DNA of 64,000 nt from Selaginella moellendorffii (taxonomy: Eukaryota; Plantae; Lycopodiophyta): the NCBI RefSeq assembly GCF_000143415.4, contig NW_003314358.1, positions 258,731 to 322,730 of the forward strand. The letters run 5' to 3'. The notes beneath the pieces were generated by a model, which saw only the letters and a list, made by a program, of their open reading frames with translations, was not told the DNA's origin and ran no database searches. Positions 1 through 64,000 of this stretch are shown here, piece by piece. Position 1 is the stretch's first letter. Every line of letters starts with the position of its first letter. The translations under genes were made by a program, and so were the position numbers.

Positions 1-190
1 AACACCAAGAATATTTTAAAAAAACACTAAAGAATATGCTTTCTTTTACTTAGGATTAGGGTTCATGTAAAATCAGGGTTCACAAGATCCAAAAGCGCTG
101 AGGTAAGTCTGGGATGGGAGAGGAAGGCAGCCATGCTGGAGCTGGGCTCATGTTCTGAAACTAAGGCCGACATCTAAGACAAGCCACGAA

Positions 191-2527
191 GTGAGTCCAT
201 GGAAGTGTAAGTATTGCTCGAATACTTACACTGGCACAGCTGAACGAGTTCGCACTTACCTTGGGGGTGTGAAAGGAAGGAATGTAGAGATTTGTATAGG
301 ACAGGTGCCACTAGAGGTGGTGAACAAGGCTCGGGCATCTTTTAATCGTGTGGATCTCATGAAGAGCTCCATGATTGCAGCAGTCCCCAAGAGAGACTTG
401 CCTTAGCTCATGAGACTGAGGTCGGTGAGGTGAGTGGCAGTGCCAGCTGCGGGGCAAGTGGTGGGGCTACCGGAGGGCTGGGCAAGGCAAGCAGTGGCAG
501 CGTTCCACTTTCGGGAGCAGCAGTCTTAAATTGAGTGCTGCACTAGTGCTGGATGGTGACATTCGAAAGATGATGAAGTCTGCAAAGGTTCAATGTCTGG
601 ATGATGCCATGGCTGAGTTCTTCTACGTTGAAAATATCCCTTTCAACACCATTCAAAGGCCAAATCTGAGGAAGTTGCTTCAAGCTGCTATTGACTTCAG
701 CCCTGGAGCTCTTGCACAGGTGATGGGATATGAGAAGCTGCAGAGTACACAGCTGAAGAAGCTTTATGATAGTGTCAATGCTTGACTTGATCCAATCTGT
801 GAGGGGTGGAGAAGATATGGAGTTAGCATCATCACTGATGGCTGGTCTGACAACCGTAGCTGATCCTTGATCAACTTCATGGCCTCCAACGTCCAGGGTT
901 TGGTTTTCTTGAAGTCTGTAGATTCTAAGGGCAGGACAAAGACGGGAGAGTGGATTTGGGTCAAGCTAAAGAAAGTGATTCAAGAAGTTGGCGAAGAAAA
1001 CGTTGTTTAGGTGATCATTAACAATGCATCAAATTGTGTGTAGATGGGAGAACTCATGACAGTTGAGTATCCTCACATTCTCCACAGCCGGTGTGTGTGC
1101 CACATCTTGGACCTTCTCTTTGAAGACATCGGGAGCTTGTCGTGGGTAAAACCACTAGTGAAAGGCTGCAACGAGGTGGTAACTTTTATCACCAAAAAAC
1201 CTCGTGTTCTGGCTTTGTTTTGGAAGCTAAGCAATCGAGATCTCATCAAGCTGGCGAGCACAAGGTTCGCTTACATGTTTCTAGTGATGTCTCAACTCCT
1301 GAATTTGACAACCTTGGAGGCATTGAAGGAGATGGTCTTTCTGGACTAGGTGCCAGCACTTGTTGGTGCTGCTTGGACTGCTCCTCAAGGTCTTGAAGCT
1401 TGCAGACCGGGAGGGGGCAACTTCCGGTCTCATTTTCGAGGCTATGAACCAGATGAATGAGAAGCTTTCAGAGGCTGTTGAGACTGGGATTTTAGCCAAG
1501 GAAGAGGTCGAGGAGATCAACAGGTTCATGATGGAGGATCATGGCAAGGGAGGTCGGAAAGCAGCTCGTTGGTTCCAGATGCATTCGATCTTGCATGCAA
1601 TTGCTTTTGTTCTGAACCCAACTTTTCTTCATCTCCCTCTCGACCAGGAGGCTCAGGAAGATTTTGTGGAGTACCTAGAGTTGTATTGCAAAGGAGATCG
1701 AGGACTTCAACACAAGCTGCTGCACGAGTTTCAGAGTTTCTGTCAACAACTTGGCCATTTGTTCTCTTCGGAGGCAGCAAAGCAGGTGCATATAAACTGT
1801 TTATTTGTCAACTTTTTAGACTGATTCTCTTGTATAGATGGAGAACTGGAAACACCCGGTGAGTTGGTGGAGCAACTTTGGTGCAGGCACACTAGAACTT
1901 CAAAGGCTTGCTTTACGGATTTATGCTTTATTTTGTTAAAGTGGAACTTATTCAGTAAAGTGGGACATTAATTAGCATGTGTCCACATGCCATTTCCTAG
2001 TACTTAATTAATATTTATTAATATTTCTATCAGTTTTTTAATTTATTTTTTATATTTCACAATATTATAACACAAAATCATATGAAAAGTTTTTAATTTA
2101 TAAATTATAAAGCTAAAACTTCAATTTTTTATTGTTGTTATAAAAATGGCATGTGGCCACACACCATAAGTGGAATAATGAAAAGTTCCACTTTAACGAA
2201 ATAAAGCATATTTTGAGTCGACCAGTTTGTGCTTCACCATGCGAGCAAAACTGGAGCTCATGGAGCATGATCCAGACAAAGAGGAGGTCTCGACTGCTCT
2301 CCAAAAACTCGAAGAAGCTGGTTTTTGTGCACACAAATATGCATGTTGTACAGAAGATCAAGTCTGAGAGTTTGAGGCTTATCGAGCATGATCTTGATAA
2401 CCTTGAGCTTGAGCCTCAGTGGCAAAGGATCCTTGCACTTCAGGAGGTTGTTGAAGAACCTCTTCAACAACCTGATGACGACGGCACTAGTGGTGATGAT
2501 GTTCTAGATTCGGAGGATGAAGATTAG
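191..2527 (+). pseudogene. hAT-family DNA transposase pseudogene (BED finger, DUF659-like core, C-terminal dimerization domain)
   Basis: WKCKYC BED-like start; 'AEFFYVENIPFN', 'IITDGWSD', 'CVCHILDLLFEDI', 'TRFA', 'LHAIAFVLNP', 'WWSNFGAGTLELQRLALRI/LSRPVCASPCEQNWS'. Many in-frame stops; probable intron ~1786-1837; MITE at 1923-2209. Confidence 0.9.
1923..2209. mobile_element. Non-autonomous TIR element (MITE) nested in the hAT transposase
   Basis: Left end ATGCTTTATTTTGTTAAAGTGGAACT and right end AGTTCCACTTTAACGAAATAAAGCAT form a 26-bp TIR with 1 mismatch. There is a subterminal inverted repeat (GTGTCCACATGCCATTT / AAAATGGCATGTGGCCAC). ATTT is duplicated on both flanks; removing the element restores the RILSRP reading frame. 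Confidence 0.9.
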
Positions 2528-2599
2528 ATTAAACCTATATTATATTATGTTAAACTTTTTTAGTAACAGTTAATTATTTTTTAATTATATTAAAACTGA

Positions 2600-2754
2600 A
2601 AACCATTATACCTATTCGAAAAAAAGCTAAACGGGTATTAAACGTTCAATACCCGTTCGAATCCGTTGCATTCGAATGTTCGGATGCAAGTATGGTCTCC
2701 GTAAGGACTGCCCGATAGGTAACTTTCGATACCTGAAGTCACATTCGCGACACT
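2600..2754 (+). mobile_element. Probable hAT 3' subterminal region and terminus (…TTCGCGACACT)
   Basis: CG-rich subterminal-like sequence after the transposase, ending abruptly where the repeat unit starts; the partner TIR is not in the window. Confidence 0.45.
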
Positions 2755-4770
2755 TTCTCAGCCTCGACCTTGGACTCTATCTCAAGTCCATCTTGGACTT
2801 GACCTTGAACTCCATTTTGGAGTCCATCTTAGACTCCATCTCGGGTTCATCTCAAACTCCATCTCAGGTCCATCTTGGACTCTATTTAGGGTCCATCTCA
2901 GGTCCATCTTGGACTCTATCTAGGGTCCATCTCAGATCCATCTCAGATCCATCTTGGACTCCATCTCGAACTCCATCTTGGGTCCATCTTGGGTCCATCT
3001 TGGGTCCATATCAGGCTCCATCTCGGGTCCATCTCAAAATCCTTCTCAGACTTTATCTTAACACTTCCATATGTTATATATTGGTCCTCTTATGTCCCTT
3101 TTCTAGAGACTCACTTATTTCTTGCTTTGTGCTCATTTTTAGAACACTTCGTTAGGAGTTCCACTCCCACTCTCGACTATCCAAGTCAAAGCTTTTAGTC
3201 TAAATGTGTTATGCTTGTTTGGCTTCCACTTTGGCCACTACCACGTGGCCCCTTTTCAGCTCCATTTTGGGGCTTGGGGATTTTTGTATTATAGATGCCT
3301 AGAGACATAAGGAACACCCTTCCCCAATATCCCTTCTTCTATTCCCATTAAGTCCTTCTCCATCCACAGCCATGCTTGCTAACACTGCCATTGGGTCAAA
3401 GCCTAAATGCCTAACCACTAAGTCCCACTAACTTTTAAAACTTCCTTATCATATAAGTGTATCCTTGGTCACTATACCATAGGAGTACTCCTCTTCCTTT
3501 TCGTAGTCCAAAACTTTGGGACGACATTTTGAAATACCGTGGCCCTATGCAAGCCTCTTTGGGTACTCTCCCCACCTTTCGCCCTTAGATGCCCTAGCTA
3601 TGTGGCTAAAGCAAAATTTCAATGAGCCACACAAGGTATCCAAATAGGTAGTGCCACCCACACTTGGATTGGGAGCATCAACTATTTGATCTCCCAGGGG
3701 AGCTAGAGCTAGCTTTTGAACACTTCACTAAGTTATCCCACTTGTTTGTCCGTATTTATTTTAGTGTTGGACTCCTCAGTGGATATATCATCACCCAACA
3801 CATAGGTATAACCTTTTTTAGTCACACTAGCCTTTCCTAGCTAAACTAACTCTACTAGAATTCTCCCCCTACTATACTTTTGGAGCTCACCAAAGCTCCT
3901 AGGGTTTGGGAGATGATCTCTTTAGGCTTTCACCCTCGGACTTGGATTCAGACTCGGACTTAGACTCAAACTCAGACTTAGTCTTAGACTTAGACTCAGT
4001 CTCAGACTTGGTCTTAGTCTCAATTTCAGTCTTGGTCTCGCTCTAAATCTTGGTCTCAGTCTTAGTCTTTTTCTCAGCCTCGACCTCGGACTCTATCTCA
4101 AGTCCATCTCGGATTTGACCTCAAACTCCATCTCGAAGTCCATCTCGGGTATATCTCAGACTCTATCTCAGGTCCATCTTGGACTCTATCTTAGGTCCAT
4201 TTTGGACTCTATCTCGGGTCCATCTTAGATCCATCTCGAATTCCATCTCGGGTCCATCTGAAGTCCATATCTGACTCCATCTTGGATCCATATTAGGCTC
4301 CATCTCGAGTCCATCTCAAACTCCTTTTCAGACTCCATCTTAGACTTCATCTTAACACTTCCATGTGTCATATATTGGTCCTCTTATGTCCTTTTTCTAG
4401 AGACTCACTTATTTCTTGTTTTGTGTTCATTCCTAGAACACTTCGTTAGGAGTTCCACTCCCACTCTCAACTATCCAAGTCAAAGCTTTTAGTCTAAATG
4501 TGGTATGCTTGTTTGGCTTCCACTTTGGCCACTACCACGTGGCCCCTTTTCAGCTCCATTTTGGGGCTTAGGGATTTGTGTATTACAAATGCCTAGAGAC
4601 ATAGAGAACACCCTTCCCTAATATCTCTTCTTCCATCCCCATTAAGTCTCTCTCCATCCACGGCCATGTTTGCCAACACTGCCATTGGGTTAGGGCCCAA
4701 AGGCCTGACCACTAAGTCCCACTAACCTCTAAAACTTCCTCACCATGTGACTGTACCTTGTGACTATAAG
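2754..4770. repeat. Direct duplication (~2754-3478 vs ~4070-4770, period ~1.3 kb) containing 12-bp (GGACTCCATCTC/GGGTCCATCTC) and 6-bp (GACTCA/GTCTCA) minisatellites
   Basis: Both copies begin TTCTCAGCCTCGACC and share long near-identical blocks (e.g. AACACTTCGTTAGGAGTTCCACTCCCACTC, GGCTTCCACTTTGGCCACTACCACGTGGCCCC). Confidence 0.9.
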
Positions 4771-5299
4771 TGTTAGAGAATGATGTTGATGATAGATGTA
4801 AAGAAAAACTAGGAACTATGAGTAGTAAATTGTGAAATGGATGAGCTCCTAGACAAGAAGAGTTGATGCAACCTCAAGATGAAAGTCCAAGATAATGCTT
4901 ACTCTGTCATAAGAATCACATTGTGGACATGACAAAGAAGAGATTAAAGCAAAAGAAAAGAAAGAGAGAAAAAGAAAAGGAAGAAAAAGAGAGTGAAACA
5001 AACTCATTGTCAAAAGATTTTGAGGTGGTAGTAGTTGTGAGCATGTGGCAACTCCTACCCTACCTTGTATGTGAGGATCTAAGCACCACCTCCTATGTGC
5101 TTCTTGATAAAGAAGGAACTGAGCCATCTAGGGGAGAACTTTGCAGGTGGTGCCAAATCCTAGAGCATCACAAGTTGTCCCATTGGAATGGGCTTAGCTT
5201 GTCGAAACTAATCTTGTCAGCCCTTATATTTGTGCTTTGTGTCTAAAAGGTGCTTTGCCATTGCACATTGCTGCTCATCAAGCTGGAGAAGATCCCATG

Positions 5300-7850
5300 C
5301 TCAAGCTTGTAGTTGCTCCTCCTCGGTAAGCTAAAACTCTACTGTGTGTCACAAGACAAGATGAAGAGAAGGGATCTAGAGCTCAATTGAAAGAATGGCC
5401 TCAACTCCATATATTAGAGAAAATGGTGAGGCAGCAACAATAGTCTTGAACATTGTCTTGAAAGCCCAAAGTGCTATGGATAAGTGCTCGTACCATCGGC
5501 AAGGATGATCTTTGGTGAGCTTTGAAAGGATAGTCTTGAGGACTTTGTTATTGGACTCGGCCTAACCATTCAACTATAGGTAGTAACTACTGCTCTTCAT
5601 ATGCTAGACCTACAAGAGCTGAAGGAGTTGTTATGTAACATGTCTGAGAAAAGCACCACCACTGTCTAAAATAAGGATGGCTAACACTTTGAAACAGTAA
5701 GCAATATGCTCATTGATGAAGCGAGCTATGGAAGATTAATCAGCATGCTGCAAAGGGACTACCTCCACCTATTTTGTAAAGTAGTCTATGGCCATAGAAA
5801 GATAGCGATGACCTTACGAGCTGGGAGGTGAAATTGGTCCACAAAATCCAAGCCCCATCTGAAGAACGGTCATGATGAAGTGACAACTTGGAAGTGTGGA
5901 ATGTGACTCTAAAGATTGAACTTCTAGCACTGGAGACAAGTCTTTACAAAGGTTGTTATGTCATGATGAAATGTTAGCCAATAAAGCATTTGTCTCCCTA
6001 AGGTGTGGTAGGCTGCGAGCACTGGAAGGATAGTGGGGGATGGGAGTGTTGGGCAGCTGATGTTAGACCTCGGGTGCCCAGCTTGCATTGACTTTCGAGC
6101 CCTCAATGACAACACAATCCGAGATTTCTTTCCAACACCTTTTGTTGAATCTATCATTGACGACTTGGCTGGGCAGTTTTTCTACTCATTCATAGACGGA
6201 TATGCAAGCTACAATCAAGTAGTCATTGCCCCAGAGGACAGGGACAAAACTGCTTTAAAGTGGAGTGTCTCCTTGCTGCAAACTTCATCTATCCAATGGA
6301 CTACATAGAGTGGCTCTCCAACATTGTCCCTGTAAACAAGTCTAATGGCAAGTTGTGGATCTGGCTTTGATTGCTACAAGGAGAGAAGGATTCACTTGTT
6401 GAACCTTGTCACAAACTGGTCGTGCATCCTTGAGTGTGATCCGGTGCATGATCACATCATCAAGTACTCCATGAAGCTGGGAATAGTCCCATGCAAAGAC
6501 ATCCTTGAAGCACGAGAGTGAGTCCAAGAGCTACATTGCAAACGAGTCATCAAGAGCACTTGCAATCAGGATTAGGTCTTTATCCCTTGAAAGGAAGACC
6601 TTATGGCATTGGCTGTCAAGCTCCATGGATGTAATGGTCACCACTTTGAGGTGCTCTGCCAAAGAGACTTGCACTAAAGGCTTGTCAAGAGCTTGCCTCA
6701 TCTCTATGATTGCTTCATGTGAGAGCTTGTTAGCCCAAAAATTCTTTGCTTGAGGGATGCTGGAGAAGGTGACATGGTTGAAGTGCTCCTGTAAGCACTG
6801 AGCACAATCCCAAAGAGCCCGAATGTTGTCTTGCCGAACCTAATATCGACCATTGAGCTGATTGACAACCAGCTGAGAGTCCCCAAGGAAGGAGACTTGT
6901 CTGATCCCTTTGTCTTGAGCAAGCTCCATAGCAGAGATGACAGCTAGATACTCAACTTTATTTGTTGAGGTTGCAGGGAGGAGGATGTCCCAACACTAGC
7001 ACTTCTCTTCCAGGAGCCACTAGACATGCACAAAGTCTTCTTTGATGGAGCATGGTGCCCGAGACACCAAAAGCAGGCATTGGAGTTTGGATCTTGGATC
7101 CCAACAAGAAAAAGGTGGTGCACCTTGCTACCACTCTTCTCGACATTGGACAAAGTAGTGAGAATTGTAGTTGCCACCTTTTCTTCCTCACAAGCTGGTG
7201 GCTAAACAGGGATGGAAGATTATCCTAGTAATCTTTTGGAGATGACTTAGAAGACTCAAGGTCAAAAGAAGCTACTGGAATCACCATATCATATGTTGTG
7301 GACATTTGTAGAATCTCAGGAATCTCACTGTAATCTGAAGTGGGTGACCCAATGACAAGTTGATAGAGCTTTGGGTAGATATACAAGAGGTTTGTTGGTG
7401 CTGTGGTCCAGTTTTTGTGGAAAAAGTCAACCATGTTGCATCGCAAAGACTGAAACACCATCATCATGTTGGCAAGTGACGAAGAAGTAACAAATTGTTA
7501 TGGAGAGGAGCTCAGTGGTGCTGTTGCAACCTTAGCCATATCTTGGCATGCCAAGTCCTACCCCTTAGCATTGAGAATTGTCACCTGGCTGTTTCCTCTC
7601 CCAATTTATAATTGCTCATGTTTGAAGTCCAAGACATAAGGTGTTGCATCTAGCTATGGCTACCCCAAGATGACAGACTTCTCCTATGAGGAGGCTCCCA
7701 AAGCAACATAGTCCACAACAAGGAAGTTTGTTGTGGACTCATGACTATGGATGAGAATGTGGACACTTCAGCAAATTCCCAAGTTAGCATAGCATGACCT
7801 TTGAGGAAAATAGGTGAGTTTAATTGTGAGAGCTTTTATAAACTTGATAA
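5300..7850 (-). mobile_element. Degenerate, rearranged Ty3/Gypsy LTR-retrotransposon pol remnants (protease, pre-RT region, integrase)
   Basis: Minus strand: protease-like 'TNFLVVD…ILG*P*L' (~7560-7830); 'KDVFAWDYSQLHG…MHRITL' (~6350-6530); integrase 'YWLTFHHDITTFVKTCLQC' and 'AIDYFTK*VEVVPL…IARFINEHIAYCF…ILDSG' (~5650-6000). Many stops. Confidence 0.85.
6080..6255 (+). mobile_element. Gypsy reverse-transcriptase fragment in opposite orientation to flanking pol
   Basis: 'CIDFRALNDNTIRDFFPTPFVESIIDDLAGQFFYSFIDGYASYNQVVIAPEDRDKTA' matches RT motifs. Confidence 0.85.
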
Positions 7851-10300
7851 AAACAATATTGGGGTAAATGTTCTAAGTTGGAAGGCAAGTTTAAAGTTGA
7901 TAGTATTTAATGCAATAACAACCTTTTGAAATGATATGTGGATAGTAATCTAGCACAGGAGGTGTTGCTAAAGAACAAAGAGGCACTAGATGCTCACTTG
8001 AGTTACCTAGGGAAAAGAAAATTGGTTATGTAGATGAGAGTGTATATTCCAAAAGGAGAATTGAGAGTTATGATGGATTTTTGCAAGATATGATGGGTGT
8101 CTAAGGTGATGGGCTTGTTCAAGAGAAACTATCACTTACTGAGTATACCTAAAGATGTATATAATTATATAAAGATATGCACAACATATCAGTAGGTGAT
8201 TAAAGTTAATAGGGGTGTAAACCACAAATTTTTCCTTTCCAATTTGCTAGCTTGGTTAATTTAGCCTTACTTAAGTTCCCTTGCTAAATTTTTTGCCTAT
8301 TGTCAACTTCTATTTAATCCTATTTAAGTTCAACTATTCATTGTATAAGTAATGGGGTGTTAGCCATTTGTCCACAGATTCCCAAATTCTCTTCCAATCC
8401 CCTTCCTTGGGTTAGGTTAGATTTAAAGTTTGACTACACTCCCCATAGGCACAAGTAGCTAACCCCAAACCTCTAGGTTTTTAATATCCCTTAGTACAAC
8501 AAGATTTGATTATAGGATACTCTAAATCCAAAGCCTTGGATGCATCTCTTACTTTAGGATCCCATGGGGAAACACTATGGCCTAATGGCCTAGTATGGGT
8601 ACCCTTACTCCCCACTTTTATCCCGTGAACGACAAAAGAACTCCAATCTATCAAAACCAATTATAGTAATAATCAATTAAATAGAATTAATGTAGCATGA
8701 CCAACAAACACTTGTTTATGCTAACTATTGCACTAACCAATCTTAATAAATCCTTATCAATAATACAAAAGAACTCACGTTATTTAAGCAAGCATAAGTA
8801 ATATCCTATCAAAATCAAAGATACAAAACCCAAAAGACCAGTCTAAAATAAACTACAAAGAACATGTGGTAATATGAAAAACCAAAAGCTATTAAAGAGA
8901 ATAATTAACTATCATGAAAGATCATCAATGATCCCATCAATAAAGAAATGCATAATCATCATCGAAAAAAGAATCTACCATCCCAAAGAATAGCAAATCA
9001 TTAAATATCAACAATAATCAAGCAAAACCTTGAAAAGGAAAATCAATTATTGTAGATGACAATTAATTATCACCAATGATTGCTAGATGTAAATACTAAC
9101 TTCAATATCAAAACTAATAAGTTAAATTACGTTCCCTAACAACTTCTAACAAATTGAACAATAAGCATGAGAATTAAAAAAACCAAAAGCTCAAAGAACT
9201 TTATAGCCAAGTCTTGTTTAACAATAATCATAAGTCTTGCATAAATTAACTTAAATGCTAAGAAGAAATCATAGTACAACCCACAATATCCTTCCCAACA
9301 CATAATGCAAAAACTAATGAAAAATATGTTTGCATCAATCTAAAAGTTAAGCATAATAAATCTATACTTAACTAGTGATCACTAAACAATCCTCCATAAA
9401 TCCATCTTCCATATCATAACATAATTCATTTCATAATAAGCAAGAAGAATCATTAATAATAGATATATCCACAACTGAAATCCAACAAGGATTCACTCAA
9501 CCTTTACTAAATAATCTTGTCTAGAACACTACTAACTCAATTTTGCCACTCAGATTATTTCAACACTAATATAGTTGTTAACTAGCAAATATATGAATGC
9601 CAATAACATAAATCATTAATACTATCTATCAAAACTAATGAAACTCAATATTAATCTTATGGAGACATATTTCATTTCACTCAAATCTCAATATCAACAA
9701 TATTAATGATAGAGCATTACTTCAATACCATCAACACCAAAAACAAAATCAAAAGAGAGCAAGAATGATCTTTCAACAATATTTAGTTACAGATAATACA
9801 TCATTAAGGAGTGAATCACCACATCTAAGACTCAATGAAATCAAACACTATAAACTAAATGCAACCAAATGATATCAATAAAGATAGAATCGACATGTTA
9901 ACATGGAAAAACCATGCAAGCCTACAACACAATCCTTTGCAACACCATCCAGTAAAGCAAATTTATCACTACTAAATCATCATCAAGCAAAACAAGTGTC
10001 AGTAATTCTCAACAAAGTTTGCAAGCAACTACTAGTCGCAAAGCCACCAATAATCATTGTCAACTCACCTTCATAAGAACCAAACACTAAATTCATATTA
10101 TCAAATCATATACTTGTTCAACATGAAGGTAATACCCCAAGTACAAGACATGGGAACATGGCCAAGCATAGACAATGACTACTCAAATCCAATCATATAG
10201 CAATAAGCCTATCAACAGCTAATATAATGTATAGCTAATAGTTTCGAGCTTAACCAAAGAGTTAGCTATGTAGAAAAAAATGCCACTTTTGTTCATAGGT
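7850..10300. repeat. Highly decayed AT-rich, strand-skewed sequence, probably retroelement-derived (gag/UTR/LTR)
   Basis: No ORFs; A/C-rich and G-poor plus strand from ~8640; adjacent to Gypsy pol. Confidence 0.35.
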
Positions 10301-11569
10301 CATTTCTCCTTATATTTGAACATTATAGATCATCTTTTACATTGTTCATTTTGGTTGCTTACAGAAAGGTAGATCAAAAGTAAAGCTTTCAAAAGAAAAA
10401 AAAAAAAAGGTACTTCAAAATTATGGTATGGAACTTTAAATCACTTATTCCAAGCTTATTAGATAGTAGCTTAGATATTATGCTCCTATTCTCATCACTA
10501 AACTGTGATGCTTGACGTGATGTAAACTAAAAATTCACAACTAGAATTGAATATTTAAAACTGTTGAAAGGTGAGAGGCATAATTTTATTACTACATTTT
10601 AGATGGATGGGAGACATGTTGTGTGGTTAGATATGTTAATAATAGAGATGCATATCATTCTCAAATGGAACTCCAATAAAAAGAAGAGAATTGTTTGAGT
10701 GTTTTAAATTGTTATCAAGATTTAGTTGTGAAATGAACAATTAGTTTAGAATATTGTAATATTTGAATATTTTTCATGGATCTAGTTATAAGTTGTTAAC
10801 ATATCATACCACTAGGAGCCATTCTACTTCCACTTGTGAAACCTCTTTACTATTGTTTCTCCATGTGGCATCTATAGCCTTAATGTAAATTTGTCATTGC
10901 TTTTGACTTGGATCTTTAGTCCTGGAAATTTAAAAAGTAATATGAAATTTTTTAATTACATTTAATTAATAATTTATAACATATTAATTTTCTGTATAAA
11001 TTAGTATTTTATAATTTTAATAATAAAATGTTAGAAAATAAATATATATAAATTAAATAAGAAAACCAACATTCCTATAAGCAAAGCATAGTAAATTATT
11101 CTTTTTATATTAAAAATTAATTATTTTTATATCCAATATTAATTTTAAGTTCTTATCAGCCCTCATGAGTTTAAACATCAAAGTTCATAAAACGTAATTT
11201 GGATGTTAAGTGAAGGAAGTAAAAATGTACACTTGAGATGACAAGGAAGATTATATAATAAGATTAAAACATGATTTTTAAATAGCAGATAGAGTTGAAA
11301 TTCTAAAACATATATATCTAGATTTGAAAATACTATTACACCTTATTTTTCTCCCTTTAAACCATATGTAAGAAATTCAAATGATATTTCTCCTTTAATC
11401 ATAATAGCATTTACTGTTATTATTCCAAAAGGTGCTAAGGGTTCACAATGACAATACTTTTAAATACATGAAGTGAAATGAAACTATAGCCAAACTATCA
11501 ATTGTTTCTATTGTAAATTTGTATATATAAATATATATATATCAATATATGTCTCTTGACTAGATAATT

Positions 11570-11570
<1 letters not shown>

Positions 11571-11604
<34 letters not shown>
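11571..11604. repeat. Compound (TG)n(TA)n microsatellite
   Basis: Direct reading. Confidence 0.95.
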
Positions 11605-11969
11605 GTTGATAACTATAATAAACATGCAATCAAGTCTTATTTTGGTTTAAATATTTCTTCATGCTTATGATATGGTTGTAGTATTTGCATCCTATTTTTA
11701 ATAATTTATGGAAATATAAAGTACATATGTTTCTAGACAGTAAACCAAAATTCATTATAATATGTGAAATTTATTACAAAAAAGTATTAAAGTTTACTTT
11801 AAATTTAAAATTTTATTTCTTTTCCAAAATTTAAAGTTTAAATATCTTTAAAAAATTAAAAAGATGATTAAACTATATAGACATATAATATTAACAAATT
11901 CAAAGCAATAGTAATTTAATAAATTTATATAAGCTTAACTATCTTTTTATATATTAAGAAATTTTATAT

Positions 11970-12839
11970 ATGAAATTTTTATTTTTATTTTTATTTTCTT
12001 TTTGTATTAGTATTAATTCAATAATTGAACATGGGGGAGAAAATACAATAACTCAAGAGAGTGTTGATTTAATTTTATATGCAATGGAATTAATGATTAA
12101 TAATATATCTGGAGAAGAATTACCTAAAGGACAAAGCATGCAATTTCCATTTACAATACAAGATGATAGAGTTGGCCCATTGAATGTTGTTAATCAGATG
12201 TGGGTATATAGTAAATTTGGGAAACACTATGATCAATGTAGTGCAAATAGTGAAGATATTGAATATGATCATGGAAATAATGTTGGATTTCATTTAAATA
12301 ATTTATTAGATATATATCGTGCTGCAATAAGAAATTTTCGAGCAACATTTATTACAGTTATAAATGATTATTTTGCAATTGAGTATATTATAACAAACTT
12401 TCATCAACCTAAGCCCTTTGATAAATTTACAATTAATAGTTTAAATGATTGTAGAATTCATTTCACAACTTTATTTAGTACTTTACCTTCATATTACTTA
12501 AGAGGTTCACAATTTATAATGTCTCTAAATAAAAAAGCTTTATTATATTTACATCTAAATTGTATTTTAGCTTTATATGTAAAGAACAAATTAAAATGGT
12601 TTGTAGGATCAAATCAATATAATAATTGTGAATTTAAAATGCAGATAGATGGAAATATAGTTTTATATTCTTTTGGTCATAATGTTGTTTGGTCTCCAAA
12701 TATTTTTTGTGGTAAATCGATTTGCTTTTTATCTTTACAAAATGATTGTAATTTAGTTTTATATGAATCTAATCAAATGGTACTTTCTCGACATCCTGTT
12801 ATTAGAGCAAGATGGTCATCAAATACATATCCTTGTTAA
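11970..12839 (+). CDS. Secreted chimeric lectin: signal peptide + unknown ~130-aa domain + bulb-type (GNA/B) lectin domain
   Basis: 289-aa intronless ORF in very AT-rich DNA; MKFLFLFLFSFCIS signal peptide; QxDxNxVxY mannose-site motifs 'QIDGNIVLY' and 'QNDCNLVLY' plus a degenerate first repeat 'HLNCILALY'. Confidence 0.75.
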   Translation: MKFLFLFLFSFCISINSIIEHGGENTITQESVDLILYAMELMINNISGEELPKGQSMQFPFTIQDDRVGPLNVVNQMWVYSKFGKHYDQCSANSEDIEYDHGNNVGFHLNNLLDIYRAAIRNFRATFITVINDYFAIEYIITNFHQPKPFDKFTINSLNDCRIHFTTLFSTLPSYYLRGSQFIMSLNKKALLYLHLNCILALYVKNKLKWFVGSNQYNNCEFKMQIDGNIVLYSFGHNVVWSPNIFCGKSICFLSLQNDCNLVLYESNQMVLSRHPVIRARWSSNTYPC

Positions 12840-13339
12840 AACTATATCTATATACTTTAAATTCTTAATGTAAATTAATGATTTTAAAATTAAGATTAGT
12901 CTTGCAATAAATCTATTTTCTTGTTAGAGATATTTACAGAAGGGATCACAGACATTGTATAAAATATAAACCAAAGCATACAGTTCACCCATGGCAAGGT
13001 CAGATTCTATCACAGAACATGGATATAATTGCTTTCTAGTTTCTGGTCCTTCAGAGCTTGCTCTTATTTGTTTTCAGTTTTGTTTGTCAAGTCACGAGCC
13101 TTAATCGTTGACCGACAGTTTTTTTCTTTAGCCTAGCTTCTTATATTTGGTTTATCCATCAAAAACTGATCGCAAGAAACCAAAAGGAAGAACTCTCCAC
13201 GCAAAGAGAGGAAAGAGCTCACCTGCGACTCTGCGCGACCCGGACTCTGCGCTGAAACAAACGATACCAACTTAGATATAAGAAAACCAAGGAAAAAGAA
13301 AAGTGGAGTTCACCTGAATCCATTCGGAACTGGATCAGA

Positions 13340-16300
13340 TCAAAACCACTCTTCGATCACCTGACAGGAGGACATCTGCAGCTCAAAAACTCAATGACAT
13401 AAATTGCCATTCATGTGTTCCACCAGAGTTACACCATTCTACAAGAATGAACCTCCACCAAAGATATAAATTATGCAGCTACCTCTTCTTCGCCAACGAG
13501 GACTTCACCACCATTATCAACTACGCCCTCGGCCTCCACAAAGTCGTCCCCGACCTCGTTCTCTTCCACATACTCTTCCTCCTCCTCCTGCCAAGCTTCA
13601 TGAGTAAAACACCCAAACACAAGAGGTCTCATACCTGGTGGCCGTCTCCAACCAAAACACCTTCGCTTCCACTCGACGCTTTCAAGTCATCTATGATATC
13701 GACTTTCCTCTTCTCCAGGTACTCCAGGTAGCTCTTCGCAGGTGGCAACTCCGCCCTGTGTATGCACAAGTAGAACTTTACGGAGGCTCGAAAACTCTTG
13801 GCAAAGCTCACCTTTCCTGCGCGCATTTGGCTTCCGCGGTCAATGCCCACTCCCAGTCTGGAAACAAGTTGGGGTACTCGGTCGGGTCGGCCAGAGACTC
13901 TGCTGCTTTTGCATTGACCTGCAACGAACAAGACGGGATGAAACGAAGGATGCCAACTTTGGTAGCGATACCTTTTTCAAATCATTCCGCCAAAGTCCTA
14001 CGATCTCGGTTACTTTACTGGGCAAGTATGTTCTTGCCATGAATGCCGCTTCGGGTATGCGGTTGCTGCGAGCATAGCCATGAAGTTGAAAATGAATGGA
14101 AGATTGCATACCTGTCAATTAGGAGTTGAACGCAGTCCTCCAGTCGCCCAAGGAGAAACAAGCAGACGAAAGCAACGTTGTTCTTCCCTTGATCCTTGGC
14201 CAAGCTTGACAAGCTCTCCAAACCTTCCTTATCTCCCAGAGAGGAATAAAGGAGGAGCAAGCCACTGAAGTCGGTCGCATGCTTTAAGCATTCTTCTGCT
14301 ACATCGAGCTGCCAAAAGACGTTTTTCAGATCATGTAGTATCAAACCTCTCCCACCTTTCCGGAAGACATAGCTAGCTCGCCAAGTTGCTTCCACTTTGA
14401 GTCGCTTTGAGCTTCCTCAGCGATTGCCTGAGATAAACCACCTCAATATTCGACAAAAGAAAATAACAGAGCGTAACATGCCTTTGCAACTTCGAGTTTG
14501 CCCAGTTGCACAGCAAGGTCAAATCGATAATCCGGATCAGTTGCCGCTTCAAGGGCGTCCTCCAGCATACCACGTGACTCCAAGAAATGGGCAACACTGA
14601 ATAGGAGTATTGAGAGTGTTATACTAGCAAAAGTACCAGCCAAAGTTTACCTGTTTAAGTGCTCCTTCGGAATGGTTGGCAAGACTTCCTGCGCTCGCTC
14701 AATATCTCCACGTAGAACGAGTGTTTTGTACTCGATCAGGCCAAGTAACAGCGTGTAGCTGACAATACTGTAATTTCACAGGAGGATTAGCCATCGTTCA
14801 TGATCAGAAAAGTAAAAAACACTTACTTGAACTCCTTGTCGATCAGATACACTCGGCTTTGATTTGCCAGATAGCCAAGCAAATACATTGGCTTGTCCAG
14901 GTGATACATAGTAGTTACCTGGAAGAGGATGTGTGAAACAAATATAAACGACAACACAGAAGCAGACCTCTCCTCCAACGCAGTAGTTCAGTCTCCATGA
15001 CGAGTTGTTGTAAATGAAACAATCGCCTACCCATAAGCCAGTTCTCACGCGCTCGGATATCTCATGCAAAAGTTCAAATGCGTCCTCGACTCCTTGCTCG
15101 TCAATCTGCTTCCCGCTGTCAAGGTACTCGGAAACAATATCATGCTGCATCCAAACAACAGTAAGCATAAATTTATAGAGATTTTCGAAACTAACGTTGT
15201 ATTTCAAGATGTAGAAGGATTTTTCGCTTGTAATTGCAACCAGATCCCCGCTGTCAGCCCAAAAGATGTTCTGCAAAATTCGAAAACATTGTGAGGCATT
15301 ACAAAAGAGAGAAAGAAAGAAATAAAACAAAGAAACAAATAAACACCTTCACTGTAACGTCAATTCTACGAATCATTCGGCATTCGGCCCAGTCGTAGAA
15401 GCAAACGAAGTCATTCGAGCGAACTCCTAAAAGACATCCACCGTAAATTCCTTCAGCTGAAAAGGCTGGTCGCATGCTCTTTTTCTCCTGTTAAACAAAA
15501 ATTATATATCATACACGTCAAAATGTTATTCGACCCACCTGAAACGCTTTATTGAAGACCTTGATCTTGGAAGTGCTCTCCCTCACAGCAGAGTCCCCTT
15601 CTTGTGACCAAACGAACTCAAGAGCAGATCCAAATGACTTGTTTCTCCAGGCAACAGGGGTGTAAATTGTATATTCCCCATCACCACAAACCACCACAAA
15701 TCTTCCATTTGGGTTATGTTTCAGGCTCTGCACATATTATATCAGAAAATGTCCGATACCCAGAAAAAAAAGAGAGAGAACTACTTACTTGTGGGTACAG
15801 ATCACAGCTACCAAGCTCTTTGACCGCTAAAGGCAAACGTTCTCCATCAACCACCTCAAAATCTGTCGGTACGGCTCTTATATTTACAGTTTGAATCTCG
15901 TTATGCTTAGCCCAGATTATCTTCCCGCTGCTGTCCATACTGGCTACAGGTTCCTCCTTTCCAATTTTGATCATTATGGTTCCTTCATCGTACGCAATAG
16001 CCACCCTGGAAGTTTTAAATCGGTTATGCGCATGAACAAAAACACCACAGATCTTTACCTGTTTGATCCCTTTAAGTAGCCAATCATCCAGACACGTTCA
16101 AGCCCATAGTTCAATGTGTTTTCAAGTCTGTAAAATGGAAACGTTGGGGTAAGTGTGTTACGCTTAACGCGCCAGTCACCTGTAAGTTGTAGTATGCCAG
16201 ATCCGCACCGTGCCGTCCTCTGATCCCGTGATGATAATTGGCAGCTCGGGGTGAAAGCACACGGCGGAAACATTATGCGTATGTCCCTCGAGCGTCTGAA

Positions 16301-17301
16301 CGCAAGCCTTAGTCTGGTAGTCCCAAACTTTAGCTGTTTGATCATCCGATCCCGTGATAAGATACGGCCTGTCACCGCCGGTGAAATACTCCACACAGTT
16401 TACGCCCTTAACATGAGCATCCAGTGTGAAGTTTGGCTCCGGAGATCCGAGGTTCCATATCTACAAGCACAAGAAGAAAAGTCAAACAATCACCTCTAAA
16501 CGACGAACGCACCTTGATGGTCCGATCCAAAGAGGCACTGGCGAAGGTGTTAGTATCCTTTGGGTTGAGAGCGACTTGCATCACGTAGTGGGAGTGGCCT
16601 TCGAAGATCTGGATACACGTCCACCCCTTCTCCCAGTCCCAGAGCTTGATGAGCATGTCATCCGAGGATGACAAAACGCAGGGAAGTGTCGGATGGACGA
16701 CGACGCACCTGATGTAGTCCGTGTGCGCTTCAAACGACTTGACCTTGTCCATGGTATTGTAGTTGTAGACTCGAATGTACATGTCGTCGGCACCAGCGAC
16801 TATCCACTGCTTTCGCGATATGAACTTGGCCGAGCGGACTACAAGCAAGAGATCACACAATGGTTTAGAGAGAAACTTAGAAAAATCGAGATGGAGCAAC
16901 ACAGACTTGGAAAAATACTCTCGAGGGACTTAGAGAAATCCACTCCAAAAGTTACCTGGTAGCTCTGTGACTTCGAATGTTTTGACCACGCCCTGTGTTT
17001 GATGATTCCAAATGTAGATGCTTCCAGTGTAGAGACTCGCGAGGATCCTGGCGAACGCATAGAAAATCATTCACGCTCTTAGTCTAATGGCTACATACCA
17101 TGGCTCTGTGGGATGGAGATCTACACATTTCACGCGCTCTGATCGTTGCGCAAGCTTGCGCTGGAGAAAATCGACTCAGCAAAGCTACAAAACATCGCGA
17201 CGTACCTTGATTCCCAGGGACAGAGGCTGCGCATCGAAGGAAAACAAGGAATTTCGTTAGATCCAGCTGATGGAGGTGGGAGATCGAGAGAGATTTACCA
17301 T
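13340..17301 (-). CDS. COPB2: Coatomer subunit beta' (multi-exon)
   Basis: ATG-only first exon (17301-17299), then [28 protein letters not shown]; WD40 repeats '[15 protein letters not shown]', '[23 protein letters not shown]'; C-terminal '[18 protein letters not shown]'. The stop codon is uncertain (13391 or 13340). Confidence 0.95.
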
Positions 17302-17441
17302 TGCCGGCGGTGCTCTCCGCCCTCGCAGATCCAAAGGCGCAAGAACCCTAGCAGAACCACGCGAAAAGGGAATATACCGCTTACTCCTTTAACAGCGTTA
17401 AGCGATAGCGCGGCTTTGAGTTTTTAGGGCTGGGCAGTGCC
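17302..17441. promoter_or_regulatory. Compact bidirectional promoter between COPB2 and the DnaJ gene
   Basis: Only 140 bp between divergent ATGs; telobox-like AACCCTAG (~17344) and TTTAGGGC (~17423). Confidence 0.65.
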
Positions 17442-18628
17442 ATGGATGCCGATGACGCATTGCTCAAGGAGTTCTTCGCGGAGGTGAGCGAGGTGGAGCG
17501 TGACAACGAGGTGAATCGGTAAGAGTAGGCTCCGATGGATCGGCAAAACTGGATTTTGAGTGAATGGGATTGGAATTTCCAGGGTTCTATCGTGTTTTAA
17601 GCTCAATCCTTTCGAGCATCTCAATCTTCCAGTGGATGCGACGCTAGAGGAGATTCGGAGGCAGTATAGGAAGGTTAGAGCCAGTCGATCGAGCTGCGAA
17701 ATTTTAGAGCTGAAAGTTTTGCCCCACATTTTTGACAGCTTTCTCTTTTAGTGCATCCGGATAAGTGTAAGCATCCAAAATCCAAGGAGGCATTCGCTGG
17801 TAAGCTGTTGTGTTCTTTCCATTTCGCATATGGTGTTCCATCTACTTTTTGTTTGTTTGATGTGATCTAGCTTTGGCCAAAGCTCAGCAACTCTTGCTGG
17901 ATCCTCAAGAGCGAGACTATCTCGTGGCTCAAATAAACATGGCAAGGGGTACGTAGGATCTTCTCTGTGTTCTTCATTTTAACGTTGTGGTCTCTATAGA
18001 TGAGTTGAGAAACGAGCGAAAGAAGCATCTAAAGAAGGACAATGCTTCCAAACTCAGGTCGATGGTCGACGAGGTATGCAACCATCACAAAAGGTCGTGT
18101 TTCTCTTTTTTCATTCATTTCTCTCCAGAGCAAGTACGAGACAATGTACGAGGACTCTGAAGAGTTCAAACAAAACTGGAAACTGCGGGTACGCACAATC
18201 CTGACCGATCAGGAGTGGCGGCGGCGGAAGATGCAAATGCGGGTGAGCTGCAATCTCTACCTTGATTCGCATTGTTTTGACCATCTGCTGGATTCATCCA
18301 GATATCGGAAGAAGAAGGTAGACTGAAAAAAGAGGAAGAGGAAGCTAGGGAGATGTGGAAGCGCAAGCGAGAAGACGAACAACAATGGGAAGAAACGCGA
18401 GAGAATAGAGTAAGTACCTCTTTTCGTCGTGTGAATCTGATCGTTTGCTTGCTTGCCAGGTTAGTAACTGGAGAGACTTTATGAAAGGAGGCAAGAAGGT
18501 AATCGCCAAAGCCTTGATTCTACCTTTGTTACACTGACTTTTTGCAGTCGAAGGGACAGCTGAAGCCACCGAAGCTAAAGACCGAGGATCCAAACAAGTC
18601 TTACGTCCAACGTCCAGTGAAGAAGTGA
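17442..18628 (+). CDS. DNAJC8: J-domain protein, DNAJC8/Spf31-like (multi-exon)
   Basis: MDADDALLKEFFAEVSEVERDNEV…LNPFEHLNL…YRK/LSLLVHPDKCKHP (HPD motif); C-terminal 'WEETRENRVSNWRDF…LKPPKLKTEDPNKSYVQRPVKK'. Confidence 0.92.
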
Positions 18629-18874
18629 AGAACTTGGTTACTTCATGCTCTCGATTGCCCGGGCTTGGAGAGATCTATGTTGTACAGGTATGACCACCAT
18701 CGTTTCACAGCGATAAAGAAGAAAAGAATGATTTTTGCAGTTCAAATTAAGAGCAATCAAAGTCGCAGCACAACAATTTGCTGCTTCTTCTCGTGTCTAT
18801 GCCTATTTCTAAAGTACAAATGGGATGGAGAGGAATTTTTTTTTGTTCTCTACTCTAAAATACCAAGCACTCGA

Positions 18875-21349
18875 CTACGTACCACCAGCTTGCACTCTTG
18901 ACGAGCACCGCAAGCAGCTGCTTCCAACGAGCTTTCGCTGGAATCCATCCTTATCTCCATCGTCTTCCTGGATCATCTCCTCGGTCTCTATCCTGCTTAA
19001 GTTCTTGTCGACGGATCCTCCCGGGACGCAGCAGCATGGTGGTGCTTGAGACGACACCGACGATGCAATCGACGAGGCCTGTCCCGCCGCCGCTGCTTCC
19101 GGGAGCTCGTAGAGCTTGAGCTCTTCTTTGCTCGAACTTTTGCGACTGTCTCGCTCGTCGACGCTGTTGTCCGCTATACTCTTTGCCATCTTTTGCTGCC
19201 AGTCGAGGTGAACTGCGAGCACCAAGCTCATGATCTCCTTCCTGTAGAAGGCCACCTGAAACCGTTTGTAAAGAGCTTCCGCGACGTTGGCTCGAGCTAA
19301 CTTCGTGCTTGGTCCGTATAAGCGCACGCTCTTGCCGTTGCCGAGGTAGTGCTTGATCATATTGTCGAGGAAGAAAGTCTTCGTTCTCGTTGGTTGAGCC
19401 GAGAAGCCAACCGCCGCTGCTACTCCACCTTGGAGCTGCAAGCTCGATGCGCTGTTGATCCTCTCCGAGAAGATATCGTAGCTTCTCTTTCTCGACGGCA
19501 GTACGTGCTGATAATCGCTCCTCCATCTCGTTAAAGTCTGTTCTTCGATCGAGGACCTGGTAGAGTCGCAGGACGAACCCGCCGGAGCCTTAAGATCAAA
19601 CCGAGGTGCCGACGAAAACACACGAGTGTCGCCGTGGTCGTGGTTGTCATCGTCTCGCTCGTCGATTCGCTTCTACTTTCGCTGTTCTTGCCCTGCTCCG
19701 GATCGCCGGCGTCGGTGTTTCCAGTCCGACAATTCACTTCGAGCTGCTGCAGCTGCTTTGGAAGCGCCAGGAAAGTTGTGATCAAGCCACCATCGTCGTC
19801 TCTCTCGGCAGCCGGTTCGTCCTTCTTCTCCTTTGGCGTGTCAACTTTCTTCTCTTTCGGGGCCTCGCCGTCCTTGTCCTCGTCACCTTGGTCGTCACCT
19901 TTCGCGAAAGCATGAGACGTTCCTTTGCTCAGCCACAGTGTCGGCCTGCGTTTGCGCTCGCTGACGACTCCATTAGTGTTGATATCGTCCATTTTGCTGC
20001 TGCTGCTCACACCCCTCTTGTTATTTATCTCGCTCTGGCTCTTGGCCATCAACTCGTTGTCCAGCTCCGGAAGTTCCAGAAAGCTCGCATCAGTGGCTAC
20101 GTGATTCAACACCTCGCTGATCGAGTCGAAGTAATCTTTGCCTTTGATCAAGGAGCGTTTCGAGTAGCGCTTGATGCCTGGGACCATGTAAACTAGCGGC
20201 CCTTTCCCGCTTTGTTCCGAGCTCCAGTCCTTAGCAAGCAGCCGAGGCCACACTCCTTCCCAGAACAAGTCCTGTGCTCGGCTCTTGCTCAACCGGCAGC
20301 CACCCGAGAGAGCTCTAAACATTTCCGTCCCTGTGTAGTCCGAGAAAGCTTTGCCTGGAGGTAACTCGAACTTCTTGGTGGCCTGGACTGAATCCACACT
20401 TCCCATCGTCAAGTCCCGTTTCCCACACCCCAGGCCAACCGAGTCGACGAACAGCTCCAGTCCTGCTATGTCTTTTATCCGAGACACGTACCTCTCGAAA
20501 GAAACCTCGCCTTTGTTGAATCCAGCCATAGTCTGGGGAGGAAAAGCTTGGTGTTATGGCATCGAGAAAGAAAAACTCGACAAACAAAGTTACCTCGAAT
20601 AGTTCCGGTCTTGAGCACTCCTCGACTTCTGGAAGAAGCCGTCGTAGAAGTTCTTCCTGACGCCGCCCAACCAAAATGTGTCGACCATTCACGATTCTCT
20701 TGCTGCAGTTGTTTCGTGCTGCCACCCATCTCTTGTAGGCCGGAGTCCCGTAAAAGATGCTGTAATAGTAGTGCTGAAGGTCCGTGAGCATTCTCGTCTC
20801 CAGGAATCTCTTCAAAGCGTTGAAGTCCTTCCCGAAGAGATAGAGTCCCAGCAGGAACGCAGCCTCCTCGTTCTCCTCCCACGCATCAAAGCCATCCCCC
20901 GGAACTATAACATCTTCCATCTCGCTGAGGCTGCTCTTGGCTCGCATTCTCCGAAACGTAAGCCAGTTCCCTTTCCTCTTCTTCTTCCCTTTCCGTCTCC
21001 TTCCATCACCACCCCCGTTTTTATCCTCCGGCAGCTCGCCCTCGTTTTGATCATCGCAGTCCCGACCGAGATCCTGCTTCTTCTCGTTGTTCATGCGGAT
21101 GCTGGTTATCGGAATCGCCATCCCTCCAAGAGCAAACGCGAGCTCTTCCTCGTCAGCCGAAAACACCGTGACGTGGTTCCCATTCTCAGCCGCAAAGAAG
21201 TCGTGTGTGCAGCGAGGGAGCTCGTCCACCTGGAAGTCGCTTCCAATCCTCGGAGTGCAATCGTCGTCGTCAGACCCCGAGCCGGAGCCCGAGCCAGACG
21301 ACTCCGAGTCGTCAAACGTACAAGGCTCCATCTTTAGTTCATCGTCCAT
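18875..21349 (-). CDS. Plant ELM2-like/SANT-domain protein (At1g09050/At2g47820-like family)
   Basis: 'PRIGSDFQVD'; SANT-like 'WEENEEAAFLLGLYLFGKDFNALKRF…YYYSIFY'; 'DLFWEGVWPRLLAKDWSSEQ…VPGIKRYSKRSLIKGKDYFDSISEVL'. One clear intron (~20534-20593). The 3' part needs a frameshift or intron near 19675-19740. Confidence 0.8.
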
Positions 21350-22640
21350 TCATGCACAACTCCTGGAATAAAAATAAAAAACGCATTAGTTCATCGTATG
21401 CACAACTCCTGGAAGAAAAAAAGGGGCCTCTAGTGAGAGCAAAGCTACACACTCACGAACAAAAGAGTACCACAAAGCTGCAAGAAAAACAAACCTTGCA
21501 AATACTGAGAAAGAAGAACTACCAAAGCAGAGATGATTAAAAAGAAATAACACTTGCTAATAAAGCACGGTCGTAAAGAAAGAGAGCATGTAGACTACGT
21601 TACAAGCCATGAAATCGCCGGCATAAGCACAGCGCAAGCACTGTTATCGAGCCATTCAACGCTGCTATGGACGCACGAAATCACGACCCAGTAGCCCAGC
21701 AAAGAGAGATAAGGCATGCACGCTCGTGACCTAACAAAGAAAACGCGAGAACCTCTCGCGCAAAGCGCTGGAGAGAATGGGGGCAGCAGCGCAGCATCGA
21801 TTCATCCAAGGACACAAAGAGGAGAAGAAGCGAAGAACAAGACACACAAAGAACAAACCAAAACACCAAAAAAGAACCAAAGAAAAGAGAGAATCTAATC
21901 AAGCGCAAGCACGCAACGCAAGCTCTATCCATCATCAATCTTGCTGCAGTCAAAACCCCACAAGGCATGGCCTAGCTACACATTCCATCCTAGATCCAAC
22001 ATTCTCACACGCTCTGGAAATTCGTGCCCTGGGAAGGGGAGCGTTTGGAGAAACCATACCTGGAAGCGCAGCGCTCGCGCCGTGTGTGTGTGCGCCGGCG
22101 GGGGAGAAGCGAGGCAGCGGGCGGCGATGGTAGCGGCGATGCGGCGGCGGGCGATCCGAGCGGCGGGCGCGAGCGCGAAGAGGAGGAAATGGCGTGAACG
22201 AACGAATGGAATGAAATGGGGTGAGTTTGTGGGTATTTTGGTGTTGTAAAGGGTACGCTAATTAACCCCACCTTGCTTAGCGCTAATAATCCACGCCCCA
22301 CCCTACAAACCCTAATTCTCTTTTTTGCCTCGTTTTATTTTTTTAGTTGACTTCCAAAGTCCGCCAGCCAGCTTCGACTGGGCCAACGTTTTGGATGAAT
22401 GTATTTTCATGTGAATTTGCCATTGAGCGAAAACACGTAAGAGAAAATTTGATATACGCGGTGCTCATGCAAATAAATGTTTTTTTTTTAAGAAACAGTT
22501 GGCAAACATGTGTCCCAAGTGGCAAAATAATGTCCAATGTGGCCGCGGTTGCGTCACAGCAAGAATGTTTCAAACAGATCCACTTTCCAACCCAATCAAT
22601 GTTTATTCGATTTGATTTTGATATTTAGTTTTGATCACCT

Positions 22641-24620
22641 ATGGAAGGCAATTTTCACCAGTGTGTGGAGCTCATCCGGTCTTGCAAGACAAAGCCACAG
22701 ATCAAGTTTGCCCAATCTAAAATTTTCCAAATTGTTGGCAAATCCCACAACCACAGCAGCACTTACCTCTCCAACCTCCTCATTGAAGCTTATGGCAAAT
22801 GCGGTAGCATCGAAGATGCGATTTCTCTCTTTGATTCCATTGCGAACAAGGATGAGTTCTCCTGGGTGATGATGCTCTCGGCATATGCCCAAAACGGGCA
22901 TATCCACGAGGCCCGCGGCATATTCGACGCCATGCCCACCAAGAACATCGTCGCGTGGAATTCCATCCTGGCCGCATATGCCCACCAGGGATCCCTCGGC
23001 GATGCTTGGAATATTTTCGACGCAATGCCCGAGAGGAACTTGATGACGTGGACGTCGGTGCTGACCATGTATGCCCGGAGAGGGCATATCCCACTCGCCG
23101 AGGGGATATTCTCCCAGATGCCCGAGAAGGACCTTGTTTCGTGGAACGCGATGATCTCGGCATATGCCCACTCTGGGCATATTCTCCAGGCCAGGAGAAC
23201 GTTTGAAGAGATGCCTCTTAGAGATCTCACCTCTTGGGGGTGTCTCATCTCTGCCCTAGCGAGGGATTGCGTCGCGGATCTAGAGACTCTCTGGATCTAC
23301 CAGATGCCCGAGTGGGATTCTATCTCCTGGAATGGATTTCTCTCGGCGATTGCTCACTGTGATCGCCTGGAAAACGCGAAGAGGGTGTTTGATTCCATGC
23401 CCCAGCGAGACATTGTCTCGTGGAACGCGCTCCTCGCGGCGTATGCTTCCAGGGGCGATTTGATGGAAACGATGAGGATCTTCCAGAAATTCATGCCCGA
23501 GCACAACATTGCGTCTGAGAACACGATCATGTCAGCGCTAGGCGCCGCAGGGGACGTAGAAAACGCCGAGAGGATCTTTCGCGAATCGATGCAAAGGCAC
23601 GATCGCGTCTCGTGGAATGCGATGCTAGCGGCGTATGCCAAGAGCGGGGATTTTGATCGAGCAAAAGGGTTCTTCAATCGAATGCCGGAGAAGGACGTGA
23701 TTTCCTTCACGGCGATGATCGATGCTTTCGCTAGCAACAATCAAATCGAAGAAGCCACAAAGCTCTTCGATTCGATGCCCGAGAGGGGACTTGGAACTTG
23801 GAACGCGATGCTCTCAAGCTATGCCGAGAAAGGGAATCTGGAAGAAACAAGAAGCATCTTCGATGCCATGCGTGAGAAGGATTCCATTTCCTGGAACACC
23901 ATTCTAATGGCATATTCCATGAAAGGTCACATTGAGGAAGTAGAAGGCTTGTTCTTCTCAATGCCCTTTCCAGACCTGATCTCGAGAACAATCCTCTTCA
24001 CAGCATATGCCCAGGTTGGGCATTTAGGACGAGCGAAATTTCTCTTCGATTGGTTGCCCTGGCGAGATCTCGCGTCCTGGAACGCGATGCTAGCGGCGAT
24101 CTCGCGGAATGGCCGTCTCGATGACACTGATCGATTCTTCTCTAAATTGCCGCAGTGGGATCAAACCTCCTGGGATGTTCTAGTCGCGGCATTTGCCTAC
24201 AATGGGCAAGAAGAACATGCCCGGCTAGTCTTCACCAAAATGGCGGTGGAGGGAATCGAACCACGAGAGCCGGCGTTCGTTTGCCTTCTCGTCGGCCACA
24301 CCCACAGCGGCGACCTAGATTCGGGCATCTCTCTCTTTCGCTCCATGGCAGTGGATTTCCACGCGGCGCCCAGCAAGCAGGCATTCAACGCGATGGTGGG
24401 TTTGCTGGGAAGATCCGGGCGCCTGGACGACGCTCGCGAGCTCTTGATCGCCATGCCATTCAATCCGGGCGCGCCGGACTGGAAATCACTGCTGGGCGCT
24501 TGCACGAGCATAAATAATCTCCAGCGCGGGGCTCAAGCCGCGGAGAATGTAGCGCGATTGGATCCGGCAGCGCCGGCGCCCTATCTCTTGATCGCGAATA
24601 TGTGCTCGCGGCATCGATGA
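22641..24620 (+). CDS. PLS-class pentatricopeptide repeat protein with E domain, no DYW
   Basis: 659-aa intronless ORF; tandem ~31-aa repeats (FDxMPxRDxVSWNAML); terminal 'WKSLLGAC…AAENVARLDP…PYLLIAN'. Confidence 0.95.
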   Translation: MEGNFHQCVELIRSCKTKPQIKFAQSKIFQIVGKSHNHSSTYLSNLLIEAYGKCGSIEDAISLFDSIANKDEFSWVMMLSAYAQNGHIHEARGIFDAMPTKNIVAWNSILAAYAHQGSLGDAWNIFDAMPERNLMTWTSVLTMYARRGHIPLAEGIFSQMPEKDLVSWNAMISAYAHSGHILQARRTFEEMPLRDLTSWGCLISALARDCVADLETLWIYQMPEWDSISWNGFLSAIAHCDRLENAKRVFDSMPQRDIVSWNALLAAYASRGDLMETMRIFQKFMPEHNIASENTIMSALGAAGDVENAERIFRESMQRHDRVSWNAMLAAYAKSGDFDRAKGFFNRMPEKDVISFTAMIDAFASNNQIEEATKLFDSMPERGLGTWNAMLSSYAEKGNLEETRSIFDAMREKDSISWNTILMAYSMKGHIEEVEGLFFSMPFPDLISRTILFTAYAQVGHLGRAKFLFDWLPWRDLASWNAMLAAISRNGRLDDTDRFFSKLPQWDQTSWDVLVAAFAYNGQEEHARLVFTKMAVEGIEPREPAFVCLLVGHTHSGDLDSGISLFRSMAVDFHAAPSKQAFNAMVGLLGRSGRLDDARELLIAMPFNPGAPDWKSLLGACTSINNLQRGAQAAENVARLDPAAPAPYLLIANMCSRHR

Positions 24621-24752
24621 TCTTGGATTTTTAGGGCAAAAATGCGGAATGGTGGGGGATTTTGAGCCAGACACTTGGCAGTAGCTCATTGGCAGTGGGA
24701 ATTCTCTCCAAAAGCTGCTATAGCGAGGGCAAAAGAGAGCTTCACACGGGAG

Positions 24753-27700
24753 ATGGCTATGGCTTCCGTGTGTAGCTCCTCGTGTTCTTGGGAAGCTGGG
24801 GCGATGGCGTCACTGGTGAGACCATCTCCACCGCCGAGAAAGAGATTGTGGGCAGTGGGATTTGGGGACATGCATCACCAGCTCTACCGGAGAAATCTCA
24901 AGAGGGGTCAGCTGGCTTTCACGGGAGTGACGAGAGATCATGGAAATGGAAGCGTTTTGACGCTGGAGCTCGAGGATGATGAGACTCGGAGGGAGAATGT
25001 GGCTAATGGCGCGAGTTCTTCACGCAGAGAGAAAGAAATGGCGAGTGGATTGGATGGTGAAGTTAGCGGCAATGGAGTAGCAGTAGCAACGATGGCGGTT
25101 CGCGAGCTCGAGGAATTTAAATCCACCAGTGTTCTTGAGGAGGAGCTTGAGCAAGACGAGCCTTGGTTTCGAAAGGAAATTCAAGACAATGTCAAGGTAA
25201 CAAAATCTGATTTTTGTAGCCATTCATTTGTTGAGGTTTATACTGTTCTTATCCGATGAAGGTTTCAGTCACTCCCGGTGGCCGATGGAATCGCTTCAAA
25301 GCTTATTCGACTTTGCAAAGATCATTGGAGATATGGGCCTTCGTTTTCTCGTTTCTTTTCAAGCAGTGGCTCCTTGGGCGGAAGTTCATGTACAAAGGTG
25401 GGATTTTTATAGTTCCAGAACTCGCATTGGGAAGAAGTAGTGTTTATAATTTTCCTCAGGAGGGATAACGGAGGAAAAAAAGATGGAAAGACGAAAGCGT
25501 CTTGCGAAATGGCTAAAGGAAGGACTGCTGAGATTGGGACCGACTTTCATCAAGATTGGACAACAGTTTTCCACGCGAAGCGACATTCTTCCGAAAGAAT
25601 ACGTCGACGAACTCGCTGAGCTTCAGGTTCTCTACTGTGAATTCTCACTTTTGGATCAATGACACCGTCGATCGCAGGATCAAGTTCCTCCTTTTGAGTC
25701 GGAAGTCGCCGTGAGTATTTTGGAGGAAGAACTCGGTTGCTCCGTGGACCAGGTTTTCGAGAAGTTCGATCGTGATCCCATTGCCGCAGCAAGCCTTGGT
25801 ATGAATTTATGTTCGTGTTGGTTNNNNNNNNNNNNNNNNNNNNNNNNNNNNNNNNNNNNNNNNNNNNNNNNNNNNNNNNNNNNNNNNNNNNNNNNNNNNN
25901 NNNNNNNNNNNNNNNNNNNNNNNAGTTGTTGTTCTGTTTATTCGTTAAGGCCAAGTTCATCGAGCTGTTCTAAACGGAGAGCAAGTTGTGATCAAAGATC
26001 CAGCGTCCAGGCTTGAAAGCGCTCTTTGACATCGATTTGAAAAACCTGAGAGTAAGTCTTTGCTTTACTTTTCTTTTTTGCTCGAACTGTCACCTTTTCT
26101 TCACTCGCAGGTAATCGCAGAGAACTTACAAAAGATTGATCCAAAGTCTGATGGCGCGAAGAGGGATTGGGTTGCCATTTACGATGAGTGTGCCAATGTG
26201 CTCTATCAGGTGATTTTTTCAAACGAAGAGGGAAGTTTTGATGTATGATGTTCAGTAATAGCTCTCTTCCAGGAAATCGACTACAACAGAGAAGCAGCCA
26301 ATGCCGAGCGCTTTGCGGCAAATTTCAAGGATCTGAGCTACGTTAAAGTTCCAAGAATCTACTGGAAGTACACTACACCACAGGTGCCAAGTTTGTGATT
26401 TTTATCGTCCGGGTTGCGATTCATTGCCTTCGATAATAGGTACTTACCATGGAATACGTACCAGGAATCAAAATCAACAAAATCAAAGCCTTGGATAGAC
26501 TTGGAGTTGATCGTCAAAGGTTTGTTTCACAGCCTTTTGTCTAAGGCAAAGCTCAACTATTTGGTGTTGTTCAGGCTTGCGAGATACTGTGTGGAGTCTT
26601 ATCTGGAGCAGATTCTTCGTCACGGGTTTTTCCACGCAGACCCTGTAAGCCCTTTTTTTCTCTTGAGTTTTCTGGAGACCTTTTCATTTCTTCCTTGTTC
26701 CTTGTTTCATTTATGTTGTAGCATCCAGGAAATATTGCTGTGGACGATTTCAACGGGGGACGCTTGATTTTTTATGATTTTGGTATGATGGGAAGGTAAA
26801 GCAATAGCATGCTTAACTCTTTATCTAACGGTTCCTCGTATGTGGTTCCAGCATTAGTTCCAACATCAGGGAAGGACTTTTAGAAGCTTTCTATGGAGTC
26901 TACGAAAAAGATGCTGACAAGGTATTCGTTTCCTTTTGTGTATGTTCTTGCTTGTCATATTGATTTTTCTCAGGTGCTTGAAGCAATGGTGCAAATGGGA
27001 GTGCTCGTACCGACTGGTGACATGACCGCAGTTAGACGAACAGCACAGTTCTTCCTGAAAAGGTTCAACTTACTTTCAGTCGCACACACAGAAACTTAAC
27101 TTCGTCTCTTGGATTCCAGTTTCCAAGACCGTCTAGCAGCACAAAAAGAACAGAAAGCTCTTGCCGAGAGTGAGGAATCCGGCTACAAGAGGCTGTCTAA
27201 AGGGGAAAGGGAGGACAAGAAGAAACTCAGGCTGGCGGCCATAGGTACTACAGTTTTGTAAGTAACTTGGTAATGCTCAAACTCCATTTTAGGTGAGGAT
27301 CTACTATCTATCTCTTCGGACCAGCCATTCCGTTTCCCAGCAACGTTTACGTTTGTAGTTCGAGCTTTCTCGGGTAAGACTGCCTTTGTCCGTGATTTCC
27401 ATGTCGTAAGCTTTTTGGTTTCAGTTCTAGACGGCATTGGGAAAGGTCTGGATCCTTACTTTGACATATCCGAGATTGCAAAGCCGTAAGTGAAGATAGC
27501 TTTCTTTTCCTTTCTGCCTCACCAGGTTTTTGTTCTTCGCAGGTACGCTTTGGAGATTCTAAGATTTCGTGAAGTTGGTTACGATGTTGTGATCCGGGTA
27601 AGTTGTTTTTTAATTCGCATTTCGTGTGCAAATGGGTGTTTCTTGTCAGGACTTTAAAAAGCGATGGCAACGACAAGCTGAAGCATTCAACAATCTCTTC

Positions 27701-28195
27701 AGGCAACCAGATAGAGTTGCAAAGCTCGCGGATGTGATCGAGAGATTGGTAAAGACACTGTTAAGTTTGAGAGAAAACTTCTCTCTTGCCTTTTTCTTCT
27801 CAGGAACAAGGCGATTTGAAACTCCGTGTGCGAACTCTGGAATCCGAGAGGTCCTTCAAACGAGTTTCAGCTGTACAACAAAACATAGCTCAGGTACCTA
27901 CAGAAACAAACAAACAAGAAACGAAGAAAAATCTTTTTTTTGCTCTGTTGCAGGCCGTTTTCGCTGGCACATTCTTAAATCTGGGAACTCTGCTGTACAT
28001 AAACGCAATGAGAGTACGTACTTTTCTACAGATATCTTCCTTTGTTTTCTCTGCTCCAACATGGGCGATCGTTGTCAGGTCCAAGGCACAGCCGCATTTT
28101 TTTGTAGCGCCTTGTTTGGATTGAAGCTCCTGGTTGGGCTTTTCAAGGTGAAGAGACTGGACAAGCAAGAAAAGCTCATCACTGGCACAGCGTAA
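24753..28195 (+). CDS. ABC1K8: Chloroplast ABC1/UbiB atypical kinase (OSA1-like), multi-exon
   Basis: '[20 protein letters not shown]', '[15 protein letters not shown]', '[11 protein letters not shown]', 'GFFHADPHPGN', 'YDFGM', C-terminus 'EKLITGTA'. Assembly gap inside an intron. Confidence 0.93.
25824..25923. other. Assembly gap (100 N)
   Basis: Run of N within an ABC1K8 intron. Confidence 0.99.
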
Positions 28196-28335
28196 TAGAA
28201 AGAAAGAAGCAAAGAGCAATTTTTTGGCACTCCTTTCACCTTGGCAAGAGAGCTGTGAAGAAAAGAGTAGCATTCTTTCCTATATAACCTTCCAAAGAAG
28301 AAAATTTGAGGCTAGGCTTTGATTATAGGGTACCT

Positions 28336-29704
28336 ATGGGCAGCGATGAAGACGCCGCGCGGCTCAAGGCGGCGATGGAATCGTCGGGCGCGGAGCTCAT
28401 CTGCGATCCTCCCCAGGTGCGCGGGATCCGCGTCGCCGGCTGGCGCATTCGATCCACCAAGCGCGCCATTCTCAACGCCGAGCAGATCGAGAGGTTTGGG
28501 AGGGCATTGGATTTCTTCTTTGTTGTTCTTGAGAGATTTTGGGAGGGTTTTTGTGGCGCTAGGTGGGAGGCGAAGCTGGGCACCCGGCATTTGCCCGAGA
28601 TGGTGTTTGGAGGCAACGAGCTGGAGCTAGTGCACGAAGCGAGCGGGATCGCGATTTCTTTCAATGCTTTCGATGCTCTTGCGGGGTGGAAGAGGGAGAA
28701 TCTGCCGCCAGTGGAGGTTCCAGCCGCGGCAAAATGGAAAATGCGATGGTATGAAATCGCATTCTTCCTCTTGTTTTTTTTTTCCCTGGTTCTTAGATTT
28801 CTTTCTCGATTTTTCTGTGAAGCAATCCAAACGAGCAGCTGATCATGGACTACGACTATACGTTCACGACGCCTTACTGTGGAAGCGAGCGCCTTGTTCT
28901 TGAGGTAAAAATCTTGCACGTCTTTTGAATGGAGGGAATCACAAGTTTTTCTTGCTATTTCTTACTTCTTTCACTTCTTTCACAGCAAGAACAAGCTGAT
29001 AAGGAGTCAAGTTTGGCGACTTTGGAGTGGAAAAGTTGTGACACTCGAATCGATCTTATCCGGCTACAAGTGAAGGATCCGATCTTGTTTTACGACGAGG
29101 TCTTTCGTCTGGTTTCTCTGTTCTTAAGAGCTCACCATAGTTTTTTTCTTGTTCTTCCAGGTGATTCTATACGAGGACGAGCTTTCAGACAATGGTATCT
29201 CGTTTCTCTCCGTGAAAGTGGTAATGCCTCTTCGTTCCTTCGGATCGATTCTAACTTTGGCTGCCTCATTACAGAGAGTAATGCCGAATTGCTGGTTTTT
29301 GCTACTTCGATTCTGGGTATCGCTTTGCATACTTGTTCTTCTCGAAAGTTACTGACGCCATATCTTTGCAGCTCCGTGTGGATGGAGTTTTGATGAGACT
29401 TCGCGACACACGCATGTACTCCGGCTTCCAAAGCGACCCTCGAGAATTCCCGGTTATAATCCGCGAGCGATCTCAAAGGGAAGAAACCTTTCGCGCACTC
29501 TTACTGGTAGATCGATCCGGAAGAACTTTCCAAGCTTTCACTGATCCTTTCTCTTCTGGAATTCCTTCGTTTTTCCAGAAAGGCCAGTTAGAACCATCGC
29601 TGTATCAAGACCCCAACATTGTGGGAGATCGATTGCCAATTCGCGACCACCACCATGAGAAACTTCACAAGGTACTCCACAGGAAAATAGAACCAACCAT
29701 TTAA
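28336..29704 (+). CDS. TIP41: TIP41-like PP2A/TOR regulator (multi-exon)
   Basis: 'HLPEMVFGGN', 'FNAFDAL', 'DYDYTFTTPYCGS', '[56 protein letters not shown]'. Confidence 0.93.
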
Positions 29705-29904
29705 TAGAGCTCGTTTAAAACGTGTACCAGCGACCACGATTTTCCGCCATAGAATTAAACGGCCAGGATGAGAGGGGGACAGAGAAGCCCTAGTAGCGCG
29801 CCAGAGGAGCGAGAGAGAAGGAGAGCGATAGCGCGGGGTCCGATCGACCGGATCGGGGGAGAATTCGCAGGTGTTCTTCCGGATTATCAGGTTTTGGCAG
29901 TGAA

Positions 29905-30900
29905 ATGAGGCCTGGAGGAGGCGGAGGATCTCCCTTCAAGGTAGTTCTTCTTGGAGACGGTGAGTTCTTCCTTCTCTTGAGCGTTTTGTGACGAATTCAG
30001 CTGGCGCTAATGCGATTTCGTGGTGGAATTTCTTCTCCAGGTAGAGTCGGGAAGACGTCTCTCGTCCTGCGGTATGTGAATAATCAGTTCTCCGATAGTC
30101 AAAGTGCTACGATACAGGCTTCCTACTTGACCAAGCGCTTGAGCGTCGATGGCGCTGTAGCAACGCTATCGATCTGGGTAAAGTTCTTCGCTAGAAACTT
30201 TTGTTACGATTTGAGTGATGGTGGAAATAAATTTTTTTTTTTCTCTTCCAGGACACAGCAGGCCAGGAACGCTTTCATGCGCTTGGTCCTATCTACTATC
30301 GCGATGCTGATGGTGAGTACAGGTTTTTTTTCTCTTTCCAGTACGAGAACTACAGTGTCTTGGCTTTTGTTCTTGGTTTTTTTTTTCCTTTAAAGGTGCA
30401 TTGCTAGTCTATGACATAATGGATAGAGATAGCTTTACTCGTGTGAAGAATTGGGTGAAGGAGCTCCGGAAGATGGCGTCCAACAAGAACATTGTCTTGA
30501 CAATTGCTGGCAACAAGAGCGATATGGACAAGTTGCGACAAGTTGATCTCCAGGATTCTGAGAGGTACGACAGTGTTTCGTTTCCTACTTGATAGTGTTC
30601 ACTCGGTTGGATTGCTTCTAGATACGCTGCCTCGATTGGAGCAAACCATTTCGTGACCTCTGCAAAGCTAAACACTGGCATAGACGAGGCCTTCATGGAC
30701 ATCGCGACACGTAAGATCTTTAGAAGTTTGCTTGTGTTCGTTCTCTCACTGTTTATTCCTTGGCAGGTTGCCTGGAACAAAGAAGAAAAAGCACTGCCGC
30801 CTCGAGCAATGGCAGCACGCCGGCTTTCTCTCAGAGAAAAAGCGTGGTCATTGTGGATGATCAGCCCCCTCCCCCTCCTCCGTCGAGATGTTGTTCTTGA
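29905..30900 (+). CDS. RAB21: Rab GTPase, Rab21 subfamily (multi-exon)
   Basis: FKVVLLGDGRVGKTSLVLRY; TIQASYLTKRL; WDTAGQERFHALGPIYYRD; KNWVKELRKM; GNKSD; TSAK; C-terminal CCS prenylation motif. Confidence 0.92.
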
Positions 30901-30993
30901 CCCGGTAAAATTGTTGGTTTGTACAAACAGGTCAGGCCAGTGTTTACAAATTCCCAGGGATTTTTTTTTTCCATGTAAATTCTCGCGCTCTAC

Positions 30994-32514
30994 TTATCCA
31001 TTATCCGTTTTCACAGAGGTAGCACGTCTCCTACGCGCCTCCAGTGCTCTAGCAAGCTTCTCGTCCCCGGTGGCTGCGTGGATATTTGCCAGAACGACGT
31101 ACGGCGAAGACGTCTCTGGATTGAGCTCCGAGGCCTTCTCAGCAGCCAGGATACCTCTCTCGGCATCCAGATGCGTCTCGCAGGCACTGAGCAGCGTCAT
31201 CCAGGCAACATAATCAGCGATGAAAGGCATCGACTCGATAAGTTCCTGGGCCTGGGCCAGCCGCCCCGCTCGCCCCAGTACGTGAGCCATTCCGATATAG
31301 TGATCCAGCAGCGGTGCGATGCTGTAGTCGCCAACCATGGAGGCGAAGAACGAGCAAGCGTCCTCGACCAGGCCAGCGTAAGCCGCTCCAGCCAGAACGT
31401 TGATGTACGTGATCTCGTTTGGTTCCAGGCCTTGAAGCTCCATCTCTTGGAAGAGCTCCAGCGCTTGGTCCCGGAGGCCGTTGTGAGCATAGGCGGTGAT
31501 GATGGCCGTCCAGAGGACCAAGTCCCGGCAAGAGATGCGATCAAACAGGCCCCGAGCTTCGTCCACGCAGCCGGATCTTCCATGCAAGTTGACGAGCGCA
31601 GTGACCACCATAAGATCCGATCGATGAGGGGTGTCCTGGACGATGCTATCGACGAGCTTGGCCAGGGATGGAGTCGGGGACGCCGCACAGGCATCGGCTA
31701 GAGCGATCAAAGTTACGGCGTTGGGTTGGATCCCATCCAGATCCATGAGTTGGAAGAGACGAAGAGCTTGCTTCGAATGCGAGCTCCGGCCGTAAGCTCC
31801 GATCATGGTGGTCCAGGTGACGACGTTCTTGAGCGGCATTCGATCGAACATCTCCCGGGCTTCTGACAAGCGGTCGTTTTTCACGTAGGCCAGGATCATG
31901 GTCGTCCAGGAGACGACGTTCTTGTTTGGTATCCGGACGAAGAAATCTCTCGCTTCGTCAAGATGCCCCCTCTCGGCAAATGCAGCGAGCATGGCTGTCC
32001 AGGAGACTACATTCTTATCGGGCATGGCCTCGAAAAGGTGGCGGGCTTTGGAGACTTCCCCGAGCTCTGCGTAGGCGGAGATTAACGCGTTCCAGGAGAC
32101 CTGGTTCTTCTTGGGCATTTGGTGGAAGAGTTTCTCGGCGAGAACAAGATGCCCGTTCTGGGCATATGCAGTGAGCATGGTGTTCCACGAGACAACGTTG
32201 CGCTGCGGCATTGTTTCAAAGATCTCCCGCGCTTGCTCGAGCTGGCCGTTGATGGCGTAGGCAGCGGCCATGATGTTCCAGGTGAAGATGTTGCGGTGGC
32301 GGAGGGAGTCAAACACCGCGCGAGCGTCGCCCAGGCTGCCGCATTTGCCGTACATGTCGATGGCAAGGTTGGCGAGGAACCTGTTCGTGGGCTGGCCGGA
32401 GGCGATGATCTGAGCGTGGATCCGGCGGCCCTGCGACAGATCTCGTGATTCGGCGCAGGACCGCAGCTTTTCCGCGAACCAATCTTGATCGTAGCATAGT
32501 TCCAAAGATGGCAT
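30994..32514 (-). CDS. PLS-class PPR protein with E domain, no DYW
   Basis: 506-aa intronless ORF; 'MYGKCGSLGDARAVFD'; tandem 'MPxKNVVSW' repeats; 'WMTLLSAC…AAEKASELNP…PYVVLANI'. Confidence 0.95.
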   Translation of the reverse strand: MPSLELCYDQDWFAEKLRSCAESRDLSQGRRIHAQIIASGQPTNRFLANLAIDMYGKCGSLGDARAVFDSLRHRNIFTWNIMAAAYAINGQLEQAREIFETMPQRNVVSWNTMLTAYAQNGHLVLAEKLFHQMPKKNQVSWNALISAYAELGEVSKARHLFEAMPDKNVVSWTAMLAAFAERGHLDEARDFFVRIPNKNVVSWTTMILAYVKNDRLSEAREMFDRMPLKNVVTWTTMIGAYGRSSHSKQALRLFQLMDLDGIQPNAVTLIALADACAASPTPSLAKLVDSIVQDTPHRSDLMVVTALVNLHGRSGCVDEARGLFDRISCRDLVLWTAIITAYAHNGLRDQALELFQEMELQGLEPNEITYINVLAGAAYAGLVEDACSFFASMVGDYSIAPLLDHYIGMAHVLGRAGRLAQAQELIESMPFIADYVAWMTLLSACETHLDAERGILAAEKASELNPETSSPYVVLANIHAATGDEKLARALEARRRRATSVKTDNG

Positions 32515-32929
32515 CGCGTCAACTTCATTGTACGGTCCCTCGTTTTACTTGCACGATCTTATGCCTTGCGTACTTGACCCGAACGTTTTTGTACCGATCG
32601 AGGTAGATCGAGGTAGGCCTAGAATCTGGAAACATTGCGTGTGGCCATTCTTATGTGGTGTCACCCTCTATATAGCCGGGGTATAGACCCCTATTTCTTT
32701 CCGTACGGCTTTGCGAGCTTGAGAAAGTTGACAGGGTTTTTGCTTGACGAAGAGGTGTTAACTCCATCTTGGATCTTCTTTTTTTTTCAAACTCCATCTC
32801 TTCTTGGACGACTTGATTGGCTTCACCGAAAGCATGAAGGTCATGAAACTCACACCAGTCATGATAATCAAGCGCCATCTTTTCTACGTGATCCATCGAT
32901 CGATCGATCTGGTTTTAAACTATTCCGTG

Positions 32930-32932
<3 letters not shown>

Positions 32933-32965
<33 letters not shown>
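32933..32965. repeat. (GA)n microsatellite
   Basis: Direct reading; a second GA run lies at ~36121-36149. Confidence 0.95.
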
Positions 32966-32969
<4 letters not shown>

Positions 32970-34735
32970 GGGGGAGACTTGTTCTTGGAGAAAAGAGAGT
33001 ATTAAATAAACTATAAAATAAGATAAGATAAAATAAAATCTTGCAGTTCAGAAAAGAGAAGTATATTGGAGGCCCACCTTTGAAGAATTCCAAGAACTCG
33101 TTTGATCAACAATGCAAACTCCCTTATCGATTCCAGCAGTACACTCAATCACTCGTGTTGCTTGCTCCCTAGAACTGGGAAAGAGCTCTTCAAGACAAGC
33201 TTGTAGCCTGTCTAGAGCTTGTCTAGTCGAATGACTTCCAAGGTTTCATCTTTGTGCACTAAGTCTCGAAGCAACCGTGTGCCCTGGAACTTCTCAAAAC
33301 AAAAAAGGACAAAAGCTCTTTTCAACTCGGCCATAGAATGGATCAAGCACTCATCCTCAAAATTCTCATATCTTTAGAGTGCTTCCCGGAAATCTCTTCT
33401 TTAGAATGGTTCCAGCTGAAAGGTGGTGTAAGCATGATCTATATCCCCAAATCTTTTGGCGTATCCATACCTCTCGTTTCTTTCCTGGAAAGAGATTCCT
33501 CGGCGTGTTTGCTCATCTCATCACCCAGATCCCAAAATCCTTCTTCTTCCACTCTTTTTCTCTAGTCTCCATTTGTGTGTTGTTTGTTTCCATGTGAGAT
33601 GCTCGCGTATGTTTCGCTAACGCGCAACCAAAGCTCCACCATGTGAGAGGAACCTTGTAAAGTCCATAGATTATTTCGTCCCAGTCGTGCATTCGCCACA
33701 CCCTGGAAGCATCAGCATCACACTGGCTTCGCTTGGCCTCCATCTCCAAAGGTCAACTCCCAAGTAAAAATCACGCCCATGTCCACTGTCCAAGCTTTCT
33801 TCCCTGGTTATTTTTTTTCCACTCCTTCCCTCCTGCGGCCATAAACCAATTTACAAGTCACTCCCAAAGCGAAAGAGAGAAATACTAAACAAATACCACA
33901 TCGCTGGGATGCGTGCTAAGAAATATATACCATAAATACCTTAACGATGTGGAGCAAATGCGTAGTGGCAGCCTATCCTCCTCATTGTCAACCCATCTCC
34001 AAGTTTTCTTCACTTTCTTAATTCCCAGTAAAGAATATTTTTCTTCTTCTCCTCCTTCTCTCCGGTTTTTCCATCTTCGCTGTGCCTGTCCGCAGAGAGG
34101 AGCCAAGAGGGTCAACTAGAACAGCTTGGCAGTGCTTTACTTCTTGTGTACTTTGCTTCCTCACGCACACTTCCCCACCGGCGCTGCCGACTCCGATGAG
34201 CCAGTGTCTGGATATCTAGCTCCAGGAGAGAGAAAGCGAGAGAGTTCTCTCGAGCGGCGCTGCTGCTAGATCGCCGCTCCTCGCATATATTCCTCCCCCC
34301 CACCCCCCGCAAATACTTCATCCAGTTCTAGTTTTCCCATCTCTCCGCTGTAAGAGCCTCGAAGCTTAGGAAGCAGGAAGATCGAAAGTGCCTCTCTTAC
34401 CTGAAAAGGATATATTGATGATCTTTACCTCGGCAAGGATCCGGAGCGGGATTGGTAAAACAGATGAAGCTCCACCGGGACAGGAATGCACTGCACTGCA
34501 AGGCACAGTCTCCGCGAAGAATTCGTCAAGCACTGTAGTAAAGGGGAGCATCGGTTACAAAGAATTCATAAAGGTACTTCCTTCTCACATGTTCATTCTC
34601 CCTCCCAGCAGGAACTTACGAAGCGATTGATTGCGAAGTGCTTCAAAAGAAATTCTCCAAATTTCGTGTTTTTCTCACCACCGGCGCCTCTCTGGATGTG
34701 CAGGGACTGTGATCCCAAAGAGGGCCCATGTCTGG

Positions 34736-35864
34736 ATGTCAAAAGAGTGGTAAGTCGCTCGATCCAGAAGCGTAGCTCTTCCTTTTCTCGTTGCAAAGCC
34801 GAGGAGAGAGAACAAACTTTGCAAGAGTAGCCTTACAGCTTTCCTCTCCCCAAGTTCTCTCCAAGTTCTTCTTTTGCAGCGAGATCCTGAGAGATCCCGA
34901 GAGAAGTTAGAGAACAGGAGAGAGAAAGCAGCTTTACCCGAGAGATGGTGATCTAAACTGCCGTGCTCCAGGGAGAACATCAGCAACGTCGGAGGAAGAG
35001 ATCCCCAGCGCCAAAAGCCGAGACTGCAAGAGTTACAGCGCTATCACCACCACGGCAGTACTAGCAGCCAGCAGCAGGATATCGGTCGAGGCAGGAGTAG
35101 CATGCTGGGGTCGCAGGGCCCTCTAAACACGATCACGCCCTGTGCTGCATGTAAGCTTCTCCGCCGGAGGTGCGCTCAAGAGTGTCCCTTTGCACCATAC
35201 TTCTCGCCACACGAGCCTCAAAAGTTTGCCGCCGTCCACAAAGTTTTCGGCGCCAGCAACGTCTCCAAGATGCTCTCGGTACGTGATCAATCATCTCTCC
35301 CCTCCTCTCTTCCCGTGGCCCTCCGAGCACCACTATTCCATTGTCTTTCTAAGTGGCACTCTTTTCTCTTTCGGAGTGTGCTTTCTGAGATGCGTCTTGT
35401 CGTTTTGATGGTTGCTAGATTGCTGAAAAGACAGACTGTGGGGACAAAAAGGAGCTCAGAGTTAGATGATGCCTGCTAACATAAGTTACACTAAAAGTTC
35501 CGAGTTCTAACCTTTGATGAGCTTGTCACTGGTGTGGTTCTTGCAGGAAGTTCCAGAGGCCCAGCGATCGGACGTTGCCAACAGCCTGGTGTACGAGGCA
35601 AACGCTCGGATCAGAGACCCAGTGTATGGCTGCACGGGGACAATCTCTGCACTGCAGCAGCAAGCTCAGTCACTCCAAGCGGAAGTTAATGCCATGAGAG
35701 AACAGATTATGAGATACCAGGTGCACGAAAACGCCGTAGCCGCGGTCACCTTGGTCACTACCGGGCTTCCCACACGGACAAACCCCGGAAGCTCGTCGGC
35801 AGACTATGTCGTAGGAACGAGCGGCAGTGTGGACAATCCTGACGTCAAGGAACGCTACTGGTGA
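34736..35864 (+). CDS. Class I LOB-domain transcription factor, LBD13/15-like (3 exons)
   Basis: CAACKLLRRRC (CX2CX6CX3C), 'FAAVHKVFGASNVSKML', 'SLVYEANARIRDPVYGC', leucine zipper. A 14-nt first exon ATGTCAAAAGAGTG|GTAAGT splices in frame to ~34971. Confidence 0.9.
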
Positions 35865-36805
35865 GACAAGCCCATCAACAACAAGAACAAAGCCAGAGCC
35901 ACAGATCAGAGTAAATTTTCTTCCTTTAAGATGCTCGATTTTTTTGTATATCAGGAAAAATAAGGCCTTTCTCACTTTCTCCCGAGGGAGACTCTCCATA
36001 AAATGCAAGAAGACATTAAGAGGATCAACAAGAAACCAGGCAAAAGTGCAAACGAGAGAGAAAGGAGAAAGGCATCCTTTGTTTCACTTCACACGACTTT
36101 GCTGCTTATTAAAATCCGGAAGAGAGAGAGAGAGAGAGAGGGGGGAGAGCGTAGCTCACCTTTTTAAAGCTTGATGCGCCTGGCCATGATCCGGCACGCA
36201 GTCATCTGTGCATCAAATGTCCTCGTCAGGAACTCTTAAAGAAGTACAGCGAAAGCAAAGAAAACACTTAAAGAAATATAACTATACCCACCAATGCGTC
36301 CACGAGCACTGTAGCTGAAGGCGCGCGTTTGTCACACTTTGACCTGTTGATAGCTGCACCAGTGATGAAGAATTAAACAACACATAAACACGTCATATAA
36401 CCACGATCATCAGCATAAACAAAGCAAGCAAACAAAAAAAAAAAACGATAGACAAAACATAGTTTACTTCTTTCTTATCAAAGAAAGGCTCGCGAGAAGT
36501 TTCTCCATGAGAAACTCTAACACCATCCTGTCAAAACTATCAAGCCATAAGTAAAGAAAGAAAAACGACGCTCCCCCGCAAAGACCCAAGAAAAAAACGA
36601 GAGAAAAAAAAAACGAGGTATAGTACGAAGCTACAAAGATAAAAAAAAAAATAGTAGAAAGGAAAACTTTCGAGCTCCCTATACCAAAGAAGAAAGTATA
36701 GAACTTGGCTATGGAAGCTCCAATCCTCTTCTTCTTCCTCTTCCTCTAGTTCTCGCTCTCTCTTCTTTTTTTTTCACTCCCCTCTCCCCCCTCGATCGAG
36801 ACTCT

Positions 36806-37429
36806 CTAAGTCTGAGCAGCGGAGTTTAAGATGCTGGACATGGTTCCCAGAACCATGAAAGCCAGCAAGGGACTCAAGTCGAGCGCGTTAAACACTGGCG
36901 GGATGATGTTGCGGAAGAGATTGAGGTACGGATCACACATATCCCTGATCGCCATGAAGGGCTGCTTCTCCCAAGGGATGTTTGGAAACCAGCTGAGTAG
37001 CACCCGGATCATCATCACCGCGCTGTAGAGCTCCAGCCACTTGGCCATGCCCGACGCCACCACCGTGAGTGGCGTAGAGACTGTGGACATGGACGCGAAG
37101 AAGAGAGGGCCGCCCTTGGTCGCCAAAAAGAATGGCACCGCCGCCGCGTTACTGCTGCTAATGGCGCTGCTGCTGCTGGCGTGGAGAGTGAGTGCCTTGG
37201 CGAGGCTTTGGAGCGCCAAGCTGGTGGCCTGAGCCATGGATTTGAGGAGCAGTGGCAAGAATGCGAGCGGTGTCGTTGGAGGAGCTGTGTGGAGGAGCGA
37301 TGATGCTGCCGCTGCCGCTGGAGAGAGTGCCGCTGGGATTGTGTGTGGCCGGCGCCTGTTCCATTGGAGCTGTGGAGGGACTGGGGAGGCTACCTGGATG
37401 CGGAGGGAGGATGCCGACGCCATCGCCAT
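36806..37429 (-). CDS. YLMG1: YGGT/YlmG chloroplast protein
   Basis: Ser/Ala-rich transit peptide; 'KWLELYSAVMMIRVLLSWFPNIPWEKQP…DPYLNLFRNIIPPVFNALDLSPLLAF'. Confidence 0.92.
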   Translation of the reverse strand: MAMASASSLRIQVASPVPPQLQWNRRRPHTIPAALSPAAAAASSLLHTAPPTTPLAFLPLLLKSMAQATSLALQSLAKALTLHASSSSAISSSNAAAVPFFLATKGGPLFFASMSTVSTPLTVVASGMAKWLELYSAVMMIRVLLSWFPNIPWEKQPFMAIRDMCDPYLNLFRNIIPPVFNALDLSPLLAFMVLGTMSSILNSAAQT

Positions 37430-37849
37430 TGCTTTTGACCTAATCGAATATGCTTCGAAAATGAGCAACTTAATGAAGATATTCTTAAAAAATGAATCCA
37501 CTTTTTCTATTTCTTTTAATTTCTATTTATTTTTTTTGTCAGGCAAAATAAGCAAAGATAGCTCTATTGATCCATATAGAACAAACGTCTAATTTCTTTG
37601 CAAGTCAGCCCAGCTGTATGGCTGATGCCAAGATGGGATGTCTCTTTGGATATCTTGTGCGAGGTTTATTGGGTTGTGGATGTTCTAGTCCTGATTATTT
37701 GCTTTGGGACAACTAGGTCTTCGTTTGCTCGTAAAGAAATAACCACCGATACCTATCAAATATCCTTGAGCTTTGTCCTTAAGCTGGCTTTCATCTTTTA
37801 GCATAGAAATTCAGAAATTTTAAAATCCATGGCTCCCTTTAAAACCAAA

Positions 37850-38250
37850 GGAATGGAATCACTTACAAACTTTGGGTTCTGGAAGCTCTGCCAGGCGGAG
37901 CCAGCATACTTTACCACCAAGTTGCATTAAACCACCCTGTCGACCAAACCGGACTCTCCGCTTGGTCATCTCTGTAGAGCACCAAGTTTCCCTCTGCGGT
38001 CAAGCTGAGCATACCACGGCATACAACCTGCGCGCTCTGGTCCTGGGAGAGAGTGCTTGAGACAGTGCTTGCAGGTGGGGAGAAAGCCGGCCACCGAGAG
38101 GAGGAGGAGCAGTCGAGTATCCATGTCGAGCTGAGGGGTGCTGCGTCTAGATTCTGCGTGGAGTGGAGCTGAAAAGTTTGCTGAGCAGATACTTGACCAA
38201 CGCATTTGGCTTGAGGAGCTCGCTAGCTGTCAAAGACATCAGTACTGTTG
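37850..38250 (-). pseudogene. 5' fragment of a G-type lectin RLK (inverted, deleted copy of ~46265-46950)
   Basis: 'AAPLSSTWILD', 'AGFLPTCKHC', and an upstream block CAGTACTGATGTCTT shared with ~46265. Confidence 0.85.
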
Positions 38251-38402
38251 CTAACCTTGTCGAAAAAATAGTTTAGGAACGAAACGTAAGTTCCAGTTCC
38301 TCGTAGAAACAAGCTGGCGACGTGAGACAGAGATTTAACTTTTATGTTACCTGAAGATCTCGTGAAGTTTCCTGGTTCCTAGTTACCAAGGGGAACACAA
38401 AG

Positions 38403-40041
38403 CTACAAAGGAAAGTACCTCCCCAAAGCTTGCAGAAGCCTGGCGCGGTAGTTGCGTGGATGGATGATACAGTGTTCAAGAACACGCTTCCTGATGTCCT
38501 CCTCCGTCATGACGCATCCAAGGAGCTCCCGAATCCAATCCATCACAAGACCTCGGATGATCCGAAAGTTGATTCGAATGTGTCTGTAGGCATTCCTCCG
38601 AGAAAACGTGGTAAGGTAGTCGATTACGGAAACAAATATGTGCTCCTCATCGGTCTGGAAGACTAGAACCGAATAATCAGTGAGGCCCTGTCTCTGCAAA
38701 AAAAAAAAAAAAGCAAAACAGTCGTAAATGAATCAAGCACGGATGTTTTCCAGCTTACCTGGAGGAAGTGCGTGTCCCGCTCAATCAAACAAAACAGCAT
38801 GCGGTGAGAGAAACTTGTCAGCAGCAAAGGCGTTGTGAAATAGGCATCGCTCTCTGGAACACTGTACTTGATGAACCCCTTGAGATCATGGTGTATCGTT
38901 GTGGCTTGAAGAAAGCTCCTGGGAGGATCTGTGGCCTCGATGACAAGGACGTTCAAACGTTCGCTCTCGCTGAAGGTCATCGGTGCGGGCCAGATCTATG
39001 ACACGAAAAGCAATATGAGAAGTGCTTTCGAACTTTTTCAAGTGTTTATACCTCGTAAGCGCCCAGTATTATCGCGAACGATGTCTCCAGCTGCTGGGTG
39101 TACAGGAAGTAATCTTCTGCTATTCGTCGCAGCGCACTCATATCACGGTGAGAAACCAGCTTCACGATGACTCGCTCGCTGGCAGTGGTGAAAAACTTTG
39201 CTCCACTCCTAGAGCTGCCCATCGTCCTCGGGCGTGCGGTGTTCAACGTTTCAACAAACTCCTTGTCATCCTTGAAGCCATGAACTTCCCGTAGAGTGCG
39301 AAACTGTGTGGGAAAGAGAACTGTGACGAATCCATCGATGCCCCCGAACGAGTACTCTGGCTTGTCCCCAGGAACTTGGTGCGTAAGGTACTTCGTGAGA
39401 ACGGGCAGCCACTGCGGTGGGGGAGTCTGAAAACGAAAGTTTACGTGAGCAGTGAGCAGTGAGTGAAGTTCCAAATCAAAGCAAATGTACGCTGGTAGAG
39501 TTCTCGTTCACGATATTCTTCTGAAGGCGCTTCATCGCGCGGATCTGTTTGGGGAACACAGCCGTGACGTTGCCACTGCAATCAGCATAGAAACGAATCC
39601 GCATAGGATCGGCATAAGAAATCACGGGAAAACTTGCAATCTCGATAAGTTAAATCTCGAGAATCCGCGTTAGGACCGGGATAAGAAGCAAGAAACCACT
39701 GGAAAGCTTGGAATCGGGATAAGAAGCAAGAAGTCTGTGGAGAAACAAAGTAGAAACCATGAATCGGGACGGCTCGGGGTCTAGGAAACGAGAAAGCACT
39801 AGAAAGCTTGCAATCGGGACAGGAAACACGAAATCTTTGGAGAGACAAGCGTCGAGAATGCATAATCACCATGAATCGAGAGAGAATCGGCAAGAAAGCT
39901 TGCATACCTCGCCCGAGACGATGGATCATGACAGTATCGCGTAGGCTCCCTGGCCATTGCCGCGTCGAATGCGACGCTGAGCAAGAATGGCTCAATCGCG
40001 ACGCAGACGATCGCCATCGCGCAAACCATCGCCAGCGCCAT
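38403..40041 (-). CDS. Divergent PIP-kinase (PIP5K/PIP4K core)-fold protein with N-terminal signal peptide; 5 exons, 373 aa
   Basis: Exons 40041-39908, 39575-39491, 39426-39052, 38995-38759, 38693-38403 join in frame via GT-AG introns. Motifs: 'FPTQFRTLRE', 'SRSGAKFF', 'VIVK', 'DLKG', 'DTHFLQ', 'TDYSVL', 'VIDYL', 'HPRNYRARL'. Confidence 0.8.
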
Positions 40042-40184
40042 CGCTCCGCAACCAAGGCATGCAAAATAAAACCCAAATTTCAAACGATGGATGGTACAAG
40101 TTAGCGCCAAAGCCCCAAACGTACGAAAATGGGCCAATGCTAAATTAGTGGACGTTTGTTTAGGGTTCTTCGAAAGGGAGAGGG

Positions 40185-41372
40185 ATGGATTCCAAGGCGC
40201 TACACCTTGTGCGCCATGGCCAGGCCTTCCACAACGTCCAAGGTGAAATTCTACTGCAAATGAGGAGCTCCTGGAAGATTTTCCTGGACGGGAGATGCAT
40301 CTTGAGGGCTTTTCGATGTGCTGCATCGTTTCCCCAGCGGCTCCTCTCCTCCCCAGCTGCTGTGATGCCCATTTACTACGAGCACGCCGACGCGAGCCTC
40401 ACGGCTACTGGATGGGAACAAGTAAGTCCTTTCCTTTCCCTTTGCTCCATTCATTTGGTAAATGATCGATCGCTCTCCTTCAAGGCTGAGTTTCTTCACA
40501 GGGAATTCAGGATTTCCGGATTGAGAGATCGAGTGGAGCTTGTTGTGGTGCCGCCCTTGACTCGGTAGTGTGATTTCTCCTCTCCCAGGACGCTCCAAAC
40601 TGCATCTGGGATTTTTGGAGGAGGGAATTTCACTGATACCACTGATCAACTAGCAGCTCCTCTGATGGTAGACAACGTTGGACGGTGTCCACGACCAGCC
40701 ATCTCCAGTGCAAACTCCCCTCCTTTCGTAGCACTGGAGCTTTGCAGGGAGAAATTGGTATGTTGGCTCCCATATTTTTTCTCTCTGTCAATGTAGCTAG
40801 TTGACGCGAAGTTTTGATGAACAGGGTACCATGCCATGCGATCAGTTTCCAGGGATTGACTTTTCGAACGTAAGGATCATTCGACTCGATCGAGTTGTGT
40901 GACTTGATCCAACTCTGTTTCTCTTCTCTATTAGAGCGAACAGGACCAGGACGAGCTGTGGAAGCCTGACAGAAGAGAACTAGAAGAGGAGCTCGACAAA
41001 AGGGCGAGAGCTTTTCTAGAATGGTACGTGAGCAGCCTGCGAAAGCTGTTGTAAGTTTCTGATCAAGCTTGCAGGCTATGGAGTCGTGGAGAGGAGGAGA
41101 TTGCCGTCGTCTCCCACGCAGGCTTTCTGACCAATCTTGTGACAAAGTTTGGCGATGAAGCTGTGAACAAGACAGTGTAAGCGGCGTGTTTGGATGCTAG
41201 ATTTTGCTTGGTACTTACACTTGTGCGATTTAGGTTTGCGAACTGTGAGCTTCGTAGCGTGAGATTGAGGAGTCATCGTAGTTTTGTTCTCGAGACCTTA
41301 GATCTTGGCGTTGTTTTGCTCAGGAAAATAGTCACTGGCTCGGACTATGCATTTGAGTTGACCGCAGCGTGA
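40185..41372 (+). pseudogene. Histidine phosphatase / phosphoglycerate-mutase-like gene, damaged copy
   Basis: LHLVRHGQAFHNV; relative to the 44289-45572 copy it has several deletions (e.g. after GTMPCD) and has lost a GT donor near 41270. Confidence 0.75.
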
Positions 41373-41490
41373 ATCCATCCAAAGTATGGATTCTACAAGA
41401 AAATCTTCTTTTCCTAACTTTATATTGAGAAGCTATGTTTAGCTAGGGAAAAGTTAATTTATTGCTAGGCAAAAAATAATTTAAAATAAA

Positions 41491-43588
41491 TTTAAGGGAG
41501 AGGATATACCTTATCATGTAATAGGTAGAAAATAATTAAAAAGCTTTGCATGTAACAATAATTAGTTTGTTTAATAGTAGTGTTATTCCTACCTATTAAT
41601 TGATCAAATAAAAATTTATAATTTATAAACACAAGATTAATCTTATTGCATATCAATCATTAGATGGTAGAATTAAAAAGAATATACTAGAAAGTGTTTA
41701 AGAACGTTTATAAATTTTAAATACAAAATTAATTTAAATGAATAACAACTGTTAGATAGTAAAATATCCTAAAATATTCAAGCATATTCTAGGTACATCC
41801 ATAGGCTTGCTTAAGCAAACCAAAAATATATAAATACTAGCTAGCTCTATTGGGAGATATAATATACCCAAGATAAATAAATCTTCTTTTATAACTTTAC
41901 AGTGTTAGAAATTTTGAGTGTATAAAAAGTTATATTTATCTAAAATTTTCTATTATTCATCTCTAAAGAAATGCACAATAATGCAATTAGATAATAATGC
42001 AAGTGATTAGATCATTTTTTATCATCATTAATTTTGAATTTAATGTTTTTATTGCCTTTATAAAAAAGGTGCAGAACCCTAAACACATCCATAGGATTGC
42101 TTTAAAAGCAATTAAGTTTTCATAAAACTAAAGAATTATAGACTACCAATAAACAATAGTTTAGTTCAGAGAAATTATAATTTTAATTGCATATTGAGTT
42201 AAATTTTTTTTATCTGAACTGTAATGATGGCTCTAACATTCATAGTTTACTAAATACTAATCAAATTTCCATTATATGTCTGGTTTGAAATTTAGAATCG
42301 TACATAAATAAATCTATTTAGTTTGTTACCACATTTATATTAAACTTCATAAGCTGGCAGTGGAGAATGGTTCTAGATATATTGAGAAAATACAAATTCA
42401 CAAAATCTAAAAAATGCATAATAGTTCTTTGCAACATAATAGATGGTAAGATTCTTTATACATTTTATATATATGAAGCTGAAAGTTTTATTTTATTTGA
42501 GAAAACTCTTGAATTTAAACTTTTTGGGAGGTTATCCAACCCTATACTACTCAAACTTAAAGATGTTTAACCCATGAGTATCTTTATACATTTAACCAAT
42601 TAGAAAAAAATGTGCACATTTCTCTTTATTTTTGAACTTCTATATAATCATTTTTTGAATTGTTCTTTTTTGTTGCATATAACTCACTATACATTTTTGC
42701 AAATTCATGCCCTCATAAATGAAAATTAATAACCATAACTCTCCTATAGTAAGGATTCCTACTCTGCTGGGAATCTATCTTGATTGGCAAACTTATTATT
42801 TTAAATCTGTACAAGGTTAATTTTTTCAAGAATTCTACCATCTATATTCATTGTATTATGCATTTGCTATATCATTATGATTTTATTGTTGGTGGAACTT
42901 AAGATGGTTTGGAATATTTGTCATTTGGATGTCATGCAATGAGAGATAGCAATGAGTAGTTTATTTCAAACATAAACAATTATTAGATTGTCCATACATT
43001 CTATATACTTTATAGACCAGTTTTAAGTCATTTTAAAACCATAGTGTGGAGTCAATTAAATATAAGTATGTAGCATTAAGTGTTTTTCATTTACATTTTG
43101 CTGTTAATTGTGTCAAACTTTTTGCTTATGTATAAAGGACCTAATACACCTACCTTGGCTAAGTAATACACCAATTATAGTACTATAGCATATGGACCAT
43201 CCATTCTTGTATATAAGTAGGGGTTTAAACCCTAATTAATATACCTATTTTTACATCTTGAGCACTCACAAAATAATTTTAAGGGAGAGGATATACCTTA
43301 TCATGGAATAGGTAGAAAATACTTAAATAATTTACTATGTTTTACATGTAACAACGATTGGTTTGTTTAATAGTAATGTTATTCCTACTTATTAATCTAA
43401 TTAATTAAATAAAAATTTGTAATTATAAATATGTTTGTATATTATAAACACAAGATTAATCTTATTGCATATCAACCATTAGATGGTAAAATAAAAAAGA
43501 ATATACTAGAAAGTGCTGAAGAATATTTATAAATTATAAACATGTTTATAAATTATAAATACAATATTAATCTAAATAAAAAACAACC
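41491..43588. repeat. Direct repeat pair (~41491-41748 and ~43278-43588) in an AT-rich spacer
   Basis: Both copies start TTTAAGGGAGAGGATATACCTTATCATG and share CACAAGATTAATCTTATTGCATATCAA…ATATACTAGAAAGTG. Confidence 0.9.
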
Positions 43589-43842
43589 AAAAATATATAA
43601 ATATAAATTTGAAGCTATAAGGAATATACTTTTTTTAGTTTGGTATATATTAATTTATTAGTTTTTCATATTATTATCAGTTATTAGTATATATTAATAT
43701 TAGTTTTTCATCTTTTCAGACTGAAATGGAATCAAATTGCTTTATATGGTCCAAGTACTAATCTTGTATTGATCATTTATACCTTATTATGTTTTTCTTA
43801 TAAAAACGTTTGTAAATTAGGTTTTAAAATCAATTCTTAGAG

Positions 43843-44139
43843 ATGATGGGAGACCACATTAGATGCACGATAGATCTCATGAAAAGGATTAAGAACAATT
43901 CTACAGATGAGATTGTCCTGCGTATTATAAAGATCGATTCTAAACCTAGAGATTTAGCGAGAAGATTCTGTGTAACAAATGAGAAGGAATGCTTGGAACC
44001 ATTTGGTTCTTATCATATGTCAAGTGCCATAGACTCTTGGGATGTCTGTGTAAATAGTCTTGGGAGATTTACTGATTATGGTTTTTGCACAACAAATGGA
44101 AAAGAGTATGTTGTCCCTGTTTACATTTCCATTTTATAA
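43843..44139 (+). CDS. Small Cys-containing ORF of unknown function (possibly the last exon of a secreted protein)
   Basis: 98 aa, 5 Cys, higher GC than its flanks, preceded by a TTCTTAG acceptor-like site. Confidence 0.35.
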   Translation: MMGDHIRCTIDLMKRIKNNSTDEIVLRIIKIDSKPRDLARRFCVTNEKECLEPFGSYHMSSAIDSWDVCVNSLGRFTDYGFCTTNGKEYVVPVYISIL

Positions 44140-44288
44140 CATATTTTGATAGGTCACTCATTGTTTCAGAAGCTAGAAATAGATACGTTTTAAGATTGAC
44201 TAATCGAATAATCGAATCTACTAAATTGCTTCTAGCTTGAAGTAAGAAAAAGAACTCTTTCAGAATCCATGGCTCACTTTGGATGGAT

Positions 44289-45572
44289 TCACGCTGCGGT
44301 CAACTCAAATGCATAGTCCGAGCCCGTGACTATTTTCCTGAGCAAAAAAACGCCAAGATCTAAGGTCTCGAGAACAAAACTACGATGACTCACCTCAATC
44401 TCACGCTACGAAGCTCACAGTTCGCAAACCTAAATCGCACAAGTGTAAGTATCAAGCAAATCTAGCATCCAAACACGCCGCTTACACTGTCTTGTTCACA
44501 GCTTCGTCGCCAAACTTTGTCACAAGGTTGGTCAGAAAGCCTGCGTGGGAGACGACGGCAATCTCCTCCTCTCCACGACTCCATAGCCTGCATGCTTGAT
44601 CAGAAACTTACAACAGCTTTCGCAGACTGCCCACGTACCATTCTAGAAAAGCTCTCGCCCTTTTGTCGAGCTCCTCTTCTGGTTCTCTTCTGTCAGGCTT
44701 CCACAGCTCGTCCTGGTCCTGTTCGATCTGATAGAGAAGAGAAACAGAGTTGGATCAAGTCACACAACTCGATCGAGTCGAATGATCCTTACGTTCGAAA
44801 AGTCAATCCCTGGAAACTGAATTTCGGATTTGCTCCTGGGACTCCTCTGATCGCATGGCATGGTGCCCTGTTCATCAAAACTTCGCGTCAGCTGGCTAGA
44901 TTCACAAAAAAAAGGGAGCCAACATACCAATTTCTCCCTGCAAAGCTCCAGTGCTACGAAAGGAGGGGAGTTTGCACTGGAGATGGCTGGTCGTGGACAC
45001 CGTCCAACGTTGTCTACCATCAGAGGAGCTGCTAGTTGATCAGTGGTATCAGTGAAATTCCCTCCTCCAAAAATCCCAGATGCAGTTTGGAGCGTCCTGG
45101 AAGGCAAACTTAGAAGAGTTCTCGAGAGGAGAAATCACACTACCGAGTCAAGGGCGACACCACAACAAGCTCCACTCGATCTCTCAATCCGGAAATCCTG
45201 AATTCCCTGTGAAGAAACTCAGCCTTGAAGGAGAGCGATCAATCATTTACCAAATGAATGGAGGAAAGGAAAATCGAAATGGTGACTTACTTGTTCCCAG
45301 CCAGTAGCCGTGAGGCTCGCATCGGCGTGCTCGTAGTAAATGGGCATCACAGCAGCTGGGGACGAGGAAGGACGAGGAGGCGCTGGGGAAACGATGCAGC
45401 ACAAGAGAAGCCACAGGCATCGAAAAGCCCTCAAAAAGTGCTTGAGCGTGAGGCGCCGCCATCTCCCGTCCAGGAAAATCTTCCAGGAGCTCCTCATTTG
45501 CAGTAGAATTTCACCCTGGACGTTGTGGAAGGCTTGGCCATGGCGCACAAGGTGTAGCACCTTCGAATCCAT
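44289..45572 (-). CDS. Histidine phosphatase / phosphoglycerate-mutase-like protein (At5g64460-like family)
   Basis: RHG motif; 'DASLTATGWEQ'; 'ELVVVSPLTRTLQTA'; 'ELCREKLGTMPCD'; 'EEEIAVVSHAGFL'; 'FANCELRSV'. Splice sites appear intact. Confidence 0.88.
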
Positions 45573-45714
45573 CCTTTTCTCGAAGAGCCCTAAAAAACGT
45601 CCACTATTTTAGCTCTTTCCGTAGGTCTGGGGTTTTGGCGCCAATTTTAAATTGCCAATCTAGGTTTGATATTTTGCCATTGCCCCGATTCGGGGGCGAT
45701 GGCTATGTCGATGG

Positions 45715-45800
45715 CGCGATGGGGATAAGCTTGGGATTCGATGTGGCAATGGTGAGCCGACGAGATACTGCCGTGATCATGCAAGGTATGCTAGAGAGCT
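45715..45800 (+). pseudogene. Remnant of exon 1 of the PIP-kinase-like gene
   Basis: '…GCGCGATGG…ATTCGATGTGGCAATGG…CGAGATACTGCCGTGATC…AGGTATGC' aligns with the 40041-39902 minus strand. Confidence 0.6.
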
Positions 45801-46465
45801 TTTGTTGTTCTTGCATTGATTCTATTCCGTAAGGTGAAGTGTTTTAGGGGCAATGTGACTGGGATAGTTCCCAAGGACATTAGAGCGATGAAAATCCATC
45901 ACAATATCGTGGAGGGTGTTTAGATGGATTTTCATCCTTCGGATGTCTTTGTTTAGCTTTACCAGCGGATTTACTGTAATTTGGAGCTTCGCACAAGCTT
46001 TGTCATCTGCGAGGTATGGTGAGGTACTTCTTTTGTAGATTTGTGTGCCTGTTGGTACCCACAATTTCAATAGCTTTTTACTCTCTTGAGAGACAGCTAC
46101 GTCTCTATGTCTCACTCACGCACTCTTTTTGCCTGGTGAGCTGAGGAACTTGTGGTAACTATAGTTGGAACTTACGTTTCCAATGGTTTTTGCGGGGGTC
46201 TCTAATGCGTTTGGGTGCTTGAGAACTATTTCTTTCCACAGACGAGGTAAGCATATAGATCTTACAGTACTGATGTCTTCTTTGGGACAGCTAAGGAGCT
46301 CCTCATGCCAGGCCAAGTGGTACTTGCTGCGCTCATTTACATCCAAACTATATGCCTCGGTCGTGAAGAAATATTTCATAGCGCGACTGAAGCACCGATG
46401 CTCGTCCCTTGTCCGGGGGCGCCCGAAAGAAAGAAAGTATCTGCTCAGCACGCTTTTCACGTCCC

Positions 46466-48904
46466 ATGGCGGTTTGCTCTTTCGTGATTCTCCTGATGAT
46501 TGGTGCCGTTACTCCATCGTTTACGCAGGATCAAGGCGCAGCGCCCCTCAACTCGACATGGATACTCGACGGCTCCTCGTCGCGCATTGTCCTCTCAGTG
46601 CCCGATGCAAACTTCCCAGTTTTCGCCGGCTTTCTCCCTACTTGCGACCACTGCCCCAGGCCCCGGTACTACTTCTCGGTCTTCTTCCAGGATCCGAGCT
46701 CCAACCGGAGCACGCAGGTTGTATGGCGAGCAGGCCTCCCGATTTCCGAAGGTGGTATGCTCAGCTTGACCGCAGATGGAAACTTGGTGCTATACAGAGA
46801 TGGCCAAGCGAAGAGTCCGGTGTGGTCGACAGGCACCGCCAGGAAAGGAGTCTTAGAAATGAGGCTAGACTATACCGGCAACTTGGTGCTCAACAAGGCC
46901 AACTATGATGGCACCGCCTGGCAGAGCTTCCGGAACCCGACCGACGCGCTGCTGCCGACGCAAAATCTAGAGTCAGGAACGAGCATGGTTTCTAACAGCG
47001 TCCAAGAGGCGGAGGGGTTCCAAGGCTACTTCACGCTCGAGGTGAGAGTCTCGGAAATAGTGATGACCGCCCAGGCGCCGGTGGCGCCTCAAATCTACAA
47101 ACTGTGGAGAAATCCGAGTAGCCTCGACGTGGGCGACATGTCTCTCGAGTCTGGCTGCCAGCTCAAGATCTACACCACAGACGGGCAGCCCTGCTGGTCG
47201 ACGCCATCTTTTTGTACCGACTCGACAACGCTGGAGGTGCTGAGGATACACCCCGACGGGAGTTTGCGCTATGACAACCAGCCCGAAAGAGCCTCGGTGT
47301 ATCTCAACGCGTTGCTCTTCAATGACGTAGAGGGTGTAAGCATCGGGGCTTGCGGGAAGAAGAGCGTCTTCGACGTGGAAACCAGGAAGTGTGGCTGTCC
47401 GCTGCTACAAGGCGAGAGATCATACTTCCAGCAGATTGATCCGGCCGATGCTTCCAAAGGGTGCCAGCCTTGGGAGCCGGAGGACCCGTGTGATGGACTG
47501 TATAACTCGTCAAATCACGTCATGCTCCAAGCGGCTGGCTTCTACAACTACGCGCCGCTGCGATTCATGGCAGCCAACGAGGGAGACTCGTGCGTGAGCT
47601 CCTGCTTGGAGGACTGCGCTTGCAAGGCGGCGTTTGTCTCTAGCAACTCGTCCGCGACGTGCTTCCGAGTGACCGAGTTCTACACGCTGCGCGGCAGCAG
47701 CTACAACACAACGCCCTCCTTCAAAGCGTTTCTCAAGGTTGAACAGAAGAGGCCATCCGCTCCGGAGATAATCACCAAGCCTCAAGTCAGACCTCATACC
47801 GGCGGCTGGAGCTCCAACGTCCAAGCCATCCTCATTGGCGTCTTCGTGCTGCTCTTGGCGATGGCGACGACAATGGTGACGTTCATCACTTTCTACTGGA
47901 AGAGAGCTAGCGACGCTGTGGACCAGAGCCAGGCTTTGTCGTCCGAGCTACCTCGGCCCTTCTCCCTGCACGAGCTGGAGGTGGCGACCGAGAAGTTTAG
48001 CAGGGAGATCGGGAGCGGGGGATTCGGCTCGGTCTTCGAAGGTGTTCTTGCAGACGGGAGCCGGGTGGCTGTGAAGCGCGTGAGCGACTCCAGGCAAGTC
48101 CACAAGTTGTTTGAAGCCGAGGTGGTGGCCATCATCAGCATCCACCACAAGAACTTGGTGCGGCTCCGGGGATTTTGCTGCCCGAACTTGCTCGTCTACG
48201 AGTTCGTCGCCAATGGTTCTCTCGACCGGTGGCTGTTTGATGACGACAAGTTCCTGGACTGCGATGCCAGATACTCGATCGCTCTCGACATCGCTCGGGG
48301 ACTGTCCTACCTCCACGACGGATGCCGGACGAGGGTGCTACACTTGGACATCAAGCCGCAGAACATACTCCTGGACGAGAAATTTCGAGCAAAGATCTCC
48401 GACTTTGGGCTCTCGCGGCAAGGCGAGCTTCAAGCGGTGGACGAGATGATCATCCGGGGGACTCCGGGATACATGGCTCCGGAGTGGCTCCACTTCCAGA
48501 TTAGTGACAAGCTCGACACTTACAGCTTTGGAGTGGTGGTGCTGGAGATGGTCACTGGCAAGCCTGCGTGCTCTCCTTGCGGGTCGAAGTTCCTGGCTGG
48601 AGGAGTTCTTGAGATGTCTCAAAAAAGTCCAGTAGTGGAGATCATGGACAAGAGGATGAACTTTTCTTCACAATGCTTCAAGAAGATGGAGAAGCTGCTG
48701 AGAATTGGATTGTGGTGCGTCCAGAGTGATCCCGGCCAGAGACCATCGATGGGATACGTCACGAAAATGCTGGAGGGATCCTTGGAAACGGTGGACGCTC
48801 CTCCAATCCCTCCCAAATCTCGCGCCGGGAAGGAGGAGGCAATCGACATGAGATCGTGCTCTTTGAGTGACATTGTGAGAGTTCATGTAGATCAACGGCT
48901 GTAA
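46466..48904 (+). CDS. G-type lectin S-domain receptor-like kinase 1 (B-lectin, EGF/PAN, TM, non-RD kinase)
   Basis: Signal peptide; 'DGNLVLY…VWSTGT…WQSFRNPTDALLP'; 'CLEDCACKA'; TM; GSGGFG, VAVK, HLDIKPQNILLD, DFG, GTPGYMAPE. Intronless. Confidence 0.95.
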   Translation: MAVCSFVILLMIGAVTPSFTQDQGAAPLNSTWILDGSSSRIVLSVPDANFPVFAGFLPTCDHCPRPRYYFSVFFQDPSSNRSTQVVWRAGLPISEGGMLSLTADGNLVLYRDGQAKSPVWSTGTARKGVLEMRLDYTGNLVLNKANYDGTAWQSFRNPTDALLPTQNLESGTSMVSNSVQEAEGFQGYFTLEVRVSEIVMTAQAPVAPQIYKLWRNPSSLDVGDMSLESGCQLKIYTTDGQPCWSTPSFCTDSTTLEVLRIHPDGSLRYDNQPERASVYLNALLFNDVEGVSIGACGKKSVFDVETRKCGCPLLQGERSYFQQIDPADASKGCQPWEPEDPCDGLYNSSNHVMLQAAGFYNYAPLRFMAANEGDSCVSSCLEDCACKAAFVSSNSSATCFRVTEFYTLRGSSYNTTPSFKAFLKVEQKRPSAPEIITKPQVRPHTGGWSSNVQAILIGVFVLLLAMATTMVTFITFYWKRASDAVDQSQALSSELPRPFSLHELEVATEKFSREIGSGGFGSVFEGVLADGSRVAVKRVSDSRQVHKLFEAEVVAIISIHHKNLVRLRGFCCPNLLVYEFVANGSLDRWLFDDDKFLDCDARYSIALDIARGLSYLHDGCRTRVLHLDIKPQNILLDEKFRAKISDFGLSRQGELQAVDEMIIRGTPGYMAPEWLHFQISDKLDTYSFGVVVLEMVTGKPACSPCGSKFLAGGVLEMSQKSPVVEIMDKRMNFSSQCFKKMEKLLRIGLWCVQSDPGQRPSMGYVTKMLEGSLETVDAPPIPPKSRAGKEEAIDMRSCSLSDIVRVHVDQRL

Positions 48905-49049
48905 TTCAAATGGGAAGCTCGCGCCATATTATCGACGGCTGTATGCGCTCGAGCTTGGTGCAATCCGGTAGTGGCATAATCTCGCCATTTGGATTTATGG
49001 CGCGGCAGGAAATCCATTGGGAACTGATGACAAGCGCACGGCATTTGTT

Positions 49050-50000
49050 TGACGATGGAGTCCCTCTGCAGAGTTTTTGGTGGTATGAGCGTAGTTGCCG
49101 ACGGATCTGGCCTTGGGCGGTTGGAATTCTTTTTTTTTTTCAGATGGCCGTCGGTGTGGTGGTTGTATTCCTTCGAAAAGAGCTATCAGCGGAATACTAA
49201 TGTTTGGTTGACGGAAATCGACCAACTTGTCGCATTCTTCGCAAAAACTATTTATTTTTCCTTCCATACATGATTTGCTGAAAACTAAAGCAGGTCCAAC
49301 CGTGGAAGTTGGACCAGGTTAAGAAGTTATAAATCTCTCGACGGCCAACTATCTGGGATTTGTCGGTCAGGAAACGAAAAGCGTAGGTTTTGTGTTTTTG
49401 TGTAAGACTTACCTTGCCAGTTTCTTGAATCGAATCATGTTTTTTTGCAAGCGATGGGGATTTAATCATAGCGTAAGTGGTTCATCGTGGGATTTGCTTT
49501 CTAACGTTTTCTGTAGTTCAGTGATGAGGAGGGGTCGGCACCATCAAGTATTTGATATTGGAGCTTTATGGTTTGTGTTGATAATTAAATTGGCACCTTT
49601 GCACAAGATTGTATGAGGGGCATTTTTTCCTCGTACTCACTCATTGATGAAAAGATTTTCTCAGCAGTTTTTGATTGTGCTTGCCAGTTAGTGGTTTCTC
49701 CCTGATTGAAATGATCGACATTGTAAGGACTGCAATGGGCACGTCTGTAAGAGTTTTCGATCATTAGGAACCTTTATCTCTAGCATAATGCTTCTCGCTG
49801 TCGTTACCTCCGTTCCTCGCTAGAGCAGCGCGATCGAGGAGGATCCAAGTGTGCTGCTAGGATCGTTTCACGCTGATGCTGCTTGTTTACAAACCATCGT
49901 GGATGAGGTATTATGAATAATCCGCCTTTCTCTTGGTTGATTGGAATAGGAAATCTTACTCATGTTTTCTCTCTATTGTCGATCCACGGATCAAGGTTTC
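49050..50000 (+). pseudogene. Degenerate LCB1 copy
   Basis: Collinear, heavily deleted matches to 52997-54990 (e.g. AAAAGAGCTATCAGC, AAGTTATAAATCTCTCGAC, TAGGATCGTTTCACGC). Confidence 0.85.
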
Positions 50001-50428
50001 TGAAAGCGACGGCAAAGTACTTCCCTTCATAGCTTTGTGTGCCTGTTGGTAACTTGGTTTCAAACATATCTTCACACTTTTCAGAAACACATAAAAGGTG
50101 AATATCTTTGTCTCATGTATTCTTTTGGCCTGAGCAGCTTTCTCTCTGTCTCATGTATTACTTTAGCCCGATGAACTTCATTCCCTGGAACTTCGGGTTC
50201 CTTTCTGAAACAAGTAATCTTCATGATCCAAGAACTATTTCTTCGCAAGCGTATAAATCTTCATACCGAGCCAAATGCTAGTTGGAGGTATAAATCTGCG
50301 CTCTTTGGAATCCAAATTATATGCCTCGGTTCTAAAGAAATGTTTCCATCACGCGACTGAAGCACCTATGCTTCTCCCTTGTCCGAAGGCGCTCGAAAGA
50401 AAGTATCTGCTCAGCAACTTTACAACTC

Positions 50429-52885
50429 ATGGCGGTTTGCTCTTTCATGATTCTCCTGATGATTCGTGCAGTTACTCCATCGTTTACGCAGGATCAAGGC
50501 GCAGCGCCTCTCAACTCGACATGGATACTCGACGGCTCCTGGTCGGGCATTGTCCTCTCGGTGCCCAATGCACAGTTCCCAGTTTTCGCCGGCTTTCTCC
50601 CCACTTGCGACCACTGCCCCAGGCCCCGGTACTACTTCTCGGTCTTCTTCCAGGATCCGAGCTCCAACCAGAGCGCACAGGTGGTATGGCGAGCAGGCGT
50701 GCCGGTTTCTGAAGGTGGTATGCTCAGCTTGACCGCAGATGGAAACTTGGTGCTATACAGAGATGGCCAAGAGAATAGTCTGGTGTGGTCGACAGGCACC
50801 GCCAGGAAAGGAGTCCTAGAAATGAGGCTAGAGTCATCGGGTAACTTGGTGCTCAACAAGATACACTATGCTAGCCCTGCCTGGCAGAGCTTCTGGAACC
50901 CGACCGATTCGCTGCTGCTGCAGCAAGAGCTGAAGTCAGGAATGGCCATGGTTTCTAATAGCGTCCAAGAGGCAGAGGGATTCCAAGGCTACTTCACGCT
51001 CGAGGTGGGGACTTCGGGAATAGTGATGACAGCTGAGGCGCCGGTGTCGCCTCAAATCTACAAAGTGTGGAGCAATCCGAGTAGCCTCAACGTGATCAAG
51101 ATGACTCTCGACTCTGGCTGCCAGCTGAAGATCTACATGACAGACTGGGAGCCCTTCTTGACGACGCCACCTTTTTGTATCGACTCGACAACGCTCGAGG
51201 TGCTGAGGATACACGCCGATGGGAGTTTGCGCTTCGACAACCAGCCCAAGATGGCGTCGGTGAATCTCAACGCTTTGCTCTTCAATGACGTAGAGGCTGT
51301 AAGCATTGGGGCTTGCGGGAAGAAGAGCGTCTTCGACGTGGATAACAGAAAATGTGGCTGTCCGCTGCTGCAAGGCGAGAGATCATACTTCCAGCCGGTT
51401 GATCCCGCTGATGCTTCCAAAGGGTGCCAGCCTTGGGAGCCGGAGGGCCCGTGCGACGGGCAGTATATCTCGTCCAAGCACGTCATGCTCCAAGCATCTG
51501 GCTTCTACAACTACGCGCCGCTGCGGTTCATGGCAGCCAACGAGGAAGAGTCGTGCGTGAGCTCGTGCTTGGAGGACTGTGCTTGCAAGGCAGCGTTCGT
51601 CTCCAGCAACTCGTCCGCGACGTGCTTCCGGGTGACCGAGTTCTACACGTTGCTCGGCAGCAGCTACAACACGACGCCGTCGTTCAAAGCGTTTCTCAAG
51701 GTTGAAAAGAAGAGGCCATCCGCTCCGGAGATAATCGTCAAGCCTCAAGTCAGACCCCATACTGGCGGCTGGAGCTCCAACGTCCAAGCCATCGTCATTG
51801 GCGTCTTCGTGCTGCTCTTGGCGATGGCGACGACAATGGTGACGTTCATCACTTTCTACTGGAAGAGAGCTAATGACGCTGTGGACCAGGGCCAGGCTTT
51901 GTCGTCCGAGCTACCTCGGCCCTTCTCGCTGCACGAGCTGGAGGTGGCGACCGAGAAGTTTATCAGGGAGATCGGGAGCGGGGGATTCGGGTCGGTCTTC
52001 GAAGGTGTTCTTGCAGACGGGAGCCGGGTGGCCGTGAAGCGCGTGAGCGACTCCAAGCAAGTGCACAAGCTGTTTGAAGCCGAGGTGGTGGCCATCATCA
52101 GCATCCACCACAAGAACTTGGTGCGGCTCCGGGGATTTTGCTGCCCGAACTTGCTCGTCTACGAGTTCGTCGCCAATGGTTCTCTCGACCGCTGGCTGTT
52201 TGATGACGACAAGTTCCTGGATTGCGATGCCAGATACTCGATCGCTCTTGACATCGCTCGAGGACTGTCATATCTTCACGACGGATGCCGGACGATGGTG
52301 CTACACTTGGACATCAAGCCGCAGAACATTCTCCTGGACGAGAACTTTCGAGGGAAGATCTCAGACTTTGGGCTCTCGCGGCAAGGCGAGCTTCAAGCGG
52401 TGGACGAGATGATCATCCGGGGGACTCCGGGATACATGGCTCCGGAGTGGCTCCACTTCCAGATTAGCGACAAGCTCGACACCTACAGCTTTGGAGTGGT
52501 GGTGCTGGAGATGGTCACTGGCAAGCCTGCGTGCTCTCCTTGCGGATCGAAGTTCCTGGGTGGAGGAGTTCTCGAGATGTCTCGAAACAAGCAAGTCGCG
52601 GAGATCATGGACAAGAGAATGAGCTTTTCTTCGCAGCAATGTTTCAAGAAGATGGAGAAGCTGCTGAGAATTGGATTGTGGTGCGTCCAGAGTGATCCTG
52701 GACAGAGACCATCAATGGGATACGTCACGAAAATGCTGGAGGGATCCTTGGAAACGGTGGACGCTCCTCCAATCCTTCCCAAATTTCGAGCCGGGAAGGA
52801 GGAGGCCATCGACATGACATCGTGTTCTTTAGAGTTCATGTGCATCAACGGCTGTAATTCAAATAAGGACGCGCGCGCCACATGA
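50429..52885 (+). CDS. G-type lectin S-domain receptor-like kinase 2 (recent tandem paralog of RLK1)
   Basis: 818-aa ORF with the same architecture; kinase domain nearly identical to RLK1. Confidence 0.95.
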   Translation: MAVCSFMILLMIRAVTPSFTQDQGAAPLNSTWILDGSWSGIVLSVPNAQFPVFAGFLPTCDHCPRPRYYFSVFFQDPSSNQSAQVVWRAGVPVSEGGMLSLTADGNLVLYRDGQENSLVWSTGTARKGVLEMRLESSGNLVLNKIHYASPAWQSFWNPTDSLLLQQELKSGMAMVSNSVQEAEGFQGYFTLEVGTSGIVMTAEAPVSPQIYKVWSNPSSLNVIKMTLDSGCQLKIYMTDWEPFLTTPPFCIDSTTLEVLRIHADGSLRFDNQPKMASVNLNALLFNDVEAVSIGACGKKSVFDVDNRKCGCPLLQGERSYFQPVDPADASKGCQPWEPEGPCDGQYISSKHVMLQASGFYNYAPLRFMAANEEESCVSSCLEDCACKAAFVSSNSSATCFRVTEFYTLLGSSYNTTPSFKAFLKVEKKRPSAPEIIVKPQVRPHTGGWSSNVQAIVIGVFVLLLAMATTMVTFITFYWKRANDAVDQGQALSSELPRPFSLHELEVATEKFIREIGSGGFGSVFEGVLADGSRVAVKRVSDSKQVHKLFEAEVVAIISIHHKNLVRLRGFCCPNLLVYEFVANGSLDRWLFDDDKFLDCDARYSIALDIARGLSYLHDGCRTMVLHLDIKPQNILLDENFRGKISDFGLSRQGELQAVDEMIIRGTPGYMAPEWLHFQISDKLDTYSFGVVVLEMVTGKPACSPCGSKFLGGGVLEMSRNKQVAEIMDKRMSFSSQQCFKKMEKLLRIGLWCVQSDPGQRPSMGYVTKMLEGSLETVDAPPILPKFRAGKEEAIDMTSCSLEFMCINGCNSNKDARAT

Positions 52886-52996
52886 TCGACCGCTAGGATT
52901 ATTTCTTGAGATAGACGGCTGCGATAGACGGGTGAAATTTCGTTTTTTTGAATTTTATTTGGAGACATTAGGGCTTTTGTTAGGGGTTGGGCGACG

Positions 52997-55142
52997 ATGG
53001 AGGTGTGGCAGTCGCTCTGGGAGGCGCAATTGGGGGATGCTGTGGTTTTTGGAGTTCGATTTGGAGGTATGAGCACAGATCTGTGTTTCTGGCGATTAGA
53101 ATTAGTCGTGGTACTTGTTTTTCAGCTATGATTCGCAATGGGTGTCTTTGAACAGGACATTTGATCGTCGAAGTCGTACTCGCTGTGGTGATTGTATTCC
53201 TTCTTTTCCAAAAGAGCTATCAGCCGGCAAGCAGGCCATTGTCTGAGAAAGTAAGAGAAGGCTCGATTTTTTATTTTTTATTTTTCTACAGTACTAATGT
53301 TTTGGTGAAGGAAATCGACCAACTTGTGGAAGAATGGACTCCAGAGCCTTTGCATCCGCCAGTTACCAAAGAGATGACACCGCCATATCCGGTTCTAGAG
53401 AGGTACTCATCTTCGCAAAACTAGATTTTATTTTTCTGTGTCTTTCTTCTTCTTTATACACGATTTGCCGAATGGAACCAAACTAAATGCCTTCATGGTT
53501 CAGTGCAGCAGGTCCAACTGTGCAAATAAATGGCAGGAAAGTTATAAATCTCTCGACAGCCAACTATCTGGGATTCGTTGGCGATGAAAGGATCAAGGTA
53601 TGGCAAAATGAGAAAGAAAAAGCGTATTATGTTTACTTCTGTTTTCACTGTGTGACTTGTAGGAATCCTGCAACGCTACTTTGCTGAAGTATGGCGTTGG
53701 AGCATGCGGTCCGCGTGGTTTTTATGGCACCATTGGTCAGTGTGAAATTTACTTTGCTCTTAATGTCCAAGGTTGCTTATTATGTTTGTGTTTTTTTGTA
53801 GATGTGCACCTAGACTTGGAGACAAAAATTGCCAGTTTCTTAGGAACGTCCGAGTCAATTCTTTACTCCTATGGCCTCGCAACCGCTGCGAGTTGTATTC
53901 CTGCCTTTTGCAAGCGCGGGGATATAATTATAGCGTAAGTGGTCCATGTCGTGGGATGCTTTTCTCTAAAGTTTTCTGTGGTGCAGTGACGACGGTGTGA
54001 GCTGGGGGATCCAGAATGGCCTGCATCTTTCTCGAAGCACCATCAAGTATTTCAGACACAATGATATGGGGTCCCTGGAAGCCCGTTTGAAAGAAGTTCG
54101 AAAAGAAGACGAGCGAAAGAAGAAGCCCTTGAATCGTCGTTTCATCGTTGTGGAGGCTATTTACCAAGTAAGGTTTTTGGTTCGTGTCGGATGATTTTGC
54201 GATAATTTGCTCTACAGAACTCGGGTAAATTGGCACCGTTGGGCGAGATTGTACGCCTGAAGGAGAAGTATCTCTTCCGGTTACTCGTTGATGAAAGTAA
54301 CTCTATTGGAGTGCTTGGAAAATCAGGACGAGGCATTTCTGAGCATTTCAACATTCCGGTATGCTTTTCCTCAGCGGACTTTGATTGTGCTTACCAGTCA
54401 GTCGTCTCTCCCAGATTGAAAAGATCGATATTATAACAGCTGCGATGGGCACGGCATTCGCTTCGGCCGGGGGATTCTGTACTGGCAGTGCAAAAGTTGT
54501 CGATCATCAGGTATCTTTATGTTTTTGCTTCTATTAATGTGGATAACCGAAACATGACAAACAGCGCCTTAGCGGAGCAGGGTACTGCTTCTCGGCGTCA
54601 TTACCACCATTCCTCGCGACCGCGTCCATTTCAGCCATAGAGCTGCTCGAGGACGATCCAAGTGTCCTCGCCAGACTACATAACAACATCGCTCTTTTCC
54701 ACAAGTGTAAGCCTCTGTAGCTCTTCTTTCCACAAGGATCTTACGGATCTTACTATCCACGATTTTCTTCTTGACAGGCTTGTCGGACGTCTCCGGCATA
54801 AGGATAGGCAGCGACACACGCTCCCCGGTTGTTCTTCTCCACTTGAGACCCTCGCTAGGATCGTTTCACGCGGACGCTGCCTATTTACAAACCATCGCGG
54901 ACGAGGTATAGAAATCTTTTTCTTCGTTCCCTTTCCTTGCTTGAGGAGCTAAGCTAAACCATCATCCTCTTGTGTAGATGTTAGAGCACTCGGTCCTTAT
55001 GTCCGTCCAGAAACGCACTGCTTTGGATAACTGCGCGCTCCCTGCTGGTATCCGAGTGTGCATCTCGGCTGGGCACACCGAGTCGGATATAATTTCTGCG
55101 ACTGCGGTATTGAAGAAAGTTATGACCTCAAAGAAACAATAA
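52997..55142 (+). CDS. LCB1: Serine palmitoyltransferase subunit LCB1 (multi-exon)
   Basis: 'GHLIVEVVL…KSY…[14 protein letters not shown]', 'NLSTANYLG', '[23 protein letters not shown]', 'FRHNDM', '[12 protein letters not shown]', '[15 protein letters not shown]'. Confidence 0.95.
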
Positions 55143-55914
55143 TCAAATAACCAACATGGTAAACTTTGCAAGTATTACTGCAAAAGTCAAATTTTGTATC
55201 GACGAGTCAATGTGGTCAGCGGATCCAGACCGTTTGCTTTGTCGCAACGCCATTTTGCGAGACATCTCCAAATGGGCAAGAAAACACGAAGGCTTAAAGA
55301 ACTTGAATAAAACAATTTCCCGTTAACCAAAATTCACTTGTAGCTTGAAGGCGCACTTCAAAGTGAATTCTCGTCCGCTATGTAGAAACTAAAGCAAAAA
55401 AAATTTCTCAACATGGAGACGGCGATTTGGAAATGGTTCCGCAGATGGTCAACAGCAGAAACTTGGAGCCGAAAAAAGCGTTCCTTGGGTTTGAGTTTGG
55501 AAGTATGTGTTTAAAACTTTTCTATGTGCTCTAGATTCAGGCTTCACAAAGCAATGGAGAGAAGGAAAGAGGGCAAATGATGATCTCTTCGCTCGCCGTT
55601 CTCAACGCCTTGAATCGGACGAGGCTTGAAGGTACCTCGGGGGACAAATTGTCATTCTGATGGTCTTTCTCTTCCTGATTACAAGTACATATGATCACTT
55701 TCAGATGTTGTCTTTGTAGGATATTAATATCTGCGTAGTTCAATTCCAAGCTTAAGGGTGTAAAAACAATACTGCAAATTTATTAAGGTCATACTATTTC
55801 TGTTTGAAAGTCAACATATATGTTGACTTTGCAATACATTAACCGAAAAGAGACGGCACGCAAATCTTACAAAAAACTGAGCAGTACCGGCTCGAGCCTG
55901 GATCCCTTGTTTGA

Positions 55915-56720
55915 ATAGCCCAGCCAAACGACGAGCACGTCCGGATCGCAAAGCCAGAAACTAGTTCATCAAGGTGCCTACCTTAACTTCACTGAAGATG
56001 AGTTGAGCCTCTTCGCGCCTTTGGTGTACTCGGCTAGTCCCGTGTAGCAAAATCGAGATATCCTCTTCGACAGCAGCCTAAGATTTACAGCCCAAGCGGA
56101 ACGGTTCTTTTAGTCACGGTCTCCAGATGCTCAAGATTTCTCCCAGTGGGGAGCTCACTGGACAATGGGAGTTTATTCTCAATCCAAGCTTCAACGAGAA
56201 AACCTTGCCTGCGACTAAGGAAAAACGTAACATCTCTTTTCGCCATCAAAATGGTAAGACGAAGCTCGATCTGCATGAGGTCTCGAAGGGCGCGGTGTTC
56301 AGTTGCGAGAACAGGTATGCGGTGTTTTTGATCCGGAGCGATAAGGTCGTGGTGTGCACCCTCGATTGGGAGGGGACGGAGCAGTGGATGGCCGGGTCTT
56401 CGTGGGAGCTTGGGGAAGTGTCGGATCCAAAGTCCGAGTTTTTGTTTTGCAGCAACGAGGAGGACAAGATATGGGCGATTTGCTGCGAGAAGCCGCTGAT
56501 GCTCGAGTTTGACGTGACGACGTGCTTGTGGACGGACTTGAGTGGCTGCTTTGGTAGTCATAAGCGATTCGAAAGAGCAACGTTTGTCATAGAAAGAATG
56601 CCACCTTGGGGCTAAGAGCTGTTCAAGCTTCAAGGAGGAAAACATGCCTGCGACATAAGTGCTCCTGTCCAGAGTTGAAGAATAAGAAACTCCATGCAGT
56701 ATGTTTCCTCTGGCGAAAAA
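55915..56720 (+). pseudogene. Decayed ectodomain of an RLK3-like gene interrupted by a foreign (F-box/kelch-like C-terminal) fragment
   Basis: AGCCCAGCCAAACGACGAG, AAACTAGTTCATCAAGGTGC and ACTCCATGCAGTATGTTTCCTC match 57721-58475; the insert at 56218-56620 encodes an unrelated beta-rich segment. Confidence 0.75.
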
Positions 56721-57098
56721 TGTACTTCCTTCCTTGCCGATGATATCTATCGAAATGGTAAGACGCCCGGAAGTCTACTCATCCTGCCAAACTTGGATAC
56801 AAAGATCCTGTCATGGGAAACTTGTCGTGTCCATCCTGTTATGGAGGGGATTGGTACACCCCTCTCCGGCTCAGCCTTGGTCATCTCATTGCCACCGCTG
56901 CTGAAACAACGATTCCTCTCCTGGCCGGGCAGCGAGAGATTTCTCCAGAGAATCCGGGGACGAACATGGAGCTGGATCCGCGTTCTTGATGAGGAGACGA
57001 GGCGATTTGCCTCGCGTAGTCCTCCCACGTTTGCGATGCTGCCGTGGTACTTCTTTGGGTGGGAAGCGCCGCTTGGAACTTCTCTTGTGCTCACACTA

Positions 57099-57215
57099 GT
57101 CGTCAACTAGTGTTGACGACTCAAGCAAATTGGCGATTTTGTTCTCCTGAGATGAAATTACCATCTTTGACAGTGGAATTGACTAAGCGCACACTATAGT
57201 CAACAATGGTCAACT
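57099..57215. promoter_or_regulatory. W-box cluster upstream of RLK3
   Basis: TTGACT (57179), AGTCAA (57198), GGTCAA (57208), plus the inverted repeat GTCGTCAAC-TAGT-GTTGACGAC (57099-57120). Confidence 0.5.
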
Positions 57216-57485
57216 TAGACATTTTAAAAGACAGCTAGAAATTGGATGGCTGACCTTGAAAACATCAAGAATAAAGAAAGAAAGAAAGAAAAAACAAACA
57301 TTGCACATAAGAGACTCAGCTATTAGCGCAGTTCCTCACGAGATCACCAGGACGAACGAATTCCCTTGAAGTGCACGTAACGAAAAAAGAAATGGTCCTT
57401 GGAAAATCCCTCCGTCCGTCTCGTAAGAATCATCAAACGCGAAGAAAAGGGGAGATCTGCAAAGCTTCCGCCATTTCCATCAGCG

Positions 57486-60122
57486 ATGCTTGACCACTGT
57501 TCCAAGTTCTTCTTCTTCGCCATCGCCCTCCAGCTGGTAACCATCCCTCTCCTCGTCTCCTCACAATCTTCGGTCGAGGCGGGCTACAGCTTGGAACTCA
57601 GTAGGCCCATCACTCGCAACGTCCTGGAACTACAAAAAGATGGCGAGATCCAAGCAGCGTTTGGCTTTACCTCGCGTTCCATGACCTGGGCTGTCTTGTA
57701 TTCTCTGTCCGCCTACTTGGTAGCCCAGCCAAACGACGAGAAAGCGCAGGTCATAACGCCTGCAACAGTGGTGTGGAGAGCTACAGAGAAACTAGTTCAT
57801 CAAGGTGCGTACCTTAACTTCACCGAAGATGGAAACTTGGAATTGAGTGATCGCGATGGAAGCTTGGTGTGGTCCACGGGAACGGCTGGCTCTGGAGCAC
57901 AGATCCTCGCGCTGGAAGCTCCTGGGAATCTCGTCCTTCGCACCCGGAATGGGACTTTGGTGTGGCAGAGCTTCGATCATCCCACGGACGCCTTGTTCCC
58001 TCAGCAGCAGCTGAAACCAGGAATGAAATTAGTCGCGAGTGTCTCAAGCGAGAACACGCAGGAAGGATACTTCTCCCTCGAGGTGGATCGGTTCTCGGTT
58101 GTCTTGTACTCGGCTAGTCCCGTGTATGGAGAGCTTTGGAGCTCCGGATCCAGCAAGGTCGAGATATCCCACGTCCTTCTCTCCGACAGCAGCCTAAAGA
58201 TTTACGGCCAAAACGGCACAGTTCTTTGGTCCTCCCAAGCGTTTAGTCCAGTCACGGATGCCACAGGGTTCCAGCTGCTTAAGATTTATCCCACGGGGGA
58301 GCTTCGTCTTCTCACTGGACAATCAAATACGAAGGAAATGATTATTCTCAATCCAAGTTTCAAGGAGAAAAGCTTGCCTCCGACGTGTGGTACAAACTGG
58401 CTTCCCAAAAACACCGGGTGCTCCTGTCCAGAGTTGAAGAATGGAAACAACTCCATGCAGTATGTTTCCTCCGGCGACAGGGGAAGATGTAAGATCGACA
58501 AAGAACCTGCAGAATGCAGTGGTGGCTTAAAGTATGATCCATCAGAATACCAGATGTTGGAAGCCAAAGACTTCTACTACTACGCACCAGCGAATCTTTC
58601 GAGCGGTGGAATCCACAACATCACTCGAGAGGCTTGCAAGACCCTGTGCATCAACAACTGTACATGTAAGGCGTCATTGAGTCACGGAGACACGAGTACC
58701 TGTTTCCAAATGGCGGACATAGATACGCTCTACAGAACACCGAACGCAGCCAACTCGAGCTTTATGGTGGCCTTCAAATCGCACTCTCATTCCAAAGTGG
58801 CTCTCGGAACTTTTAATGGCTTTCGAAAGGCTCCAAGTAGGAGAATCAGGCCAGTGATCGTCGTGGCGGCAGTCGTTCTACCAGCCATTATAATCGTTAC
58901 TTTTGCGGTTGTGATCTGGAGAAGGATACTCCACTCGTACCTGGATGAATTCCGCCAGTCATTCCCTTCTGGTGCTGTAGAAGTGCCTCGGGTTTTCACG
59001 TATCCGGAGCTGCACGAAGCAACAAAAGGTTTCAGTAAGAAAATAGGAAGCGGAGGATTCGGCTCGGTGTACGAGGGGGTTCTTCCGGACGGATCAAGAG
59101 TCGCGGTTAAGCGTCTAGAAAACTCAAACCAAGGACGCAAGCAATTCAAAGTGGAAGTGAAAGTCATAGGGAGCATCCACCACAAGAACCTGGTGCGACT
59201 CAAAGGGTTTTGCTCTCAGAGACCCTGCTACTTCCTGGTCTACGAATACGTCGCGAATGGATCGCTAGACAGATGGATTTTCAAAGCAAAGGCAACAGCA
59301 GCAGCACTGGACTGGGACACAAGGTTCCGGGTAGTGGAAGACATCGCGAGAGGCCTGGCCTATCTCCACGAGGAGTGCAGCACCAAAGTCCTCCACTTGG
59401 ACATCAAGCCGCAAAACATTCTCCTGGACGAGAACTTTGGGGTGAAGATCGCAGACTTTGGACTCTCGAGGATGGTGGAACAGGGAGAGATGAGCACCGT
59501 CATGACCATGATCCGAGGAACACCCGGATACATGGCCCCGGAGTGGCTCCAGCTGAGAGTGAGCGACAAACTGGACGTCTACAGCTTTGGAATCGTTGCT
59601 CTGGAGGTAGCAACGGGGCTGCAAGCTCTCCACACTTGCGTCTCTTGCGAGACTAGCCCAAGGTTTCTAGCGGCATGGGGATACACGAAGCTACGCGCGG
59701 GAGAGATGGTGGAGATGGTGGATGCAAAGCTACGAAAGGAAATCGACGAGAGTACCTCGAGAAGGAGCCAGGCCGAGCGGCTGCTCAAGATTGGAATGTG
59801 GTGCATCCAGCCGGATCCAAGGCAGCGGCCTCGCATGGTGGAAGTGGTGAAAATGCTGGAAGGAGCGACGCCAGTGATGGATCCGCCAGTGCCACCGCCG
59901 GACCAGGCCTGCAAGAAAGGAACATCAGACACGAGCTTGCCGCTAAACATCCTCTTGGATATGATAAACCGGGGCGCGAGGAAGCCGAAGGAGGCGAGTG
60001 CATTCCTCGTCTGTAGAGATCCAGGCATAGAGCATTCACCTCGCGATGCGATCGCGCCTCTTCCACGAGCGATGGTCGATCCGGGCGCTCTATCACAGGT
60101 GACTAAAACCCTAGATCAGTAA
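57486..60122 (+). CDS. G-type lectin S-domain receptor-like kinase 3 (non-RD)
   Basis: Signal peptide MLDHCSKFFFFAIALQ; 'WQSFDHPTD'; 'CINNCTCKA'; TM; HLDIKPQN. Intronless. Confidence 0.95.
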   Translation: MLDHCSKFFFFAIALQLVTIPLLVSSQSSVEAGYSLELSRPITRNVLELQKDGEIQAAFGFTSRSMTWAVLYSLSAYLVAQPNDEKAQVITPATVVWRATEKLVHQGAYLNFTEDGNLELSDRDGSLVWSTGTAGSGAQILALEAPGNLVLRTRNGTLVWQSFDHPTDALFPQQQLKPGMKLVASVSSENTQEGYFSLEVDRFSVVLYSASPVYGELWSSGSSKVEISHVLLSDSSLKIYGQNGTVLWSSQAFSPVTDATGFQLLKIYPTGELRLLTGQSNTKEMIILNPSFKEKSLPPTCGTNWLPKNTGCSCPELKNGNNSMQYVSSGDRGRCKIDKEPAECSGGLKYDPSEYQMLEAKDFYYYAPANLSSGGIHNITREACKTLCINNCTCKASLSHGDTSTCFQMADIDTLYRTPNAANSSFMVAFKSHSHSKVALGTFNGFRKAPSRRIRPVIVVAAVVLPAIIIVTFAVVIWRRILHSYLDEFRQSFPSGAVEVPRVFTYPELHEATKGFSKKIGSGGFGSVYEGVLPDGSRVAVKRLENSNQGRKQFKVEVKVIGSIHHKNLVRLKGFCSQRPCYFLVYEYVANGSLDRWIFKAKATAAALDWDTRFRVVEDIARGLAYLHEECSTKVLHLDIKPQNILLDENFGVKIADFGLSRMVEQGEMSTVMTMIRGTPGYMAPEWLQLRVSDKLDVYSFGIVALEVATGLQALHTCVSCETSPRFLAAWGYTKLRAGEMVEMVDAKLRKEIDESTSRRSQAERLLKIGMWCIQPDPRQRPRMVEVVKMLEGATPVMDPPVPPPDQACKKGTSDTSLPLNILLDMINRGARKPKEASAFLVCRDPGIEHSPRDAIAPLPRAMVDPGALSQVTKTLDQ

Positions 60123-60155
60123 CACCCATCTCAAAGAAAGAATCCTAACCGTCGA

Positions 60156-60655
60156 TCATGTGGCGCGCTTTCTTATTTGAACTACAACCGTTGATCTACA
60201 TGAACTCTCGATGGCCTCCTCCTTCCCGACGGCGCGAGATTTGGGAAGGATTGGAGGAGCGTCCACTGTTTCTAGTGATCCCTCCAGCATTTTTGAGAGA
60301 TATCCCATCGATGGTCTCTGGGCGGGATCACTCTGGACGCACCACAATCCAATTCCAAGCAGCTTTTCCATCTTCTCGAAACACAGCAGGGTTTTGCTGG
60401 GAAGAAAAGCTCATCTTCTTGTCCATGATCTGCAGCCAGGAGCTTTGATCCGCAAGGAGAGCAAGCGGGCATGCCAGTGACCACCTCGAGCACCACCACT
60501 CCAAAGCTGTAGGTGTCAAGCTGGTCGCTCATCTGGAACTGGAGCCACTCCGGAGCCATGTATCCTGGATGATCATCTCGTCCACAGCTTGAAGCTTGCC
60601 TTGCCACGAGAGCCCAAAGTCGAAGGTCTCTGCTCGAAAGTTCTCATCCAGGAGT
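60156..60655 (-). pseudogene. Inverted kinase C-terminal fragment of the RLK1/2 type
   Basis: 'GYMAPEWLQFQMSDQLDTYSFGVVVLE', 'IGLWCVQSDPAQRPSMGYL' with frameshifts. Confidence 0.9.
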
Positions 60656-60697
60656 AATATTACGCGGCTGTTTTGGCGCAGGTGAGTACCTCTCTAG

Positions 60698-60964
60698 GCG
60701 TGTCATCTCCTTGGTAAGTGGCAGATGCAAAGGCTAGGTTGTCCATTCTTCCACTTGGTCGATTTTCCTTCAACGCAACTATTGGAGATATATGCTCTCA
60801 TGTCATAAGGGGTCTATAGATGCCATCTTATAACTCTAGACGTGCAATCTCCTTGGTAATTGGCAGATGCAAAGGCTAGGTTGTCCATTCTTCCACTAAG
60901 TTGGTCGATTTTCCTTCAACGCAACTATTGGAATGTCATAAGAGGTCTATAGATGCCATCTTAT
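60698..60964. repeat. Tandem duplication of a ~135-bp unit
   Basis: ATCTCCTTGGTAA…GGCAGATGCAAAGGCTAGGTTGTCCATTCTTCCAC…TCTATAGATGCCATCTTAT occurs twice. Confidence 0.92.
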
Positions 60965-61326
60965 TGATCCACGTTGGGTAGAGTTAGATATTTATAATAT
61001 TTTCCACAAATTTTGAGAGGTGAGGTCCGACTTTTACAGAGAAATGACAGCATTCAAACTTTATAGTAAAATCTAAACTGAGTGATGTGGCTTAGTCTAA
61101 ACTGTGGCAAAATTTAGGGCACTTCAAAAATGCTTTTGGCGCCCTTTAGGGCTTATACTCTCGCGGTCAGACTCTCGGGGACAACGTTACAGCCTCGAGA
61201 AGAACGAAACCATTCTTGTCCTCCTGAGACCACGATGCGCTAAAGCCGATCGATTTCACGCTACCTTACAACCCATCCCTCGCAATCACCTCTTTCCCAG
61301 GCTTGCTCGTTGTCTTCAAGCACCCA

Positions 61327-63861
61327 ATGCAGCGTTTTCTCTTCATCTTCATCGTCTTGCTCCTCTCCTTCTCTTTACTTCGTGCCACTCCACACGATGT
61401 CTATGCCACGCCCAGCACGATCTGGAGGATCGGCTACCTCTCCAACATAGTTATCAAGGGTCCGATCGGCATTTTCGCGAAGCCCATGACGCTCGGGTTT
61501 AGCACACCTTGCGTTCTCGTCTCCTGCAAGAACGATCCACTCTATTACTTGTCCATCTCCATGCCGATCGACTCACCTGATAGCCAGTCCCAGGGCGCGA
61601 CAGTGGTGTGGAGAGCTACTCCAAGGCCTGTTCGTCTCGGTGCCTATCTCAACTTCACGATCGATGGCGACTTGGTGCTGCGCGACTTTGATGGCAGCTT
61701 TGTGTGGTCGACGGGGACAGCAAACGCTGGAGCGCAGATGATGACCCTCGAGAGCTCTGGAAATCTCGTCATCCAGACGGACAGTGGTTCTTTGCTGTGG
61801 CAGAGCTTTGATCATCCCACCGACGCGTTGCTCCCTGGCCAGATCCTAAAACCAGGGATGAAGTTAGTGGCAACAAAGACGAACGAGAACAAGGAACCAG
61901 GATACTTCTCTCTTGAGGTAAAACGCTCCTCGGTAGTCTTGTACTCCACCCTCCCGGCATATGGAGAGCTTTGGAGCTCTGACAGTAAAGATATATCTAC
62001 TGTCGTCCTCTCCAACAGCAACCTGCAGATTCGCAAAAGTTACGATCCTGTCGACTATTACACTCCAACGTTTAGCACAGTGACGTTTAGCCCAGTGACT
62101 GACCTTTCCGGTTACCAGTTGCTCAAGCTGTATCCGGATGGAGGGCTCCGATTTACCTCCCAGTCATACAGCAGTAACACCAGCAACACCACCAGTCTGA
62201 ACGCCCTGTTCACGGCAAAAACCTTGCCTCCGTCGTGTGGACCTGCTTGGCTTCCCAGAGAATATCAATGCGACTGTCTAGAGCTCGAGGAGGAGAACAG
62301 CTCCATGCGAGCCAGCATATCTGGGGACAAAAAAATATGCAAGTTTGATGAGCAGCCTCAAGAATGTGGCAAATACGATTTCTCACAACACGAGATGGTA
62401 GAAGCCAGAAACTACTACTACAACGATCACGCACCTTTCGGGCACTTATACACCCTCCACAACGTTACTCCAGTGAAGTGCAGGGCCCTGTGCATCAACA
62501 ACTGTACGTGTAAGGCGGTATTGATCGACGAGAAAACGAGTACCTGTTTCCAGATGAGCGAAGTCTTTGCTCTAAACAGGACGCACAACCCAGCCAGTCC
62601 AGCCTTGTCACTGTCTCTTAAGGTGCATCATGCTCCCAAACTTTCGTTCTCGCGCAGCTCTCCTCAATACTTGTCTACGCATAGAAGAGCCAAGCCAGCG
62701 ATTGTGGTGGTACTCTCTGCGACAACGATCGGGATAATTATCGTCGCAATCGTCATCTGGAAGAAACAGATAAACTCGTACCTCAAGCATTACGGGCAGT
62801 CGTTTCCATCTGGATCTGCTGAGGACGGCCTGCGTGATTTCACGTACTCGGAGCTATACACAGCCACCAAAGGTTTTAGTAACAAAATTGGAAGCGGAGG
62901 ATTCGGTATAGTATACGAAGGAGTACTTCAGGATGGATTCAAGGTTGCTGTCAAGCGCATCGAGAATTCAAACCAGGGTCACAAGCAGTTCAAGGCGGAA
63001 GTCAGAGTTATTGGAAGCATAAATCACAAAAACCTGGTACAACTCAAAGGCTTTTGCTCTCACTCGGCGTGCTACTTCCTGGTTTATGAGTACGTTGCAA
63101 ACGGGTCGCTAGACAAATGGATCTACTCGCAGGAAAAGCTGGGTTGGGACACAAGGTTTGCAATCATTGTCGACATTGCTAAAGGGATCTCCTATCTCCA
63201 CGATGAATGCACCACTAGAGTGCTTCACTTGGACATCAAGCCTCAAAACATACTGCTTGACGAGAACTTTGGCGTGAAGATCGCAGACTTCGGACTGTCC
63301 AGAATGGTAGAAAAAGGGGAAATGAGCAACGTCATGACAATGGTGAGAGGAACACCCGGATACATGGCTCCAGAATGGTTGCAGCTGAGAGTAAGCGACA
63401 AGCTCGACGTTTACAGCTTTGGGATCGTTGTTTTGGAGGTAGCTACAGGACTGCAAGCTCTTCATACCTGTGTGTCTTGCGGGACAAGCCCAAGGTTCCT
63501 GACCGCATGGATCGTTAACAACCTTCGAACGGGGAAAATGGTGCAGATGTTAGATAAAAAGCTGCAGCAAGAAATGGACGATACCTCAAGAAAGGTCCAA
63601 GTCGAGAAGCTGCTTCGCATCGGAGTGTGGTGCATTCAGCCGGATCCCAGGCAGCGGCCTGCAATGGTTGACGTCGTAAAGATGCTCGAAGGCTCGGCCG
63701 AAGTCTCGGATCCACCACTGCCTCCTCCCGAGGCCTGCAACAAAGTCGACACGAGCTTATCTCTCAACATCTTGATGGAAATGATAAACCAGCAAATGAC
63801 ACGGCCGAGAGTGGCGCGGGGATGCCTCCCTCTCCTCACGGAGAGAAGATCAGCAAACTGA
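61327..63861 (+). CDS. G-type lectin S-domain receptor-like kinase 4 (non-RD; paralog of RLK3)
   Basis: Signal peptide MQRFLFIFIVLLLSFSLLRA; B-lectin; PAN cysteines; TM; HLDIKPQN. Intronless. Confidence 0.95.
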   Translation: MQRFLFIFIVLLLSFSLLRATPHDVYATPSTIWRIGYLSNIVIKGPIGIFAKPMTLGFSTPCVLVSCKNDPLYYLSISMPIDSPDSQSQGATVVWRATPRPVRLGAYLNFTIDGDLVLRDFDGSFVWSTGTANAGAQMMTLESSGNLVIQTDSGSLLWQSFDHPTDALLPGQILKPGMKLVATKTNENKEPGYFSLEVKRSSVVLYSTLPAYGELWSSDSKDISTVVLSNSNLQIRKSYDPVDYYTPTFSTVTFSPVTDLSGYQLLKLYPDGGLRFTSQSYSSNTSNTTSLNALFTAKTLPPSCGPAWLPREYQCDCLELEEENSSMRASISGDKKICKFDEQPQECGKYDFSQHEMVEARNYYYNDHAPFGHLYTLHNVTPVKCRALCINNCTCKAVLIDEKTSTCFQMSEVFALNRTHNPASPALSLSLKVHHAPKLSFSRSSPQYLSTHRRAKPAIVVVLSATTIGIIIVAIVIWKKQINSYLKHYGQSFPSGSAEDGLRDFTYSELYTATKGFSNKIGSGGFGIVYEGVLQDGFKVAVKRIENSNQGHKQFKAEVRVIGSINHKNLVQLKGFCSHSACYFLVYEYVANGSLDKWIYSQEKLGWDTRFAIIVDIAKGISYLHDECTTRVLHLDIKPQNILLDENFGVKIADFGLSRMVEKGEMSNVMTMVRGTPGYMAPEWLQLRVSDKLDVYSFGIVVLEVATGLQALHTCVSCGTSPRFLTAWIVNNLRTGKMVQMLDKKLQQEMDDTSRKVQVEKLLRIGVWCIQPDPRQRPAMVDVVKMLEGSAEVSDPPLPPPEACNKVDTSLSLNILMEMINQQMTRPRVARGCLPLLTERRSAN

Positions 63862-64000
63862 TACAAGCTCATCTGGAATGTAAAGGAGAATGTCTCGAAG
63901 ACATACCATCCTAAACTTAACAAAAAATTCGTCACATCGAGGTAGATTTATAGTAAAACCACACACCTTCAAGACTTCCTTCATTTCTGAAGAGCCTGTA

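What the first reader, a model, noticed from the sequence alone, without database searches (positions are those of the whole stretch)
38403..40041. Apparently secreted/luminal, minimal phosphoinositide-kinase-fold enzyme
Seen: five exons splice in frame into a 373-aa protein that the ORF track shows only in fragments. It starts with a hydrophobic leader (MALAMVCAMAIVCVAIEPFLLSVAFDAAMA|REP) and has two N-glycosylation sequons (NVT, NST). It then carries all PIPK core motifs: G-loop SRSGAKF, the ATP-binding Lys in VIVK, DLKG, the catalytic DYS, and IDYL. There is almost no insert between DYS and IDYL. The activation loop is long and atypical (TFSRRNAYRH…VLEHCIIHP) and lacks the usual KKLEH-type sequence. 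A segment 'VTAVFPKQIRAMKRL' echoes 'VTVLFPTQFRTLREV', suggesting an internal duplication. Established: plant PIP5K/FAB1 enzymes are cytosolic and mostly carry MORN or FYVE/TCP1 modules, and the activation loop sets substrate specificity. Inference: this could be a new secretory-pathway or membrane-anchored PIPK-like family acting on a non-canonical substrate, embedded in an immune-receptor cluster.
Basis: partly seen in the sequence, partly recalled or inferred. Interest (0 to 1): 0.85.

Follow-up and report, generated by a model that had tools for sequence, protein, structure and literature searches.

The report
Stand-alone FAB1-like lipid kinase, hydrophobic start
This is a real, intact Selaginella gene for a small lipid kinase of the FAB1/PIKfyve type that has lost every regulatory domain and gained a greasy N-terminus; whether that N-terminus sends it into the secretory pathway is untested and is the less likely reading.

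Summary
Five GT-AG exons on the minus strand (40041..38403) give a 373-aa protein with intact PIPK catalytic motifs. The window is Selaginella moellendorffii scaffold GL377662.1. The gene is already annotated as SELMODRAFT_428003, an uncharacterised 'PIPK domain-containing protein'; no paper found names it.

The kinase core is closest to PIKfyve/FAB1 (type III): 55.7 bits, against 32 for PIP4K2A and 22 for PIP5K1A, and N-lobe fold Z 14.1. The short DYS-to-IDY spacing is a type III trait. FYVE, CCT and CCR domains are absent.

Three more copies lie on the other haplotype scaffold. One has an anciently diverged 3' half (dS 0.4-1.25, dN/dS 0.17-0.28), so the kinase is under purifying selection. 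The stop after RYFPL is conserved, and similarity ends there.

The leader is hydrophobic enough to be a membrane segment. Its first codons lie in a short tandem repeat, and two leaderless in-frame starts exist. The two sequons are about what chance gives.

Best reading: a lineage-specific, probably active, membrane-associated kinase facing the cytosol. I put luminal or secreted at about 0.12. The scan flagged a paralogue elsewhere in this genome (s1-402870).

The parts
39908..40041 (-). Exon 1 (134 nt, ATG at 40041): hydrophobic leader, residues 1-30, then REPTRYCHDPSSRA. A second in-frame ATG (M29) lies at 39957..39955 in a strong context.
   Evidence: The same exon is used in all four public models.
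40002..40044 (.). Short tandem repeat (period 6 and 18) that encodes the first ~13 leader codons.
   Evidence: period 18, 2.1 copies, 84% matches; period 6, 5.8 copies.
40058..40060 (-). Upstream out-of-frame ATG in a weak context. It would open a 21-codon uORF overlapping M1.
   Evidence: Read; lies within an ORF listed (39992..40099, minus).
39602..39604 (-). ATG inside intron 1, in frame with exon 2 through the acceptor. It is a possible leaderless start (MRIRFYADC-SGNVT...).
   Evidence: Identical in both paralogue loci.
39491..39575 (-). Exon 2 (85 nt): linker carrying both sequons and the duplicated GNVTAVFPKQIRAMKRL motif.
   Evidence: The donor AGC|GTACAT is the only usable one here, because the window has TTGCTT where the other haplotype has TTGGTT.
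39052..39426 (-). Exon 3 (375 nt): start of the PIPK core. Contains FPTQFRTLRE, the G-loop SRSGAKF and the ATP-binding Lys in VIVK (N-lobe).
38759..38995 (-). Exon 4 (237 nt): rest of the N-lobe and start of the C-lobe, with HHDLKGF.
   Evidence: dN/dS 0.28 against the paralogue.
38403..38693 (-). Exon 5 (291 nt including TAG): catalytic TDYSVLV, Mg-binding VIDYL, long basic activation loop, C-terminal helix and RYFPL stop.
   Evidence: dN/dS 0.17; stop conserved; similarity ends at the stop.
40185..41435 (+). Head-to-head neighbour: a histidine-phosphatase-family (His_Phos_1) gene. Its ATG is 144 nt from the kinase ATG, and it is co-duplicated with the kinase in every copy.
45690..45920 (+). 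Decayed remnant of exons 1-2 of a second, inverted copy, with a stop and a frameshift in exon 1. It sits beside a second His_Phos copy (44256-45641, minus).

Best explanation
A Selaginella-specific, stand-alone type III (FAB1/PIKfyve-like) phosphoinositide phosphate kinase. The gene keeps only the catalytic domain, residues ~106-373. In front of it sit a ~75-residue flexible linker, which includes a duplicated copy of the first core motif, and a 25-30-residue hydrophobic N-terminus.

It most likely works as an active lipid kinase at the cytosolic face of a membrane. It would be held there by the N-terminal hydrophobic segment acting as an uncleaved anchor, if translation starts at M1, and by the cationic amphipathic activation-loop helix. 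It lacks the FYVE, CCT and CCR modules that target and restrain FAB1. It would therefore be outside Vac14/Fig4 control, and its altered activation loop may change substrate choice.

Shown: gene structure, fold, type III affinity, intact catalytic residues and purifying selection.

Inferred: catalytic activity, membrane anchoring, cytosolic orientation and substrate.
For: - Gene model.
- Identity with SELMODRAFT_428003.
- Pfam PF01504 at 49.9 bits (cut-off 27) on the near-identical allele from the other haplotype.
- Solved structures: PIKfyve 7k2v_P E 4.3e-14 and 55.7 bits, PIP4K2A 32.1 bits, PIP5K1A 22.4 bits. The DYS...IDY segment is colinear with PIKfyve with one gap.
- Modelled N-lobe against PIKfyve: Z 14.1, rmsd 2.4 A, 110 residues. 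All listed matches are PIPKs.
- The catalytic Lys and both Asp are kept in both paralogue types.
- Paralogue comparison: E4 dS 0.41 with dN/dS 0.28; E5 dS 1.25 with dN/dS 0.17.
- The stop codon is conserved and similarity ends there.
- Leader hydropathy is 2.46-2.74, and no charged residue precedes it.
- Activation-loop segment 310-327 has helical moment 0.75, against a protein mean of 0.27 (sd 0.14), with net charge +5.
- In Fab1 the CCT domain binds Vac14 and the CCR domain inhibits the kinase (PMC5385934).
Against: - No transcript evidence.
- Run shares of 0.34-0.52 of the sampled words only hint at spliced RNA.
- No old paralogue comparison exists for exons 1-2, because gene conversion made them identical in all copies.
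- The charge balance around the hydrophobic segment is near zero, so a luminal orientation is not excluded.
- DLKGS is DLKGF here, and by eye the activation loop has RR where FAB1 has KK. Activity and substrate are therefore unproven.
- The C-lobe was not modelled with confidence (pLDDT below 50).
- Pfam covers only profile positions 12-165 of 288.
Confidence: 0.55

Rival explanations
1. Leaderless cytosolic kinase. Transcription or translation starts downstream of M1, at M29 (39957) or at the in-frame ATG in intron 1 (39604). On this reading the hydrophobic 'leader' is just the translation of a GC-rich tandem repeat in the 5' UTR or promoter.
For: - The first ~13 codons lie in a period-6/18 repeat.
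- The ATGs of this gene and the divergent His_Phos gene are only 144 nt apart, so the 5' UTR must be very short.
- M29 has a purine at -3 and G at +4.
- The intron-1 ATG is in frame.
- The E17/A17 polymorphism falls in the middle of the hydrophobic run.
- The decayed second copy has a much shorter repeat region.
Against: - M1 also has a strong context (G at -3, G at +4) and comes first.
- The repeat region has no indel between haplotypes or copies, while flanking non-coding DNA has several.
- The intron-1 splice sites survive even in the decayed remnant, so exon 1 is an old exon.
- All four public models use M1, but they come from one pipeline.
Confidence: 0.25
2. One reading: a cleaved signal peptide or type II anchor puts the kinase domain in the ER/Golgi lumen or the apoplast, acting on a non-canonical substrate.
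For: - The N-terminal segment is as hydrophobic as a membrane span and starts at residue 2.
- A small-residue A-M-A site precedes R31, and V-C-V-A precedes I16.
- A flexible ~75-residue 'stem' precedes the catalytic domain, with pLDDT below 30. From my own knowledge this resembles Golgi type II enzymes.
- Four Cys outside the leader are kept in both paralogue types.
Against: - Sequons are at the chance level and both lie outside the kinase core.
- There is no positive charge on the N-terminal side of the hydrophobic run.
- In the A17 allele the run is 24 residues, longer than the 7-15-residue core typical of cleaved signals (typical length from my own knowledge).
- The strongest amphipathic helices are cationic. 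That fits the acidic cytosolic face of membranes.
- From my own knowledge, every characterised PIPK works on the cytosolic face with cytosolic ATP.
- No homologue outside this species could be found to test leader conservation.
Confidence: 0.12
3. Non-functional relic: a young chimeric gene copy that is not expressed or is catalytically dead.
For: - The family was seen only in S. moellendorffii.
- One copy in this window is already a decayed remnant.
- Copy number differs between haplotypes.
- No RNA evidence was obtained.
- Only about half of the Pfam profile is matched.
Against: - dN/dS is 0.17-0.28 over dS of 0.4-1.25 in exons 4-5.
- All four copies have intact ORFs and splice sites.
- The catalytic residues are kept.
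- The stop codon is conserved exactly where similarity ends.
Confidence: 0.08

Closest known systems
FAB1/PIKfyve (type III PIPK, PI3P 5-kinase) kinase domain
   Same: It is the best sequence match (55.7 bits, E 4.3e-14) and the best N-lobe structural match (Z 14.1). The G-loop, the catalytic Lys and both Asp are kept. The catalytic DYS and Mg-binding IDY are separated by a short spacer and are colinear with PIKfyve.
   Different: - Size is 373 aa, against about 1600 aa (rice OsPIPK-FAB) to 2300 aa (yeast Fab1).
- It has no FYVE, CCT/TCP1 or CCR domain: there is no Pfam hit in residues 1-105, and the architecture is from PMC5385934.
- It has a hydrophobic N-terminus.
- By eye, the activation loop is about 20 residues longer, with RR in place of KK.
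- DLKGS is DLKGF.
Plant FAB1C/FAB1D and rice OsPIPK-FAB
   Same: These are plant type III PIPKs that have already lost the FYVE domain (PMC11534909). They show that domain loss occurs in this lineage.
   Different: They keep the Cpn60_TCP1 domain and are large (OsPIPK-FAB is 1610 aa) and cytoplasmic. The Selaginella protein keeps only the kinase domain.
PIP4K (type II PIPK)
   Same: It is a stand-alone kinase-domain protein of about 400 aa. The G-loop RSGA(K/R)F is of the same style.
   Different: The score is lower (32 bits). PIP4K has a long insert between DYS and IID. From my own knowledge it also has an N-terminal dimerisation region, which was not found here.
Secretory-pathway kinases (FAM20C, Four-jointed, VLK); comparison from my own knowledge
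   Same: The layout is the same if the leader is a type II anchor: N-terminal hydrophobic segment, flexible stem, catalytic domain.
   Different: They have a different fold (protein-kinase-like), are from animals and have shown luminal activity.

Membership tests
PIPK superfamily (Pfam PF01504) | Profile match above the curated cut-off | tested here: met
   49.9 bits against a cut-off of 27 on P0008:1-372, the allele from the other haplotype, which differs by 3 substitutions and a 3-residue junction. Exon 3 of the window alone scores 26.2 bits. The precomputed PF01504 flag is set on all copies.
PIPK superfamily (Pfam PF01504) | G-loop and ATP-binding Lys (GxSGxxF ... IIK) | tested here: met
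   SRSGAKF...VIVK aligns to ARSGARF...IIK of PIP4K2A and to KSGAAF...ILK of PIKfyve.
PIPK superfamily (Pfam PF01504) | Catalytic Asp in (M/I)DYSLL and Mg-binding Asp in IID | tested here: met
   TDYSVLV and VIDYL align to IDYSLLV and IIDYI of PIKfyve. Both are kept in the diverged paralogue.
PIPK superfamily (Pfam PF01504) | DLKGS motif | tested here: inconclusive
   D-L-K-G is present but Ser is Phe (HHDLKGF) in both paralogue types. HMMER placed it three residues off.
PIPK superfamily (Pfam PF01504) | PIPK fold | tested here: met
   Met for the N-lobe only: Z 14.1 to 7k2v_P, and 11-13 to the PIP4K and PIP5K entries listed. The C-lobe model is unreliable, with pLDDT below 50.
Type III PIPK (FAB1/PIKfyve) orthologue | Kinase domain closer to type III than to types I and II | tested here: met
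   55.7 against 32.1 against 22.4 bits. No tree was built, because labelled plant FAB1 sequences could not be fetched.
Type III PIPK (FAB1/PIKfyve) orthologue | CCT/TCP1 and CCR domains upstream of the kinase (PMC5385934) | tested here: not met
   The protein is 373 aa, and residues 1-105 have no Pfam family. Exons 1 and 2 have no significant hits.
Type III PIPK (FAB1/PIKfyve) orthologue | FYVE domain (absent also in plant FAB1C/D) | tested here: not met
   No FYVE hit.
Type III PIPK (FAB1/PIKfyve) orthologue | PI3P 5-kinase activity | not testable with these tools
   Needs an enzyme assay.
Secreted or luminal enzyme | Cleavable signal peptide or type II anchor that is actually translated | tested here: inconclusive
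   The hydrophobic segment is present. No signal-peptide predictor or transcript data were available. Leaderless starts exist.
Secreted or luminal enzyme | Leader conserved in homologues of other species | tested here: inconclusive
   No homologue outside S. moellendorffii was found. The copies within the species are identical through gene conversion.

The most novel reading that the evidence does not exclude
The leader is used and puts a catalytically active PIPK-fold kinase inside the secretory pathway or the apoplast. That would be the first luminal member of this fold, acting on a luminal inositol lipid or sugar-phosphate substrate. It might work together with the co-duplicated, head-to-head histidine-phosphatase-family gene.
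Probability: 0.1. Interest if true: 0.85.

Novelty: new variant of a known kind. Interest (0 to 1): 0.4.

Why it matters
FAB1/PIKfyve kinases are large enzymes that depend on a scaffold, and their own CCR domain restrains the kinase. A naturally occurring protein with only the catalytic domain, kept under purifying selection and given a hydrophobic N-terminus, would show how a type III PIPK core can be re-targeted and freed from Vac14/Fig4 control. It could also serve as a small, tractable model of this kinase core. The atypical activation loop, which is the specificity element in PIPKs, makes a changed substrate plausible. If the kinase domain turned out to be luminal, it would be a new place for this fold to work. 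The finding also corrects the 3' ends of four public gene models.

Tried and rejected
**RNA evidence**
I therefore obtained no transcript, splice or start-site evidence.
Exon 5 was searched from 38675 downward.
- Public database proteins P0008 and P0001, from other loci, include the six residues encoded at the homologous spot. I used them by id.
- Local scripts on the closed machine read the whole window for alignments.

**Joined protein**
This ruled out an exact look-up for transcript-derived copies.

**Searches that added little**
- The search for homologous proteins with full-length P0001 found only the Selaginella copies.
- A 7-row profile found nothing more.
- Residues 1-120 found nothing. 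These searches are limited by length and by shared words, so the blanks are weak evidence.
- The exon 3 representative search gave one close cluster, a few distant PIPK fragments, and one spurious bacterial repeat protein, P0002.
- P0004, the nearest outside hit, is an exon of a metagenomic eukaryotic PIPK.

**Structure models**
- AlphaFold2 with shallow alignments gave poor models (pLDDT 45 and 52). I used only the N-lobe.

**C-terminus**
- Exon 5 and the last 33 residues find no PIPK among solved structures.
- My recollection that the C-terminal helix and the YF-L ending resemble FAB1 therefore remains an untested lead.

**Literature**
- No paper names the gene or the family.
- The Selaginella expression-atlas supplements held as text do not list it.

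**Rejected ideas**
- The sequons as evidence of secretion: they are at the chance level.
- A functional link to the lectin-kinase cluster: adjacency only.

Full report
**What is there.** I read the minus strand of 38300-40200 directly. It shows five exons:
- E1 40041..39908
- E2 39575..39491
- E3 39426..39052
- E4 38995..38759
- E5 38693..38403

All are joined by GT..AG introns of 332, 64, 56 and 65 nt. They sum to 1122 nt, which is 373 codons plus TAG.

**Whose gene it is.**
- A search of 1.84 billion representative proteins with exon 3 gave one close hit, P0001. This is SELMODRAFT_404223 of Selaginella moellendorffii, named 'PIPK domain-containing protein' by UniProt.
- The 90% cluster of its relative P0008 (404219) also holds P0009 (404224) and P0010 (428003).
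- Its locus on scaffold GL377662.1 is 100% identical to window 27685-50041.
- The gene is therefore already in public databases, but only as an automatic, uncharacterised entry. Four literature searches by gene names and by family terms found no paper on it.
- The scan's own notes list a first-reader finding on another piece of this genome: 'Stand-alone FAB1/PIKfyve-like kinase domain behind a signal-peptide-like N-terminus' (s1-402870). It is presumably one of the copies on the other haplotype. It is a lead, not independent evidence.

**The ends of the model.**
- The four public models share exons 1-5 but have four different 3' continuations, giving 380, 412, 426 and 525 aa.
- In the anciently diverged paralogue (L002) the frame still reads ...RYFPL followed by TAG at the same position. 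Alignable similarity stops at that stop codon.
- At the exon 2 donor, the other haplotype has TTGGTT and its models add 'VHL'.

**What kind of protein.**
- Pfam PF01504 (PIP5K) scores 49.9 bits against a cut-off of 27 on the allele from the other haplotype, but covers only profile positions 12-165 of 288. Exon 3 of the window alone scores 26.2 bits.
- Against all solved structures, the best match is the PIKfyve kinase domain 7k2v_P (E 4.3e-14, 55.7 bits, residues 114-312). It is well ahead of PIP4K2A (32.1 bits) and PIP5K1A (22.4 bits).
- The alignment pairs SRSGAKF/VIVK with the G-loop and the ATP-binding lysine. It pairs TDYSVLVFQTDEEHIFVSVIDYL with IDYSLLVGRDDTSNELVVGIIDYI with a single gap.
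- AlphaFold2 models from a 7-row alignment were poor overall (pLDDT 45 and 52). The N-lobe was usable (pLDDT 66-89) and superposes best on PIKfyve (Z 14.1, rmsd 2.4 A, 110 residues). The other listed matches are all PIP4K or PIP5K structures (Z 11.2-12.7).
- The ESM Atlas feature search also lands in PF01504 clusters.
- Residues 1-105 match no family.
- The protein is therefore a type III-like PIPK catalytic domain. It lacks the FYVE, CCT and CCR modules that define FAB1/PIKfyve (architecture from PMC5385934). Plant FAB1C/D lack only the FYVE domain (PMC11534909).

**Is it a working gene?**
- The other haplotype scaffold carries three copies, each head-to-head with a His_Phos_1 gene.
- Copy 404223 is identical to 404219 from upstream through most of exon 3. 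It then diverges sharply: 11 of 53 aligned intron-3 positions, 16% of exon 4 and 27% of exon 5. This is the signature of a recent gene-conversion tract laid over an old duplication.
- Across the old part, dS is 0.41 (E4) and 1.25 (E5), with dN/dS 0.28 and 0.17. This is purifying selection.
- The catalytic Lys, both Asp, DLKG and four cysteines are kept in both types.
- This argues against a relic. It says nothing about exons 1-2, for which no old comparison survives.
- The only old relative of exons 1-2 is a remnant at window 45690-45920, beside a second, inverted His_Phos copy (44256-45641).
  - Its exon 1 has a stop and a frameshift, and a much shorter repeat region.
  - Its exon 2 is 64% identical at the protein level.
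  - Both intron-1 splice sites are recognisable.
  - Exon 1, intron 1 and exon 2 are therefore old as a structure, but the leader coding sequence cannot be shown to be old.

**The leader.**
- If translated from M1, residues 2-25 are as hydrophobic as a membrane span. The best 19-residue Kyte-Doolittle window is 2.46 in the window allele (E17) and 2.74 in the A17 allele, against 1.23 for the next-best segment.
- Such a segment would very likely engage the ER targeting machinery (inference). Three things weaken the step from there to 'secreted':
  1. The first ~13 codons lie in a short tandem repeat of period 6 and 18. The hydrophobic peptide may be a by-product of a GC-rich repeat.
  2. Two leaderless in-frame starts exist: M29 at 39957 in a strong context, and an ATG in intron 1 at 39604 that reads through the acceptor into exon 2. 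The ATGs of this gene and the divergent His_Phos gene are only 144 nt apart, so the position of the transcription start matters. An out-of-frame upstream ATG lies at 40060.
  3. Orientation is open. No charged residue precedes the hydrophobic run. Net charge just after it is about zero and becomes positive further on. The run is 24 residues in the A17 allele, which from my own knowledge is longer than the 7-15-residue core typical of cleaved signals.
- The two sequons are close to the 1.2 expected from composition and lie in the linker, not in the enzyme.

**Features that speak to mechanism.**
- The exon 2 motif GNVTAVFPKQIRAMKRL repeats the first core motif GFVTVLFPTQFRTLREV. The Smith-Waterman score is 40, reached by 2 of 5000 shuffles. 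The N-terminal region thus arose partly by internal duplication.
- The activation-loop insert (residues 310-327, RNAYRHIRINFRIIRGLV) has the highest helical hydrophobic moment in the protein: 0.75, against a mean of 0.27 (sd 0.14), with net charge +5. The exon 2 motif is second, at 0.65 and +5.
- Cationic amphipathic helices bind acidic membrane faces, which in cells are cytosolic (from my own knowledge).
- In Fab1 the CCR domain restrains the kinase and the CCT domain binds Vac14. A kinase-only protein would escape both.

**Best reading and rivals.**

| Reading | Weight |
|---|---|
| Lineage-specific, probably active, type III-like PIPK on the cytosolic face of a membrane, anchored by its N-terminus and/or its basic amphipathic loop | 0.55 |
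| Same enzyme without the leader, soluble or peripheral | 0.25 |
| Unexpressed or dead relic | 0.08 |

**Context.**
- Four intronless G-type lectin receptor kinases lie at 46409-63861.
- The kinase's immediate neighbours are His_Phos_1, YggT, LOB, PPR, Arf and TIP41 genes.
- The 'immune cluster' is a neighbour, not a setting with shown meaning.
- The constant feature is the head-to-head His_Phos_1 partner, which was duplicated together with the kinase in every copy.

**Limits.**
- I obtained no RNA evidence.
- The look-up of sequencing runs only shows that several small contig sets of this species hold 0.34-0.52 of the sampled words. That is near the exonic share of the stretch and suggests spliced RNA, but does not prove it.
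- No signal-peptide predictor was available.
- No tree with labelled plant FAB1 and PIP5K sequences could be built, because the length-limited searches were exhausted.

Noticed in passing
window 40185-41435 (+) and 44256-45641 (-): A His_Phos_1 (histidine phosphatase / PGAM-like) gene sits head-to-head with the kinase, ATG to ATG 144 nt apart. It is duplicated with the kinase in every copy on both haplotype scaffolds. A kinase and phosphatase-fold pair on one bidirectional promoter might be a functional unit.
   Followed up: partly
window 45690-45920 (+): Decayed remnant of kinase exons 1-2, with a stop and frameshift in exon 1 but splice sites still visible. It forms an inverted duplication with the intact gene. 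The rest of that copy is missing in this haplotype.
   Followed up: partly
L001 / L002 (GL377567.1), homologous to window 38403-40300: Paralogues 404219 and 404223 are identical from upstream to mid exon 3, then 16-27% diverged. This indicates a gene-conversion tract with its boundary in exon 3 / intron 3.
   Followed up: yes
window 37685-38402 (-): The public models of all four copies skip the conserved TAG at 38403-38405 and add four different 3' extensions built from short intergenic ORFs. These are likely annotation errors.
   Followed up: yes
window 46409-48904, 50429-52885, 57399-60122, 61303-63861 (+): Tandem array of four intronless G-type (B_lectin) receptor-like kinases.
   Followed up: partly
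window 10001-12000 and 42001-44000: Two AT-rich blocks (GC about 0.25) in an otherwise 0.45-0.55 GC window. The second separates the two arms of the inverted duplication. I did not examine either.
   Followed up: no
window 39576-39907 (-), intron 1: Intron 1 is 332 nt, while the other introns are 56-65 nt and the equivalent intron in the remnant copy is about 60 nt. By eye it contains repeated 'cccgattc...aagctttc' units.
   Followed up: no
window 22641-24620 (+), 30994-32514 (-), 36806-37501 (-): Two PPR genes (one with an E motif) and a YggT-family gene. These are ordinary land-plant neighbours.
   Followed up: no
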